From NCBI GenBank assembly GCA_050273025.1, contig CP158635.1:4836001-4900000 (forward strand): DNA of 64,000 nucleotides, read 5' to 3'. Positions within the stretch are counted from its first letter, which is position 1. Every line of letters starts with the position of its first letter. The DNA is from Cenococcum geophilum (lineage: Eukaryota). Positions 1 to 64,000 of the stretch are shown here, piece by piece. The notes below the pieces were generated by a model. The model saw only the letters and a list, made by a program, of their open reading frames with translations, ran no database searches and was not told the DNA's origin. Both the position numbers and the translations under genes were made by a program.

Positions 1-3000
1 AGATACGTACTACCTAAGATTACGATATTATTTAAAACCTATAAGCTTGTAAAGCGCTCGCTAATAACACACGTTAAGAAACTAAAGACGACCTCTACGT
101 ATCTAAACGTGATGTTTAATAGTTAAAGAAGAATAAGATTGCACTAATTGCTATAGTCACTAAAAAAGAAGGCATAATTAAATACCTATAATCTTAGCTT
201 AATAAGTATATTTATAACAATGCTAGATACCTCTTTACTATATATAACGCCACCCAAGTCTCTACACCCCCAGTAACTTTACCTACTTAATGCTTAATAG
301 AGGGTTAGCACTAAGCAGCTTTACCTAATAGAAACCCCTACTAAAGCAGTAATAATAAAAGCTATAATAATCGGACCTAAACTGCTACTATAAAATCTAA
401 TACACGCTACCCTAATCCCCTAGTCTTTTAAGGAGACCGTAAGGAATACAGCTACTAGAAGATACAAATCTATAAAAAACTAACTTAGAGCACCTGCCTT
501 TTTCCTATAGAAGATACTAAGATTAGCTATATTATCGGGCGAATAAAGGGTATACTATTTAATAGACTCTTTGCCTAATAGGAGACTAGTAGCCCCTAAA
601 AGTAGTAGTCTTACTAAGAAGTTCTTAATAATCTTAACCTAATATACCATGACTATAACCTACTGGCTACTAACTAAGCTAAACTATATACCCTAAAGAT
701 AAGCCCTACTAAATTATTTAATAAGTTCTATATTAAATTCCAGGAATATACTAAAGCCCTCGCCTAAGACAATACTAAAGACTAAAAGGATCTCCTTAAA
801 AAAGTTACTTATCGCCTTAGTTACGCAGCCGCTAGCTATAACTATAAGAATATTTATAAGATAGTAGCAGCCCTATAAAAGATTAAATAATAACTAAATT
901 AAATTACTACTACTAACCCTTATTTAAAGACCTCTCTATAGAAGCCCTCTGGGCCTACTAAATCTATATATACTAAGCCACCAACGCCTACTACCTTAAG
1001 TACCACTAGAGCTAATATTAACCTCTCTATACTAACCTTTCCGTAAAAACTCCTAAATAGAGAGCGCAAGCTACTCTGGAAATTAGGACGCTACTATAGA
1101 TGCTATTAAAAAGGCTATTATTATAATAACCTAAACTACTTAATAGCTAGGTTTAGTACCTACCGCCTAATACCTAACCTAATACCCCAAACACTAAATA
1201 TGTTGCTACGCGCCACTACCATATAAAATAAAGACGTAGTAATAGTAGTAAAATCGGATACGGAAGTAGAAAACGCTAAGTCCTAGCCCTAAGTTGTGGG
1301 TTAGGACGCCCTAATAATAGAGGGATCTATATATTGGCCTGCTTAATAAATAACTTAGTAAAAATAAATAAACAGAAATAGATAGCTTTACCTATAATAG
1401 GAACTACTGCTATAAAATAATATAAAAGCCGTTTTATAATTAACTGCAGAGCTACTAACTAATTTATAAATACCTAACTTGTGCGCACTTATAACCTACC
1501 TACCTTACCCCTTACTAAAGCCCGCGCCCTATAACTCTTTAATAGTAGTTATACCGTATAGAAGATTACCTATATAGTATAACTCTACTTAGATATAAAC
1601 GGGCACTAGAAAAAGCTTTAGGCCTATATTACACTACTTACTAACTACCATATTATCCTTAGAATAAGCTAGCTTAAACAACACAACCCCGCTATTAACT
1701 AAGAAAAGAGAAAAATAACCTTTAACTCTAAATACTGTAGAGAGACTTACCTAGGACATAGCCTAGCCGCCTCTATTTACTCACCAGAATATTAACCTAA
1801 GAAACCCCTTATTACCCTACCTATAACTAATTACTACTATATAAGTGCCGCGGCCTTCTACCGTATAGCATATAGGAAAGGCTAGACCGTTACTATAGCT
1901 TCCTAATTATAACTATATAAGCTTAATAAAGAACAGAATTATATCCTTTATAGTAATAGGATAGACATAGTTAACCTTTTAGAAGATAACGCCCCTACGA
2001 AACTCTATAGACTTTTACCTTTAGACTTTAAGAAGTTTATAAAACTTAAAAAAGGACTTACTAATAAAGAACTCCGCAAGCTCCTCCCTAAGAGATACTA
2101 TAACTTTATTAATATATACTTATAAAAGGGCGTAGATATACTCCCCCTATATTAACCTAATAACTATACCATTAATATTAAATAAGGAAAAACGCCACCT
2201 TATAAGAGACCCTACCCAATATTAAAAAACAAACTTTTAGTTATAAGAAAGTATATCAACGAGCACCTTAATAAAGGGTTTATTCGTCCCAGCATATTAC
2301 CAACAGCCGCCCCCATCCTTCTTACTAAAAAGCTAAAAGGAGATATCTAATTCTACGTTAGCTATAAAGGACTTAACGCTATTATAATTAAAAACTAATA
2401 CCTAGTACCGCTTATATAGGAGACCTTTAAGCGGCTTAGCCAAGCCAAAATCTATACTAAGCTTAATATTATCGCCGCCTTTAACTATCTCTAAATACAG
2501 AAAGGTAATAAATAGAAAACCGTATTCGCATTACGCTTTGGCCAATTTAAATATACTATTATACCCTTTAGCGTATATAACGGCCCAGGCACCTTTTAAA
2601 GCTATATTAATAACGCCTTATGGGACTACCTTAATAACTTCTGCTCCGCGTACCTAGACGATATACTTATTTATAGTAATAACCCTTCTAAGCATACCGA
2701 ACACGTTTAAAAGGTCCTACAGCGCCTTAGGACGTAGGACTTTATATTAATTTAAAGAAATACAAATTCTTAGTTATAGAAGTAAAATACCTTAAACTAA
2801 TTATTACTACTAAGGGTGTCCGTATGGACCCTAAGAAGGTATATATAATTACTAAATAGTAAGCCCCTAACTGCATTAAGGACGTATAAGCCTTCCTTAG
2901 TTTTGCTAACTTCTATCGGAAATTTATATACAACTTCTTAGGCGTAGTAGCACCACTTATAGTAATAATACGAATGAAGGGCCTTTCTGTAAAAGGAAGA

Positions 3001-5320
3001 AAAATATACCTACGCTTTACCTAAACGCCTAAATATAAGAAAGCGTTCTAAGACCTTAAAAATACCTTTACTAAAGTACCTATCCTAGCCTACTTTATAC
3101 TAGGACGATAACTCTATCTTAAAACTAACTCCTTAAACTACGTTAATATAGGCGTTCTTTCCTAAATAGGCGACGATGGTTTTCTTTACCTAGTTACATT
3201 CTACTTATCTAAGCTTATACTATAAGAGTATAACTATAAGATCTATAATAAAGAACTCCTTACAATTATATAAGTGTTTAAAGAATTCTAAGTAGAACTT
3301 TTCTTAGTAGAGCCTAACTAGCCAACTAAAGTCCTTATAGACTATTGTAACCTTAAGTACTTTATAACTATAAAGTAGCTAAACTAACGCCAAGTATATT
3401 AGAACGAGTTCCTCTCTAGTTTTAACTTTAAAATTATATATAGACTAAAAGTATAAGGTACTAAACCTAATAGCCTAACACGCCGCTTGTAAGACCTTCC
3501 TTAGTTTAAAGATAACCCCTATAATTAGTTCCAATAATAGACGATCCTAAAAGTATAAAATTTGGCCCTAGGTATACTACCTATAATAAAGCTAACTATA
3601 CCTTAGCTTTATACTATAGAACTAAAGTTACCTTCTAAAATTAATAAGCTTATTACTACGGTATATAACACCCCTATTAACCTATTACTGTATTAACTTA
3701 TTACCGTAAAGACCGCTAGCGCCTATACGCTACCCACTAACCTCTAAAGCTTAGGCTAGATTAATATAGCAGCCTTAGAAGTAAAAGAGAACAGGCTTTA
3801 TTATAGAGGTCGCCTATTTATCCCTAATTTAGAAAATTTATAACGGTAACTAATCTAAATGGCCTACGACCTCCAATTAAGCGGCTATCTAGGTAGAGGA
3901 GGAACATACGAGCTTCTTAGCTAATACTACTTCTAGCTAAAAATAATAGACTTAGTTAAACGCTTTATAGGCGCCTACTATAGTTATAAGCCCGCTAAGG
4001 CCTTTAATATAAAGTACTAAGGACTGCTGCACCCTCTACTAATACCTATATAATAATAGGCAGATATCGCTATAGATTTATTATTAACCTACTACCCTAT
4101 AAATAACACGGCTGTACCTATAAGAACATCCTTATAATAATATGCCGACTTATAAAAGAGCGCCACTACGTTTTAACCGAAGGCGTAGCTGTTAGCGACG
4201 TTATTAACGCCTTCCTTTACGAAGTTTACTAACTATATAGGTTACCTAACTCAATTACGTCCAACTAAGGTATATAATTTAACTCTAATATATAGAGACG
4301 AATCTGCTAACGCCTTAGCATCTCCGTTAAGATATCTATATCCTTCTACTATAAAACTACTAGGCAACTAGAAAACGCTAATGCTAGTATAAAAGCGTAC
4401 CTACGACAGGTAGTTGCCTATAGTTAAGATAACTAGGTAGATTACCTCCTACTAGGTAAATTCGCAGTAAATAACTATGTCTTAACCACTATAGGACTTA
4501 CCCCGTTCTTCGCGAATAAGGGTTATTACCCCTAATCTAGTATAGAGCCACTAAAACCTATTAATAAGAAACTGCTATATAGAAAACGCTTTAAGATACA
4601 ACTTACCGACTAGTATACAGACTATATAAAAAATCTACTTAACTACTATAAGGGAGAAATGGCCTAGGCTTAAGTAAAGTAGGTCTACTTTGCTAACTAC
4701 TATAAAACACCACCACTGGAGATACGTGTTAGCGACTGGGTATAGCTAAATATATATAATATCTCTACGTAGAGGCCTATAAAGTTACTTAATTATAAAA
4801 ACCTTAGCCCCTATTTAATTAAATAAGTCATTAATAGGGGAGCCGTATATAAGCTAGAACTCCCACCTATTCTAGCTACCCGCGGGATATAGCCTATATT
4901 TTACCTATAGCTACTACACCTCTATTAGCCTAACCCCTTACTAGGGTAGATATAGCCTAAACCCCTACTAGTACTAATCTAAGACGAGAACAAAGACAAG
5001 AACTATAAGAAGTAGACCATTAAACAAATTATTAACTCTAAATACTTTAGCAAAGGCAGAGGACAACGGCTCTACTATAGAGCTATATATACAGGATTTA
5101 ATATAGATTAGCTAGAATAGCAACTATAGGAAGACTTCAAAAATACAAAGGATCTAATTAGCGACTTTTACTACGCGAACCTATAGAAACTGGGCCTAAG
5201 TAGAGATTTTATACCCAATCCTCTATAGGAGCCCTTATAGAGTTAAACCGTTATATATTGCCATGTAAGGGTAAATTACCGTTAGATTGCGGTAAAGTGC
5301 GATTACGTAACCGGAATATC

Positions 5321-6996
5321 CATCAGCAAAATGTTTGTGCCTCCTGACAGTACTGACAGCTCCTGACAGCTCCTGTCAGGGCTGTCAGGAGCTCCAGGAG
5401 ACACTCACACTCGGCATCCTGTCAAGAGGTCGCCCGGACCACCAGGACCACTAGGACCTCCAGGACCTCCAGGACCTCCAGGACCATCAGGACCATCAGG
5501 ACCATCAGGACCATTAGGACCATCAGGACAACAATAAAAATTCTACATTTAAAAATTGGGTATATTAACACTCCAGTATTTACCGCTAGTCAAAAAATAC
5601 AAATTTATTTTAATTATATATGATCTAAATAATTCAATCCGCCTACCGCCTGTGTCTGTCATAGGAACTCTACGATCGCTCGGGCGTTGGGCGATCGACT
5701 GAGGAGCCTCTCGCGGAGGCTCCAAATCGTCGATTGGCGATGTTCCCGATGATCCGCTGGCCGTGTGCTGATTTCCTAACTAGGCCTAGTGCCTGCCTGC
5801 CTGCCTGCCTGTCCTACCTGTCCGAGCCTGCTTGTGCCTGCCTGTCTGTATCTGTAATTCGGGGGAGGTCGGCCCGATCGAAGGATCTGCTTGATTCGAT
5901 TGCGATTAATTGTATTAATTCGAATCGCTTTCTATGAGCGTTCGCTGGCTGTACGTTTGAACGGTGGTCGTCTGGGGTGCCTTATTCGGTAACGGGCTGA
6001 TATCGAGGCTCTGGTTCGATTCGATTCGATCGATTGAATTGATCGTCTGGTTCTGGCGACGGTCCTCGCCTACCTGCCTACCTGCCTGCCTACCTACCTA
6101 CCTGCCTGCCTGCCTATGTCAGTATCTAATTCAATTCGGGGGAGGGGTCGGCCCGATTGAAGGCTCTAATTGATCCAGATCGTTCTCTATGGCCGTTCGC
6201 TAGCTGTATATTCGAACGGTGGTCGTCTAGGGTGCCTCCCTAGGAGGCCTTGATTCGATTCGGTGATGGGCCGATATTAAATTTGATCGATCGAATCGTT
6301 CGTGGTATTCGCTGGCTGGTTGTTCGAAAGGTCGTCGTCTAGTTCTGATAACGGTCGTCAGGTTCTGGCAACGGTCGTCTGGTGACGGTAACGGTCGTCT
6401 ACTGGCTGCCGTTCTAGTGTTTCCTAAGGTAGGGAGGATGTAAGGAAGGGTAAAAAATAAGGTGGCTACAAAGGGGGTAACTTGGCAGGGCACGTGTAGG
6501 CTATCGGGAATATAGCGGGGACCCGATAGCACAGTGTGTCGCGCCTGATAGCACTATGTCGCGCGCGCGCACCTAAGGTGTCGCATTAGGGGGGGTGTCG
6601 CATTAGGGGGGTGTTGCTTGAGGGGTATATGCATAGGTGTCGCTTTGGGGGGGGGGGGTGTCGCTTAGGGGTATCCTGCCAGGAACCTGACAGGACGATC
6701 AGGAAATACTAGTTTCCTGTCAGGAGCCTGTCAGGACGATTAGGAAATACTAGTTTCCTGTTAGGACCCTAACAGGACGATCAGGAAATCAAAGATCCTG
6801 GTAGGAGCCTATTAGGACGATTAGGAAATACTAGTTTCCTGTCAGGACCCTGACAGGACGATCAGGAAAATTAAAATCCTGCCAGGAGCCTGCCAGGAGC
6901 CTGCCAGGAGCCTGTTAGGACGATTAGGACCTCCAGGAAAATCAAAATCCTGTCAGGAGGCCTCCAGGATCTTGGCACCCCAACAAAATGCTGATG
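5321..6996. mobile_element. Non-autonomous TIR DNA element with dense subterminal repeats, CACTA/CMC-like
   Basis: Ends are imperfect inverted repeats (left catcagcaaaatgtttgtgcc; right reverse complement catcagcattttgttggggtgcc), flanked by TC on both sides (possible 2-bp TSD). Both ends carry arrays of cctgacagga/caggacca motifs. No transposase motif seen. Confidence 0.6.
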
Positions 6997-7089
6997 TCGT
7001 TAAGATGTCCAGGAACTTTAACCGGCGGTTAAAGTTGTCTAATTAGTTGGATTCTTAAATACTAAGTTTTATTATATAACATTGTTTTA

Positions 7090-9901
7090 GGGTGATGCTA
7101 ATCGGACACCCCCTAATTGCTAGGTGGACACCCCCCCAAATCAGGTTTGGGGCCTGCCTTAATAGGTTAGAATATTACGTGTGTTTGACTTATTTGCATC
7201 TGCATCGCAGAATCGCATCCTCTTCAAAATCTCAACACTATCCTGCCGATAGCCCTTACTACTACCGCCGTGGCTCTTAACGCCGCGCCTATAGCAAATT
7301 ATGACTCAGCAGAGGCAGGAATTAAAGACCTTAATGCCTAAGCAATATTGTAAGGCTTTGCGATAATTATAAAGCGATCCAAAAAGGACAAACAAACTCT
7401 GCTGACTGTACGCAAGCTATAGCTTATATGCGACCGAGGAAAACACTATATACTAGATGCGCGTAGTCGTCGTACTGCCTCTAAGAAGACCGACTGTCCC
7501 TTTAAAGCCACACTATCTTGTATAGAAGTTGGCTGGGTCTATGAGACTTAAGATCCTACTTATAATCACGACGCCTTCTTACCTGGCTCTACACCTCCTG
7601 CGCACCGGTAGCGGTCTGATGAAATAATTAAGACAATTCGCGATTAAGTCGCCAGTAATACGCCTTGCCTATTAATTCTTTTAAATCTTCTGCGAGCTGG
7701 AGTTATAATTGACATAAAAGACATCTATAATAAGAGGCAGGGCTACAAGAAGGAGCTTCTTAATGGGCTTACACCTATATAAGCTGTAACCGACTACGGT
7801 ACCCTGCCAAAACACTACCTTGTCTTACTAGCGTACCACCTTGTTTCAGTTGCCTAGCCCTTGACTCGCTCACCGACTCGGTCTACTTTCGTGTATTTAT
7901 ACCTCTTGATTTCCATAGATTTACAATTAAGTTGCTCGTTCATTCCCACACACTGCAAAGCTTACATAAGCTCTACTAAGAATCCTTAATATATTTGGCG
8001 GCGAGAATCCTAATGCTTATTACTTCTACGCGCATAAGGAAGACGATTAAAACCGACTTAAATATCTATTCTTTGCCTACCTAGAGTTAATTAAGCTTTT
8101 CGAAACTAATTACGATGTAGTTTTGCTTAATTGCACCTACAAAACCAATAGGTTTAAGATGCCGTTCCTCTATATTACTGGTATTATAAGTATAAATACG
8201 AATTTTAAAATAGGATACTGCTTTCTTTCTGGCGAGCAAGAGGTTGATTACCGCTTTCCTATTAAACAGCTCTATTTACTATGCGAACGCCTTAACGTTA
8301 ATATTAAGGTCTTTATTACTAATAAGGAGACGGCACTAAAGAAGGCGCTACGGCTTTACTTTCCACGCGCTCCTTAAATACTCTGCCTATAACACGTAGA
8401 GAAAAACGTTGGTAGTAAGGTAGTAGAGACTTAGAAGAAGCAGGAAGAAGAGGCCCTTACCGTTGCTACTACTGATAAGGAAGTAGAGAAGGTATAGAAC
8501 GATTATAAATCCTTTATGCAGCGCTTCCTTTCCTGCCTGCGGTAGGGGACTGTGTACGAGTTTAATAAAGCTTAGAATAGCCTTCTAGAAGACTACAGCA
8601 ATTAGAAAGATCTTATTAAGTATCTTCGCAAGGAGTAGTGGCCCTTTCGTATGGAAATTGCCGACTACTATGTAGATCTATATCTGCATTTTAGAACTAG
8701 GTAAGTTTTTTTATACAAACTGTAGAGCTTACCTACGCCTTCTACGCGCGAGCTAGATATCCGCCTTTAGATTCTAATTTAGATAATAGAGTTATATTGT
8801 GAGTTGAAGGCGCATATAGTATTTTAAAACGATATTTACAAGTTTCTACTGGCGATCTATTTAACGTCCTTTAGGATGTCGTAAACCTAATTTTAAATAC
8901 TCTTAATAAGTATACTATTTACCTAGGGAATATACAAAGACGCCCGCCGTATAATATTCGACTGCCAGAGCTTTTGGAGCTTATTGGTAAGGTAACGCCT
9001 TAAGGCCTTAGGAAGGTTGTAGAACAGATTAAGCTCGCAAAGTTGCCCAACTATAAGAACACCTATATAGGTAGATTTACAAGCACGTACGGCCTTCCTT
9101 ACTATTATACTTTGTATCGGCAACTATACCGAAGCTCTACTTCTGAGTTAAAAGTCGGCCTTAATGCGATCTATGAGCACTAGCTTTTTAAACGTCCTTA
9201 TTGGAACTCCCCCTATATACCAATCAATCCTATACTACTTATATAAGACCTAGCAGTTATTTAGCGTCGCTACGGTCGTCCTAAAGGCCCTACTAACCCC
9301 CGCAAGCGTGATAACTTAACCCGTTGGGGGCTATTAAGATTTAAGATAGTTGGCAACAATACTGGTGATATAGGATGAGGCCATGGACGTCGGCATGCCC
9401 GCGGAGGCTGTTTATAGACGCTAAAAAGAAGTAGCAGTACCTAATTAAGTTTACGCGTAGCCTTGTAGAGCACTATATAGTCTAATTAGTCAACTCAGGA
9501 ATAGGTTAAGGTTAATTCTAGTGGTGGATATAGTAGTGGAAGTCAAAATACTACTGTAGATGCCTTGCCACCTATTGGCAGCAATATTTAACAGGCTTTA
9601 AGCGGTCAGAGGGCTTTGCCCTTTTAGGTAGACTTTACTAAGGGGTCCTTTAGCGCATTCCAGCTTTAATTTTAACTCTTTTATATATGCTATAGTTAAA
9701 ATTAAGACTTAATTAAGGTGTTGCAGTTATAAAAGTTACATATTAAAAGTTTTAATTTTCGCGATGTAGATGCAAATAAGTCAAACATATATAATATTCT
9801 AACCTATTAAGGCAGGCGCTAAACCTAATTTAGGGGGATGTTTACCTAGCAATTGGGGGGTGTCTACCTAGCAATTAGGGGGTGTCTAATTAGCATCACC
9901 C
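7090..9901 (+). mobile_element. Mutator-like (MULE) DNA transposon, RIP-inactivated
   Basis: ~120-140 bp TIRs (gggtgatgctaat.../...attagcatcaccc); 8-bp TSD ttgtttta at 7082-7089 and 9902-9909. ORF 8123-8377 has MULE DDE motifs (LNCTYKTNRFKMP, FITNKETAL) followed by an LCxWH relic; putative intron starts gtaagt at 8701. Confidence 0.92.
7785..7966. mobile_element. Solo LTR (182 bp) inserted in the MULE transposase
   Basis: TGTAA...TTACA termini; 5-bp TSD taagc at 7780-7784 and 7967-7971. Confidence 0.85.
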
Positions 9902-10177
9902 TTGTTTTAAACCTTTAGTAATACCCCCCTTTCTTCTTTTCTATACCTTAAATGCCCCTTTTATATATATATAGTAATCACAGCGTCGCCAAAGCTCCGC
10001 CTCTATAGAAGGGGGGGTAATGTTATAGAACCCCACTACAGGGGCCTCTATAGGAGAGCCCTGTGCTTTTATATACACCTTATATATAGCTTATATCAGC
10101 TACGCGTAGGTATATTACCTCCTTACGCCCTCAACCCTTATAATTAATCGCGTAACGTCTTATAGACTCCTTAAATA

Positions 10178-13100
10178 TGTAACGGAACCTTATAGCAAGA
10201 ACTATAATAGGCTTATTAATGGGCTAGGTATATAGGTAAAGTAAGTTAAAGTTAACAGTATAATAATAACTGGTGGAGTAGTTGCCTAATAGATTAACGC
10301 TAATTGTATTCTAAGAATTACTATAAAGAAGGAACTATCTAGGTAGGGACTAAGGGTCCTTAAATACACAACCGTACTTCTATAAAATCCTTCTTATAGG
10401 TAATATACGTATACTCTATTTACTTTATTACAAATTATACGGATTATATAGATTATATAGATTACCCTATATAACCTTAGTTACTATTCCTCGTTATATA
10501 GTTCTACTAGTTCTATTCTAGACTATGCCTAAATTAACTAACTAGCTTCTTTCGACTCTTCTCTAAGTAGTTATAATATTATACTTAAAGCGTCCGTAAC
10601 ACTATCTCCCTCCTCTTTATCTTTGTTCTTAAAGATTCTAAATATCTCTAAGTTGTTTACTAGAGGTGTAATATCCGTCTAATTAATTTGGTTAATATTA
10701 TTGCTTATTATACCTAAAGCAATTTCTTTGTCTTTAACTGCTCGTCGTATTCGCACTATTGCTATAATATTATCTCTTAGTGAAATTATACTATCTCCGT
10801 GTTTTTGCTATTTAAAAAAGGGGTTAGTTTATATTATGTTAGCAAACCTATCTTCGTAATAACTGTTCTCTTACTTAGAATGCACTAAAGCGAATATTTG
10901 TTTATCCTATAACGTTCGCTCCGTCTTTAATACTAAATATACGTAACCTATTACTTTTAATAGTTGTCTAGTTCCCTAATTAATTTGTCTTAGGGTCTTA
11001 TATTTAATCTACTACTGCGCAGCTAGATAATAAACTATCTATTACTCTTGCTAAGTTACGCCATTCTTAGGACGCTGAATAAGAGGCTGCCGATACTTAG
11101 TAACGGGCCCTTAAGTCTCATCTTACGGCATTCGCTTAGTTAATTCGTCTTAAGAAGGTTTATAAAAAGGTGCGTTTTAAGGAGTAGAAACTTATAAAAT
11201 AGGGTTTATAGGAACTTAGTAATAAAAGAACGGACTTTCTTCTAACTAAGAAGGAAATAGATCTAAGTAGTTCGGTAACTGCTCTTCTTAGGTCCCCCTT
11301 AGGTAACTTATTCTTTAGTAATTCTTTTTTATTAATGCTTCCTAACCTAATCTCTTTTAATACTCCTATACCTTTCCTATAGCGTTCTTTAAATTTTTTA
11401 GTAGTTTCTAAGTAGTCTTAGTGTAGCCTATCCACTTTATTTCGTACTATATTTTATTATTAATATCCTTATAGCTAACGATCTTTAAAACTTACTATTT
11501 GTCTTCTTCTTATCCTCTATATATGTCTGCTTTATAAACTAGTGGCTTAATATTCCTGTATACTGGCTCTAGTATTACAATATACTATATATGGTAGATC
11601 TTTATTTTGGCTAGTAGGTCTAACTTAAATATAACTAATAAAATCCTTTGCTTAATTTTAAAAGGTCCTAGCCTAATATAGTCCAATTTCTTACTTAGTT
11701 ATTAACTCTTAAAATTTTTATATAGTAGCTATACTTTATCTCCCTCCTTAAGATCTAGTCCCTTGGATCTTTTAGCATTATAGTACTTTTTTATTCTCTT
11801 TTATACTTTCTTTACTAATTCTATAAGGTTTATATAAAGATTTATTAACGTCTTTATTCTTTCTTTAGCTATACTACTTATTTTCTTTACTTACTATAGT
11901 AATAACGATATTCTTAGCTTATATCTATAATTTGCTTTAAATAGTAATATGCCTATTCCTTCTTATAGCGTTATATTATATATAAATTGTATAATTGGTA
12001 ATAGCAATACCTAATTGTTCTATATATAATTAATATAGTATCTTAGATACTATTCTAATGTCTAATTTAGTCTTTCCGTTTAACTATCTATCTGTAGATA
12101 ATATACGGTAGAAGTTACTGCTTTAACTCCTTATTCCGCTAAGAATACCTTTTAAAATGCTGCTATAAATCTTAGATCTCTATCCGATATAATCTTACTT
12201 AGTGCTCTATGTCTTATAAACACTTCCTTAATATAGATTTTAGCGATATCTTCTACTAATATTTCTTCTGTGCATGCTATAAAGTATCCCTACTTTATAA
12301 GCTTGTTTACTATTACTAGGATCGCGTTATAATCCTATCTAGTAATAGGGTCTCTTAACTTTAGCAACTTAATAATAAAGTCCTATAATATAACCTCCTA
12401 TAGTCTCTCTAGTATTTTAATAGGTTATAGCCCTCCGTATGGCTTATACCTTATTAATTTATTTCTTTAGTAATCTAGATATTCCTTTATAACTTTTTAT
12501 ATTAAGCCTTAGATTCTATTAATAATATACTCCTCTTAGAGTCTTAATACTAAGCCCGTGGCTCTGTTATGTCCTTAAGTTATTCCCTTATAGAAATCTT
12601 TTACGAAATGCTCTGTTATGCTTTTTAGGATATACTTAGCTTCTCAATTTTTGTATATATCTATTTATAAATCTTCTAGTTATGCTTTTAGAATTTTTTA
12701 TACCTAAAAGCTCTCTAGTACCTCGTAAACTCTTTCTAGTTCCCCATTTTCCTAAGTTGCTGTAATTTTTAAATAATTATACCTAATTAATCTGTCTATG
12801 TCTTTCCGCAGTAAAGCCCCTAATGGCTTTTTATTATTCTATAGTTTAGCCTTCTAATTTAGAGCATCTGCTTATATATTATCTATACCCTTAATATACT
12901 AAATCTTAAAATAGTATTTTGTAAGTATCTCTGCCTATCTAACCTATCTCTAGTTAAGTTCCTTTATTATTAGAAATCCTATTAGGTTCTTATAATCCGT
13001 CTTAACTATAAATAGTTTCTCTATGCCTTATAAGAATGCTCTCTATTTCTTTAGTGCTGCGACTATACTTAACAACTCCTTATTATAGATGTTATAGTTT

Positions 13101-16100
13101 AACTCTAGTAGTGTTATTTTCCGACTATAATATGCTACTAGGTGCCATCTATCCTAATGTTTTTATATAAAGTATGCCCCTAGTATATAGTCTAATATAT
13201 CTATTTCTATAACCGTTTTTAGTCCTAGTTAATAGATCTTAAAAACTAGCTCCTAGGTAAATAACTCTTTAACTTTTTTAAAGAGTTCTCGCTGTTCCTC
13301 TCCCTATACCTATAGTTCTTCTTTCTTTATTAACCGCGTAAATGGCTTAATATCTTTTAACTATTGCGCTATAAACCTCCTATAGTAATTACAAAACCCT
13401 AAAAACAATCTTAGCTGTATAACGTTCTCTAATTCTTACTAATTTACTATAGCCTTAATCTTTTTTAGATCTATACTAAGTTGGCTTAGTTTAATAATAA
13501 ATCTAACAAAATTGGTCTTCCTAGTAAAAAACTCGCATTTTTTAATTATTACTAGCATCTATTCTTCCTATAGTCTCCTTAAGACCCATTTAACGTATTC
13601 TCCATACTCTTCCTTAGTTATTAAGTAGATAATAATATTGTTAAAGTATACTATAACAAATTTATTTAAGTGTTCTCCTAATATGTTGTTAATACGCTTC
13701 TAGAACATTGCTAATACGTTTATAAGCCTAAATTATATAACTAATAGTTTATATAGTCCTTCCTTTAACCTAAAGGCTACCTTTTATTTGTTGCCTTTCT
13801 TAATCCTAATTTAATAATATGCCTATCTTAAATCTATCTTTATAAAGATTTATATATTGCCTATTCTGTCTTAGATTTTGCTAATTAAGGGTAAAGGATA
13901 CCTATCCTTTCTAGTAATACTATTTAACTATCTATAGTTAATATGTAGTCTTAGTTTAATATTCTTCTTTGGTATAAATAGTACTAGATAACCCGCTAAT
14001 AACTGCGATAGTCTAATATATCCCTTTTATAAGTTTTCTTAAATAAACTCTTTTAGCGCTCTACCTTCTTCTTTAGTAAGCTTATAGATTGGAAAGAACC
14101 TTAGACTTATTCCTAGTTCTAATTCTATTTTATAGTCCTATACTATATACTCTAACAGCTTCTCGCTTTTTAGTAACTATAGTTTCTTGCTATACTTATA
14201 GTATTTCTTTAGTACGTAACTTAGTCCTTTTTCTATTTCTTTATAGATCGCCCCTACTTAGTACTATACCATCTTAGCTTATTATTACATTTTGCGTTAT
14301 TAAGTATCCCTAATATTAACCTAACCTATAACCTAATCGATCTTTAGATTATATTCCTATAACTAAGGTATCTCTAATACTGCCTTATTATTTCCTAATA
14401 GTAATATATTAAAAGACATCTTAATTTATCTCCCTTTAATAGTTAACTATATAGGTCTGGTTTTAAGATTAATAATACCTCCTCCATAGGCTATCGGATC
14501 TCCTAAAATTGTCACTAATAGGTAAGGATACTCCTTTTTCCTATGTGGTAATCCTATTCTTTTAACTGCTGCTAGTAAGATATAGTTCCTTATTACTCCA
14601 CTATCTATTAATACTTTAAACTACTAATCTTACCATTTAGCTCGTAAATTTAGGTGTTATCCTTAAATTCCTTTAAGGGTTTAAGGCTCTACTACTAGTT
14701 CCCTCTAGTCCTATAGGCCTCTACTTTTCCCAACTATTAGCTGCTTAATTCTATTTATACTTAGTCTACCTTTAGCTAATACTTAGTTCGCTTTTTATCT
14801 TTAATATATTATAGACATATATTTTTTAGGCATTCCTACTACTATTATCCATCTAGGTATTCTTCCGTAAGGAATCTTCCTAGCTAAAGTATTAAGTTAC
14901 CTAACTCCTAAACTTCTACTAGATGCCAGCTATACATATACTTAGCGTTTTAATACCTTTATTCTTTTACTAACTAATATATTCTTATAGGGTATTTCCA
15001 ATATTTATCTTTTGGTGCTCTGTATATATTATATATATTATTTACGCATATAATCTATACTAATATATAATATACTTAGTGCTTTAAGTTAACTCTTAGT
15101 TTATCTTTATCCTTAAGTTTAAACCTTTATTATATTAATCTAAACGTTGCAACTTTATTTACAGGTACTAAGATACGCCTCTTGCTTTTCTAGTCCTCTA
15201 AATACTCCTCTAGATCTTTTAATATTATAATTAAGGCTCCCTTAATATGACTTATCGCTTTTTCTATAATCGGGTGGTCTTAGATAACATTCTTGTTTAA
15301 CCACATATAGAAATCTTCCTACTTATTATTATGCCTTTACCTATACCACTTTTAGTATAGCTGCTAGAGTATATACGGTTTATTTATAAGGAAGTATCTT
15401 CTTATTACTACGTCGTAACAGCCCTTTATATATCGTTTCTTAAACCTAGTTAAAATCCCTAAATCCTCTTCTTATTCTAGTTTAGTAAGCCACTTAGCTC
15501 TTAGTATGCCTGCTTTAGGCCTATTAGTAATTCTTTATACTAGTGCTCTATCCCTTATACGTCCTAATATGCTAGATCTCTTATCTAGTTTCTATTCTTA
15601 CCATAAGGTAATCCTTACTCTAAACTCCTCTATAGTTTCTTTCTTTTCGCGTCTTATAAGCGGATCCTTAAAGTCTTCTTACTTCTTAATCTTAGTATTA
15701 GTCTTCCAATCTTTAGGCTAAATGCTGTGTTCCCCTAGTAGGTCCTCTAGGTCTATCTATCTATCTCCTAGTCTAATTGCTATTTATACCGCAGATTCTC
15801 TAATCTAGTTAATGGTTCTTATTTATGTCTTAAAGTCTTAGTTCTATAGGATTCTTAATCCCAAGCTTACTTCTAACTTAAGCTTTACCCTAGCCTTAGT
15901 CCAACTAGGCTTACTTAGTATTCTTATCTCGTCTTAAGAGTCTTAAATCTTACTTATCTTATCTTAAGAGTCTTATACCTATAGGAAACTCTATCCTAAG
16001 CTTATTTATATATCTTTAAACTAAGCTACTACCCTACTCTATTAGTTTCTATCCGTTATGGGTCCTTAGGTTTACCTTATCTTGTCTTAAGAATCTTAGT

Positions 16101-18127
16101 CGTCTTTTATCTCATCTTAAGAGTCTTAAGCCTTTGGCTTCTTGCCTTTATTAAGTACTAAAGTGGCTCGCTATCCTACTTCTCTTATATCTCGTGAAGT
16201 AATAGACATTGTATCTAGCGGGGTCTTAATCCCTACTAATATTCCCTATTCTATAGTGGAATTATCCTCTACCTCTATTATAACATCTTTAAGGTCTATA
16301 TACTCCTAATAAGCTGCTTTCATTGCCTTATTATTATAGAATGTTTCGCCTACGTTAAATTTATCGTCCTTAATATCCGATCTATAAACTAGTTTATTAG
16401 TCCCTTTATATTCTAAGGATTATAGCTCCTATAGCCAATAGCTTGCGCTATACTTAGCGTCTTTATAAATTTAGTATGCGTTATTATAATAAAACGTAAA
16501 ACTTCTAATTAAACACTCTTTTGTTCCTTATAGTATACTATCGCCCCTCTATACGTATATATCTTTTACTAGTTAGGTTCCCTTTATTATATAGTAACTC
16601 TAACTATCTTTATAATCCCTTGCGAAATAACCCTATTTTCCGCAATTTATATAAGCTCTATTTTTAAACTATTAACTTTGCTATAGAGTCCGCCTAAACG
16701 TCTTCTACTACTAAGATCCCTAGTTTAGCCTCTACTCCTTAGTCCTATAATTACTAGATCCTTAACCTTTAGGTTTTTACGGTTTCTTACTCCATCTCTT
16801 ATAGGCTTCTTTAGTACCACTTAGGTCTATTAGCTCTACGCTATACTATAGTTTCTAACTTAGCTTTAGTTAATGCGTACTCTACGCCTTATACAACTAT
16901 AGAACTCTATTCTAACCTTTTTTAGCCTATTCCCTTTAGTAAATCTAATTGTTAATCTTAATTACCTAATCTATTAAATCCCTTAGGGTATCCGTATCTT
17001 CCATTAGGATAATTACGTCCTAGACTTTAGCCTTAAGTCCCTACTTATACTATGCTATAAGCGCCTTATTATTCCACTTAACTTATATTGCTAGCGTTTA
17101 GAACTATATTATATACTTAATTACTAAGGTTTACTGCGTAATATCCTAGAGTTTTCTTTCCGCTATAGTTACTGCCTCTAGGTCTCTAAACATTTACATA
17201 AGTTACTCTATAAACCCTTCCTAGCTTAAAAACATAAACTACACCTCTTAATTAGTGGTTGTTATTCCATTTACCTATATTTCTATAAGGTAAAGCTTAA
17301 ACTACTTAAGTGCCCTTCTTAACAGGAATAGTCCTATATAGGCTATTCGATCTATAGGTGTTAGTAGCTTTACCCCTTCTTACGTAACCTTAAAGTGCAT
17401 TTATATAAGGAATCCTTTAAGCTTTAATCTTTCTCTTAAGTACCTTTTAATTAATAGTAACTTAATCCTTACCGCACCTATCCTATTAACCCTTTTTTCC
17501 ATTACTACATTATTAGCCATTAACTAGTCGATTATCTCTTATAGCTGTCCGACCGTTACAGGTTATTAAGAATTAGTGTCCGCTATACTGGTATCTCCTC
17601 CTGACCTTAAAGTAGTTGCTGCCGTCGATAGCGTTATAGTAGCTGCTTTTGGTGGCATATTATTTGACTTTTTATACTTATTACCGTAACTAGGTAGTGA
17701 TTATATAACGGAACTTTATAGCAAGAACTACAGTAGGCTTATTAATGGGCTAGGTGTATAGGTAAAGTAAGTTAAAGTTAACAGTGTAATAATAATTGGT
17801 GGAGTGGTTACCTAATAGATTAACTCTAATTGTATTCTAAGAATTACTACAAAGAAGGAACTATCTAGGTAGGGACTAAGGGTCCTTAAATACACAACCG
17901 TACTCCTATAAAATCCTTCTTATACGTAATATACGTGTGCTCTATCTGCTCTGTTACGGATTACACGGATCGTATAGATTATATAGATTACCCTACGTGA
18001 CCTCAGTTACCATTCCTCGTTATATAGTTCTACCGGTTCTATCCTAGACTGTACCTGAATTAACTAACTAGCTTCTTCCGACTCTTCTCTAAGTAGTCGT
18101 AACATTGTACTTAAAGCGTCCGTAATA
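10178..18127 (-). mobile_element. Full-length Gypsy LTR retrotransposon family 'B', copy B1, RIP-degraded; LTRs 10178-10601 and 17704-18127
   Basis: Two 424-bp direct repeats; 5-bp TSD aaata; purine tract on the minus strand next to 10601; minus-strand gag (MPPKAA start near 17659), RT, RNase H, integrase and chromodomain relics; colinear with B2 and B3. Confidence 0.95.
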
Positions 18128-18168
18128 AAATATATACGCTCTATAGCTACTACCCTTATTCCGTAACA

Positions 18169-19292
18169 GTCTTCTATAGGTATTATTATATTTTAAACCT
18201 TAGTCTTTAGTCCTTATTAATACTAAGCTATTAACGCCTTCTGGTCCCACTTAGTCTAAGCTATTAGTATTTAGAACTCTATTATATAGTCTATTACTAA
18301 TCTCTTTTACGTAAGCTAAAAAAGCTTCCCTTTTGCTATTACTATTAATTCTAGATCTCTATATATCTATATAAGTCTACTAGCGAATTTATTCTAGCTT
18401 AAGAATATATACCGCGCTTTTAAATTAGTAGTAGCTAACCTATTAGCTTATATCTCTATAAGATAGGATTTAAACTATTTTAGTGCCTACCCTATTAAGA
18501 ACAATCCTATATACGCTACTTAATCGCTTAATGTTACTAGCTTAGTCCCCTTATATAGTATCTTTATTCGTATCTATATAAGGAATCCCTTTAACTTATA
18601 TTTTTCTCCTAAGAACCTTTTAATTTACGGCATTTTAATCTTTTCTCTTTTTATATCCGCTATTTATTAAAGTAGTGCCTAATTATTAGTATTATTCTAC
18701 TTAACGATACTTCTTAACTAGTTTATTATAACTACTTATAAGTCTTTATTGTGCATATTAGTATCTCCGCCTAATCCTAAAGTAGTTACTACTGTAGATA
18801 GCGTTACAGTTATTACTTACTTAGGTAGTATATTATTTAACTTCATTTTACTATAACCGTAGTAGTAAATATATAATAAAGCCTTGTAGGAAATACTACG
18901 GTAGACTTATTAACGGGCTTAGTATATAGGTATAGGTTAAGTTAATAAGTAAATATAACTAGCAGAGTAGGTTGCCTAATAGATTAACTCTAATTATATT
19001 CTAAGATTTACTATAAAGAAGAGAACTATCTAGGTAGAGACTAAGGTCCTTTAAATATATAATACTACGCTTAAGAAATGTACTAAGTACGTTAGTACGT
19101 TAATATGTTAGTATGTTACATTCCTACGTTCCTATATTTCTACGTTCCAAACTTATAACGTAACTAGCTATATAACTCGGCTACCCTTTATCCTATAGCC
19201 TAATTGGTTCTAGAGCCTTCTATACTATTTTAACTAACCCATTTATATCTCTCCTTAGTAGTGCTACTACTAGTAATATAAGGTCCGTAATA
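18169..19292 (-). mobile_element. 5' LTR (18872-19292) and gag start of Gypsy 'C', a diverged relative of family B, interrupted by element A
   Basis: The LTR shares blocks with B LTRs (gttgcctaatagattaactctaatt, actatctaggtag). 18169-18850 aligns by eye with B1 gag at 17060-17690. Confidence 0.8.
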
Positions 19293-21705
19293 TATATTAA
19301 TCTCTTTTTTATATATATTTAGTAGGCTAGGGGTTATAGAGATTAAGGTAACTATTATATAGTAATATGCTTTTAGAAGCTAGTAAAGAAATAGGTGCGA
19401 CTAATATACGTTTTTATAGATATGCTTGCATTAAGAGTATATATAGCTCTATTTAAATAAGGCCTTAAAGGCCTATAGACTACTTATAGCACCCTAGCTT
19501 ATAGATATAGCTAAAGCATGCCTTGCTATAGGCTACTACTCGCGACTTAGAAGATCTATAATGACGGTTATCCTATAAAAAGAAGGTAAAGCAGATTACT
19601 TAACCCTAGAAAGCTACCGCCCTATTGCCTTAGAAAACACCCTTAATAAGATTTTAAAAAGGGTAATAGCGGACTATATAGTAGATACGGCTAAGGAATA
19701 CGCCCTACTACCATAAAGCTAAATAGGGGTAAGAAAGAACTACTTAGCACTATTAGCACTTACGCTACTCGCTATTACTATTAAATCTATATAGGTGATG
19801 CGAAGGGACTTTGTAGTATTAATGCTTAGCCTAGATATTAGTAGTGCCTATAATAACATACCCCACAAGCGTCTCTTATATATCCTTGGGGCAAAGGGTT
19901 TCCTAAAATAAATTATATAATTTATTTAAGAGTTTATAGGCTAGAAAGAAACATTACTGGCCTTTAGCAGATACTAGAGCCCCCCTATCGCAGTTATAAT
20001 AGGAATATTATAAGGATTATCCCTCTCGCCTATACTCTTCCTTTTCTTTATAAGTAACCTACTTAACTTTTTTAAGAAAGGGGCGACCTAGGGGATAGGC
20101 TTCGTTAATAATATAAACCTAATTATATACGGGCTAACAGCCGTAGGGAATTGCAGAATACTAGAGAAAGCCTATAACACCTATATAGAATAGGTAAGAT
20201 AATATAGAGTCTAATTCTTACTAGAGAAATACTAGCTAATCTATAGATCTCTAGTATGCAATTTATATCTAAGGCTTTAGGGGTTAACTAGTTTAGGGCC
20301 TAAGGGTACTAGGAGTATAGGTAGATAGTAAGCTCTAGTAGAGCGTATATACGGCGTAAACGGCCTATAAGAGCTAAGTATAGTATATTATATTATCTAG
20401 GATTGTTAATTCTATATAGGGTCCATGCTTCTAGAGGTCACGCCTACTATATATAGTAGTTATCTAGCTAACTATAACGTATAGGTCCAGTATTTGGGGC
20501 ATTAGAGAAACTAAAAAAGGCCCCCCTAAATCGCTCCTTAAATTACTTTAAAAGGTCTAAATAGCTTACCTTTAAAGTATTATAGGCGGGTATAAGCAAA
20601 CGGCTACAGCACTACTCAAGAAGGAAGCTAATATTCTCCCCTTATAACTATATATTAAAGCTACTGTAATATAATAAACGTAAAATAAACGTAACTCTAA
20701 TATTATAAAGTATACTAAGATACGCCTAAATAAACTATAAAGGGACCTTAGGGTGCCCTATAGGAGAATAAACTAATAACCCTAAAGTAGGGAAGATATA
20801 TTAGAGAAATAGGTAAAGAAAGTAGAAGAAAAATAGTGCTGCTTTAGGGCCCAGGCCTATATAGAGGAGAAAGGGAGACGCGTAAGAGGCTAGTAAAGAT
20901 ATTAGTAAGAGAGAGAAAGGAGCTAAAGTAGAGCATAAAAGAATACTAGGAAACTATTTACCGTAATATAATACTAGTTAGACTAACGCTAGAGAAGCGT
21001 ATAGGAGTTAAAGGTATAGAGGCTAACTTAGGCAAAAGGAACCTAAGCTATAGTATAGTTAACGCTATAGGGGGTAAATACCTAAGGGCTCTAAAAAGGC
21101 CTAATAAAGGCAGAAAATATAATAGCGATACTCTTAAGAATAGGAATAATAGGACTAAAAGACTGGCTCTACTAGGCGGGTGTCCTAGTAGGTAGCCTAA
21201 GATTTAAATATGGCTGGCTAAAATAGATACCAAAACACGTAATACTATTATGCCCCTTAGACACTAAGAAGTAATGCTCTTAACAGCTAGTATAGAGAAC
21301 TATAATATACTACTCTTAATATAAATAGGCCTTAAGGCGGTTACCTAGTAGCTTATTAGCTAAAATATACTAAACTAGTTCCGGGTTATAAGGGAAATAG
21401 TAATAAAAGGCAAAGGGGCGAGCAATAGGCGCCCCCTAATAACTCTATAGTAGTAGAGTAAAGTTTATAATACTAGCGCGTCCGTAGGCTTATTACGGTA
21501 GTAGTGGTTCCTAAGGAGGCTAAAAAGTAGGGTAGTAAAGCACTATAGGCGACTTATGAGCGCTAAGTAGGCGCTAAGTAGGCGAGTTTTAAAAGGCGGG
21601 GGGTTTTCTTAAGTAGAGTTTTCTCCCTATATATAAATAAGGAGTAGTCCGCGTAGGCCTAATAGAGATCTAAATTGGACGTTAAGCAATAAATAATAAT
21701 ATATA
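19293..21705 (+). mobile_element. Tad1-like LINE (non-LTR retrotransposon), 3' part of ORF2, RIP-degraded
   Basis: YRPIALENTLNKIL at ~19615, LSLDISSAY at ~19825, GLSLSPILFLFF at ~20015 and a FVNN (FVDD) relic at 20101; A/T-rich tail aataaataataat at ~21688-21705. Confidence 0.88.
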
Positions 21706-21709
21706 TAGC

Positions 21710-24215
21710 TCTACTATAGTATACTTAATAGTTTTAGGGTTTTAATTACCTCCCCCCTAAGTATAAATAATCTACGCTAATACTAGAGGGTCTTTATAAA
21801 TACTCGCTACTAATAATAATAGGTCCTCTATTATATTTATAACCAGTATAAAAAAGGAGTATTCTAGCTATAGCAAATAGACTACTTTATTGGTCTTAAT
21901 ATCTATTAGAAGCGTATTAAGGGTAACTATTTAGAGGCATCTAGGGTCTAAAGAACCCTAGATAAATTATTTAGAACGGAAGCTAATTAATAGATCTGCT
22001 TTTGCGAGCCAATCCTATCTAAGAGCTATATTATAACTATTAAATAAGCTACTCTAAAAGGTCTAGGGGCTAATAGTATAAGGAGTACCCTAAGAGTCTC
22101 TAGTAGTAACTATTAGATTATAAGTATCCTAAATTATTATCTAGTTGCTATTAAGAAAACATATAATGGGCTTATATAAAAATAGCGCGTAGTATATTGG
22201 TAGGCTAAACCTATAAATAGTATCTTAGTTAATAAGGTTAATTTAACACCTATTATTATATAAGCAATATAGGCGGACTTTACCCTACGGCGTATCTATT
22301 ATAACGTATACTATAATATATTTCTTCTCTCCCTCTATATTAGGCCCTAGTTATAGTTTAAAAATATATATAACTAGAGCTTTAGGTTTTCTGAAAGCCG
22401 GCCTAACGTATCTTTACTAGCTTACTTCTAGTATTCTTTATAATAGCTACCTATAGGTCTCCTTTAACTTATATATATATAGTACTAGTATTCAAGTGGT
22501 CCTCTAAGCTATCTAGCTTTTAAGTAGTCTCCTTAGGAGTTTACTTAAGAAAGTATTACCCTTTTTAGGTTTTATTTCCTAAACCTAACTCTATAAAGCC
22601 TATATTATAACCAAGCTTTAAGCGTAAAGGTTTACTACTACTAACTACGCGATCTTCTATAAGCTTTATTATATTAAGCAGTTACTTTATATAGCGGATT
22701 TTAGTAAAGAGGTCTTTAGTAGTTTTTACCTATTTAATAAAGTTTTAGCGAAAGAGCTCTGCTTATAGGTAGGCTAAAAAGCATAAAAACTAAATATCTA
22801 CTTATTGCTTAGGATTAATAAAAGGGGTATATAAGAAGCGATCCTCTAAGCTATATATATAGGCTAGAAAGACGTTAAACCTCTAGTTCTTCTTAATAAT
22901 AGCTATATAGTATATAGTAGTATTATTAAAGTGTCTTACTATAGGGTTTCTAATCTAGTTTTAAACTATAGTCTTAAACTTATCCTATAGTAAAGGACCT
23001 TTTTCCTTAGTACCCAACCGTTAATATACTAGTTTGGCAATAATCTTTTCTTTTATAAGACCTTTAATAGCCTAGTACGTATATTACTTATAGTTATAGT
23101 TAGTGTTATTAACCTTAAATTGGTTCTTAACTACGGCGATCTACTAGTTAAAATACTATTAAGTAGTGCTACTAATATTAGGTAGTAACTTCTTAAATAT
23201 AGCGTTAAGATTTATTTAGTGTATATATTTACGATATAATTCGTCCTTTTACTAAAGAGGCGATAGGAGGGCTTTATTAAATTAATAACACTCTATAAGT
23301 TAGCTGTTTTCTTAGCCAGCTTATCTAGCTTTTTTTATATTAGTAGTATTTAGTAAAACACTAGTAACCTTACTAAGCTTCTCTTAAGCCTAGGTATAAG
23401 TTAAACTAGTTTTTAGCGTTTATAGATATCTAATTATTTTAAGGTTTAGAAAGTAGCTTAAATTCTACTAGTATAATTTTAGCGGTTTCGTCTATACTAA
23501 ATTCTAAGGCATTCTACGATTATATCGCTAGTGTATTACTATTAGGTATAGGTATTAGTCTTCTTTTTAAAGGTATTATAGAAAAATTAAACCGGCTGCC
23601 CTCCTGAGGGGATTAGAGGGGATTTAGATATAAAGTAAGAATATAAATAGGGAGTCCAATTAATAGAATAATAGGGTATATTATATAGACAGATAAATCC
23701 TTAAGGGAAAGGGAGGAGTTAATATATAAGGTAAGAAAGGGCTTTCCCTAGGTATATATAGCGTACGTACCTTATAGGTAAGTTATCCCTAGGTTATCCC
23801 TAAGTCGCCTATACCTTACGGCTATATAATTATCTACTTAAGGTTTTACCTAATATTATATTAATATAATATAATATAAGAGCGCGAAGAGGCTTTAAAG
23901 TAGATTTAAAGGAATAATATAAATTCTATTTAAATCTAGGGGTATAGCTCTTATAGAGAACAAGACGTTACGTAAAAAAGAGAAAGAAATAACGTAAGAA
24001 TCTTATAATTAAATAGTTAGGGGCCTTGGCGGTTAATACGTGCGTATACACACGTAGTCTTTAACGGACTTTAGTAGAATTTAATTAATCTAGCAGAACT
24101 TGGTAGGAATTAATTAAGCTGGCAGAATTCGGCAGAATTTAGTTAAAGCGTTAGGTTTCACCTGTCGAGTATTTCACCGAGACATTCCTACTGTAACTAG
24201 GCTAGTCCCGTTACA
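21710..24215 (-). mobile_element. RIP-degraded gag-like ORF with probable 5' LTR (LTR retroelement relic)
   Basis: Long minus-strand frame from ~23576 broken by TAA/TAG, with a gag-like segment (PLL*DKFKTIV*N*IRNPIVRH, compatible with de-RIP W-D-E-F-K...G-N-P). The minus strand begins TGTAACGGG at 24215, where AT-rich sequence ends. The inner LTR boundary is not resolved. Confidence 0.45.
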
Positions 24216-24842
24216 TCTTCCTATAAAACATTCACCGTTTTTAGGAGCTATGGGGCAAATCGAACAACCAGAGAGAAATATATTGCAAGTCGACATTACA
24301 TCGGTGTCGTTTTGGTTTCCAAGAATTGTTGTCATGATTATACTTAGCAATTTTAAATAGTGAAGTCAATGTTGTGGTCAGGATAAAAGATAACGTTTAA
24401 CGTTCCCAGAATGGGCAAAAGACATGTCAGGAATACAACTGCGAACATAAGTCGAGAAAGAGCAACTTTTGGATATTTTCATCAATTGCACTTAGCTACA
24501 GTGGAGCACATCCGCCATTCATTGGCATGCTGTCCTTCCCAGCTTATTGTCCGGGAAATAACTTAGCACAAAAACCCATTAAAGCACCAAGTTACCAAAT
24601 CGCCGCATCTGCGTAAGAAAAAGAATCTCCATAGGCAAAAGCTCCACAAAGAGTGACAAGGTGTATAGTTCAAAAAGCAGGGAGCCATCAACCAATGTCA
24701 GAACAATTACATAAACCAACGATGTGTTTTAGACATCTCCGACGAACGACTGGGGTCCATCCGGTTGTTTTGCTAAAATCCCAGAACCAAAGAGCGCCTT
24801 GGCAGCTAGCCGTGCTGTCGTAATAGTCATTACACAAGCTCG

Positions 24843-26921
24843 TTAGGTCCGCTGCGACTCTGGCAACCGTTGGAGTGCGGCTTCGACGTCCCTGTCGTCG
24901 ACGACAACGCCACTTTCAGAACATCGAGCCTTCGCGCGAAGCTCTGAACACAAGTTATCGATGTCAATGGTGCCGTCCTTGAATTCTGGCCGGCTCGCAA
25001 GTTTATCCCTGAGGAGAAGCTCGTCAGTACCGTGTTTAAATATAGATGTTGAGGTAACGAAAGTACTTACCATATCTTGTGGCAATTCAGCATTTGCGAC
25101 ATATCATCCCCAGGGACAACCTCGTCGTCTCCACCACCTTGCTGTCGCTCTATCTCTTCCAACGGATTCGGCTTGGGAATAGCTGGAGTATTATTGTCTC
25201 CGAAGTTGAAAGGACTTCCCAAGTCCGTGAAAGGGAAAGCATCGTTGAAGAAGCCACCAGTGAAATCTCCATCGCCCACGATGGCAGCTTGCGATTCGCG
25301 ATAGTCGCCAAAGAGGGTTGGATCAAATTGGCCGCCGTTCTGATTTGCTAGGAAATCAATACCATTGATATCGGTGGCAGGTGTTTTGGCAGCTGCAGGA
25401 GCTGGCGTGGCGTTAGATTGAGATACCGCACGAGGAACTGGATTGCGTGGATTGCCGCAGGCCATATTCAGCATCTCACAGAAGGTGACCTCACCTTCCG
25501 AATTTCCATGACATATATAACCTTCACTTATTGTATCTAATGGGTTGTCACTGGGCTTTCCAGAACTCGGCGAATTGTGGCTCGGCTCTGGGGATGTCCC
25601 ACATGATGAGTTTTGACCGCCATACTGAGAAACGGACGATGCAGATGGCGAATCGGAATTAGAGGATGAAGATCCACTGTTGAATTGGAACGCCCGAGAA
25701 GGCGTCGCAGAACTATCAGTGCTGCCACGATTGGACTGAGTTTTGGCAGGCATGTTATAATCGAATGGCGAGCTAGAACTGAGACCATTGAGCAAGGATG
25801 GGCTAAATAATCCATTTAGGTTGCCGGATCCTGTTGTTTGGATTCCGTTGGCACCATTTGAAGTGGTGTTTGGGTTCTTCTCGGGGGAATTGGCAGATGA
25901 ACCATTAATCGAACTCCTCGGACTTATACTGTGCCCGTTGCTGTTCTGCCGCACAGGAGCACCTGGAGCACCTGGAGCGCCGCTCACTGACGGCTTGTTG
26001 GTGATTTTTGCCAGTGGCCCGTTGTCAAGAATGTGAGCACCTGGCAGACCACCAAAGCGAGGAAATTCGAATTGGAAATTATTCGCAGTAGTGCCATTTC
26101 CAGTCAGATATGAAGAAAAGCTGTTAGTGCTTGATGGTGACCGGCTTACGGCAGTGCTGTTGAGCGACAAGCGCTTGCGGTATTCGCGAAGCTCAGTCTG
26201 TAACCTCTGGACTTGGGCACGGAGGAGACCATTCTCATGATTTGCAGCGTCGGAAGCCTTTTCCAGCTCGGAAACCTTGACTTCAAGATCTTTGAGATGT
26301 TTCTCCTTTCTCTCTCTAAAAGCCCTTTGAGCTGCCCGATTCTGAGCCTTGCGTTTCTGGTATGCTGTTAGTTTACTTTTTTCCTAAAAAAAAAAATTTG
26401 TAAAATCGTACAGTTGTTGGTTCAGAAGTCAACGGCTTTCTGCCTGGTTTCTTCGCAGTCTTATCCTCCGGTTCTCTTCGCTTCCCACCACCATCTGGAT
26501 CTTCAGTGTCATCTTCAGGACTCTTCCGTTTATCCGTAGTCTCGTTATCTCCTTCAAATTGCGAATTATCACCAGGAAGCCCGCCAATCATTAGGTCGCC
26601 ATTCTCACCATTATCGAAATCGAAGCTACTGTCACCATCGAGATAGTCGACGAATGGGCTCTCATTGAGGTTGAATGCATCAAAATTAGATGCAGGCGTA
26701 GTCTGCTGAGGTGACGCGAAGAAGGTCAAATCTAGACTGTCTACGGCTGGGTACTGAAGTTGGGGATTGCTAGTCGAGCGCTTGGAATCGAGGCCATTCG
26801 AATACATGTTGTTTGTGCCGTTCTGATTTGATGCGAGAGCAGCAAGAAGAAGGTCTTGTTGATTTGATGAAAGGTAAAGCTGAGGGTTTGTTTTGTAGTC
26901 GTTGGCTGAGGCGCCAGCCAT
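24843..26921 (-). CDS. yap1: AP-1-like bZIP oxidative-stress transcription factor (Yap1/Pap1/NapA); exons 26921-26412, 26356-25071, 25008-24843
   Basis: Spliced translation gives KPGRKPLTSEPTT-KRKAQNRAAQRAFRERKEKHLKDLE (Yap bZIP), n-CRD (SCGTSPEPS, FCEMLNMACG) and c-CRD (CHKIW-DKL...DIDNLCSELRAKARCSE); GT-AG introns with branch sites. Confidence 0.96.
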
Positions 26922-28117
26922 CTCGAACAGTTGAGGTATCAAGGGTGCGGGGTTCAAGATTAAGATGAACACCAAAAAGCTAAGAACAAAGTCCACTTAA
27001 GGCCCACAGCCTCAGAAAACCATACAATGCAATATTTTTGGAATAAAAAAAATTGATGGAAAGCGTGTATTTAGAGCGGTAGGATACGGATTAGCCTAGA
27101 TGATGGAATCACACGTCAGCCTTCAGTTGGCTCAAACAGCGCGAATTTGCCACTATCGTGAGTCGAAGGGTAACATGTCGAATGGCCAAAAACCCCAGGG
27201 TTATTCTGGGGAAGACACGAGGGAGAAGGAAGAAGCGGTAGGCTGTGCAGGACGAACAATGACGGACGAGCGGGTTGCGCTCGAGCGTTTCGCAAGCGTA
27301 CCTTTGATATTCATTCGCTTCTACAGAAGACGGCCCACGAATCGTACCGGATGGAAGACGCTGGTTACACTGAATGTGGGCGAGAGAGGGGATGGCAAAG
27401 GGATGGAGAAAGCGAGATGATGGAGAGTGGCGGGTGTTGAGCAAGTTGGCCAGGTCTAGCGGTGGAAATGCGCATGTCAGATGGGGTGCGCCGGAAACTT
27501 CGACCGCTTCCCGTTCAAGCAGCGGGCAGTTTGAGATTGTTTCGGAAGCTTGGATTGGTGTATTGCGGCATGGAATGGGAGCGAGGGAGGGGAAAGATGC
27601 ACCAGTGTGAGAAGCGATTCTGCGAGATGGCATCGATGGGTTGGATTGCTAAGCAGCATAAAAGCGGCGGGTCGGCAGAATCGGCGTTAGGGCTGAGGCG
27701 AGAAAGCGGAGGAACAGGAGAGAAAATATCAGGGGGCCAGGAGCAAGCGCCGCTGGCTTTGTGCATGTAGGTGCCATGTACCTGTGAGAGGGAGTCATCT
27801 CTTGCAGCACTGCGACGAATGGGCGGCTGCAATTGCTGCCATCGCTCAAATCGACCTTCCGCTTTCTGTCTGCCCGAAGGGAACTCCGCTTCTATGACGT
27901 CCCCTCTTGGAGCCTCAGTGAAAAAGCAGCGTCTTCCACGTGATTCGTTCTGGAATCGATCGACCTCACTCTGGCATTCGGCATCTGCCGCTTCGGCCTT
28001 CCCGTCGCTTCCACTCATCCTCCACGACTACGCGCGGCCTCATCGCATCTAATCGCTATAACTTCAGTGTATAATCCGTGAAGAGATCGCCAATCTTGCA
28101 AAACATAATTGAAAGCC

Positions 28118-29134
28118 ATGGCCAGCGAGTTGGCCTCGTTCGAGAGTGACCTGAATGGCTTTCGCCAGCAGGTAAGCCACGACGTAACCCCCATCTCCAT
28201 CCCACATCTCTGTGGCAACTTTTACTAAACTTTTCTTCTTCAACAGCTTGAAACTTGCATGGCTAATTTGCAGTCTGACCCGGGTAATGAGGGTTTTCTG
28301 GACCTGAAGAAAACACTAGATGTTACCATCGCAGAATACGAGTCGATAATAGAAGAACTCAAGCCTGCCATTGCCCAAGAGCAAGCACAGGGCCCTTCCT
28401 CACCACCAGCGAAAGAAAAATGGTCAAAAGAGAACCACCCTGCATACCGAGATGGCTATCGCAAGCCGGCAACACCCCAGAGCCTAGTAGAGGAAGCTGC
28501 AATCCCTACTACATATAAAGTGAATGACACCGTCATGGCAAAATGGGTTTCTGGCGATAAGGTCTTCTACTCGGCTAAAATCACTCTCATCACCGGTTCA
28601 TCATCTGCGCCAAAATACCATGTAAAGTTCATTGGCTATAATAGCACGGATGTGGTGCAGGGATCCGACATCAAGCCCCAATCCAATGAGTCCAAGAAGC
28701 GTAAAGCTGATGGCATCCCAGTAACCCAAACAGCGACTCCTATATCTGGCAATTCAAATGTTATCTCTGCAGCAGCAAGCATCGACCCTATGCTAGCGAG
28801 CCAAGTTCGCAAGGAGCCCAGCAAGGTCAGTGATGGACCGCCTAAGCCTGCTAAAGTTCCCCGCAAAGTCAAGGCGAACAAAGAACTCGAGGCAGGGAAA
28901 AGCAAGTGGATGGACTTCATGCAGAAAGGTCCCAAGACGACTGCTACAAAGAAAGAGAGCATGTTTCGCACACCAGATGGTGTCAACGCACGAGGTCAGA
29001 TAGCCTTTCCAATCCGTTTTTGTTACACATCTGCTGACCCTACTGCAGTCGGGTTTACTGGATCCGGTGCGCCCATGCGCAAAGATCCGAATCGAGGGCG
29101 GCACATCTATCAGGCTGGAGGGGAGGACAATTAG
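28118..29134 (+). CDS. spf30: SPF30/SMNDC1-like Tudor-domain splicing factor; exons 28118-28171, 28247-28994, 29049-29134
   Basis: N-terminal coiled region (QQLE...LQSDPGNE), Tudor domain (YKVNDTVMAKWVSGDKVFYSAKI...YHVKFIGY) and C-terminal KKESMFRTPDGVNARVGFTGSG motif after splicing. Confidence 0.88.
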
Positions 29135-30352
29135 GGCGAGAGATAATGTTAACGGAAATATGCCCGCAGTGGCGAGTGGATAATGGGCCTTGCACACAAC
29201 CTATCCTAACTTCATCTGAATCTGATTTTCTTGATATCAGGAGCTAATGGCTAGTTTGCGATGCACAGATACTGATTACACCGACCTTTGGTTTTCATCT
29301 TGCATGACTGAGGCGTTTTGGTTGGGCTACGGGTATGGTACTGCATAACTTCAACATTCCTCTTGCAAAGAATCTCACATTTGATAGTCCTAGAGCCTTT
29401 CAAATCATATCGGATATCGAGAAGCATTTTATGGGTGGCACAGGATGCATCGCCTAACCCTTGCGATTTGTTACTGACATGTCCTTCACAGACAATGTAC
29501 TAGCGCTTCATATGCCATGAAGTAGTTGTACCCCCGAATGTTAAAATTGGAAATTCCCATTATACCCATTTTGATTGTAACGATTTATATTTTTGGTAAT
29601 ATGCCTAGAATGCCCATGGCCCAAATAGAAATTAGAATAAACATTTTCAAATCTTTGCCCTCTCATTCTCGCTTGACCTCACTATGTGGTTGTTGAAACC
29701 AGTTCAAAAATACTAAGAATGGTCCAGGTGCTAATCGTTCCATCCCGTCCAAAACAGTATCCCTCAGCCCGTTTGGGCGAGCAGAGGGCCCCGTGCGCGA
29801 ACACCAAAATCAGAACAACGCGTATATCTACATAGAATTCAACCATTAAATACACCACTACCTGCAAAATACCGTTCTGCAGGAACGATGGCTGTTGGGG
29901 GTTTGGTGTCGAGCGACTTAGCTTTAAAGATCGAGCTCTTATATTAATTTGCTATAAAATTAAAAGCTTTATATTCCTAAGTACGAGCACCAGATCAAGC
30001 TAATCTGATTGGTGAGTTCTTATCGATAACATGTGTGCCCATTTTAACGGGTTAATGGATACCTTCCATTCCTATTGAATTTTGTAAAAATTTTAATGAC
30101 ATTGTTTGGCTCCCAATTAGTGCTTCCATTATGCCTGAGCCAGACTCTGGTTAGAATGAGCATGGCATATGTACTAACACATTGTGGTATCAAAAGTATC
30201 CCTTCCCACGAGAGGTGGACCGTACGCGAACACTAGAATGATTACGAGCCTTGATCCTATTGATTCTATTAGCCAGCTCTTATTAATAACAGTAGGACGA
30301 AATACACTAGCGGAAGAGTTCAAAACGGCTTTTAGATTACCTTAGTAAGCAA

Positions 30353-30483
30353 CTTAGACGGCAAGGGCAGAGTATAAGGCGCACTCACTAATACTAAAGT
30401 GTCACTAGCCTCTACCTAAGAAAACGCCGCTTTCTTTTAACCAACCAGCTACTACTAACCTTAAGTCTGCCCTGCCGTCTAAG
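30353..30483. repeat. Short inverted-repeat module, copy 1
   Basis: Arms cttagacggcaagggcaga / tctgccctgccgtctaag. Confidence 0.7.
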
Positions 30484-30932
30484 GGCCTTTAGTACGGAAC
30501 TCTCTCCCTTAAGCCGGTGGCGTCCTACGACCAATGCGTAAACCTTAGGAACGCCAACAAATCTAGCTTTCTAATTGGCCAGTTCCTTATCGATAACTAC
30601 ACCACCCCGGCGCATCCGGTTGAAAGCACATATCGATCTTGGTGATCAAACTGCAGTCTATACCTTTTGAAGTAATACGCACGGCCATTTTGACGTATCT
30701 TTACCTTTTTTGGATAAATCTACGCATTTTAATTAACGTAATCAACACGCGCTTTCCACCGGATGCCCCAGGGTGGTGTACAGGACGAACTCCACCGTGT
30801 TAAGGGATAGCGCTTAACTTTAATTTTCGCAACTTTGTACGGCGCCAAATTTAGCTAATCTAACTGGCTGGCCCTTATCGATAACCTAAGGACCCGATTT
30901 GACGTTGCAAGGGAATTTTCGCACCAAAGGCC

Positions 30933-31051
30933 CTTGGACGGCAACCAAGACAGCAATGCTGAAATACAGGGGTCATATAACGCTAGCAGAGGTTTTATAA
31001 AGCTATACTATTTAGGCACTGGGGAATTTGCTGTCTCGGTTGCCGTCTGAG
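30933..31051. repeat. Short inverted-repeat module, copy 2 (inverted relative to copy 1)
   Basis: Arms cttggacggcaaccaagacagcaa / ttgctgtctcggttgccgtctgag; flanks homologous to those of copy 1 on the opposite strand. Confidence 0.7.
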
Positions 31052-31266
31052 TCGCTTACTGAGATAACTGTCAGACGTTAATTTCGGTGGAGGAGTTTAG
31101 TTAGTCAGCTCGGACCCAAAACTCCGCTCCTCCGACAAGCCTTACCACCAACATCGATACTTCACCCGCCACCGCCATTGGATTAAGAGGAAAATAAATA
31201 CCTTTCCTTGTTAGTTATGTACTAGAGCTCCCATGGAAGTTACTACTCGGTGAGGTACAATTCGGA

Positions 31267-34200
31267 ATGGAAGCGGACTGGGATGAGGTATGTGTATCAA
31301 CACTTTAACACGCGCCGAGATTAACGCGCATTCCGTTCGCTATTCTCTTAAATCCCTATTTCTATAATTTCTACCATAGTTCGTCATATCAAATACTAAC
31401 ACCTTTGCACGAGCAGGTCGCTATCATCCAACTGCCTCCACCTGGGCCTCATAATGCTCCAACGCCGGTAACCACATTCGCTTTCGATACATCGCAAGAG
31501 CTGCTATGGATAGGCAACGATTTTGTGAGTACGTTCAACGGCTTCGCGGCCTAATTGAATCGAGGATACTAACTTACTGTGTCCAGGGCCGAGTCATGTC
31601 CTTCTACGGTCCGAATCTTGAGAAATACACCTCTTACAGGGCCCACCCTACAGCCGAAGGAGCTGTCCAGCAGCTATTGTTCACTGAAAAAGGCATATTG
31701 TCGATTTCAAAATGGAGTATACACTTTGCCATTCGTCGTGGCTTAACACAATGGCATCTCACGTATGTTTGGGATCCCAGAGGTGGATATTGGATCAATA
31801 CTAGGGACTCTGGGGCGTGCTGATATATACGTTGCAGAAATGAGGCTTTTAAGGACCTACGATGTGTCAACTTCACATCAAAAGGGACGCGCGAGGTTCT
31901 CGTGGCAGGATGTCAGGACCAGATGTTTAAGGTTGATGTAGAGAAAGGATCTATCACAGAGACTGTGAGAGACTATGTTGGTAATTAACCTGAAAGAAGC
32001 ATCCTAATAGAGGAATAGCTCCCGGCAACAGATAATTATACGATTATGAAAAGAGCGGGACAGTATATTTGCGCAGCAACCAGCACCGGATCAGTGCATA
32101 TGCTTGATTCAGGCACTCTCGCCGTTATCAAATCTTGGAAAGCACACGCGGGATCCATCAATGACATGGATGCGAAATCGGACTTTCTTGTCACTTGCGG
32201 CTGGTCGCCTCGCCAACAGTTTGGTTTTATGCTGGACCCCTTTACAAATGTATTTGACTTGAAGACACTGGCGCCTCTCCCACCGATTCCATTCCATACA
32301 GGAGCCGCATTTGTTCGAATGCATCCACGAATGTCTACTACCAGCATTATTGCATCTCAGAGTGGGCAAATGCAAGTTATTGATCTGATGAATCCAGATA
32401 CGGCCAACCTCCGACAAGTTAATCTTTATGATGCATTCTTGACTGGCCTTGAATTGGCGCCTTCCGGTGAGGCTCTTGCGCTTTCAAACACCAGTTGTAA
32501 CATCCACTTATGGGGCTCTCCATCTAAAATTCACTTCCCCGAGTACAGCAACTCCACAGAATTTGCAGAGCATCCTGTGCCTCCGCCATCAATGGATTGG
32601 TCTTTGGACACGTAAGCTGCACTGAGTTCTTCTGAAGATATAAACCTTACGAGTCTGATTAGGCCCTTGAGCACCGTTGGTATGCCCTTTTACAAGGAAG
32701 CATTACTTTCAGGTTGGCCGAGCCACATGATTTTCGAGGTCGGCGCACCGCCGCCGAAGGTTGACCCAACCGTTCTGGGTAGCATGGCTAGGACCGATAT
32801 TGGTTTCTATGCCAAAAATCCCAAAACTAAACGCAGAAATCAGGTTGAGGATACTCGGTTAGCTGATAGGATAAACGACTCCCTTACAGCCCCAAAATTC
32901 CTGAGTGAAAAGGCACGAGCAGCCCAATCGACTAACGAGTCTGGATCTGGATCGAAGACAATCGAAACTATGGAGACTCTGACCGATTTGCATCTAGATG
33001 ATGTGACAAGAAAGGACGTCCCTGCTATGTATGGAAACGTGGAAATTAAATACAGTAAATTCGGCGTTGACGACTTCGACTTTGCGTAAGTTTACCCCTA
33101 AGATACAATAAGAAAATCTTCTTATTCAGCGACAGCTACTATAATCAGACCCAATTTTCAGGACTGGAAACGCACATTACTAATTCATATGCCAATCCGC
33201 TACTTCAACTTTGTCGATTTACCCCCTGGATTCGAAATCTAGCCTTACACCACACTGCTTCTTCCTGCCTTTACGAGGCCTGTCTACTCTGCGAGTTAGG
33301 CTTCCTGGTTGATATGCTTGAGAAAGCAGGCGGCTTAAACTGCCAGGCCTCAAACTTTTTAAAAACATTTAGCAGTCTCTCCAATGGTATTTGACAGTAA
33401 TCTCCCGGACCAACGTAATTTCACTGACCATTCTCTTAGTCGCTTCGCTTGGCCTACTAGAAGAACTGTCACCAAATGTGGCCCTAACGAGTATGATTCA
33501 GGCCTTCAATCGCTTCCTCCTAGATAAGATTGCAGAGGAATTCAAGCGGATGCTACCCTCTCAAGGCTTACCATCAATCATGGACCAGGTCAATATTACT
33601 ACTCTGTAGTTCATACCAGCATAAAAGGAATGGTTAAACTAATTGTATACAGGTTCTTGAAACGCAAGCATTAGCAAGCATGCGATGCGCACAATGTAAC
33701 AATGAGACTGTGAAAGGCGGAAAGACCTTCGTGAACGAACTGGTCTACCCTTTAAAAGTATTAATTACGTATCGCTCTTGATTCGATTCAATAATTAATG
33801 AATGTAGAACACTGTCAAAAACCCGATGCGAGCTCCTCGGCCTACTTTCTCACAAATCCTCAAGGCAAGCGTAGAAAGGCAAGACCAGACCAGAGGGTGG
33901 TGCACCAAATGTAACCGGTACCAACAAATGGTGCAAAGAAAGACTATCCAGTCAATCCCTGTCGTTCTGATGTTAAACGCTGCCATCCAGAGCCACGAAG
34001 CTAAGCAGTTATGGTCAACGCTGAATTGGCTTCCTCAAGAAATCGGAATTATAGTCGAGCAAGGACAGTTCTTCTGCTACGAAGGCCAGGACTTGAAGCT
34101 TCATCTCCAGAGAGGCGTCTATAACATTATGGTATACGAGCTTATCGGCGTTGTGGCTGATATAAACAGCGGTGAACACCAGAAACCTCACCTTGTGACT

Positions 34201-35350
34201 ATGATTAACAGTGAGAATCGCCGTTCCGTGTATAAATTTATAAGCTAATTTAGTTTAGCGAGTCCATCATCAAGAGATCCGACATCCGAGAATAAATGGC
34301 ACCTCTTCAACGATTTCCTTGTTAGACCAATTCCAAAGGAAGAAGCTCTGCGCTTCGAACCGACATGGAAATTACCTGCCGTTCTGACCTACCAAGCTAA
34401 GTCGGCAAGCCATCAAATCGACGATACATGGAAAGACCATCTTGACACCCAGCTGCTTTACCGGTGGTGGTCTTCTAAGTATGACTTATAATTTTCGTTC
34501 CACCTTCCGCTAATGTTGGTCTAGCCTAGAACCACCTGAGTCGCAATTTAAACTCCTCAACCCTAGCACCGAAGCCCCACGCCCCGGTACTCCAGTTGCA
34601 ATTGACGCCGAGTTCATTCGACTCCAAGCCGAGGAGATCGAGATGAAGGCTGATGGTACCCGCGAAACCATACGGCCTGATCGCAAAGGTCTGGCGCGCG
34701 TCTCCGTCTGTCGCGGCGCCGGCGAACTCGCCGGCTTACCCTTTATTGACGATTACATCTCCGTTACCGAACCTGTCGTCGACTACCTGACGGCCTGGAG
34801 TGGCATATCGCCCGGCGATCTCGACCGCACAACGAGCCCGCACGCGCTCGTCGGTTTAAAACATGCGTACAAGAAACTGTGGCTGCTGCTGAACCTAGGT
34901 TGCGTCTTCGTCGGCCACTCCCTCGCCAACGACTTTCGCACCATCAACATTCACGTGCCGAAGAAGCAAGTCGTCGACACTGTCGATCTCTTCTTCAAGC
35001 GCGAACTTCACCGCAAGCTCAACCTCAAGTTCCTTGCCTGGTGCGTGCTGAAAGAGAAGATCCAGGAGGACACGCATGACAGCATCGAGGACGCCACGAC
35101 CGCGCTGAAACTCTGGAGGAAGTATCAAGAGTTTGTTGACGCGGGAGTCCTTGAGCAGATGCTCGATAACATCTATGCGACTGGCAGGGAGGTCGGGTTC
35201 CGGGCGCCGGGCAGCAAGGACGTCAGGCTTGGAGGTGGTAGAGATACGCCTGAGCCTGGGAGGGCGGATACGCCGGGAGTCGGGGCAGTCACGCCGGCCA
35301 AAAAGACAGGATTTGGCAGGGGCGTGGGATTTGGTAGTCCGATGAAGTAG
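31267..35350 (+). CDS. PAN2: PAN2-PAN3 poly(A) deadenylase catalytic subunit PAN2 (multi-intron)
   Basis: Start MEADWDE; WD40 region; linker [13 protein letters not shown]; pseudo-UCH domain ([23 protein letters not shown]); C-terminal DEDD exonuclease ([25 protein letters not shown]). Numerous short GT-AG introns; not all exon borders were enumerated. Confidence 0.96.
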
Positions 35351-36159
35351 ATTTGGCGGGTATACGCAATCGAAAATAATGGGACGAGGGCTGCCTCTGA
35401 AATTTCTTTTTTTGTTGAGCGTTCTGTTAGCGAGGTGATTTTGGGCCGGATATGGTGTAATGGATTAGTTTAAAAAGGAGGATATCTGTAGCTTGTAACT
35501 TGGATTTTGTATATTTTCTTCTCATCTGAGTATTTTTGATCTTCTACGGTAGGGTAAGCCAGATATATTCTGATGTAGGCTGACATGGAAATGTCTAAAT
35601 AGCTAAATATATTGTCAAGAGACCATGCAGTAATGTTGTTGACAATACGGTAATGCGTGCCGTGGCGGGATGATCTGGCAAGCACGCAAGATGGTGACTC
35701 AACATTCAGCACTCGCCTGCCTTAGTATCTTAACGCCTCAACTTTCTTGCAGTTGCGCAAGGCGTCTCTCCATACGCCCCCTGCTGACGCTTCATGTAGT
35801 CCCCATTGCACGCCAACCAGTGAATCTGATCCGAGTCTACTATAACAACTTCGAACGTCCTGGAACTATTCATAATATCTTTCGCCTTTGATCACCCCAT
35901 CATCTGAGGATGCAGTCACAATCCACATCTGACCTAGATCCCAAGATGACCAACGACTTACACGTATGTAACGCGCTGGTTCGAACAGCACACAGTTCAG
36001 CCTCGCTGCGCAATCCAGGCTCCAGGGCCCAGCCTTCTTAGCGAGCTGCAGAAAGTTCGCCCCGCTTCCCTCATTACTTGAGATTCACCCCGGCGAAACA
36101 CAATATTTTTTTGCTCCTCCACATACCCAAGACAAACGGCCCAGTTCGGTTTTACGGAT

Positions 36160-37405
36160 ATGGATCCGCTAAGCGCGCTAGGTCTGGCCTCGAACATCGT
36201 CCAGCTTGTCCAATTCATCGGTGTAGTAATATCGGACAGTCATGAAGTATACTCCTCCGCGGATGGGGCGCTCCAAAGAAATTATGCGCTGGAAGAGGTG
36301 GCCTGCACGATTGGTCAGAGAAGGAGCTGGCAAAGGTTTTTAAGAAATTGATATTAGACAATTCTTTGCGGCTGGCCTTCTTTATTGACGGGCTGGATGA
36401 ATTCAATGGAAACCACGAGGAGCTCGTACAGCTTATTATCTCGCAAAGACTCTGAACGTCAAATTCTGCTGCGCTAGCCGTCCGTGGCTTGTATTTGAAG
36501 ACGCATTTGAGGGTCGACCGAGCGTCCTACTCGAAAGGTTGACTCAGGGAGATATCACACGCTACGTCTTGGATAAGTTCGAGCAGAACAAGCGTTACGC
36601 TAAGCTAAAAATCCGACGACCAGATCTCTCTAAACTTGTGGATGAAGTTGTAGAAAAGGCCAACGGCGTGTTCCTTTGGGTGTACCTCGTTGTAAAGTCT
36701 TTGTTAGAAGGGCTCAGAGATTCAGATAGGGTTTGTGATCTACAGAAACGCCTGGACAGCCTGCCATCCGACCTCCAAGAATTGTTTGATAGATTGTTGG
36801 AACGTCTCGACACTTTTTACTTCAGGCACGCCTGCCAACTGATTAGGATTGTTCGAGCTGCGAGCATTCCACTTACGGTTCTCGTCATGTCATTCGCAGA
36901 CGAAGATAATCGTAAAGCCGCTATCAGAGCCAAAGTGAAAGCATTGACGAAAACCGGCGTAGCGGATAGAGAGGATGAAATAAGGCGCAGATTGAACAGC
37001 CGCTCCAAGGGTCTCATTGAAGTGTCGGAGAGTAAGAAAGTCCAGATCCTCCACAGGACTGTCAAAGATTTCATCGACACACTGCGCAACTGGACAAAGA
37101 TTGTCAAAGCAGCTAGAGAGTTCTTTGATCCAGTTTTTATGCCGTGCAGCGCCTATTTATTCAAAATAAAGACGGTGAACCCCGACCACCCAGACCGCCG
37201 GCAAGACGCCTTCAAGGCCCTTATCGAATACGCTATTGAAATCCAAGGGGCCAAAGGTACAGCGCCCATCGCTATCCCGGACGAGGCCGATCGAGAGACG
37301 AAACATATAACGACAAAACACTATAATGCCGTCTCCCGCGCTCTGAAGTACCGCTTTGAGAAGTTGGGCAAGTCCAGTGTGGTTTTGGATGATGCGAATA
37401 AGTGA
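36160..37405 (+). pseudogene. Internally deleted and frameshifted NACHT/STAND (fungal NLR-like) gene relic
   Basis: N-terminus MDPLSALGLASNIVQLVQF is typical of fungal STAND N-terminal domains. About 200 nt later come Walker B (LAFFIDGLDEF), a frameshift, KFCCASRPWLVFEDAF and KANGVFLWVYLVV. No Walker A is visible. Confidence 0.75.
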
Positions 37406-37474
37406 GCATAAAACATCCTTATCCAATAGAAAATACATAAAATATCGCAATCGATAAGGATAAAAGTGTCCGTG

Positions 37475-39873
37475 CAGAGCTTCCCTACCCCAACTAGGTA
37501 GAATAGGACTCTACGGTTCTAGCAGAATTTGGCAGAATTTAGTAGACTTGGCAGAATTTGGCAGATATTACGGATATTGCGGATATTGCGGATATTATAG
37601 TAGGAATATATAAGGTGTTATGGGGTCCTTACCTACCTCTCCCCTAGTTATATAGTAGCTAAATACTTATAGAAAAATCCCCTATCTCTCTTATAATTCT
37701 TCTCTAATGCCAATTCTTTAAACACTCTATTTTCTTAAAAGTTTTAGGATCTATCTATATTCTATCCTATAATACCATATAATATCCTCCTAAAAAGACT
37801 CTCTCTGGGTTATTGCTTATTGCTAGAATTAAGAGAATTTTAATTGCTATAAGTAAGAGCCATAGCTACCGCTTTTATTACTGTTTTTAAGACCACTACT
37901 AAAGCATAATTATTAAAATTTTATATAGTGTCTTAGAGATAAAGTCCTTATACTTATCCTAACTTTTTAGTTGAAATATTATACTATTAAGATCCTTAGC
38001 AATCTTATTAAATTTATTAAGGTTTTAAACTAAAGCTAGCTTTTTATATAATAACATACTTTTAGGTATAAAACTCCTATTTTAATATCTCTCCTAAAGC
38101 TCTTTAACGCTATTAAGTATAGGCTTACGCTACTTCTTCTTCTAAACCTGCTTAATATATCTTATATAATAGGCTAGGTAAAGAATAAGTATAGTAATAT
38201 AAAGGGGCGAGTTATCTGTTTTATGGTAATACCTATTAAAGGTATTTTAGGCAATTTTAATACATTTAGAGAACCCCTTATTAGATATATACTTTTTCTA
38301 TTATATAATATTAGCTAAATTAAGAAATAAAGAAGGAAGATAAACTAACCTAGGATTTATTAAGGTATTTTAATTATAATATCTATTATAAAGAGTATAT
38401 TCTTAAGCATTGCTTTATATTCTTAGTATTTTAGGGTTACCTAATAGAATTTTTAAAGAATTTTTATTATTATACGAAGAGCCTCCTAGTTCTTTAGACT
38501 AAGATAGTCCTTTTTAAGTATATTAAGGTTACGCTTAGTATATATATTAAGGGCAAACTCTTTCTAAATTACTACGCTAAGTATAAAATACTAGCTATTC
38601 TATCTTATATAATTATTAAATAGAATTTTTCTACTTATAAAACTTTTAAACTCCCTTATAAAACTAGCTAAGCTATAGGTATATACGGTAATGTTATAAA
38701 GCCTTTTAAGTATACTAGGTTTCTAAAATATATTACTCTTCTCTTACTCCTCTTTTAGATCTAACTCCTTTCCTTTTACTTTACCTTTTTTATATAACTT
38801 AATATTATTAAAACTAGTTAAGTTTTTAAAATAGAAAGCCTATATAGTAAGATTTAAAATATAACCCTAATAGCGGATTTATTAGTAGATAGAATTTTAT
38901 TTAATTCCCTCTTTCTAAAAAAGCTAGTTGCTTATTATATAATAGAGCTTATTATTTATAGTATAGCTATTAAATATAATAGTACCTAGCTTTTATATAA
39001 TCCTGTAGTCCTTTAGCACTAAAAGGAGAGTATTCTATTGCTTATTTCCGCTATAAGAGGCTACTATATAAAGGCTAAGAAAAGCGTTTATAGGCTTTTT
39101 TAGCTATCAATAAATTAGCCATAAATTGTAAAGAGAAGGTAATTATTTAAAGAGGTTTAAATATTAATAGAGAGATAAATACTTATTAGCGTAGACTATA
39201 GCCTCTTTTATATAATATCTTTTTATAATAGCTATTAGTTATAGATCTTTTTACTAACTATTAAATAGGCTATAGTTATATAGCTATCTACTTTAAGATT
39301 AATTAACTATAAAAGGATATAGAACTTTAGCTACTTAACTATCCAAAATAGTAAGTTTTATACGATAATTAATATAATAAGAGCCTTATTAATAACCTCC
39401 TTTTTTAAGACCGCTTAAAGTACTTCTAAATCTAGCTCTTCTGTCTTATTTTAAGACGACGCTTTAAGGTAAAGGTCTTTTAACTAATCCTATATTACTT
39501 CTTTTATATAACTAGTTTTAGGCTTAACTATAATGCTATACTTTAACACTAAGTAGTTTTAAAAGTTAGCAGTTAACAATACAGCGTATAACTCTATATA
39601 GTATTTATAATAAAATAAAAGATAAGCTTTTTTATTTTATACGGGCTTATTACTACCTAGTAAACAGGTATACTCCTATATTAAAAAAGCTGAGTGACCT
39701 CTTATATTTTTTAATTTAGAGGTATTAATAGAGTTAAGAGCTTCTAATTCCACTTCTAAAGCCATATTTGTATAATAATAAAGAAGGAGAAGGCGACTGA
39801 AAATTTATTTGGGGTATGCCAAGACTTATCGCGATAAGGTTTATCCAAAACCACACTAGGCAAGTCCGTCAAC
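37475..39873 (-). mobile_element. hAT-family DNA transposon relic (transposase ~39765 to ~37690), RIP-degraded; element ends approximate
   Basis: Minus frame from ATG 39765: BED-finger relic (LFYYKYY...NF*NYLVLK), ALIILIIV*NLLFWIVK*LKF, and hAT dimerisation motif AISNNPERVF near 37800; ggcagaattt and gcggatatt subterminal repeats at 37520-37597. A matching right TIR was not found. Confidence 0.8.
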
Positions 39874-40561
39874 CAGTGTGTCCAACAGTCAGCTAGCTGC
39901 GAGCTTCAGCTTTTATAGCCGACTGACTGCGTCAATTGGACCGTTCGCTGTCCGCTGACTGCAAGGTAGGGTACGCTGACTTTCACGCTGTCAGCTAGCT
40001 GTCCCAATTAGGAAAGTGATATAGACTTTATGGTATTTCATTGCGGATTTTTGGCAGCACCTCTCTATGTACAAATATTGACGTTACCCGATTAAATCTA
40101 ACCCCAATTCAGCCAATATAGTATTTAAATATAGCTAAATTCGTCCTGCGCACCCACAGATGTTTAGAAAGGTAGAACGTTTAGTAGTAATATTAGTGGC
40201 AAGGTTAGAAAGAAGGCATTAGTAAAGGCTCTGGAGGCTCTATTTCTATATTAGATTTGATTAAATACAAAGCTCTATTAAATATATCTTACCAAGCTGG
40301 CTTTTCTGCCTCCGTAGTTGGATTATAGCCAGTAAGATTAATATCTAAGCTTATTAACTAAGGTGTAGTTAAACCTCTATTAAAGTTAATATAGTTAATT
40401 AAACTGTTTAATAAAAAGGCCTTTAATTAACCACCACTTTTAATATTGATCTGCTTTAATTGTGTCGGCTAATATTTAATTACGCTTATTAGTAACAATC
40501 CTTTTAGCTTAGTTAAAGGCTCGTTTATATATAGAGCTTATCGCCAGTATAGAGAATATAT

Positions 40562-40972
40562 TAGTGTTTTTATCTATATTTAATATCAATATAAAAGCGT
40601 ATTAATATTGGTATTGAACCGCCGACTTATATTGACATTTTATTAAATATTAAATATTAAGCTAAGCCTCTATATAAAATCAAAGCACGTAATAAGTAGG
40701 ATCCGTGCATAGGTAGTTAGACGCTATACCTACCCCCCTCCCTCCTACCCTCTACCTCTCCCTCGTCTTTTACCCGTCCTCTATATAGTTATATAGATAA
40801 AGTAGGGGTATAGTATAGGTGGAGATATAGAAAAGAGGTAGGAAATAGGTAAAATAGAACAATACTGCTATATTTATTATAAAATATTCAATATTTAATA
40901 TACTGAATATTAACACTTTTTGTATTGATATTGAATATTAAACATCAATATTAAATATGGATAAAAACACTA
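40562..40972. mobile_element. hAT-type MITE (411 bp)
   Basis: TIR tagtgtttttatctatattt / aaatatggataaaaacacta; 8-bp TSD gaatatat at 40554-40561 and 40973-40980; subterminal aatatt repeats. Confidence 0.88.
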
Positions 40973-43900
40973 GAATATATTAAGGGCAATTTTAGTAAGT
41001 ATTTAATAGAGAATTTGACCGATTTTAAGCCACTAGTTATTACAGCATTAACCTAACGCATACTGTTTCATACTGTCTCGTACTGTCTCGTACTGTTTCC
41101 TACTATTAGCTAGTCCACCACTAGCGCCTTAGCGGCTGGCCCTACTATTTATATACAATACTCCCTTTTACCTTCTTCTCCTCTTTATACTACAACGTAG
41201 TTATTTAGTCTACTTTATTACAGCACTATAACAGTTTATAGTATCCCTAATTACGCCCCATTACAACCTTTATTTTTTCCTAGTTTATTATTTTTATTTT
41301 CCCAGTATAATTGCAACTTAGTGTAACTAATAATACTATACCATAAGTCCCAAATAACCTTAGCACAGTTATAGATAATCTTAGTACTATAGCCAGCCTT
41401 ATAGACTTTAATTGCCTTATATAGATCCCTTAAAATAGGCGACTATAATATAAATAATACCCTATTAGCGAACATACGCAAAGTACTTGCCTGCCTTTTT
41501 AATACCTCCTATACCTATATTACCTAGGCAATTAGGAGTAGCCTAGAGTACCTTAAGGACCTTAACGTAGCAGAAACCTTCTAGCACTTCTCTATATATA
41601 TAACTTTCCTAACTAGCGTTAAAAGCGGCCTTTAAGCCGTTTATAATAAAGGCCGAACTATAAAGTCCTAACTTAAAGAAGTTTAACATAGAATTAACTC
41701 CCTTAAGACACTTAAACTACGTATATAATAATACAATTAGTAAGCCTTTATAAATACTTAGACTATATAAAGTCTAAGCCTCTAGATTACTATACTTACC
41801 TAGACCATTGCTAACAAGAATACTGCTACTAGCTCTCCTTTTCTAACTAAGCCCTATAAAAAAAAGCGTAAAGTAAAAAATCTAACCCTATTTAGTAATA
41901 AGGGATCATTAACTAAAAAGTAAGAAATTTTTAAAATATAGGAAATAAAGATCTAAGGCGTTTTCTAAAGGGATATAAAGTGCTTTAAGACCTTAATAGA
42001 CGAAGTCCTCTATATATTAGATATACTAACAGATAAGGCTTATAACTATATTAAGTATAGCCTTAATATACTACGTATATACCTAAATAACTTAAGTAAA
42101 TAGACCTTCTCTAACTAAGAGTCTATGTTTATATATATAAGGAAGCACTATAAGAATATAGATATAACCCAAGCAGCTAAAAATAAGCTAGATATTTTAA
42201 GTTAAGGTAAGTATAACTACTAGTCCTAAAAAGTAGAGCTTAATAAGTTAATAATTAAAGCAAATAAGACTAAGGAATAAAAAGTAGATCTACTTAAGAA
42301 GAATATTTCCTTTAAGATAAAGGACCTAGCCCTTACCCTTAGCTATAAAATTAGCGATGCTAACTATAGAGGCTAAAGCGAGCAAATAAATATATTTGCT
42401 TATAACCTATAAAACCACGCCTACTATATTAAGCTAAATACCGCTAAGCTAAGTACTACTAGCGGCTATTAACCTATATTACTGTAGAATAACCTAATAG
42501 ACCTCAATACCGTTAAGTTTAGCAGTAGTAGTAATAGTCTCCCTAATAATGTCTAAAGATATTATACGGATAATAGACTTTATATAGCGTATAGTTAACC
42601 TAGCTACTAAAAAGATACTTATAACCCCTAGAAGAACCTAAATCCCCTTCTAATACTACCGCGCTAACCCCCTCCTAGCCGCGGCGGATTCTTTAATAGA
42701 GGGGATCGTAATTAAGGCGGTAACCGTAGATAAGGACGTAGGTTTAGACATAAAGACCTACCCCTATAATTCCCTTCCCTAATACAGCCTTAGCTAATAG
42801 TCCTATACGCAAACTACGGATAAGTACTCCGTGCTACTACTAATTGTAAGACTAGCTATATTATTAGTAAAGTACCCTCTAGCATATATATACCGTTAGA
42901 GACTAATACTTTAGGATATACTAGCCAAAACCATAGCTACTAGCCAAGCCCTATAATTTAGCCATTAAAAGGCTAACCCTTAGACTAAGTTGCCTTTAAG
43001 GGTTAGAACTATATAGGAAGGAGGATAAAAGGATTAGATTTATACTACTAGATTAGTTAGATCTTATTTTAAGCTAGCTACTACTTAACCTTAGAATAGT
43101 AAATAGCGATAAAAATGCCATCCTTATTTAGACCTACATCTCCTTACTATATAACCTACTTCTATAAGTTCTTATTAAAACAGTAAGCCTTATTAATACT
43201 AGTAGTATAGCACTAGTGTTTATAGATAAAGACTTGCTTATAAAAAGCATAATATTATAATAAAAAGACTCCTAGTTTTAAAACCACTTCGCCTTACTAA
43301 TAAACTCCTATCTAGGTTTATTACCTACTACTTTATAGTAATAATAATAATTAGCTACTATATAAAATCTATACTCTTCTATATTATAAAGTTATTACCC
43401 TCTATACTAGTAATTCTTAAAATACCCTAGCTTAAAAGGCATAACCTAAGGGCAGACTTCCCTGCCCTAGAGCTTAAGTTTAACTCTAATTACTATACCT
43501 ATAACCGTCTCCTATAGCACATTCCTAACTATAACTAAATATTACTATATGGACGCATTACACGGCTAACGCTTAGATACTATTAGCTAATAGTAAAAGA
43601 GGTGCCTAATACTAGTAAGCTAATATACGCAGTAAACTAAGCAGAGATTCTAAAAGACTGGACTACTACCCTATTCCCTAAAAAATAAATACCGCTAGAA
43701 CTATAAGTCCCCTATATACACCCGCTTAACCTAGGTTAACTAATAAAATACCTAACTCTAAGTTATATACTATACGCATATGCGACTGCATATATAACAG
43801 TTAAGGGCGTTATAGCTAAAACCAAAACTAGAGTAATTAAGACCTCCCCCCTATAACGCCTAACCTTATACTTATTTCCTACATATACCGTATAGGGCTG

Positions 43901-46592
43901 CCGCCTTATTTCCGCCCCCCTAGGCTAACTAAGCTGTGCTAGCCTAGCTGTAACACTAGAGAACTAAACATGCCCTAACTTGGACGATATTAGATATACT
44001 TATACCGTTAATTTTACCTAGTTTTATAAATAAAAAAATATAAAGGTAATAAGGATCTCTATAGCGGAGCTAGTAGAACTAGTTAAATAAAAAGAGCATT
44101 AATAGCTGCTTAAGGAGCTGCCTACAGGCCTAATAGAAGTACTAAACCTATTAGAAAAGTCTTTCTGCTAGCTAGTAGAAAGTAACTATATAATAGACAA
44201 AGCCCGTAAAGCACTACCCCCTTATTTTTATAACTTCTTTAAGATAAACCTAAAAATTAAGTCTAAGTTTCTACGCCAAAAGATAGTTAATACTAATATT
44301 AAGAAATTTCTAAAAGGAAAACCAGGATTAACCCGTAAAGATATTTTATAATACTTACTAAAAGAGTTTTACAAATATATTAAACACTTCCTCCCTAAAA
44401 ATATAGATAAGCTACCCCCTTACTAACTATAGGACCATAAAATTAAGATTATACCTAGAAAGTAGGCCCCGTATTATAAAAATAGACTACTTTACTTACT
44501 AAACTTAGTTATATAAAGAAGTGGATTAATAAGATACTAGATAAGGGTTTTATCCGTAAATTAACCTTATTAGCCGCCGTACTGCTTTTCCTTACTATAA
44601 AACCTAGTAGTGGTATATAAATCTACTATAATTACTAAGGCCTAAACATAGTTACTATTAAGAATTGGTATCTATTGCTACTAATCTACGAGATACTTAA
44701 TGCACTCTATAGTACTAAGTACTTTACTAAGCTTAATATAATTATTATATTTAATTGGATCCGGATTATAGAAGGCCATAAGTGGCTTATAGCATTTATT
44801 ACCCGGTTTAGGCTCTATAAAATATTAGTTATACTATTTAGTCTCTATAACGTACTCGCTATATTTTAAAACTATATTAACTATATTCTATATAACACCC
44901 TTAATAACTACTGCACTACGTATCTTAATAATGTCCTTATCTTTTTAAAAACACGTACTAAGCATATAAAATATATAAATAAAATTATCTAGAGACTTAG
45001 TAATGCTAGACTCTAGGTTAATATAAATAAGTTTAAGTTTTATGCTACCAAAATAAAATACCTTAGCTTAATTATCTTAACTAACGGCATAACTATAGAC
45101 CTTAAGAAGGTACAGGCCTTACAGAAATAGAAGAACCTGATATTAGTTAAAGAACTATAGCAATTTCTTAGCTTTATAAACTTCTACTAACAATTTATCT
45201 AAGGCTGCTCTAAGGTAGTTAAGCCTATAACTAGGTTACTAAAGAAGAGCATTAGCTGGTTATAGGGCCCTAACTAAACATAGGCATTCCAGACCCTAAA
45301 AATATCGTTTACTATAGCACCGGTCCTAGCGTATTATAACTATATAAAGAAGACTATAGTAGAGATAAACGCCTTAAACTAGGCTTTAGGTAAAGTGCTT
45401 TATTAAGCCAATAAAAGTAATAAGCTTAAGCTAGTTACATTCTTCTCTACTAAGCATTTAGCCCCTAAATATAACTATAAAATATATAATAAGGAGCTCC
45501 TAGTAATTGTTAAGGCACTAAAAAAATAGTGCCCTAAACTATAAGGAACTAAGCAGCTATTTAAAATTATTATAGACTATAAGAACCTCTAAACCTTTAT
45601 AACAATAAAATAATTAAACTAGTGCTAAGTCCGCTAGGCTAAGTTCCTTTCCTAATTTAACTTTATTATTGCCTATAGGCCTAGCACTAAAGCTACAATC
45701 CTAGACGCCCTTAGCCGCCTCCTAGGCGTTATACCTGCTGATGCTAATAATAAACGTCTATAATACTAAGACCGCGTTATTTTACTACTAAAGAAAGTTA
45801 ACCCTACTATCCTAGAAGAGCTATTAAGCGAGTCCCAAGACTAGAGCATTAAAGACTTTATTATAGTAATAGACCTAAAGCTTAAGAAAAAATCCCTTAA
45901 GGAGCTTATTAAAAATGCCTATATAGAGAATAAACTCGCTAGGAATATATTAGCTATACTATACAAACGGGAAGACTATAAAGTATACCGTTAACCTAAG
46001 TAGATTAGAAAGCTACTCCGCTATAATAAATCTAAATATTTAATTATTAACGGCCTAATTTACTATAGAAATTATTTATTTATCCCTAATTTACCTAAAC
46101 TTTAACTAGAAGTTATACACCATATATATAATTTAGGCCCTATAGGTTACCTAGGCCGCGTTAAGATACTAGACCTCCTTAATTAAACGTATTAATAGCT
46201 AGGTATTTTATAGTTTACGGCTACTTTTATAAGAGACTGCGCCCTTTACTTCCGTATAAAGACCCTATACTTAGTACCGCCTAGTTTCCTAAAACTACTA
46301 GAACTACTAGTCTACCTATAAACTAATATCTCTATTAACTACATCGTTGACCTACCTAAGTGCCTTTATAACGGCAAAATATATAGATATATCTTTGTTA
46401 TTATTAACCGCCTAATAAAGATAAGACACATTATTCCTATTACTAGCCTAGATACTAAGGAGCTTATTAAAGCATTTATCTACACTATTTATAAGTTATA
46501 CAGCGTTCTAAATACCATTATTTTTAATAGAGGCTCTTTATTCGTTTCTAACTTCTAGCGTTGCCTAAACTAGCGCCTAAAGGTAACCCTAA

Positions 46593-49500
46593 TATTACGG
46601 ACGCTTTAAGTACAATGTTATAACTACTAGGAGAGGAGTTGGAAGAAGCTAGTTAGTTAATCTAGGCACGGTCTAGAATGGAGCTGGTAGAACTATGTGA
46701 CAAGGAATAGTAACTAAGGTCATATAATATGCTACGTATTAAACGAGAGGAACGAGAGGAACTTACGTACCTTATATATAACACGTACATCACGTATAAG
46801 AAGGATTTCCTAAGAGTACGGTTGTGTATTTAAGGACCCTTAGTCCCTACCTAGATAGTTCCTTCCTTATAGTAATTCTCAGAATATAATTAGAGTTAAT
46901 CTGTTAGGCAACCACTCCACCAGTTATTATTACATTATTAACTTTTATACTTATATTTCCTATACACCTAGCCCAATAACAAGCCCATTGTAGTTCTTAC
47001 TATAAGGTTTTATTACACAATTACTACCCGGTTACGGTATTAATATAAAAAGTTAAATAACATGCTACTAAAAGCAGCCACTATAACGCCATTAACGGCG
47101 GCAACTACTTTAAGGTTAGGTAACGACACCAGTATAGCAGACACTAACTTATAGCAACCTATAACGGTTGGATAGCTATAAGAGATAGTTAACTAGTTAA
47201 TAGAAAATAATACAATGTTAGAAAATAGGATTAACGGGATAGGCGCAGCAAAGGTTAAGTTACTATTAATTAAAAGGTACTCAGGAAAGAGATTAAAGCT
47301 TAAAGGATTTCTTACGCAAATGCACTTTAAGGTAGCGTAGGAAGGAGCAAAGCTGGCAACATCTATAGATTAAATAGCCTATATAGGACTATTCTTAACA
47401 GAAAGGGCACTTAAGTGGTTTAAGCCTTACCTTATAGAGATACAAGCGAATAGCATAACAACTACTAACTAAGAGGTACGGTTTATATTCTTAAGCTAGA
47501 ATAGATTTATAGAATAACTTATATAAATATTTAGAGACCTAAAGGCAATAACTATAGTAGAAAGGAAACTCCAAGATATTACGTAATAAACCTTAGCAAT
47601 TAAGTATATAACGTAGTTCCAGACATTAGTAATATAAGTAGAGTAGAATAATAGGGCGCTTATGGCACAGTATAAATAGGGACTTAAGGCTAAAGTCTAG
47701 GACGTAATTATTCTAATAGAAGATGCGGATACCCTAAGGGAATTAATAGATTAAGCAATTAGGATTAATAATCGGATCTACTAAAGGGAATAGGCTAAGA
47801 AAGGTTAGGATAAAGTTCTATAGTTATATAAGGCGTAAAGTACGTAACAACTAAAGCCAAGTTAAAACCTATAGTATAGCGTAGAGCTAATAGACCTAAG
47901 TGGTACTAAAAAAGCCCGTAAGAAAGGGAGTAGAAAACTATAGTAACCTAAAGGATAAGGATTAAGTAATTAAAGGCTTAAGGAGCAGAGGCCGAATTAG
48001 GGATCTTAGCAGTAGAAGACATTTAGGCGGACTCTATAGCAAGAAAAATGGTTTAAAGAAGGAGCTTATATAAATTACGGAAAACAGGGTTATTATATTA
48101 GAGACTATAGAAGTGGGTAGAGTTACTATATAGTAAAAGGTATAAGACTAGTAGATAACATATATATATAGAGGGATAATAATATACTATAAGGAATAAA
48201 AGAATATTTAATTAGAAGTTTTGCGTTTTGTTATAATAATATATACTAAATTTATAAGGACGCTAAGTATAGCGTAAGCTATTAGCTATAAAAGCCAGCA
48301 CCTATAAGATATAGAGGAACTAACAAACCAGTTCATAGATCGGATATTAAGGACAATAAATTTAATATAGGCAAAACATTTTATAACAATAAGGCAACGG
48401 AAGCAGCTTACTAGGAGCACGTAGACCTTAAAGATATTATACTAGAGGTAGAGGATAATTCCACTATAGAATAGGGAACATTAGTAGGGATTAAGACCCT
48501 ATTAGACACAATGTCTATCGCTTCGCAAGATACAAAAGAAGTAGGGCAGCAAACTACTTCGGCACTTAATAAAGGTAAAAGGCCATAAGCTTAAGATTCT
48601 TAAGACAAGATATAAGATAACTAAGATTCTTAAGATAAGATAAGGCAAGCTTAAGGACCTATAACGGACAATAACCAATGGAGCAGAGTAATGGCTTAGT
48701 TTAGTAATATACGAATAAGCTTAGGACAAAGTTTCCTAAAGGCACAAGACTCTTAAGATAAGATAAATAAGATTTAAGACTCTTAAGACGAGATAAGAAT
48801 ACTAAGTAAGCCTAGTTAAACTAAGGCTAGAGTAAGGCTTAAGATAGAAGTAAGCTTAGGATTAAGAATCTAAAAGGGTTAAGAATTTAGGGAATAAATT
48901 AAGACACCCATAAATAAGAGGTAAGAGGCTTCTTTATAGATTAGAGAATCTATAGTATAAACAGCAATTAGACTAAGAGACAAGTATATAAACCTAGAGG
49001 ATTTACTAGTAGAATATAGTGTTTGGACTAAAGATCGAAAAGTTAATACCAAGATTAAGAAGTATAAAGACTTTAAGGATTTAAGCGTAAGACGCAAACC
49101 GAAAGAAACTATGAAAGAATTTAGACAAAGAATTATTGTATAGTAAGAATAAAAACTAGATAAGAGATTTAGTATATTAGGACGTATAAAGAATAGAGCA
49201 CCTATATAAAGAATTACTAATAGGCTAAGAGTAGGCACACTAAGAGCTAAGTGGCTTACTAAACTAGAAAATAAAGAGGATTTAGAAATTCTAACTAGGT
49301 TCGAAGAATGATATATAAAGGGCTATTACAATATAATAATAAGAAGATACTTCCTTACGGATAAGCCGTATATACTCTAGCAGCTATATTAAAAGTGGTA
49401 TAGATAAAGGCATAATAACGAGTGGGAAGATTTCTATATATAGTTAGATAAGAAAGTTATCTAAAACTACCCGATTATAAAGAAGGCCATAATATATATT

Positions 49501-52500
49501 AAAGGAGCCTTAATTATAATATTAAAAAATCTAGAGGAACATTTAGAGGACTAGAGAAGTAAGAGACGTATCTTAGTACCTATAAATAAAGTTATAACGT
49601 TTAGATTAGCATAATAAAGGTTTAAACTTAAAGATAAAGATAAGTTAAGAGTTAACCTAAAGCACCTAGCACACTATATACTATTATGGATTGCATATAT
49701 AGACAACATATACGAGATATATAAGAATCCAAAAGAAAAGAATTGGAAATACCTTATAAGAATATACTAGATAATAGACGAGTAATAGTATAGAAATACT
49801 AAATATATACATAGATGGTATCTAGCAGAAGTCTAAAAGGAAGGAAGTTTAGTATTTTAACTAGGAAGATTCCTTATAGAAGAATGCTTAAATGGATAAT
49901 AGTAGTGGGAATGCCTAGAGAATATATATTTATAGTATATTAAAGATAAAAAACGAACTAGGTATTAGCTAAAGAATAAGCTAAGTATAATAAGATTAAG
50001 TAGCTAATAGTTAGGAAAAGTAGAGGCCTATAAAACTAAAGGGAGCTAGTAGTAGAGCTTTAGACCCTTAAAGGAATTTAAGAACACCTAAATTTATAAG
50101 TTAAATAGTAAGATTAGCAGTTTAAAGCGCTAATAGATAGTGGAGTAATAAGGAACTATATTTTACTAGCAGCAGTTAAAAGAATAGGACTACCTTATAG
50201 ATAGAAGGAGGAATCTTACCTATTAGTAATAATTTTAGGAGATCCGATAGCCTATAGAGGAGGTATTATTAATCTTAAAACAGGACCTATTTAGATAACT
50301 ATTAAAGGAAGACGAATTAAGATGTCTTTTAATATCCTACTATTAGGACGGGATAAGGCAGTATTAAGTATACCTTAGTTATAGGAATATAATCTAAGGA
50401 TTAATTAGATAATAGGTTAGGTTAATATTAGAAATACTTAACGCCGTAAGATGTGATAATAAGCTAAGTTAGTATAGTACTAAGTAGGAGCAACCTATAA
50501 AGAAATAGAGAAAGGCTTAAGTTACGTACTAAAGAGATACTATAAGTATAGTAAGAAACTATAGTTATTAGAAAGTGAAAAGCTATTAAAGTATATAGCT
50601 TAGGACTATAAGATAGAGTTAGAACTAGGAATAAGTCTAAAGTTCTTTCCAATCTACAAGCTTACCAAAGAAGAAGGTAAAGCACTAAAAGAGTTTATCT
50701 AGGAAAATCTACAAAAGGGATACATTAGACTATTATAGTTATTAGCGGGATATCCAGTACTATTTATACTAAAGAAAAATGGCAAACTAAGGCTATATAT
50801 CGACTATAGATAGTTAAACAGCATTACCAGAAAGGATAGGTATCCTTTACCCTTAATTAGCGAAATCTAAAATAGAATAGGTAACGCATAAATCTTTATA
50901 AAGATAAATCTAAGATAGGCGTACCATTAAATTAGAATTAAGGAAGGCAATAAATAGAAGGCAGCCTTTAGGTTAAAGGAAGGACTATATAAACCATTAG
51001 TTATGCAATTTAGGCTTATAAACGCACTAGTAATATTCTAAAAGCGTATTAATAACGTATTAGGGGAATACTTGGATAAATTTATTATAGTATACCTTAA
51101 TGATATTATTATCTACTTAATAACTAAGGAAGAATACGGGGAATACATTAAATAGGTCTTAAAGAGACTATAAAAGGAATAGATACTAATAATAATTAAG
51201 AAATGCGAGTTCTTTACCAGGAAGACCGATTTTATTAAATTTATTATTAAACTAGGCCAACTCAGTATAGATCTAAAGAAAATTAAGGCTATAGTGAATT
51301 AGTAAGAACTAGAGAACGTTATATAGTTAAAATCGTTCCTAAAGTTTTATAATTACTATAGAAGGTTTATAGCATAATAGTTAAAGGATATTAAGCCATT
51401 TACATAATTAATAAAGAAAGAAGAACTATAGGCATAGGGAAAGGAACAAAAAAAACTCTTTAGGAAAGTTAAAGAGTTATTTACCTAAGAGCCAGTTCTT
51501 AAGATCTATTAACTAAGACTAGAAACGGTTATAGAAATAGATGCATTAGACTATATACTAGGGGCGTACTTTATATAGAAATATTAAGATAAATAGCACC
51601 TAGTAGCATACTATAGTCGGAAGATAATACTACCAGAGTTAAACTATAACATCTATAATAAGGAGTTATTAGGTATAGTTATAGTATTAAAGGAATAGAG
51701 AGTATTCTTATAAGGCATAAAGAAACCATTTATAGTTAAGATAGATTATAAGAACCTAATAGAATTCCTAATAATAAAGGAACTTAACTAAAGATAGGTT
51801 AGATAGGTAGAGATACTTATAGAATACCATTTTAAGATTTAGTATACTAAGGGTACAAATAATATATAAGCAGATGCTCTAAGTTATAAGGCTAAACTAC
51901 AGAACAATAAAAAGCCATTAGGGGCTTTACTGCGAAAAGATATAGACGGATTAATTAGGTATAATTATCCTAAAATTATAGTAACTTAAGAGGAACTAGA
52001 TAAGGTTTATAAGACACTAAAAAGCTTTTAGGTATAAAGAATTTTAAAGGCATAACTAGAAGATCTATAAATGGATATATATAAGAACCGAGAAGTAAAG
52101 TATATCCTAAGAAGTATAGCAGAGTAGTTTATAGAGGACTTCTATAAGGGATTAACTTAAGGATATAATAGAGCTATAGGCTTAGTATTAAGACTCTAGG
52201 AGGAGTATATTATTAACAGAATTTAAAATATTATAAGAAGAGTAATAAAGGAATATCTAGATTACTAAAGGAATAAACTAACGAGGCATAAGCCATATAG
52301 AGGGCTATAACCTATTAAAATACCAGAGAGACTATAGGAGGTCATATTATAGGACTTTATTATTAAGTTGCTAAAATTAAGAGATCCTATTACTAGACAA
52401 GATTATAATGCGATCTTAATAATAGTAAATAAGCTTATAAAGTAGGGATACTTTATAGTATGTATAGAAGAAATTTCAGCGGAAGATATTACTAGAATCT

Positions 52501-54536
52501 ATATTAAGGAAGTATTTATAAAACATAGAGCACTAAGTAAGATTATATTAAATAGAGATCTAAGATTTATAACAGTATTCTAGAAGGTATTCTTAGCAAA
52601 GTAAGGAGTTCGAGCAATAACTTTTACCGTATATTATCCGCAGATAAACGGTTAAATGGAAAAATTAAATTAGACACTAGAATAGTATCTAAAGCATTAT
52701 ATTAATTATATATAGAATAATTAGGTATTACTACTACCAGTTATATAGTTTATATATAATGCAACACCTTAAGAAGGAATAGGCATATTACTATTTAAGG
52801 CAAATTATGGATATAAGCTAAGAATATCGTTATTACTATAATAAGTAAAGAAAATAAGTAGTACAGCTAAAGAAAGGATAAAGACATTAATGAATCTTTA
52901 TATAGACCTTATAGAATTAGTAAAGAAAGTATAAAAAAGAATAAAAAAGTACTATAACGCTAAGAGATCTAAGGGACTAGATCTTAAGGAAGGAGATAAA
53001 GTATAGCTACTATATAAAAATTTTAAGAGTTAACGACTAAGTAAGAAGTTAAACTATATCAGACTAGGACCTTTTAAAATTATATAAAAAATTTCACTAG
53101 TTATATTTAAGTTGGACCTACTAGCCAAAATAAAGATCTACCTTATATAGTATATTATAATACTAAAGCCAGTATACGGGAATGTTAAGCTACTAGTTTA
53201 TAAAGAAGACACGTATAGAGGATAGGAAGAAGATAAATAGCAAGTTTTAAGGATTATTAGCTATAAGGATATTAATAATAAAATATAGTATAAGGTTAAG
53301 TAGATAGGCTACACTAAGACTACCTAGGAGCTACTAAAAAATTTAAAGAATGCTATAAGAAAGGTATAGGAGTATTGAAAGAGATTAGGTTAGGCAGTAT
53401 TAAAAAAAAGGATTACTAAAGAATAAGTTACCTAAGGGGGACCTAGGAAGAGTAGTTGCCAAACTACTTAGATCTATTTCCTTCTCTGTTAAAAGAGAAT
53501 CCGTTTTTTTATTACTAAGTTTCTATAAACCTTATTCTATAAGTTTCTACTTCTTAAAACGCACCTTTTTATAGACCTTCTTAAGACAAAGCAAATAAGT
53601 AGATGCCGTAATGCGAGTATTTAGGGCCTTCTATTTCATATTTTAAGAACATTTTAACTTAATAAGGGCTTAAGATAGTTTACCATCTAGCTATATAGCA
53701 GTAGATTAAATATAAAACCCTAAAACAAATTAATTAAGGAACTAGACAACTATTAAGAGTAATAGGTCGCGTATATTTAGTATTAGAAGTAAAGTAAACG
53801 TTATAGGACAAATAAATATTCGCTTTAGTGCACTTTAAGTAAGAGGACGGTTATCGCGAAGATAAGTTCGCTAACGCAATATAAACTAACCCCTTTTTTA
53901 AACAATAAGAATATAGAGACGGTATAATCTTATTAAGAGATAATATTACAGTAACAGTGTAAGCACGACATTGGGCGTATAAGGAAGAAATTACTTTAGG
54001 TATAATAAGTAATAATATTAACTAAATTAATTAGACGGATATTATACCTTTAGTAAATAACTTAGAGATATTTTAAATCTTTAAGGATAAAGATAAAGAG
54101 GAGGGAGATAGTATTACGGACGCTTTAAGTACAATATTATAACTACTAGGAGAGGAGTTAGAAGAAGCTAGTTAGTTAATTTAAGCACGGTCTAAAATAG
54201 AGCCGGTAGAACTATGTAATAAGGAATAATAACTAAGGTTATATAATATGCTACGTATTAAATAAGAGAAATAAGAGGAACTTACGTACCTTATATATAA
54301 CACGTATATTACGTATAAGAAGGATTTCCTAGGAGTACGGTTGTGTATTTAAGGACCCTTAGTCCCTACCTAGATAGTTCCTTCCTTATAGTAATTCTCA
54401 GAATACAATTAAAGTTAATCTATTAGGCAACCACTCCACTAGTTATTATTACGTTGTTGACTTTTATACTTGTATTTCCTATACACCTAGCCCAATAACG
54501 AGCCTATTGTAGTTCTTACTATAAGGTTCCGTTACA
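46593..54536 (+). mobile_element. Full-length Gypsy family B copy B2 nested in the integrase of D; LTRs 46593-47017 and 54112-54536
   Basis: 425-bp direct repeats; TSD cctaa; gag ATG near 47062; zinc-knuckle relic near 48065; RT relic YLND near 51092; PPT gaggagggagatag; reverse-complement similarity to B1. Confidence 0.95.
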
Positions 54537-55039
54537 CCTAAGCCCCAGCTCTATATAGTACCCTAAAATAGATAGTTAAACTAAGATTGTTAATATAGCA
54601 ATAAATAAGTACCTATACGCCTTTATAAGCTTTACCTAAGATAACTAGGTAGATTGGCTCCCCCTTACTAAGTTTACTATAAATAACTAGGTTAATAAGA
54701 CTATGGAAATCTTACTATTCTTTGCCAACTATAGCTATAACCTATATCTAAGTATTAAACTAGTAGGCCCCTAGCTATTAGCCCTATTTATATATATAAA
54801 GAAGGAGTACCTATAAGCTAATACTATTACTAACCGCTTTAAGCGCATCTTAACCTAGCTTAAAGCCCTAGCTTATATCTCCTAGCGACGCTATAAAGAC
54901 AATACTAATATAAAATAAGATAAGGGTATAATATTTAAAAAGGATAATATAGTTATAGTTAGCCTTAAAAATATAAAGACTAACCAGCCTAAGAGGAAGT
55001 GGGATAATAATTAGGACGGACCCTAGCCCGTCCTAGCTA

Positions 55040-55386
55040 CAGTCGAAACTCTTTAGTACGATATTTAATTACAACGATATACTCTATATTACGATCTACA
55101 CCCCTTAATTAAATTTTTTTTAGTGTAATATTACGATATACTAACTATTTATAATATCGTTAAGTTTTCTCTAACCAAATCGTTATAACCAGTAGAGGTT
55201 TTGTATGGAAGGGGTCCTACTTAGCCCGTAAAGTAGATGCCCTACGCCCTTTTAGGATGCTTAGCCACGCGTCAGCCTTCTTTTTCTTGCTTATTAACCT
55301 AACACGTGACTCCATGTATAACAATACCATTAGTATTACGATACGGTCGGCCGTACGACCCGCATCGTTATAAAGAGTTTTGACTA
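55040..55386. mobile_element. pogo/Tc1-mariner-type MITE, related to the 57060 element
   Basis: TIR cagtcgaaactcttta / taaagagttttgacta with TA on both sides; first ~140 bp closely match 57060-57170. Confidence 0.85.
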
Positions 55387-55941
55387 TACCTATAAAAAAG
55401 CAGTTATAGTTAACCTTCTAAACTATATTTATGTTAATAAGTCTTTCTATACTTTAAAAGTCCGCCTCTAGTTTTCTAAAAAGATCTCTAGTTAAGTATA
55501 TATTAACAAAGAGGAATATTATAATATTATAGATAGGATAGCTAAAAGGGATAATAACGGTAATATTACGGATAAGTAGGAATTTAAAAAGATCCTTAAT
55601 ATATATAATAAATAAATAGACAAGCACGGCTTAATATATTATATTAAGTGGAAGTATTATAATAAGGAAACCTAGAAACCTAAAAAATCCCTAAAAGGGT
55701 GTAAGCGCGCACTACTAAAGTTTTATAAATAATACCCTAAGAAGCTAAGACCCCTAGACTAAGTATAAAATAAGGGAGAGTTACGCTAAAACTATAGCCG
55801 ACCATAAAGATAATTTATAGTGGTTAAGATCTTATAGAACTTTAACCATTGGTTAAAGTTATCTAATTAGTTGGTTTTTGTGCCAAGAAGCGCTATATAG
55901 TAGCGGTGTAAAGTTCTACTAACTTTATTTATTAAACTAAT

Positions 55942-56201
55942 TATAAGGCAGTATTGCCAGGGTATACGGTAGGGAGCAGGCAAGCCGAGCATGAGTCACA
56001 TAGGAAGTCGATGGAAGAGGACGATATGGTAATGAGGGTAGGCAATAGCCTCGTACGGAGACGAACCGATGGGGGAGGAAGGAGGCTGCAAGCCTGAGGA
56101 GCTTATAAGGAGGTGCCAAGCCTAGCCTTCGGCTAGGCCTTGGCTACCCCTTAGAGCTCCTAAGCAATGCAGCCGAGTAAGGGACCAAAAGTACCCTTAC
56201 A
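55942..56201. mobile_element. Solo LTR (260 bp) in the 3' UTR of D
   Basis: tataagg (RIP of TGTAAGG)...ccttaca termini; 5-bp TSD ctaat at 55937-55941 and 56202-56206; GC-richer than its host. Confidence 0.8.
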
Positions 56202-57059
56202 CTAATTAATTAGGATTTTCTACATTTGGTATAGAAAATTGCTATTAGCTTAATTAAGAGCAGTAAGCAGAAGTAATATCTTTATAGTAAAATTAAGTTA
56301 CTTATTTGGTTTAGGGACTAAACCTTTTAGGGAGGGGAGTACTATTACGGCACTAACTTAACGCATACTATTTTATACTATCTTATACTATCTTATACTA
56401 TTTCCTACTATTAGCTAGTCTACTACTAGCGCCTTAGCGGCTGGCCCTACTATTTATATACAATATCCCCTTTCACCTTCTTCTCCTCTTTATACCATAA
56501 CGTAGTTATTTAGTCTACTTTATTACAGTACCGTAACACTAGTTAAGAGGATTAGGAACGATATTGTTTTACTTATTACTATTATTAAAGCGGATCTTAA
56601 TAAGCTTAAGCCCTACGTTGTAGTAGCGGTTAAGCTTATTAGCGAGCTTAATACGCTTTTAATTGCGCTTTAAGGAAGTAAGGCTCTTATCTATAACTAA
56701 GGACTGTATATATTTATTAACTAAATCATTAGATTTATAAGGAATCTTTCTATATTATAGCTTAGCTGGTTCCTTATCTTCCTTATCTACTTACTTATTA
56801 ATATAGTTATTAAATAAAGTCTCTATATATTGCTTAGTGTACTTCTACTATAAGGGCTACCGTTTCTACTTATCGCGAAAGTAGGCGCGTTTAAGAGATA
56901 GATAAAGGATTACTATAGCAAAATAGTAAGGGCTCTTAGCCTTTATTTTATTAAAATATTTATTAATATTTTAGATAGTTATATTAACGCCTAATTTAAG
57001 AAAGGAGTTGTATTTATTTTTAAGGCTCTACTAAATCCGCTAGAGGATTTAATAGAGTA

Positions 57060-58862
57060 CAGTAAAAACTCTTTATATACTCTATATTATAATCTATACC
57101 CCTTAATTAAAAAAATTTTGGTGTAATATTACGATATACTAACTATTAATAATAATATTAAGTTTTCTCTACTAGAATTAGTATAGCTAGTATTTTATAG
57201 AGCTAATCTAGTGTTTCCTCACCGCTAGTTTAGCTATTAATACTTATATATAACGATTAAATTCTATTAAAATAGCCTTTAAATCCTACTCTTTATACTT
57301 AATTTTACCTCTTTAATATGGCAAGAAGCCAAAATCCTAAAAGGCGTTATTACTACGGTATTTCTAACTATAAGCGCTAGAAGATCCGTAGCTACTAACG
57401 CAAGTACCCTAACCTTATACAAAAACACCTTATAATTTAGGCTACCAATACCTTCCGCTATAAGTTTAATTAATCTTTAATATCTAAAATACTTAGCGGT
57501 AAGTTTAGCTACCTAGATTTAATTAGAATCTATTATAGATAAGGTATATATAAGCGTAGAAGAGACGCTAAACAGCCTCTCTTAGAGGAGGCTCTCTTTA
57601 AGTAATACTAACGCCTATAGAACTTACGCATTCCTATTATAAGCGATCTTATTTATGCTATCGCAAGTTAATTATAGAATTGTATACCTATATTAGCAGA
57701 GCTACTAAAGCCTAAGTAGTTAATTGGCTAGTTAGAAAGCTTTAAATTTTATAATGGAATCTATAAGAGAAAGTAGTACGGCAAGGCTACGTCGGTTAAT
57801 ATAGAAGGCGCTAAAGATCGCATAATAGAGCTTTATATAGTTGTCGCGCCTTATCCTTTAAAGGATGTTTATAATATAGATAAGACTAGGCTATTTTAGA
57901 AGGCTATACTAGATACTATACTAACTACTAAGTTATAATTAGGAACCAAGAAGTAAAAGGTAAAACTCTCTTTTACTAACTACTTTAATATAGATAGCTC
58001 TAATAAGATCCCCCTCTAGATTATTAATATATTAATACGGCTATATTACTTTACCTAAGCTTAAATTAATATTAACCTGTTAAATGTATATTAGAGGTAT
58101 AATAAGAAGGCCTAGATAACGACTATAATTATACTTAAGTAGCTTACTTAGTTTAATAAGAGGATGTAGAACAAGAAGGTTCTTCTATTAATTAACGGCT
58201 TTAGCGCTTACTAAGTGGCTGTTTAAACAGCTCTTAAAAACAAATCTTTAAAGAATATAAAAGTTAAGTTCCTTCCTCCTAATTATACATCTGTTTACCA
58301 GCCACTTAATTAAGGGATAATTGTAAACTTTAAAGCTCTCTACTAATAATATTAGCTATAGTTTATAGTAGAACACTTATTAGAGAATCAGGATCCAATT
58401 AAGCAGATACACGTCCTTTAGGCGATTTAATAGGCAATTACTGCTTAGAAAAAGGTAACACTATAGGTAATTAAGAGTTGCTTTATTAAATCTACCTTAT
58501 TTAGTATAAGAGAGGGCCTATAAAGTCGCCCTTATAATTATATTAATCCTCCCGTTCTAAATAAGATATAGTAGAATAGTAGAATAGTTATATATAGTAG
58601 GAAGAGTTCGTAATATCATAAATATTTATAATTTTATTAAGCTTCTAGGTAAGGAGGTAGAGGATTTAACTAAAGATCTTATTAAGCACGTAGTAAAGCT
58701 CTATGTGAGGCCTAATAGAAATGCAGAAATAGATAAGGACGACTTTATATAACCTTAAATTAAGGTTAATAAGGCCTTACAAGCCTTATAAAAGCTTTAT
58801 CTCTATAAGGAATAACAGGAAGACGGTAATAGAGACTTAATTATAGCTCTTATAAGGCACGA
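57060..58862 (+). mobile_element. pogo/Tigger-like (CENP-B HTH + DDE_1) DNA transposon, RIP-degraded, interrupted by B3
   Basis: TA-cagt start; motifs VYNIDKTRLF (VYNMDETGLF), NKKA*IT, KVLLLINGFSAY, FLPPNYTSVYQPLN*GII. Confidence 0.9.
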
Positions 58863-61800
58863 TGTAACGGAACCTTATAGCAAGAACTACGATGGGTTCG
58901 TCAATAGGCTAGGTGTATAGGAAATGCAAGTACAAAAGTCAATAACGTAATAACAACTGGTGGAGTGGTTGCCTAACAGATTAACTCTAATTATATTCTA
59001 AGAATTACTACAAGGAAGGAACTATCTAGGTAGGGACTAAGGGTCCTTAAATACACAACTATACTTCTAAGAAAGTTGTTACTCTATCTACTCTATCTAC
59101 TCTACTTACTCTATAATAGATCTTATAGATTACACAGATTATATAGATCACATTATATGACTCTACTTACTATTCCTTATTATATGGTTTTACGGGTTCT
59201 ATTCTAAACTATACCTATATTAACCAACTAGCTTCTTTTAACTCTTCTCTAAGTAGTTATAATATTATACTTAAAGCATCCGTAATACTATCTCCCTCCT
59301 CTTTATCTTCGTCCTTAAAGATACCTAGTATCTTTAGGTTATTTACTAGAGGTATAATATCCGTCTAATTAATTTAGTTAATATTATTACTCATAATACC
59401 TAAAGCATCCTCTCTTTCTTCTATAGCTCGCCGGTCTTATACCGTTACTATAATATTATCTCTTAGTAAAATAATACCATCTCCGTGTTCTTATTATGCG
59501 AAAGAGGGGTTAGTCTATATTACGTTAATAAGTCCTTTATCTTAATAACCTTCCTCTTACTTAGAGTGCACTAAAGTAAACGTTTAATTATCTTGCGATA
59601 TACGCTCTATTTCTAACACTAAGTGTGCGCGTCCTATAACTCTTAGTAGTCTTTAAGTTCCCTAGGTAATTTATTATAGGGTCTTGTGTTTAATTTAAGG
59701 TAGAAAAACTTAAGGGCGATCTTGCCGCAGCGCTAGCGGAAGCCTATCGTCGTTCTAAAGAATCTACTTATGCCCTTAAGGCTTAGCAGTCTGCCTTTAT
59801 AAAAGTTTAATATCTTTAACATGTTCGTAAGAAGGTCCATTCTAAGAAATAAAAACTTATAGAATAAGGTCTATAGAAACTAGGTAATAAAAAAACGGAT
59901 TCTCCTCTAACAGAGAAGGAAATAGATCTAAGTAGTTCGGCAACTACTCTTCTTAGGTCCCCCTTAGGTAACTTATTCTTTAGCGATCTTTCTTTATTAA
60001 TGCTGCCTGACCTAATCTCCTTTGATACTCCTATACCTTTCCTATAGCGTTCTTTAAATTCTCTAGTAGCTCCTAGGTAGTCTTAGTGTAGCCTATCTAC
60101 TTTACTTTATACTATATTTTATTATTAATATCCTTATAACTAACAACCTTTAAAACTTACTATTTGTCTTCTTCCTACCCTCTATACGTGTCTGCTTTAT
60201 AAACTAGTGGCTTAATATTCCTATATACTAGCTCTAGCATTGCGATATACTATATAGGGTAGATCTTTATTTTAGCTAGTAGGTTTAACTTAAATATAAC
60301 CGGTGAAATCCTCTATATAATTTTAAAAGGTCCTAGTCTAATATAGTCCAATTTCTTACTTAGTCGTTAACTCTTAAAATTTTTGTATAGTAGCTATACT
60401 TTATCTCCCTCCTTAAGATCTAGTCCCTTAGATCTCTTAGTATTATAGTACTTTTTTATTCTCTCTTATACTTTCTTTACTAATTCTATAAGGTCTATAT
60501 AAAGATTTATTAATGTCTTTATTCTCTCTTTAGCTATACTACTCGTTTTCTTTACTTACTATAGTAATAATAATATTCTCGGCTTATATCTATAATTTGC
60601 CTTAAATAGTAATATGCCTATTCCTTCTTAAGGTATTACATTATATACAAACTATATAACTAGTAATAGCGATACTTAATTGTTTTATACATAATTAATA
60701 TAATGCCTTAGATACTGTTCTAGCGTCTAATTTAACCTTTCTATTTAACCGTCTGTCTACGGATAATATGCGGTAGAAGTTGCTACTTAAACTCCTTGCT
60801 CCGCTAAGAATACTTCCTAAAATACTGCTATAAATCTTAGATCTCTATCCGATATAATCTTACTTAGTACTCTATATCTTATAAATACTTCTTTAATATA
60901 GATTCTAGCAATATCTTCCGCTAAGATTTCTTCTATACATGCTATAAAGTATCCCTACTTTATAAGCTTATCTACTATTACTAAGATCGCGTTATAATCT
61001 TATCCGGTAATAGGATCTTTTAATTTTAGCAACTTAATAATAAAGTCCCATAATATAACCTCCTATAGTCTCTCTAGTATTTTAACAGATTATAGCCCTC
61101 TATATAGCTTATGCCTTATTAATTTATTCCTTTAGTAATCTAGATACTCCTTTATAACCTTTCTAGCTATCCTCTAGATTCTATCAATAATGTACTCCTC
61201 CTAAAGTCTTAACACTAAGTTTATAGCTCTATTATGTCCTTAAGTTAGTCCCTTATAGAAGTCCTCTATAAACTACTCTACTATACTTCTTAGAATATAC
61301 TTTACTTCCTAATTTTTATATATATCCGTCTATAGATCTTCTAGCTATACTTCTAGAATTCTTTATACCTAAAAGCTTTCTAGTATCTTATAGACTTTCT
61401 CTAGTTTATTATCTTCTTAAGTTGCTATAATTTTTAGATAATTATACCTAATTAATTTGTCTATATCTTTTCGTAATAAAGCCCCTAATAGCTTTTCCTT
61501 ATTTTATAGTTTAGCTTTACGGCTTAGAGTATCTGCCCACGTATTATCTATACCTTTAGTATACTAAATCTTAAAATAGTATTCCGTAAGCATCTCTACC
61601 CATCTAACCTATCTTTAGTTAAGTTCCTTTATTATTAGAAATCCTATTAAGTTCTTATAATCTATCTTAACTATAAATAGTTTCTCTATACCTTATAAAA
61701 ATACTCTCTATTTCTTTAATACTGTAACTATACCTAATAACTCCTTATTATAGATGTTATAGTTTAACTCTAGTAGTATTATCTTCCAACTATAATATGC

Positions 61801-63134
61801 CACTAGGTGCCATCTATCTTAATGCCTTTATATAAAGTACGCCCCTAGTATATAGTCTAATATATCTATTTCTATAACCGTCTCTAGTCCTAGTTAATAG
61901 ATCTTAAAAACTAGCTCCTAGGTAAACAACTCTTTAACTTTTTTAAAGAGTTTTCTTTACTCCTCCCCCTATACTTATAGTTCTTCTTTCTTTATTAACC
62001 GCGTAAATAGCTTAATATCCTTTAACTACTGCGCTATAAACCTTCTATAGTAATTACAAAATCCTAAGAACAATCTTAACTATATAACGTTCTCTAGTTC
62101 CTACTAATTTACTATAGCCTTAATCTTCTTTAGATCTATACTAAGTTAGCCTAGTTTAATAATAAATCTAATAAAATCGGTCTTCCTAGTAAAGAACTTA
62201 TATTTCTTAATTGCTACTAGTATCTATTCTTCTTATAGTCTCTTTAAAACCTATTTAACGTATTCCCTATATTCTTCCTTAGTTATTAAGTAGATAATAA
62301 TATCGTTAAAATATACTATAACAAATTTATCTAAGTATTCTCCTAATATATTATTAATACGCTTTTAGAATATTGCTAGTGCGTTTATAAGCCCGAATTA
62401 TATAACTAATGGTTTATATAATCCTTCCTTTAACTTAAAGGCTGCCTTCTATTCGTTACCTTCCTTAATCCTAATCTAATAGTACGCCTATCTTAGATCT
62501 ATCTTTATGAAGATTTACACATTACCTATCCTATCTTAGATTTCGCTAATTAAGGGTAAAGGATACCTATCCTTTTTAGTAATACTATTTAACTATCTAT
62601 AGTTAATACACAGCCTTAGTTTACTATTCTTCTTTAGTACGAATAGTACTGGATAACCCGCTAATAACTGCGATAGTCTAATATATCCCTTTTATAGATT
62701 TTCCTAAATAAACTCTTTTAACGCTCTACCCTCTTCTTTAGTAAGCTTATAGATTGGAAAGAACTTTAGACTTATTCCTAGTTCTAACTCTATTTTATAG
62801 TCCTATACTATATATTCTAATAGCTTTTTACTTTCCGGTGACTATAGTTTCTTACTATACTTTTAGTATCTCTTTAGTATATAGCTTAGTCCTTTTTCTA
62901 TTTCTTTATAGGTTGCTCCTACTTAGTACTATACCAACTTAGCTTATTATTATATCTTACGGCATTAAGTATCTCTAATATTAACCTAACCTATAATCCA
63001 ATTAATCCTTAAATTATATTCCTATAACCAAGGTATACCTAATACTGCCTCGTCCCGTCCTAATAGTAGGATATTAAAAGACATCTTAATTTATCTTTCT
63101 TTAATAGTTATCTAAATAGGTCCTGTTTTAAGAT
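58863..63134 (-). mobile_element. Gypsy family B copy B3 (3' LTR 58863-59287 and pol), interrupted by a Copia element
   Basis: LTR matches B1/B2 LTRs; 59288-63134 is colinear with B1 10602-14470. Confidence 0.93.
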
Positions 63135-64000
63135 TGTTGGACTTATAAGGGGATATTACGTAGCTACGGTTCGTAGATAGTATGATGATTATTGTTCTTA
63201 TATTCTTGAAGAAAGGGGTAAGGAACTTAAGGTTCCTCACCACGCTAGTGCCGCGGCGGCACGTGATGGCAACTTGCTATACGTGACGGCAATATGCCTT
63301 ATATGGTGACCATTTGCCTTTATTCCCAACACTAGCAACTCTTCTTTTATGGTTGCCATCTATATATATATACCGCTTAACTAGCGGAACAAAAATTAAT
63401 CCTCTTTACTTACTATTGCCATTATAATATAAGTCTCGCTGTCCTAAAATTTGCCTCTTAACACGTGGTGCTTTCTTGCTTATAAGTTATAGGTAGGTAT
63501 CTTATCAGTAGGGCCGCCAAGGCGCTAGCGGTAAGCGAGCCAATAGCGATTTTCTATCCTAGGGATGGAAAATCCTAATTAGCTAGTTTGAGTTAGGGTC
63601 TGCAGAATCTAACTAATTAGATAACTTCGACCGCCGGTCGAAGTTCCTGGACATCTTAAGACCTCACGTGACTAAGAAATTTCTAGGGACTCCCTTTTAA
63701 CCCAACCTTTAACTTATATATGTAGAGTATTTATGTTAACAAACGTCTCTAGTGCCTTATTTGGGTTCGCCTTCGTTATTACATCTACTAGGTTATCTTA
63801 GCCATTAATCCATTAAATCTTAAAGAGTTTTTAATGCTTGTAGGATTGCTGAAGTGCTATAATATCAATTATAAGGCGCTTCTCCTTCGTGGTACCGAGC
63901 TTAACTAAATACTTATAGAGGGAAAATAAATCGGTGTATACGATTGTAGGGATAACGGGAAGTTTAAGTCGATCTATAATTATCTTTAGGGTAGTTCCAA
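63135..64000 (-). mobile_element. Copia/Ty1 LTR retrotransposon 'E', 3' end (3' LTR 63135-63331, RNase H end)
   Basis: TGTTGG...CCAACA LTR; minus-strand translation IPTIVYTDLFSLYKYLVKLGTTKEKRLIIDIIALQQSY...WING*DNLVDVITK, the fungal Copia RNase H signature. Confidence 0.9.

Follow-up and report, generated by a model that had tools for sequence, protein, structure and literature searches.

Does the DNA between the chromodomain of a retrotransposon and its 3' LTR encode a separate accessory protein, or does it belong to the polyprotein that precedes it? This question was raised by a 64,000-nt stretch of Cenococcum geophilum DNA (GenBank assembly GCA_050273025.1, contig CP158635.1, positions 4,836,001 to 4,900,000 of the forward strand), here called the window. 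An initial annotation of the window had placed a third ORF at 53525..54240, downstream of pol, in a frame of its own and in an env-like position, with a diversifying segment possibly engaged in host conflict. The element concerned, named family B, is present in the window in the copies B1, B2 and B3, all of which are dead, RIPped relics. B2 is a complete and heavily RIPped copy on the plus strand (46593..54536), delimited by self-BLAST with ends and flanks read directly. Its LTRs (46593..47017 and 54112..54536) are 92% identical and the 5-bp target-site duplication is CCTAA. B1 (10178-18127, target-site duplication TATTT) and B3 lie on the minus strand, with 3' LTRs at 10178..10601 and 58863..59287, respectively, located by self-BLAST and a direct reading of their ends. 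Family B is a Ty3/Gypsy chromovirus with TG..CA-type LTR ends, a target-site duplication, a polypurine tract (PPT) abutting the 3' LTR and the domain order PR-RT-RNaseH-IN-SH3-Chromo. The order PR-RT-RNaseH-IN was taken from the Pfam domains of the related proteins P0008 and P0039, and the same motifs occur in the B2 translation. The intact element L001 carries an LTR reading TGTTACGG...CGTTACA. In B2, the chromodomain at the integrase C-terminus is encoded by 53226..53384 (plus strand, pol frame 50202+3k, from the translation). In intact relatives Pfam Chromo scores 31.8-37.2 bits at a cut-off of 25.1, and in a PDB profile search HP1-family chromodomains were matched at this position.

With high probability, the stretch encodes the C-terminal portion of Pol, the polyprotein of the element itself, as an integrase tail that follows the chromodomain. 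Seven family members, P0003-P0008 and P0039, which are automatic gene calls on metagenome contigs, are single proteins that lead from the PR, RT, IN and Chromo domains into the tail without any intervening stop (7/7), and they extend 281-301 residues beyond the chromodomain. The intact elements L001 and L002 likewise have no stop after the chromodomain. Within the window, the tail is in frame with integrase and chromodomain both in B1 (10484..11341, minus strand, stop 10483-10481) and in B3 (59170..60006, minus strand, stop 59169-59167), and one tblastn HSP spans 699 of 700 residues from the integrase to the end in either copy (B1 12574-10487, B3 61239-59173). In B2 only, the tblastn frame changes between 53348 and 53408, which coincides in the three-copy alignment with a 1-nt gap at 53404..53405 that is absent from B1 and B3. 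The B2 tail thus resembles a separate ORF because one base was lost near 53404. The different reading frame described by the initial annotation therefore holds for B2, by virtue of this private deletion, whereas B1, B3 and the intact relatives continue in the pol frame. Downstream of the deletion, recognisable protein sequence runs in frame 53402+3k from the chromodomain to 54229, giving a B2 tail of about 281 codons (53385..54229, plus strand) with 28 RIP-type TAA/TAG stops. The feature accordingly begins where the chromodomain ends, at about 53385, and not at 53525.

The tail was correctly described as an acidic protein segment that runs through the PPT into the 3' LTR. The PPT (54092..54111, plus strand, read directly; GAAGGGGAGGGAGATGG in its intact form in L001) lies inside the coding frame and contributes to FEDEDEEEGD, a conserved acidic run. 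The following 118 nt of U3 (54112..54229) encode the last ~39 Pol residues, and the same ~118 nt open the B2 5' LTR, where tail residues 276-313 also match by tblastn (46594-46707). The Pol stop is located 118 nt inside the LTR in B2, B1 and B3. In B2 it is the TAA at 54230..54232 (plus strand), placed by reading the sequence and by comparison to B1, B3 and the ...CDEEW terminus of the intact proteins, and the codon preceding it (54227-54229) is a RIPped Trp codon. The stretch delimited as 53525..54240 is real, and its end lies at this stop. In L001, ~138 nt of LTR are read before the stop, which lies upstream of a TATTTAAA box.

The tail is acidic and predicted to be mostly disordered, with short conserved blocks separated by two variable linkers. 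Its net charge is -7 to -31 and ~70% of its residues are disorder-promoting. An AF2 model had a mean pLDDT of 46.5 and a pTM of 0.16 with 225 of 314 residues below 50, too poor for a fold search. Pfam searches of the tail proteins returned Chromo alone above cut-off, and neither transmembrane nor zinc-cluster features. A match of the tail to Cdc6_C was taken as noise (17.1 and 15.9 bits at a Pfam cut-off of 25.1). NCBIfam gave 0 families for the tail, a PDB profile search left it unmatched beyond the chromodomain end and the ESM Atlas held no usable match to it. No other protein context for the tail was seen among the best 150 of 276 representatives (E<=1e-3), in which it occurs in fragments of 42-151 aa.

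Polyproteins of LTR retroelements are processed by the element's own protease. The tail could therefore be translated within Pol and then be cut off as a free accessory protein, so that a third protein would arise without a third ORF. A cleavage site could lie just past the chromodomain, in a basic segment of poor conservation that is predicted to be unstructured beyond residue ~36, and one gene call, P0192 (293 aa), covers nothing but the tail. However, a cleavage site is not predictable in the tail, and P0192, known from its protein call, is most simply explained as a gene call cut short in a damaged copy: it is the sole tail-only gene call, and its initial M corresponds to L, I, A or H in the seven others. 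The remaining tail-only hits among the best 150 of 276 representatives are short pieces, such as RIPped copies give rise to. A cleaved tail is considered rather improbable.

An independent third ORF that encodes an accessory protein with a diversifying region, acting in host conflict, e.g., in anti-silencing, would account for the deviating frame in B2, for a segment at 53549-53707 that is much more variable than its flanks and for the lack of a homologue outside the family among the best 150 of 276 representatives and in the Atlas. Env-like third ORFs are known from Athila/Tat elements and insect errantiviruses. Family B shares with these elements the extra coding capacity that follows the integrase core functions and precedes the 3' LTR, but it has no separate ORF, no start codon of its own and no Pfam transmembrane or zinc-cluster features. 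The frame difference is the B2-private 1-nt deletion, the intact Pol proteins (7/7), L001 and L002 read past the chromodomain without a stop, and a conserved start codon is absent from the tail alignment of the intact relatives. The separate third ORF is thus contradicted by the relatives and is judged very unlikely.

The variable segment itself is a hypervariable cassette, and the initial annotation was right that the frame is kept on either side of it in all three window copies. RIP makes no transversions, and the transversions between copies cluster at B2 53549..53707 (plus strand, 55-residue form): B1 and B2 differ by 12 of them here, although almost every other interval shows only 0-1 per 60 nt, and B2 and B3 differ by 43. 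A second, shorter variable patch with 7-9 transversions per 60 nt between copies falls at 53936..53995 (plus strand), in a block of low conservation in the alignment. The cassette of B1 (~10999-11188, minus strand) is a 62-residue form and differs from that of B2 by a 21-nt indel that is common to other copies, i.e., it is longer by 7 codons, not by 6 as first counted. The three window forms are discrete in-frame cassettes, each shared with copies elsewhere: B1 is most like P0005 and also resembles L001, B2 is most like P0004 and L002, and the third type in B3 (~59685-59853, minus strand) is unrelated to B1 and B2 and matches L077-type copies. Compared at the purine/pyrimidine level, B3 and B2 are 0.92-1.00 identical in all intervals but one outside the cassette and only 0.63-0.78 identical inside it, and B3 is thus a recombinant mosaic. 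An inversion as the source of the B3 cassette was rejected, as reverse-complement alignments score at the level of shuffled sequence. Over a 100-codon interval holding most of the variable part, the dN/dS of the one intact DNA pair is 0.55. With a ratio below 1, with variants that are shared as cassettes and with B3 as a mosaic, neither a diversifying region nor an anti-silencing role is borne out, and the pattern fits relaxed constraint plus recombination.

That the stretch is genuine, conserved coding sequence had been claimed correctly. In tblastn searches with the tails of intact relatives the window copies were found with E-values of 3.5e-78 (B1, 11416-10487) and 4.4e-75 (B3, 60081-59173), and the P0003 tail matched B2 with 2.2e-59 (53348-54226). 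The peptides deduced by de-RIPping (QVSTP.., IEH.TLRQI.QGTR.LLRVIGR, FALVHSEQE.G, ITPLV.DLE..IFEDEDEEEGD) recur almost verbatim in the intact P0003-P0006, and intact homologues exist in the seven metagenome proteins as well as in L001 and L002. The interrupting stops are of the RIP type, as supposed: none of the 87 in-frame stops of B1, B2 and B3 is a TGA, all being TAA or TAG, and the intact relatives have Q at 42, R at 23, W at 10 and another residue at 12 of these positions.

Some features favour a 3' untranslated region that is non-coding, holds cis-acting elements and has an open frame in the relatives by chance: part of the region is PPT and LTR end and constrained as DNA, and synonymous divergence in the one intact pair is 0.39 in the tail compared with 0.84 in the rest of pol. 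This is about half, and part of the conservation is therefore due to recombination or to constraint at the nucleotide level, from the PPT, the LTR end and possibly RNA elements. Codon-position bias among the transversion polymorphisms of 81 copies, another of the checks suggested at the outset, is present in the tail (64/98/103 at positions 1/2/3) but weak and atypical compared with the integrase control (25/21/44). Raw stop density, both in B2 and in the three-copy de-RIP consensus, singles out no frame downstream of pol, in a test that is without power because even true pol retains 3-8 stops per 100 codons after de-RIPping. Against a non-coding region, the seven tail proteins share only 46-85% pairwise identity and yet contain zero stops in ~280-300 codons each, and the pol frame of the tail has 0 stops in 297 codons in L001 and 0 in 278 in L002, compared with 6-21 in each of the other five frames. 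The dN/dS of the tail in the one intact DNA pair is 0.42 (bootstrap 95% interval 0.29-0.62; 0 of 1000 replicates reached 1), below 1 as a coding sequence would have it, and it is significantly below 1 in the pol frame only, the two shifted frames giving 1.57 and 0.66. The rest of pol has a dN/dS of 0.10 in the same single pair, and the tail is under purifying selection that is much weaker than in the rest of pol. Indel lengths agree with coding as well: in 82 of 83 copies (80 loci and B1-B3) one in-frame HSP bridges the variable segment, and in these 82 all length changes are in frame, the segment falling into 9 length classes of 147 to 267 nt. A non-coding region is thus extremely improbable. 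An antisense accessory gene on the opposite strand between pol and the 3' LTR has a negligible probability, as L001 and L002 have 7-16 stops in each antisense frame of the tail and lack any antisense run that stays open over its length.

With the stretch taken as the integrase tail, translation would pass the chromodomain of the integrase and continue for 281-301 residues through the PPT and then through ~118 nt of U3. The tail may have originated by loss of the pol stop codon and extension of the ORF through the former 3' untranslated region. Its first linker occurs in the form of exchangeable in-frame cassettes. The C-terminal regions of integrases decide where LTR retroelements land, and C-terminal targeting determinants are known in Ty5 and Ty1. 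By its position, and in analogy to these determinants and to the CR motif of plant CRM elements, the tail might remain part of the integrase and serve in host contact or regulation, for instance as a further tether in addition to the chromodomain or as an acidic arm that is autoinhibitory or binds histones. In its full form, the proposal would be a new, family-specific module for integrase targeting or host interaction, i.e., an acidic, disordered arm that bears short, conserved motifs for contacts and has an LTR-encoded last helix. Together with the chromodomain it would steer integration or shield the element from a host factor, and the swappable cassette would evolve in conflict with that factor. 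This proposal is tentative and, taken as a whole, unlikely. A fungal chromovirus with ~290 orphan residues past the chromodomain would be a candidate for carrying a second targeting or regulatory determinant, which would be relevant for genomes with AT-rich, RIPped compartments built from such elements. Growth of the ORF into the former 3' untranslated region would also create sequence of dual use, serving as protein and as PPT and LTR end. For the annotation of RIPped genomes the locus illustrates that a single-base deletion in one copy can mimic an extra gene, and that further copies and intact relatives resolve the case.

Among known elements, family B resembles ordinary fungal chromoviruses (e.g., the MAGGY, Pyggy and Tcn1 clades) in domain order, LTRs, 5-bp target-site duplication, PPT and RIPped, AT-rich blocks. 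It differs from them in that Pol runs 281-301 residues past the chromodomain. Of 15 other chromodomain-bearing Pol hits, 14 end at most 26 residues past it and one has 78; a sixteenth chromodomain match, P0026 (E 0.61), was left out as not credible. In the full texts searched, no long post-chromodomain extension is described for fungal chromoviruses, and passages of PMC2864245 and PMC3248453 make no mention of one. In plants, the gag-pol ORF of CRM group A chromoviruses and of Bingo from Beta vulgaris continues past the PPT and terminates within the 3' LTR, and the part of the CRM group A integrase encoded by the LTR, the CR motif, is a putative targeting domain (PMC3059260, PMC3605345). The pol ORF of family B likewise includes the PPT and has its stop codon within the 3' LTR. 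Unlike CRM, in which the CR motif takes the place of the chromodomain, family B has kept a canonical chromodomain upstream of the PPT. In contrast to both CRM and Bingo it resides in a fungal host and carries ~250 extra residues between chromodomain and PPT. The plant CRM/Bingo chromoviruses are the closest precedent for an ORF that ends in the 3' LTR.

The stretch that follows the integrase chromodomain in family B, a Ty3/Gypsy chromovirus, was shown to be a coding and conserved part of the single Pol frame, and it overlaps the polypurine tract (PPT) and U3. Self-BLAST revealed three copies of this LTR element within the window. The ends of B2 (46593-54536, forward strand, target-site duplication CCTAA) and B1 (10178-18127, reverse strand, target-site duplication TATTT) were read directly; B3 lies on the reverse strand from 58863, and its alignment to B2 stops at 63135 (self-BLAST, ends read). 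The LTRs of B2 (46593-47017 and 54112-54536, forward strand) have a mutual identity of 92%, and its pol frame (50202+3k, translated with X at stops) encodes protease, RT, RNase H, integrase and chromodomain (53226-53384, forward strand). In a three-copy alignment about 700 nt between the chromodomain and the PPT (B2 54092-54111, forward strand, read directly) are common to B1, B2 and B3.

A search of metagenome proteins identified the intact Pol relatives P0003-P0008, which show 50-61% identity to the integrase-to-end part of B2 and read on for about 290 residues past the chromodomain without a stop there; a seventh member, P0039, was found using the tail alone as query. The peptides de-RIPped by eye in the initial annotation recur nearly verbatim in P0003-P0008, the intact tails carrying DLVPQVSTPWN, IEHETLRQI.QGTRRLLRVIGR, TFALVHSEQEEG and IMSNDVNQIDQTDITPLVDDLEMLGIFEDEDEEEGDGVTD almost letter for letter, and the intact relatives end with ...EPVEPCDEEW. 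In tblastn with the intact tails, B1 and B3 each gave one HSP that stays in frame from the TTWEP motif of the chromodomain to the end (11416-10487, E 3.5e-78, and 60081-59173, E 4.4e-75, respectively), and B2 gave two HSPs in different frames joined at 53348-53408. Likewise, a 700-residue query from P0003 gave one HSP over residues 1-699 in B1 and in B3. One base near 53404 is present in B1 and B3 and missing from B2 in the three-copy alignment, so the different reading frame to which the tail had been assigned is a private lesion of B2. The ancestral arrangement is a single Pol frame including the tail. The seven family members have 281-301 residues after the chromodomain, whereas 14 of 15 other Pol hits with a chromodomain match end at most 26 residues past it and the remaining one has 78, which marks the tail as a family-specific addition.

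The frame was correctly followed through the PPT into the 3' LTR. In L001, an intact metagenome locus, the 3' end reads ...GAAGGGGAGGGAGATGG|TGTTACGGACGCC..., which places the PPT inside the pol frame; there it encodes the last part of the conserved acidic run FEDE..EEGD. The L001 LTR begins with TGTTACGG and ends with ...CGTTACA, and pol stops within U3, ahead of a TATTTAAA box. In B2, 118 nt of the LTR (54112-54229, forward strand) belong to the frame, which stops at TAA 54230-54232 (forward strand), both read directly; RIP has turned the Trp codon ahead of the stop into TAA in this copy and into TAG in B1 and B3. The same 118-nt coding part also matches the tail end in the 5' LTRs (tblastn). 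Directly after the 5' LTR, window 47018-47040 and L001:4018-4040 read CAAT.ACTACC..GGTTACGG, of which GGTTACGG resembles the LTR start TGTTACGG; this segment does not begin with TGG. A tRNA primer-binding site usually starts with TGG, and Tf1 self-primes.

Stop density did not separate the coding status of the stretch, neither per frame in B2, where true pol under RIP carries 4-10 stops per 100 codons and no frame is distinct downstream, nor in a three-copy de-RIP consensus. All 87 tail-frame stops of B1, B2 and B3 are TAA or TAG, and in close intact relatives they face Q (42), R (23), W (10) and other residues (12), a pattern that C-to-T and G-to-A transitions would produce; they are thus of the RIP kind, as had been supposed. 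When metagenome contigs were scanned with the protein alignment of the tail, 202 relatives came up, of which 80 loci were kept. Two of these, L001 and L002, are intact, with a GC of 0.51 and no stops, and each is a whole element assembled in circular permutation, with a pol ORF including the tail; the other 78 loci are RIPped, with 5-32 stops. In the tails of L001 and L002 the pol frame has 0 stops against 6-21 in each of the five other frames, and for this pair the dN/dS (Nei-Gojobori) of pol as far as the chromodomain is 0.10, that of the tail 0.42 (bootstrap 95% interval 0.29-0.62, with 0 of 1000 replicates reaching 1, in this one pair), compared with 1.57 and 0.66 in two shifted tail frames. 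A non-coding region is contradicted by the tail-frame dN/dS below 1 together with these stop counts, and an antisense gene by stops in every antisense frame of both tails.

The synonymous divergence between L001 and L002 is 0.39 in the tail, about half of the 0.84 in other pol, and 0.30 in the gag-overlapping first 100 codons of pol. The low value in the tail points to constraint at the nucleotide level or to a 3' end shared more recently through recombination, and one or the other adds some share to the conservation of the tail. Codon-position bias among non-RIP changes is present to some degree, albeit weak and atypical: tail transversion polymorphisms at positions 1/2/3 number 64/98/103 (81 copies), compared with 25/21/44 in the neighbouring integrase. 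With the purifying signal tempered by low synonymous divergence and weak codon bias, the tail is best described as a protein under relaxed constraint.

The hypervariable segment was recovered: between the window copies, transversions cluster at B2 53549-53707, and a second, smaller cluster lies at 53936-53995. The frame is kept through it, a single in-frame HSP spanning it in 82 of 83 copies (80 loci and B1-B3), and its length falls into nine classes from 147 to 267 nt. B1 and B2 differ by 21 nt, and this length difference recurs at the same place between the intact L001 (long) and L002 (short). Among the intact proteins the nearest segment is that of P0005 for B1 and that of P0004 for B2; the B3 segment showed no similarity to those of B1 and B2 in either orientation, nor to the seven intact proteins. 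At the purine/pyrimidine level its matches are the metagenome loci L077, L069, L061 and L056, with L022 and L016 more distant. Outside the segment, B3 has an identity of 0.92-1.00 to B2 in all windows but one, compared with 0.63-0.78 inside; comparison of B3 with L077-type copies gives the reverse, which makes B3 a recombinant mosaic. The variation is discrete rather than a continuum, and the segment behaves as an exchangeable in-frame linker. Diversifying selection, which the initial annotation had proposed, is not borne out by the pairwise dN/dS of 0.55 over a 100-codon window holding most of the segment (L001/L002, one pair only).

The tail is acidic, as had been read from the de-RIPped sequence, with a net charge of -7 to -31, a pI of 4.7-6.0 and about 70% disorder-promoting residues. 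AlphaFold2 on a seven-sequence alignment gave a mean pLDDT of 46.5 and, past the chromodomain end, nothing except low-confidence helices at residues 122-181, 212-229 and 275-303. Pfam returned only Chromo and no tail family on the intact relatives, NCBIfam no family in the tail and ESM Atlas no usable match; in a PDB profile search the only matches were to HP1-family chains, at the chromodomain end. When 1.84 billion representatives were searched exhaustively with a profile, 276 proteins reached E<=1e-3; every one of the best 150 is a fragment (42-151 aa), and all 20 of their clusters that were checked are metagenome records. The conserved blocks ETLRQ..QG.RRL, VHSEQEEG..., ATQTN..., TPL.DDLE...FEDE..EG..VTD and EP.EP are set apart by two poorly conserved linkers.

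Based on its position and on its composition, a disordered acidic chain with short conserved motifs, the tail may stay on integrase as a host-contact or regulatory arm. In Ty5 and Ty1 the C-terminus of integrase carries targeting determinants. Release of the tail by the element's own protease is an improbable alternative to such an attached arm. The continuous frame and the absence of any conserved start contradict a separate ORF3, as originally annotated; P0192 (293 aa, from a contig of 8730 nt), the sole gene call made up of the tail alone, starts with an M that is not conserved (MGQAAS..., where the others read K-L/I-GQA), and it may be a damaged copy or have a real alternative start. An origin in which the pol stop was lost and the ORF extended through what had been the 3' UTR would fit the tail's orphan status, disorder and relaxed constraint.

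The gag ORF is unusually long, with 983 codons at L002:354-3302 (forward strand) and 968 codons at L001:3994-6897 (forward strand), and its B2 counterpart lies at about 47020-50200 (forward strand). By Pfam, the capsid occupies residues 99-278 and the zinc knuckle 361-376; the roughly 600 residues from there to the frameshift into pol form an extension that has no Pfam match and in B2 contains a repeated D-S-x-D-K-I-like motif. The gene call P0104 (144 aa, 4 cluster members) joins a piece of this extension, ...GTLRARWLEELEREEDL, to the Pol-tail end (...TPLIKDL...FEDEAEEEE.SVTD...), an arrangement that points to a family derivative with an internal deletion, possibly non-autonomous.

Gene-bearing DNA (about 24-37 kb, GC 0.43-0.54) alternates in the window with AT-rich blocks of GC 0.23-0.35, as typical of RIP. 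A GC-normal island between RIPped blocks holds intact-looking genes (25067-26996, reverse strand; 32019-35350 and 36401-37405, forward strand), including an AP-1/PAP1-type bZIP gene with 94% identity to one record and 77% to the Dothideomycete Lepidopterella palustris, the best named match, and several more long open frames. The bZIP match places the host fungus among the Dothideomycetes. A remnant adjoining B1 (18170-19079, reverse strand) is 69% identical to the LTR-gag start of B2, and an integrase-like stretch at 4110-4865 (forward strand) belongs to a different Gypsy family (26% identical). Many RIPped copies among L003-L080 lie on large metagenome contigs and show 0.95-1.00 purine/pyrimidine identity to the window copies, which indicates that those assemblies contain this fungus or a very close relative.

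In the literature covered, no long post-chromodomain extension was found in fungal elements, and the architecture of an ORF running into the LTR was found only in plant chromoviruses. According to PMC3605345, CRM and some Bingo elements have ORFs that extend into the 3' LTR, and family B resembles these plant chromoviruses in that its ORF also ends in the 3' LTR.

Follow-up and report, generated by a model that had tools for sequence, protein, structure and literature searches.

A modular, dyad-symmetric non-coding cassette between pol and the polypurine tract of Copia and Gypsy retrotransposons

RESULTS AND DISCUSSION

Retrotransposons of the window

The window, that is, the whole stretch of 64,000 nucleotides of Cenococcum geophilum contig CP158635.1 that was analysed, holds three retrotransposons carrying the cassette described below (Gypsy A, Gypsy D, and Copia E), as well as copies of a family that served as a control without it (Gypsy B). 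The pol of Gypsy A lies on the plus strand at 1436-5318 (tblastn; Pfam RVT_1 and RT_RNaseH) and is followed by a private insertion of ~1.67 kb (5323..6990, plus), GC-rich and rich in tandem repeats, between the pol end (~5318) and the cassette. On the 3' side of the cassette, the 3' UTR is interrupted by a DNA transposon (7083..9911) that has terminal inverted repeats of ~100 bp and is bordered by a target duplication of 8 bp, TTGTTTTA, and the purine tract and LTR start of Gypsy A are found 3' of this nested element, at ~10010-10022. The first-pass annotation of this DNA had placed the module of Gypsy A between pol and the polypurine tract (PPT). This position holds, but the 1.7-kb gap is due to the private insertion, and in other copies of the A family the module comes straight after the pol end.

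In Gypsy D, pol (plus strand, tblastn) is split by a nested Gypsy B copy into 44513-46603 and 54511-55834; the LTRs are at 41038-41233 and 56343-56538, with a purine tract (56328-56341) before the 3' one. Between the two blocks of its cassette lies another private insertion (55955..56199, plus), GC-rich, bounded by TG..CA and solo-LTR-like. The earlier suggestion that the long gap between the blocks can be closed by taking out a solo LTR stands as far as the gap is indeed a removable private insertion (~245-266 bp): the palindrome of block 2, P3, is found at +77 to +98 nt in other D-like copies versus +343 in the window. A search of one RNA run at 90% likeness gave 378 reads on 54538-64000, of which 372 lay only partly on the stretch. 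The reads were almost confined to the GC-rich insertion (~55952-56036), where partial reads from other copies align, with ~1x on the bins of the module.

Gypsy B is present three times (10172..18127, minus; 46590-54537, plus; 58862-63135, minus), as seen by self-comparison and tblastn, and its pol is on the strand opposite to that of the first alignment. In these three window copies, neither P1 nor P3 (see below) was found by pattern scan and alignment. Copia E is inserted into the Gypsy B copy ending at 63135 and extends from 64000 along the minus strand. The end of its pol matches residues 1535-1637 (the last 103) of protein P0001 (tblastn), the homology stopping at 63690, and is followed by a purine tract (~63348-63339) and the 3' LTR (63331-63136), both on the minus strand. 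Searched directly against Pfam, a RIP-mutated Copia copy gave no match. For a member of the same family, 46 homologues were obtained (E <= 0.001), mostly with PF07727 (RVT_2) and some with PF00665, and the order integrase, RT, RNase H was read by eye from the translation. In a family member, CTAATTAGT immediately follows the 5' LTR. On these homologies, E is classed as a Ty1/Copia element.

A palindromic cassette at three sites

The spacer between the pol stop and the PPT of these elements, and of many other LTR-retrotransposon families, carries a modular, non-coding cassette of dyad-symmetric units. The units are P0, a CACGTG-centred palindrome; P1, a 23-nt odd palindrome followed by a GCCAAG motif and an inverted CCAAT-like motif; and P3, an optional 27-nt odd palindrome with inverted CCAAT pentamers on both sides. 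These units are kept while the spacers between them differ in length and sequence. By RIP-tolerant alignment within the window, a first block of ~60-70 nt is common to E, A, and D. A second block of ~60 nt, including the third hairpin and the GCTATTRGCT described in the first-pass annotation, is shared by E and D as claimed there, and the same alignment found no block 2 in the window copy of Gypsy A.

In Copia E, block 1 (63604..63666, minus) consists of a conserved left flank, P1 (63623-63645, minus), and RTCTAATTAGTTAGAT, which follows P1 as a small second hairpin or inverted CCAAT-like motif. P0 (63663..63672, minus) is located directly 3' of the first in-frame stop (63674-63672). Its motif, in the RIP form TTACGTAA, is also found just upstream of block 1 in five of nine subfamily consensuses (sub1, sub3, sub4, sub5, and sub6; for subfamilies see below) and in sub8. 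Block 2 of E, which is of type I (63530..63592, minus), holds the stem-2 partner CTAATTAG, P3 (63548-63574, minus), and GCTATTGGCT. Gypsy A has block 1 at 6992..7058 (plus; P1 at 7014-7036), and Gypsy D has block 1 at 55822..55878 (plus; P1 at 55838-55860) and a type I block 2 at 56196..56257 (plus; P3 at 56214-56240).

The three sites named in the first-pass annotation were therefore borne out by the sequence read at each of them, and in all three the cassette lies 3' of pol and 5' of the PPT in element sense, with pol homology on the upstream side and the purine tract and LTR start on the downstream one. The P1 pattern AACTTYRACCNNNGGTYRAAGTT, with up to two mismatches, matches exactly three places in the window (7014-7036, 55838-55860, and 63623-63645); in 100 dinucleotide-preserving shuffles its mean was 0.00 and its maximum 0. 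The tail pattern RTCTAATTAGTTRG matches the same three places, with a shuffle mean of 0.66.

Distribution beyond the window

Metagenome contigs were scanned with a pattern of P1 plus tail that allows transitions only (~46 bits). The scan gave at least 128 loci and, together with the window, at least 134 non-redundant instances. As none of the listed metagenome loci (at least 128) matches the window at 95% or more, these loci are other copies, possibly from species other than that of the window. Given that the scan tolerated only transitions in P1, the conservation of P1 across families is partly a matter of ascertainment. P3 lay outside the scan pattern and was nevertheless found as a 27-mer in 76 of the 134 listed instances (77 under a looser length rule).

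Clustering of the 134 listed instances gave six upstream groups plus singletons and, when both flanks were used, at least nine subfamilies of three or more copies. The carriers among the matches listed are one GalEa-type Copia family (E, sub5, assigned by its homologues) and five Gypsy groups defined by upstream sequence. Groups c0 (sub1 and sub3) and c3 (sub2) were assigned to Gypsy by Pfam (RVT_1, RT_RNaseH, Integrase_H2C2, and SH3_Tf2-1 in both), while groups c1 (sub0, D-like), c2 (sub4, A-like, and sub6), and c5 (sub7 and sub8) were assigned by tblastn with read-through translations of representatives and by domains recognized by eye, without Pfam. The claim that one module is common to Copia and Gypsy is thus upheld, and the module extends far beyond the three families for which it was made.

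As measured from pairs of LTRs in c0, c2, E, and c5, 118-320 nt separate the module from the 3' LTR that follows it, the PPT/LTR boundary having been seen for representatives only. Each element has one P1 and at most one P3, outside the LTR. Absence from other copies of the A, D, and E families had been named as an observation that would speak against the module; instead, it follows nearly every pol end sampled, in counts that are biased upward, as they were drawn from DNA chosen for carrying the module. Within this module-selected DNA, the module was found behind 29/29 pol ends in sub0, 17/17 in sub2, and 13/13 in sub5. For sub4 the figure was 14/15, from the same kind of DNA, the exception being Gypsy A of the window with its private insertion. 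The pol ends of c0, likewise module-selected, are followed by 29 strict and two degenerate modules, one of the latter resembling a copy without the block.

Orientation and modular structure

The first-pass annotation held that the module is always in element sense, and this fails: a Gypsy family with 17 copies (sub2) has the whole cassette inverted. For the 134 listed instances, tblastn put a pol end shortly upstream in sense for 101, and the other labels were antisense for 8, both for 7, and no call for 18, the last comprising mostly 300-bp flanks, known family members, or Gypsy A of the window, explained by its insertion. As the queries included read-through translations of the same families, the distances to the pol end are inflated. 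The antisense set consists of sub2 and a relative, L024. Copies of sub2 show a sharp edge of homology 392-400 nt to one side of the module and more than 3 kb of homology to the other, and their Gypsy pol is on the strand opposite to the sense of the module. In the sense of the element, an A/G run comes after the inverted cassette and then an LTR that starts with TGTTAGG and ends with ATAACA, which is repeated in L041. What is kept is the position between pol and the purine tract, and the orientation is not.

The same freedom is seen inside the cassette. Block 2 is of type I in sub0, sub5, and sub6 and of type II, the reverse complement of type I, in sub2 and sub3, so that in the latter two subfamilies it is inverted relative to block 1; four subfamilies (sub1, sub4, sub7, and sub8) have block 1 only. 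Across the listed copies, P3 lies 37-98 nt from block 1. In type II, the long-range stem 2 has ~5 bp instead of 8 bp and the CCAAT pentamers stay. The earlier proposal that reversal of RIP would reveal CCAAT boxes stood for the pentamers CTAATTGG, CCAATTAG, and GCTATTGG, which are present in less RIP-mutated copies and in the de-RIP consensus, and a few copies have CTGATTGG or CCAATCAG.

Mosaic 3' UTRs

The idea that the module moves between retrotransposons fits several mosaic 3' UTRs. The pol end of sub8 is c5-like (51/62 identical to sub7), yet over the 45 nt before P1 it matches Copia E at 42/45 positions versus 28/47 for sub7, and afterwards it is c5-like again. Subfamilies sub1 and sub3 have a common pol end and LTR and differ by a ~130-nt segment that holds block 2. 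Copia E itself exists in two forms. In the short one, represented by the window copy and four others, P3 lies at +38; in the long one, of which there are six copies, it lies at +70 to +79, and the extra piece of this form resembles a c5-type purine tract plus LTR start. Families become homologous to each other only 14-45 nt ahead of P1, at the pol stop or close to it, with ragged edges and variable sequence after P1.

From these junctions, the cassette appears to have been passed between families by recombination, across the Copia/Gypsy divide included. The simplest route by which the units would be swapped is template switching of the reverse transcriptase between co-packaged RNAs, or gene conversion of integrated copies, with the common palindromes and microhomology as probable crossover points.

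Symmetry, RIP, and predicted folding

All copies seen are RIP-mutated. Of 1,340 pair cells in P1, 1,231 are Watson-Crick, 45 G:U, and 64 mismatched; for P3 the corresponding numbers among 988 cells are 855, 56, and 77. P1 and P3 are thus self-complementary in the genomic RNA, as dimerization sites need to be. Comparison of G:U with mismatched cells in the RIP-mutated copies (45 vs 64 in P1, 56 vs 77 in P3) indicates no RNA-strand bias, as expected of dead copies, and lends the RNA reading no support. Changes from CG to TA in both arms of P1 might be taken for compensatory selection; we rejected this, since either arm of a palindrome offers RIP an identical sequence context. The centre of P1 is G-type in 82 and C-type in 52 of the 134 listed instances, with both states in most subfamilies. 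A frequent flip-flop of this base was considered and found no support: the states mostly follow sub-lineages, the nearest neighbour sharing the centre in 24/27, 15/17, and 9/9 cases, less so in two further sets (13/19 and 7/14).

In P3, 44 copies have C:G at the pair 11/17 and 32 have G:C, with no asymmetric case among the 76, and both states occur within sub0, sub2, and sub3. RIP cannot cause such a double transversion; either the symmetry was selected or whole units were swapped. This lone covarying pair could also stem from one event spread by recombination, or from palindrome-templated correction, rather than from selection for RNA pairing.

The three-stem fold proposed in the first-pass annotation is predicted by MFE folding in three of three two-block cassettes, which fold better than shuffled sequences with z values of -3.2 (E sense), -4.7 (E antisense), -4.8, and -3.9; block 1 by itself reaches -2.3 and -1.35.

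Possible function and rival explanations

Our tentative reading, in which we have low confidence as regards function, takes the cassette for a cis-element that can be exchanged and that would act in the genomic RNA, through stable hairpins or self-complementary palindromes of the dimer-linkage type. A palindrome reads alike both ways and would thus tolerate inversion, and a perfect one could pair with its like on a second RNA of any family; such pairing would favour the co-packaging of unlike RNAs and would itself drive exchange. RNA action is favoured because the cassette is in every full-length transcript, far from the 5' promoter, and made of perfect palindromes, and it would explain both the tolerated inversion and the clustering of exchange at the cassette. 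A precedent is given by Ty3, Ty1, and HIV-1, whose genomic RNAs dimerize through short palindromes (PMC11381356). Against this stand the three Gypsy B copies of the window, without the cassette, which make it dispensable for at least one family, the RIP-mutated state of every copy seen, and the small size (6 nt) of the known dimerization palindromes, which are found in the 5' leader and not in the 3' UTR. A bolder version, that of a promiscuous dimer-linkage module by which Copia and Gypsy RNAs pair, co-package, and recombine, making it a self-spreading hub that links superfamilies assumed to evolve apart, seems to us unlikely.

The first-pass annotation named three possible functions and preferred none of them. 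The data do not choose between action at the RNA and at the DNA level, and a DNA cassette as well as a functionless hitch-hiker are live rivals. At the DNA level, the units would be sites for dimeric host proteins that act on the integrated element or on cDNA, in transcription, chromatin, replication, or integration targeting. Candidate sites, as we presume, would be the pentamers for the CCAAT-binding complex, the CACGTG for a bHLH protein, and the CCG-N-CGG core of P1 for a zinc-cluster factor. That the CCAAT pentamers and the CACGTG palindrome outlast the long-range stem in type II fits DNA motifs better than RNA: the pentamers are kept in both orientations of block 2 while the stem is not, and both the whole cassette and block 2 are independent of orientation. 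In both odd palindromes the middle base can be G or C, as would be expected of a dyad site. The location is less suitable, 5-6 kb downstream of the promoter in the 5' LTR and outside the LTR, and fungal upstream activating sites are not known to act from such a position. Perfect dyads of 23 and 27 nt also exceed typical factor sites, and the symmetric swap of G:C to C:G in P3, with both states in one pool, is awkward for a single sequence-specific protein. A parallel in favour is found in the palindromic motifs of Sirevirus LTRs, which have a CGG-CCG core and are read in that account as likely regulatory (PMC2829016). A DNA-level role has a rather low probability in our estimate.

To the hitch-hiker we give the same rather low probability. 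Here the spacer between pol and PPT would be the only internal site to tolerate extra sequence, and the palindromes, by pausing reverse transcriptase and offering homology, would be hot spots of recombination, copied across families without benefit to the element. The mosaic UTRs, the presence/absence variants, the variable orientation, and the lack of the cassette in one family (Gypsy B) agree with this, as does the G/C switch at the centre of P1 inside most subfamilies, though it runs mostly by sub-lineage. Among the contigs of three DNA sets, searched on 54538-64000 at 90% likeness, a joint from 63608 to 63689 that skips 80 nt (P0 and block 1) hints weakly, its sides being only 21-32 nt long, at E-like copies without these units. 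The blocks, though, stay conserved and symmetric while the spacers diverge, and the cassette has been gained or kept in five Gypsy groups and one Copia family, after nearly every sampled pol end (in counts biased as above).

Separate insertions of an ordinary small DNA element (a MITE, a Helitron end, or another TE terminus) into each retrotransposon would account for the occurrence of both orientations, and P1 followed ~5 nt later by CTRR-T resembles a Helitron 3' end. Solitary copies, the mark of an ordinary MITE, were however not identified among the 134 listed instances, 18 of which had flanks too short or no call, and four copies of the L005 type without pol nearby share ~180 bp, at the end of which an LTR-like start (TGT..ACA) is found. 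In many copies that differ in their flanks, the module belongs to the sequence of the family, homology from one family to another sets in only around the pol stop (14-45 nt before P1), and in the sequences read there are no terminal inverted repeats at the edges of the cassette, the palindromes being internal and not termini. We consider this origin highly improbable. Still further down we place chance, or RIP-driven convergence of AT-rich sequence, which has a negligible probability: a tail of the CTAATTAG type by itself is near chance in the window (mean 0.66, with 3/100 shuffles reaching three matches), but P1 was absent from all 100 shuffles versus three observed, the metagenome scan at ~46 bits gave at least 128 loci, and P3 is co-conserved outside the scanned pattern.

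Copia and Gypsy are treated as separate lineages with unrelated non-coding parts. If the cassette is functional, it would represent a cis-signal serving very different retroelements in one host, either as an RNA-RNA pairing device or as a host-factor site; if it spread by RNA co-packaging, unlike retroelements would swap sequence much more readily than has been supposed. In the annotation of fungal repeats that are heavily RIP-mutated, it can serve as a short and specific marker for the spacer between pol and PPT.

Comparison with known systems

The constitutive transport element of retroviruses, located 3' of the last ORF and 5' of the 3' LTR, is a structured RNA with internal symmetry; it recruits a host factor, and retroelements that are not related to each other have acquired it. 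The cassette differs from it in having no sequence or Rfam similarity to it: Rfam, searched with both strands of 63300-63800 of the window, returned three matches of 18-20 bits, none of which qualifies against gathering thresholds of 50-76.

The closest comparison on the Copia side is the GalEa elements' conserved hairpin site (CHS), reported in 2017 (PMC5445492) as a palindromic 9-mer, CTGATCAGT or CTAATTAGT, plus a hairpin, right after the 5' LTR. According to the part of that report concerned with it, the CHS takes the place of the primer-binding site, its CHSeq1 is palindromic together with the last A of the LTR, and different families within a single species have an 'extended CHS' in conserved form, the site being described there for GalEa Copia elements only (PMC5445492). 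Family E is GalEa-like in its QTDD-type RT, its ADxxTK-type RNase H end (by eye), and the CTAATTAGT after its 5' LTR. The cassette, in contrast, comes after pol, measures 60-150 nt, and is also present in Gypsy families, in whose 5' leaders no CHS is seen. Equating the cassette with the CHS was rejected, since the former is located 118-320 nt before the 3' LTR and the true CHS of E is where its 5' LTR ends. The 9-mer CTAATTAGT is also present in the tail of block 1 in the window; less mutated copies read CTAATTGGT or CTGATTGGT, and this identity may reflect convergence by RIP. As to a conceivable pairing of 5' and 3' parts between the 5' hairpin site of E and the cassette, only this shared 9-mer and a loose resemblance were seen.

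Dimerization palindromes are described for Ty3 (PAL6/DS), Ty1 (PAL1/PAL2), and HIV-1 (DIS) as 6-nt sequences in the 5' UTR or gag region (PMC11381356), and such palindromes of retroelement genomic RNA are also treated in PMC6844567. As far as these accounts go, the likeness lies in self-complementary RNA, exposed on hairpins in the known sites, by which two RNAs pair without a family-specific protein; the palindromes of the cassette differ in being 23 and 27 nt long, in forming stems themselves, and in their position in the 3' UTR.

The plant Sireviruses (Copia) have conserved dyad-symmetric CGG-CCG motifs read as cis-regulatory, and a conserved inverted repeat at the junction of PPT and 3' LTR (Bousios et al. 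2010, PMC2829016). In the sections of that paper describing them, these motifs belong to one genus, occur in many copies inside the LTR and a few at the env side, and are not presented as crossing superfamilies or with evidence of lateral exchange. A motif of the Sirevirus type was considered for the cassette and set aside, the cassette having one P1 and at most one P3, both outside the LTR. Recombination during reverse transcription is known to create mosaic LTR retrotransposons (Sabot and Schulman 2007, PMC1950507), and the chimeras in the portion of that work considered here are complex insertions sharing an LTR, not a small non-coding module across Copia and Gypsy.

In the literature covered (full-text search, main texts), no cassette common to Copia and Gypsy was found described. 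Motifs within single lineages (GalEa CHS, Sirevirus) and template-switch chimeras are already known, and what appears to be new here is the presence of a conserved non-coding cassette in five Gypsy groups as well as one Copia family, its movement being marked by mosaic junctions.

Insertions in and around the module-carrying elements

Two insertions flank the module of Gypsy A, one of the Gypsy elements that carry the palindromic block between the end of pol and the 3' LTR. A GC-rich insertion of 1.67 kb (5323-6990) lies between the pol end and the module and is apparently free of RIP. It starts with CATCAGCA and ends with its inverse, palindromes of the CCTGTCAGG type are abundant within it, and it contains many tandem repeats with units of 9 bp and ~280 bp; the translation of one frame resembles a collagen-like PGP repeat, for which the Pfam match was weak and under the cut-off. 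Also nested in the 3' UTR is a DNA transposon (7083-9911), recognized by terminal inverted repeats of ~100 bp that are 88% alike and by an 8-bp target duplication, TTGTTTTA. Elsewhere in the window, a pogo/Tc1-like transposase remnant was detected on the plus strand at ~57360-58490 (DDE_1, E 1e-21; CENP-B-type N-terminal helix-turn-helix, E 3e-5).

Gypsy D, a second carrier, holds a GC-rich TG..CA insertion, and its portion at 55952-56036 is the only place within 54538-64000 with appreciable RNA reads. Since nearly all of these reads overlap the insertion only partially and are 90-95% alike to it, related copies located elsewhere seem to be transcribed. The stretch at 24000-38000, flanked by RIP-mutated repeat blocks, has a normal GC content (45-50%) and presumably contains ordinary genes.

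Among the metagenome loci, those of the Gypsy subfamily sub2 (e.g., L072 and L071), in which the cassette is inverted, carry a tandem duplication of ~127 bp, at +190 to +425 in module sense, that separates the cassette from the end of pol, and two GCACGTGC palindromes are found in the sub2 LTR.

5' leaders and priming

In two unrelated Gypsy groups of module carriers, sub1/sub3 and sub6, TTACGTTRCG directly follows the 5' LTR (L019, L033, L001, L077), and neither has an obvious tRNA-type primer site there; these leaders may represent a self-priming arrangement. GalEa-type 5' ends were found in L064 (module-sense -5333) and in a further element present in L064 and L003: the last bases of the LTR are ..ACA, and CTAATTAGT, CTGATTAGT or CTAATCAGT comes immediately after them, with AGTTAA next. 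These ends match the published Conserved Hairpin Site, a 9-mer palindrome plus hairpin after the 5' LTR, which replaces the primer-binding site in GalEa-type elements (PMC5445492).
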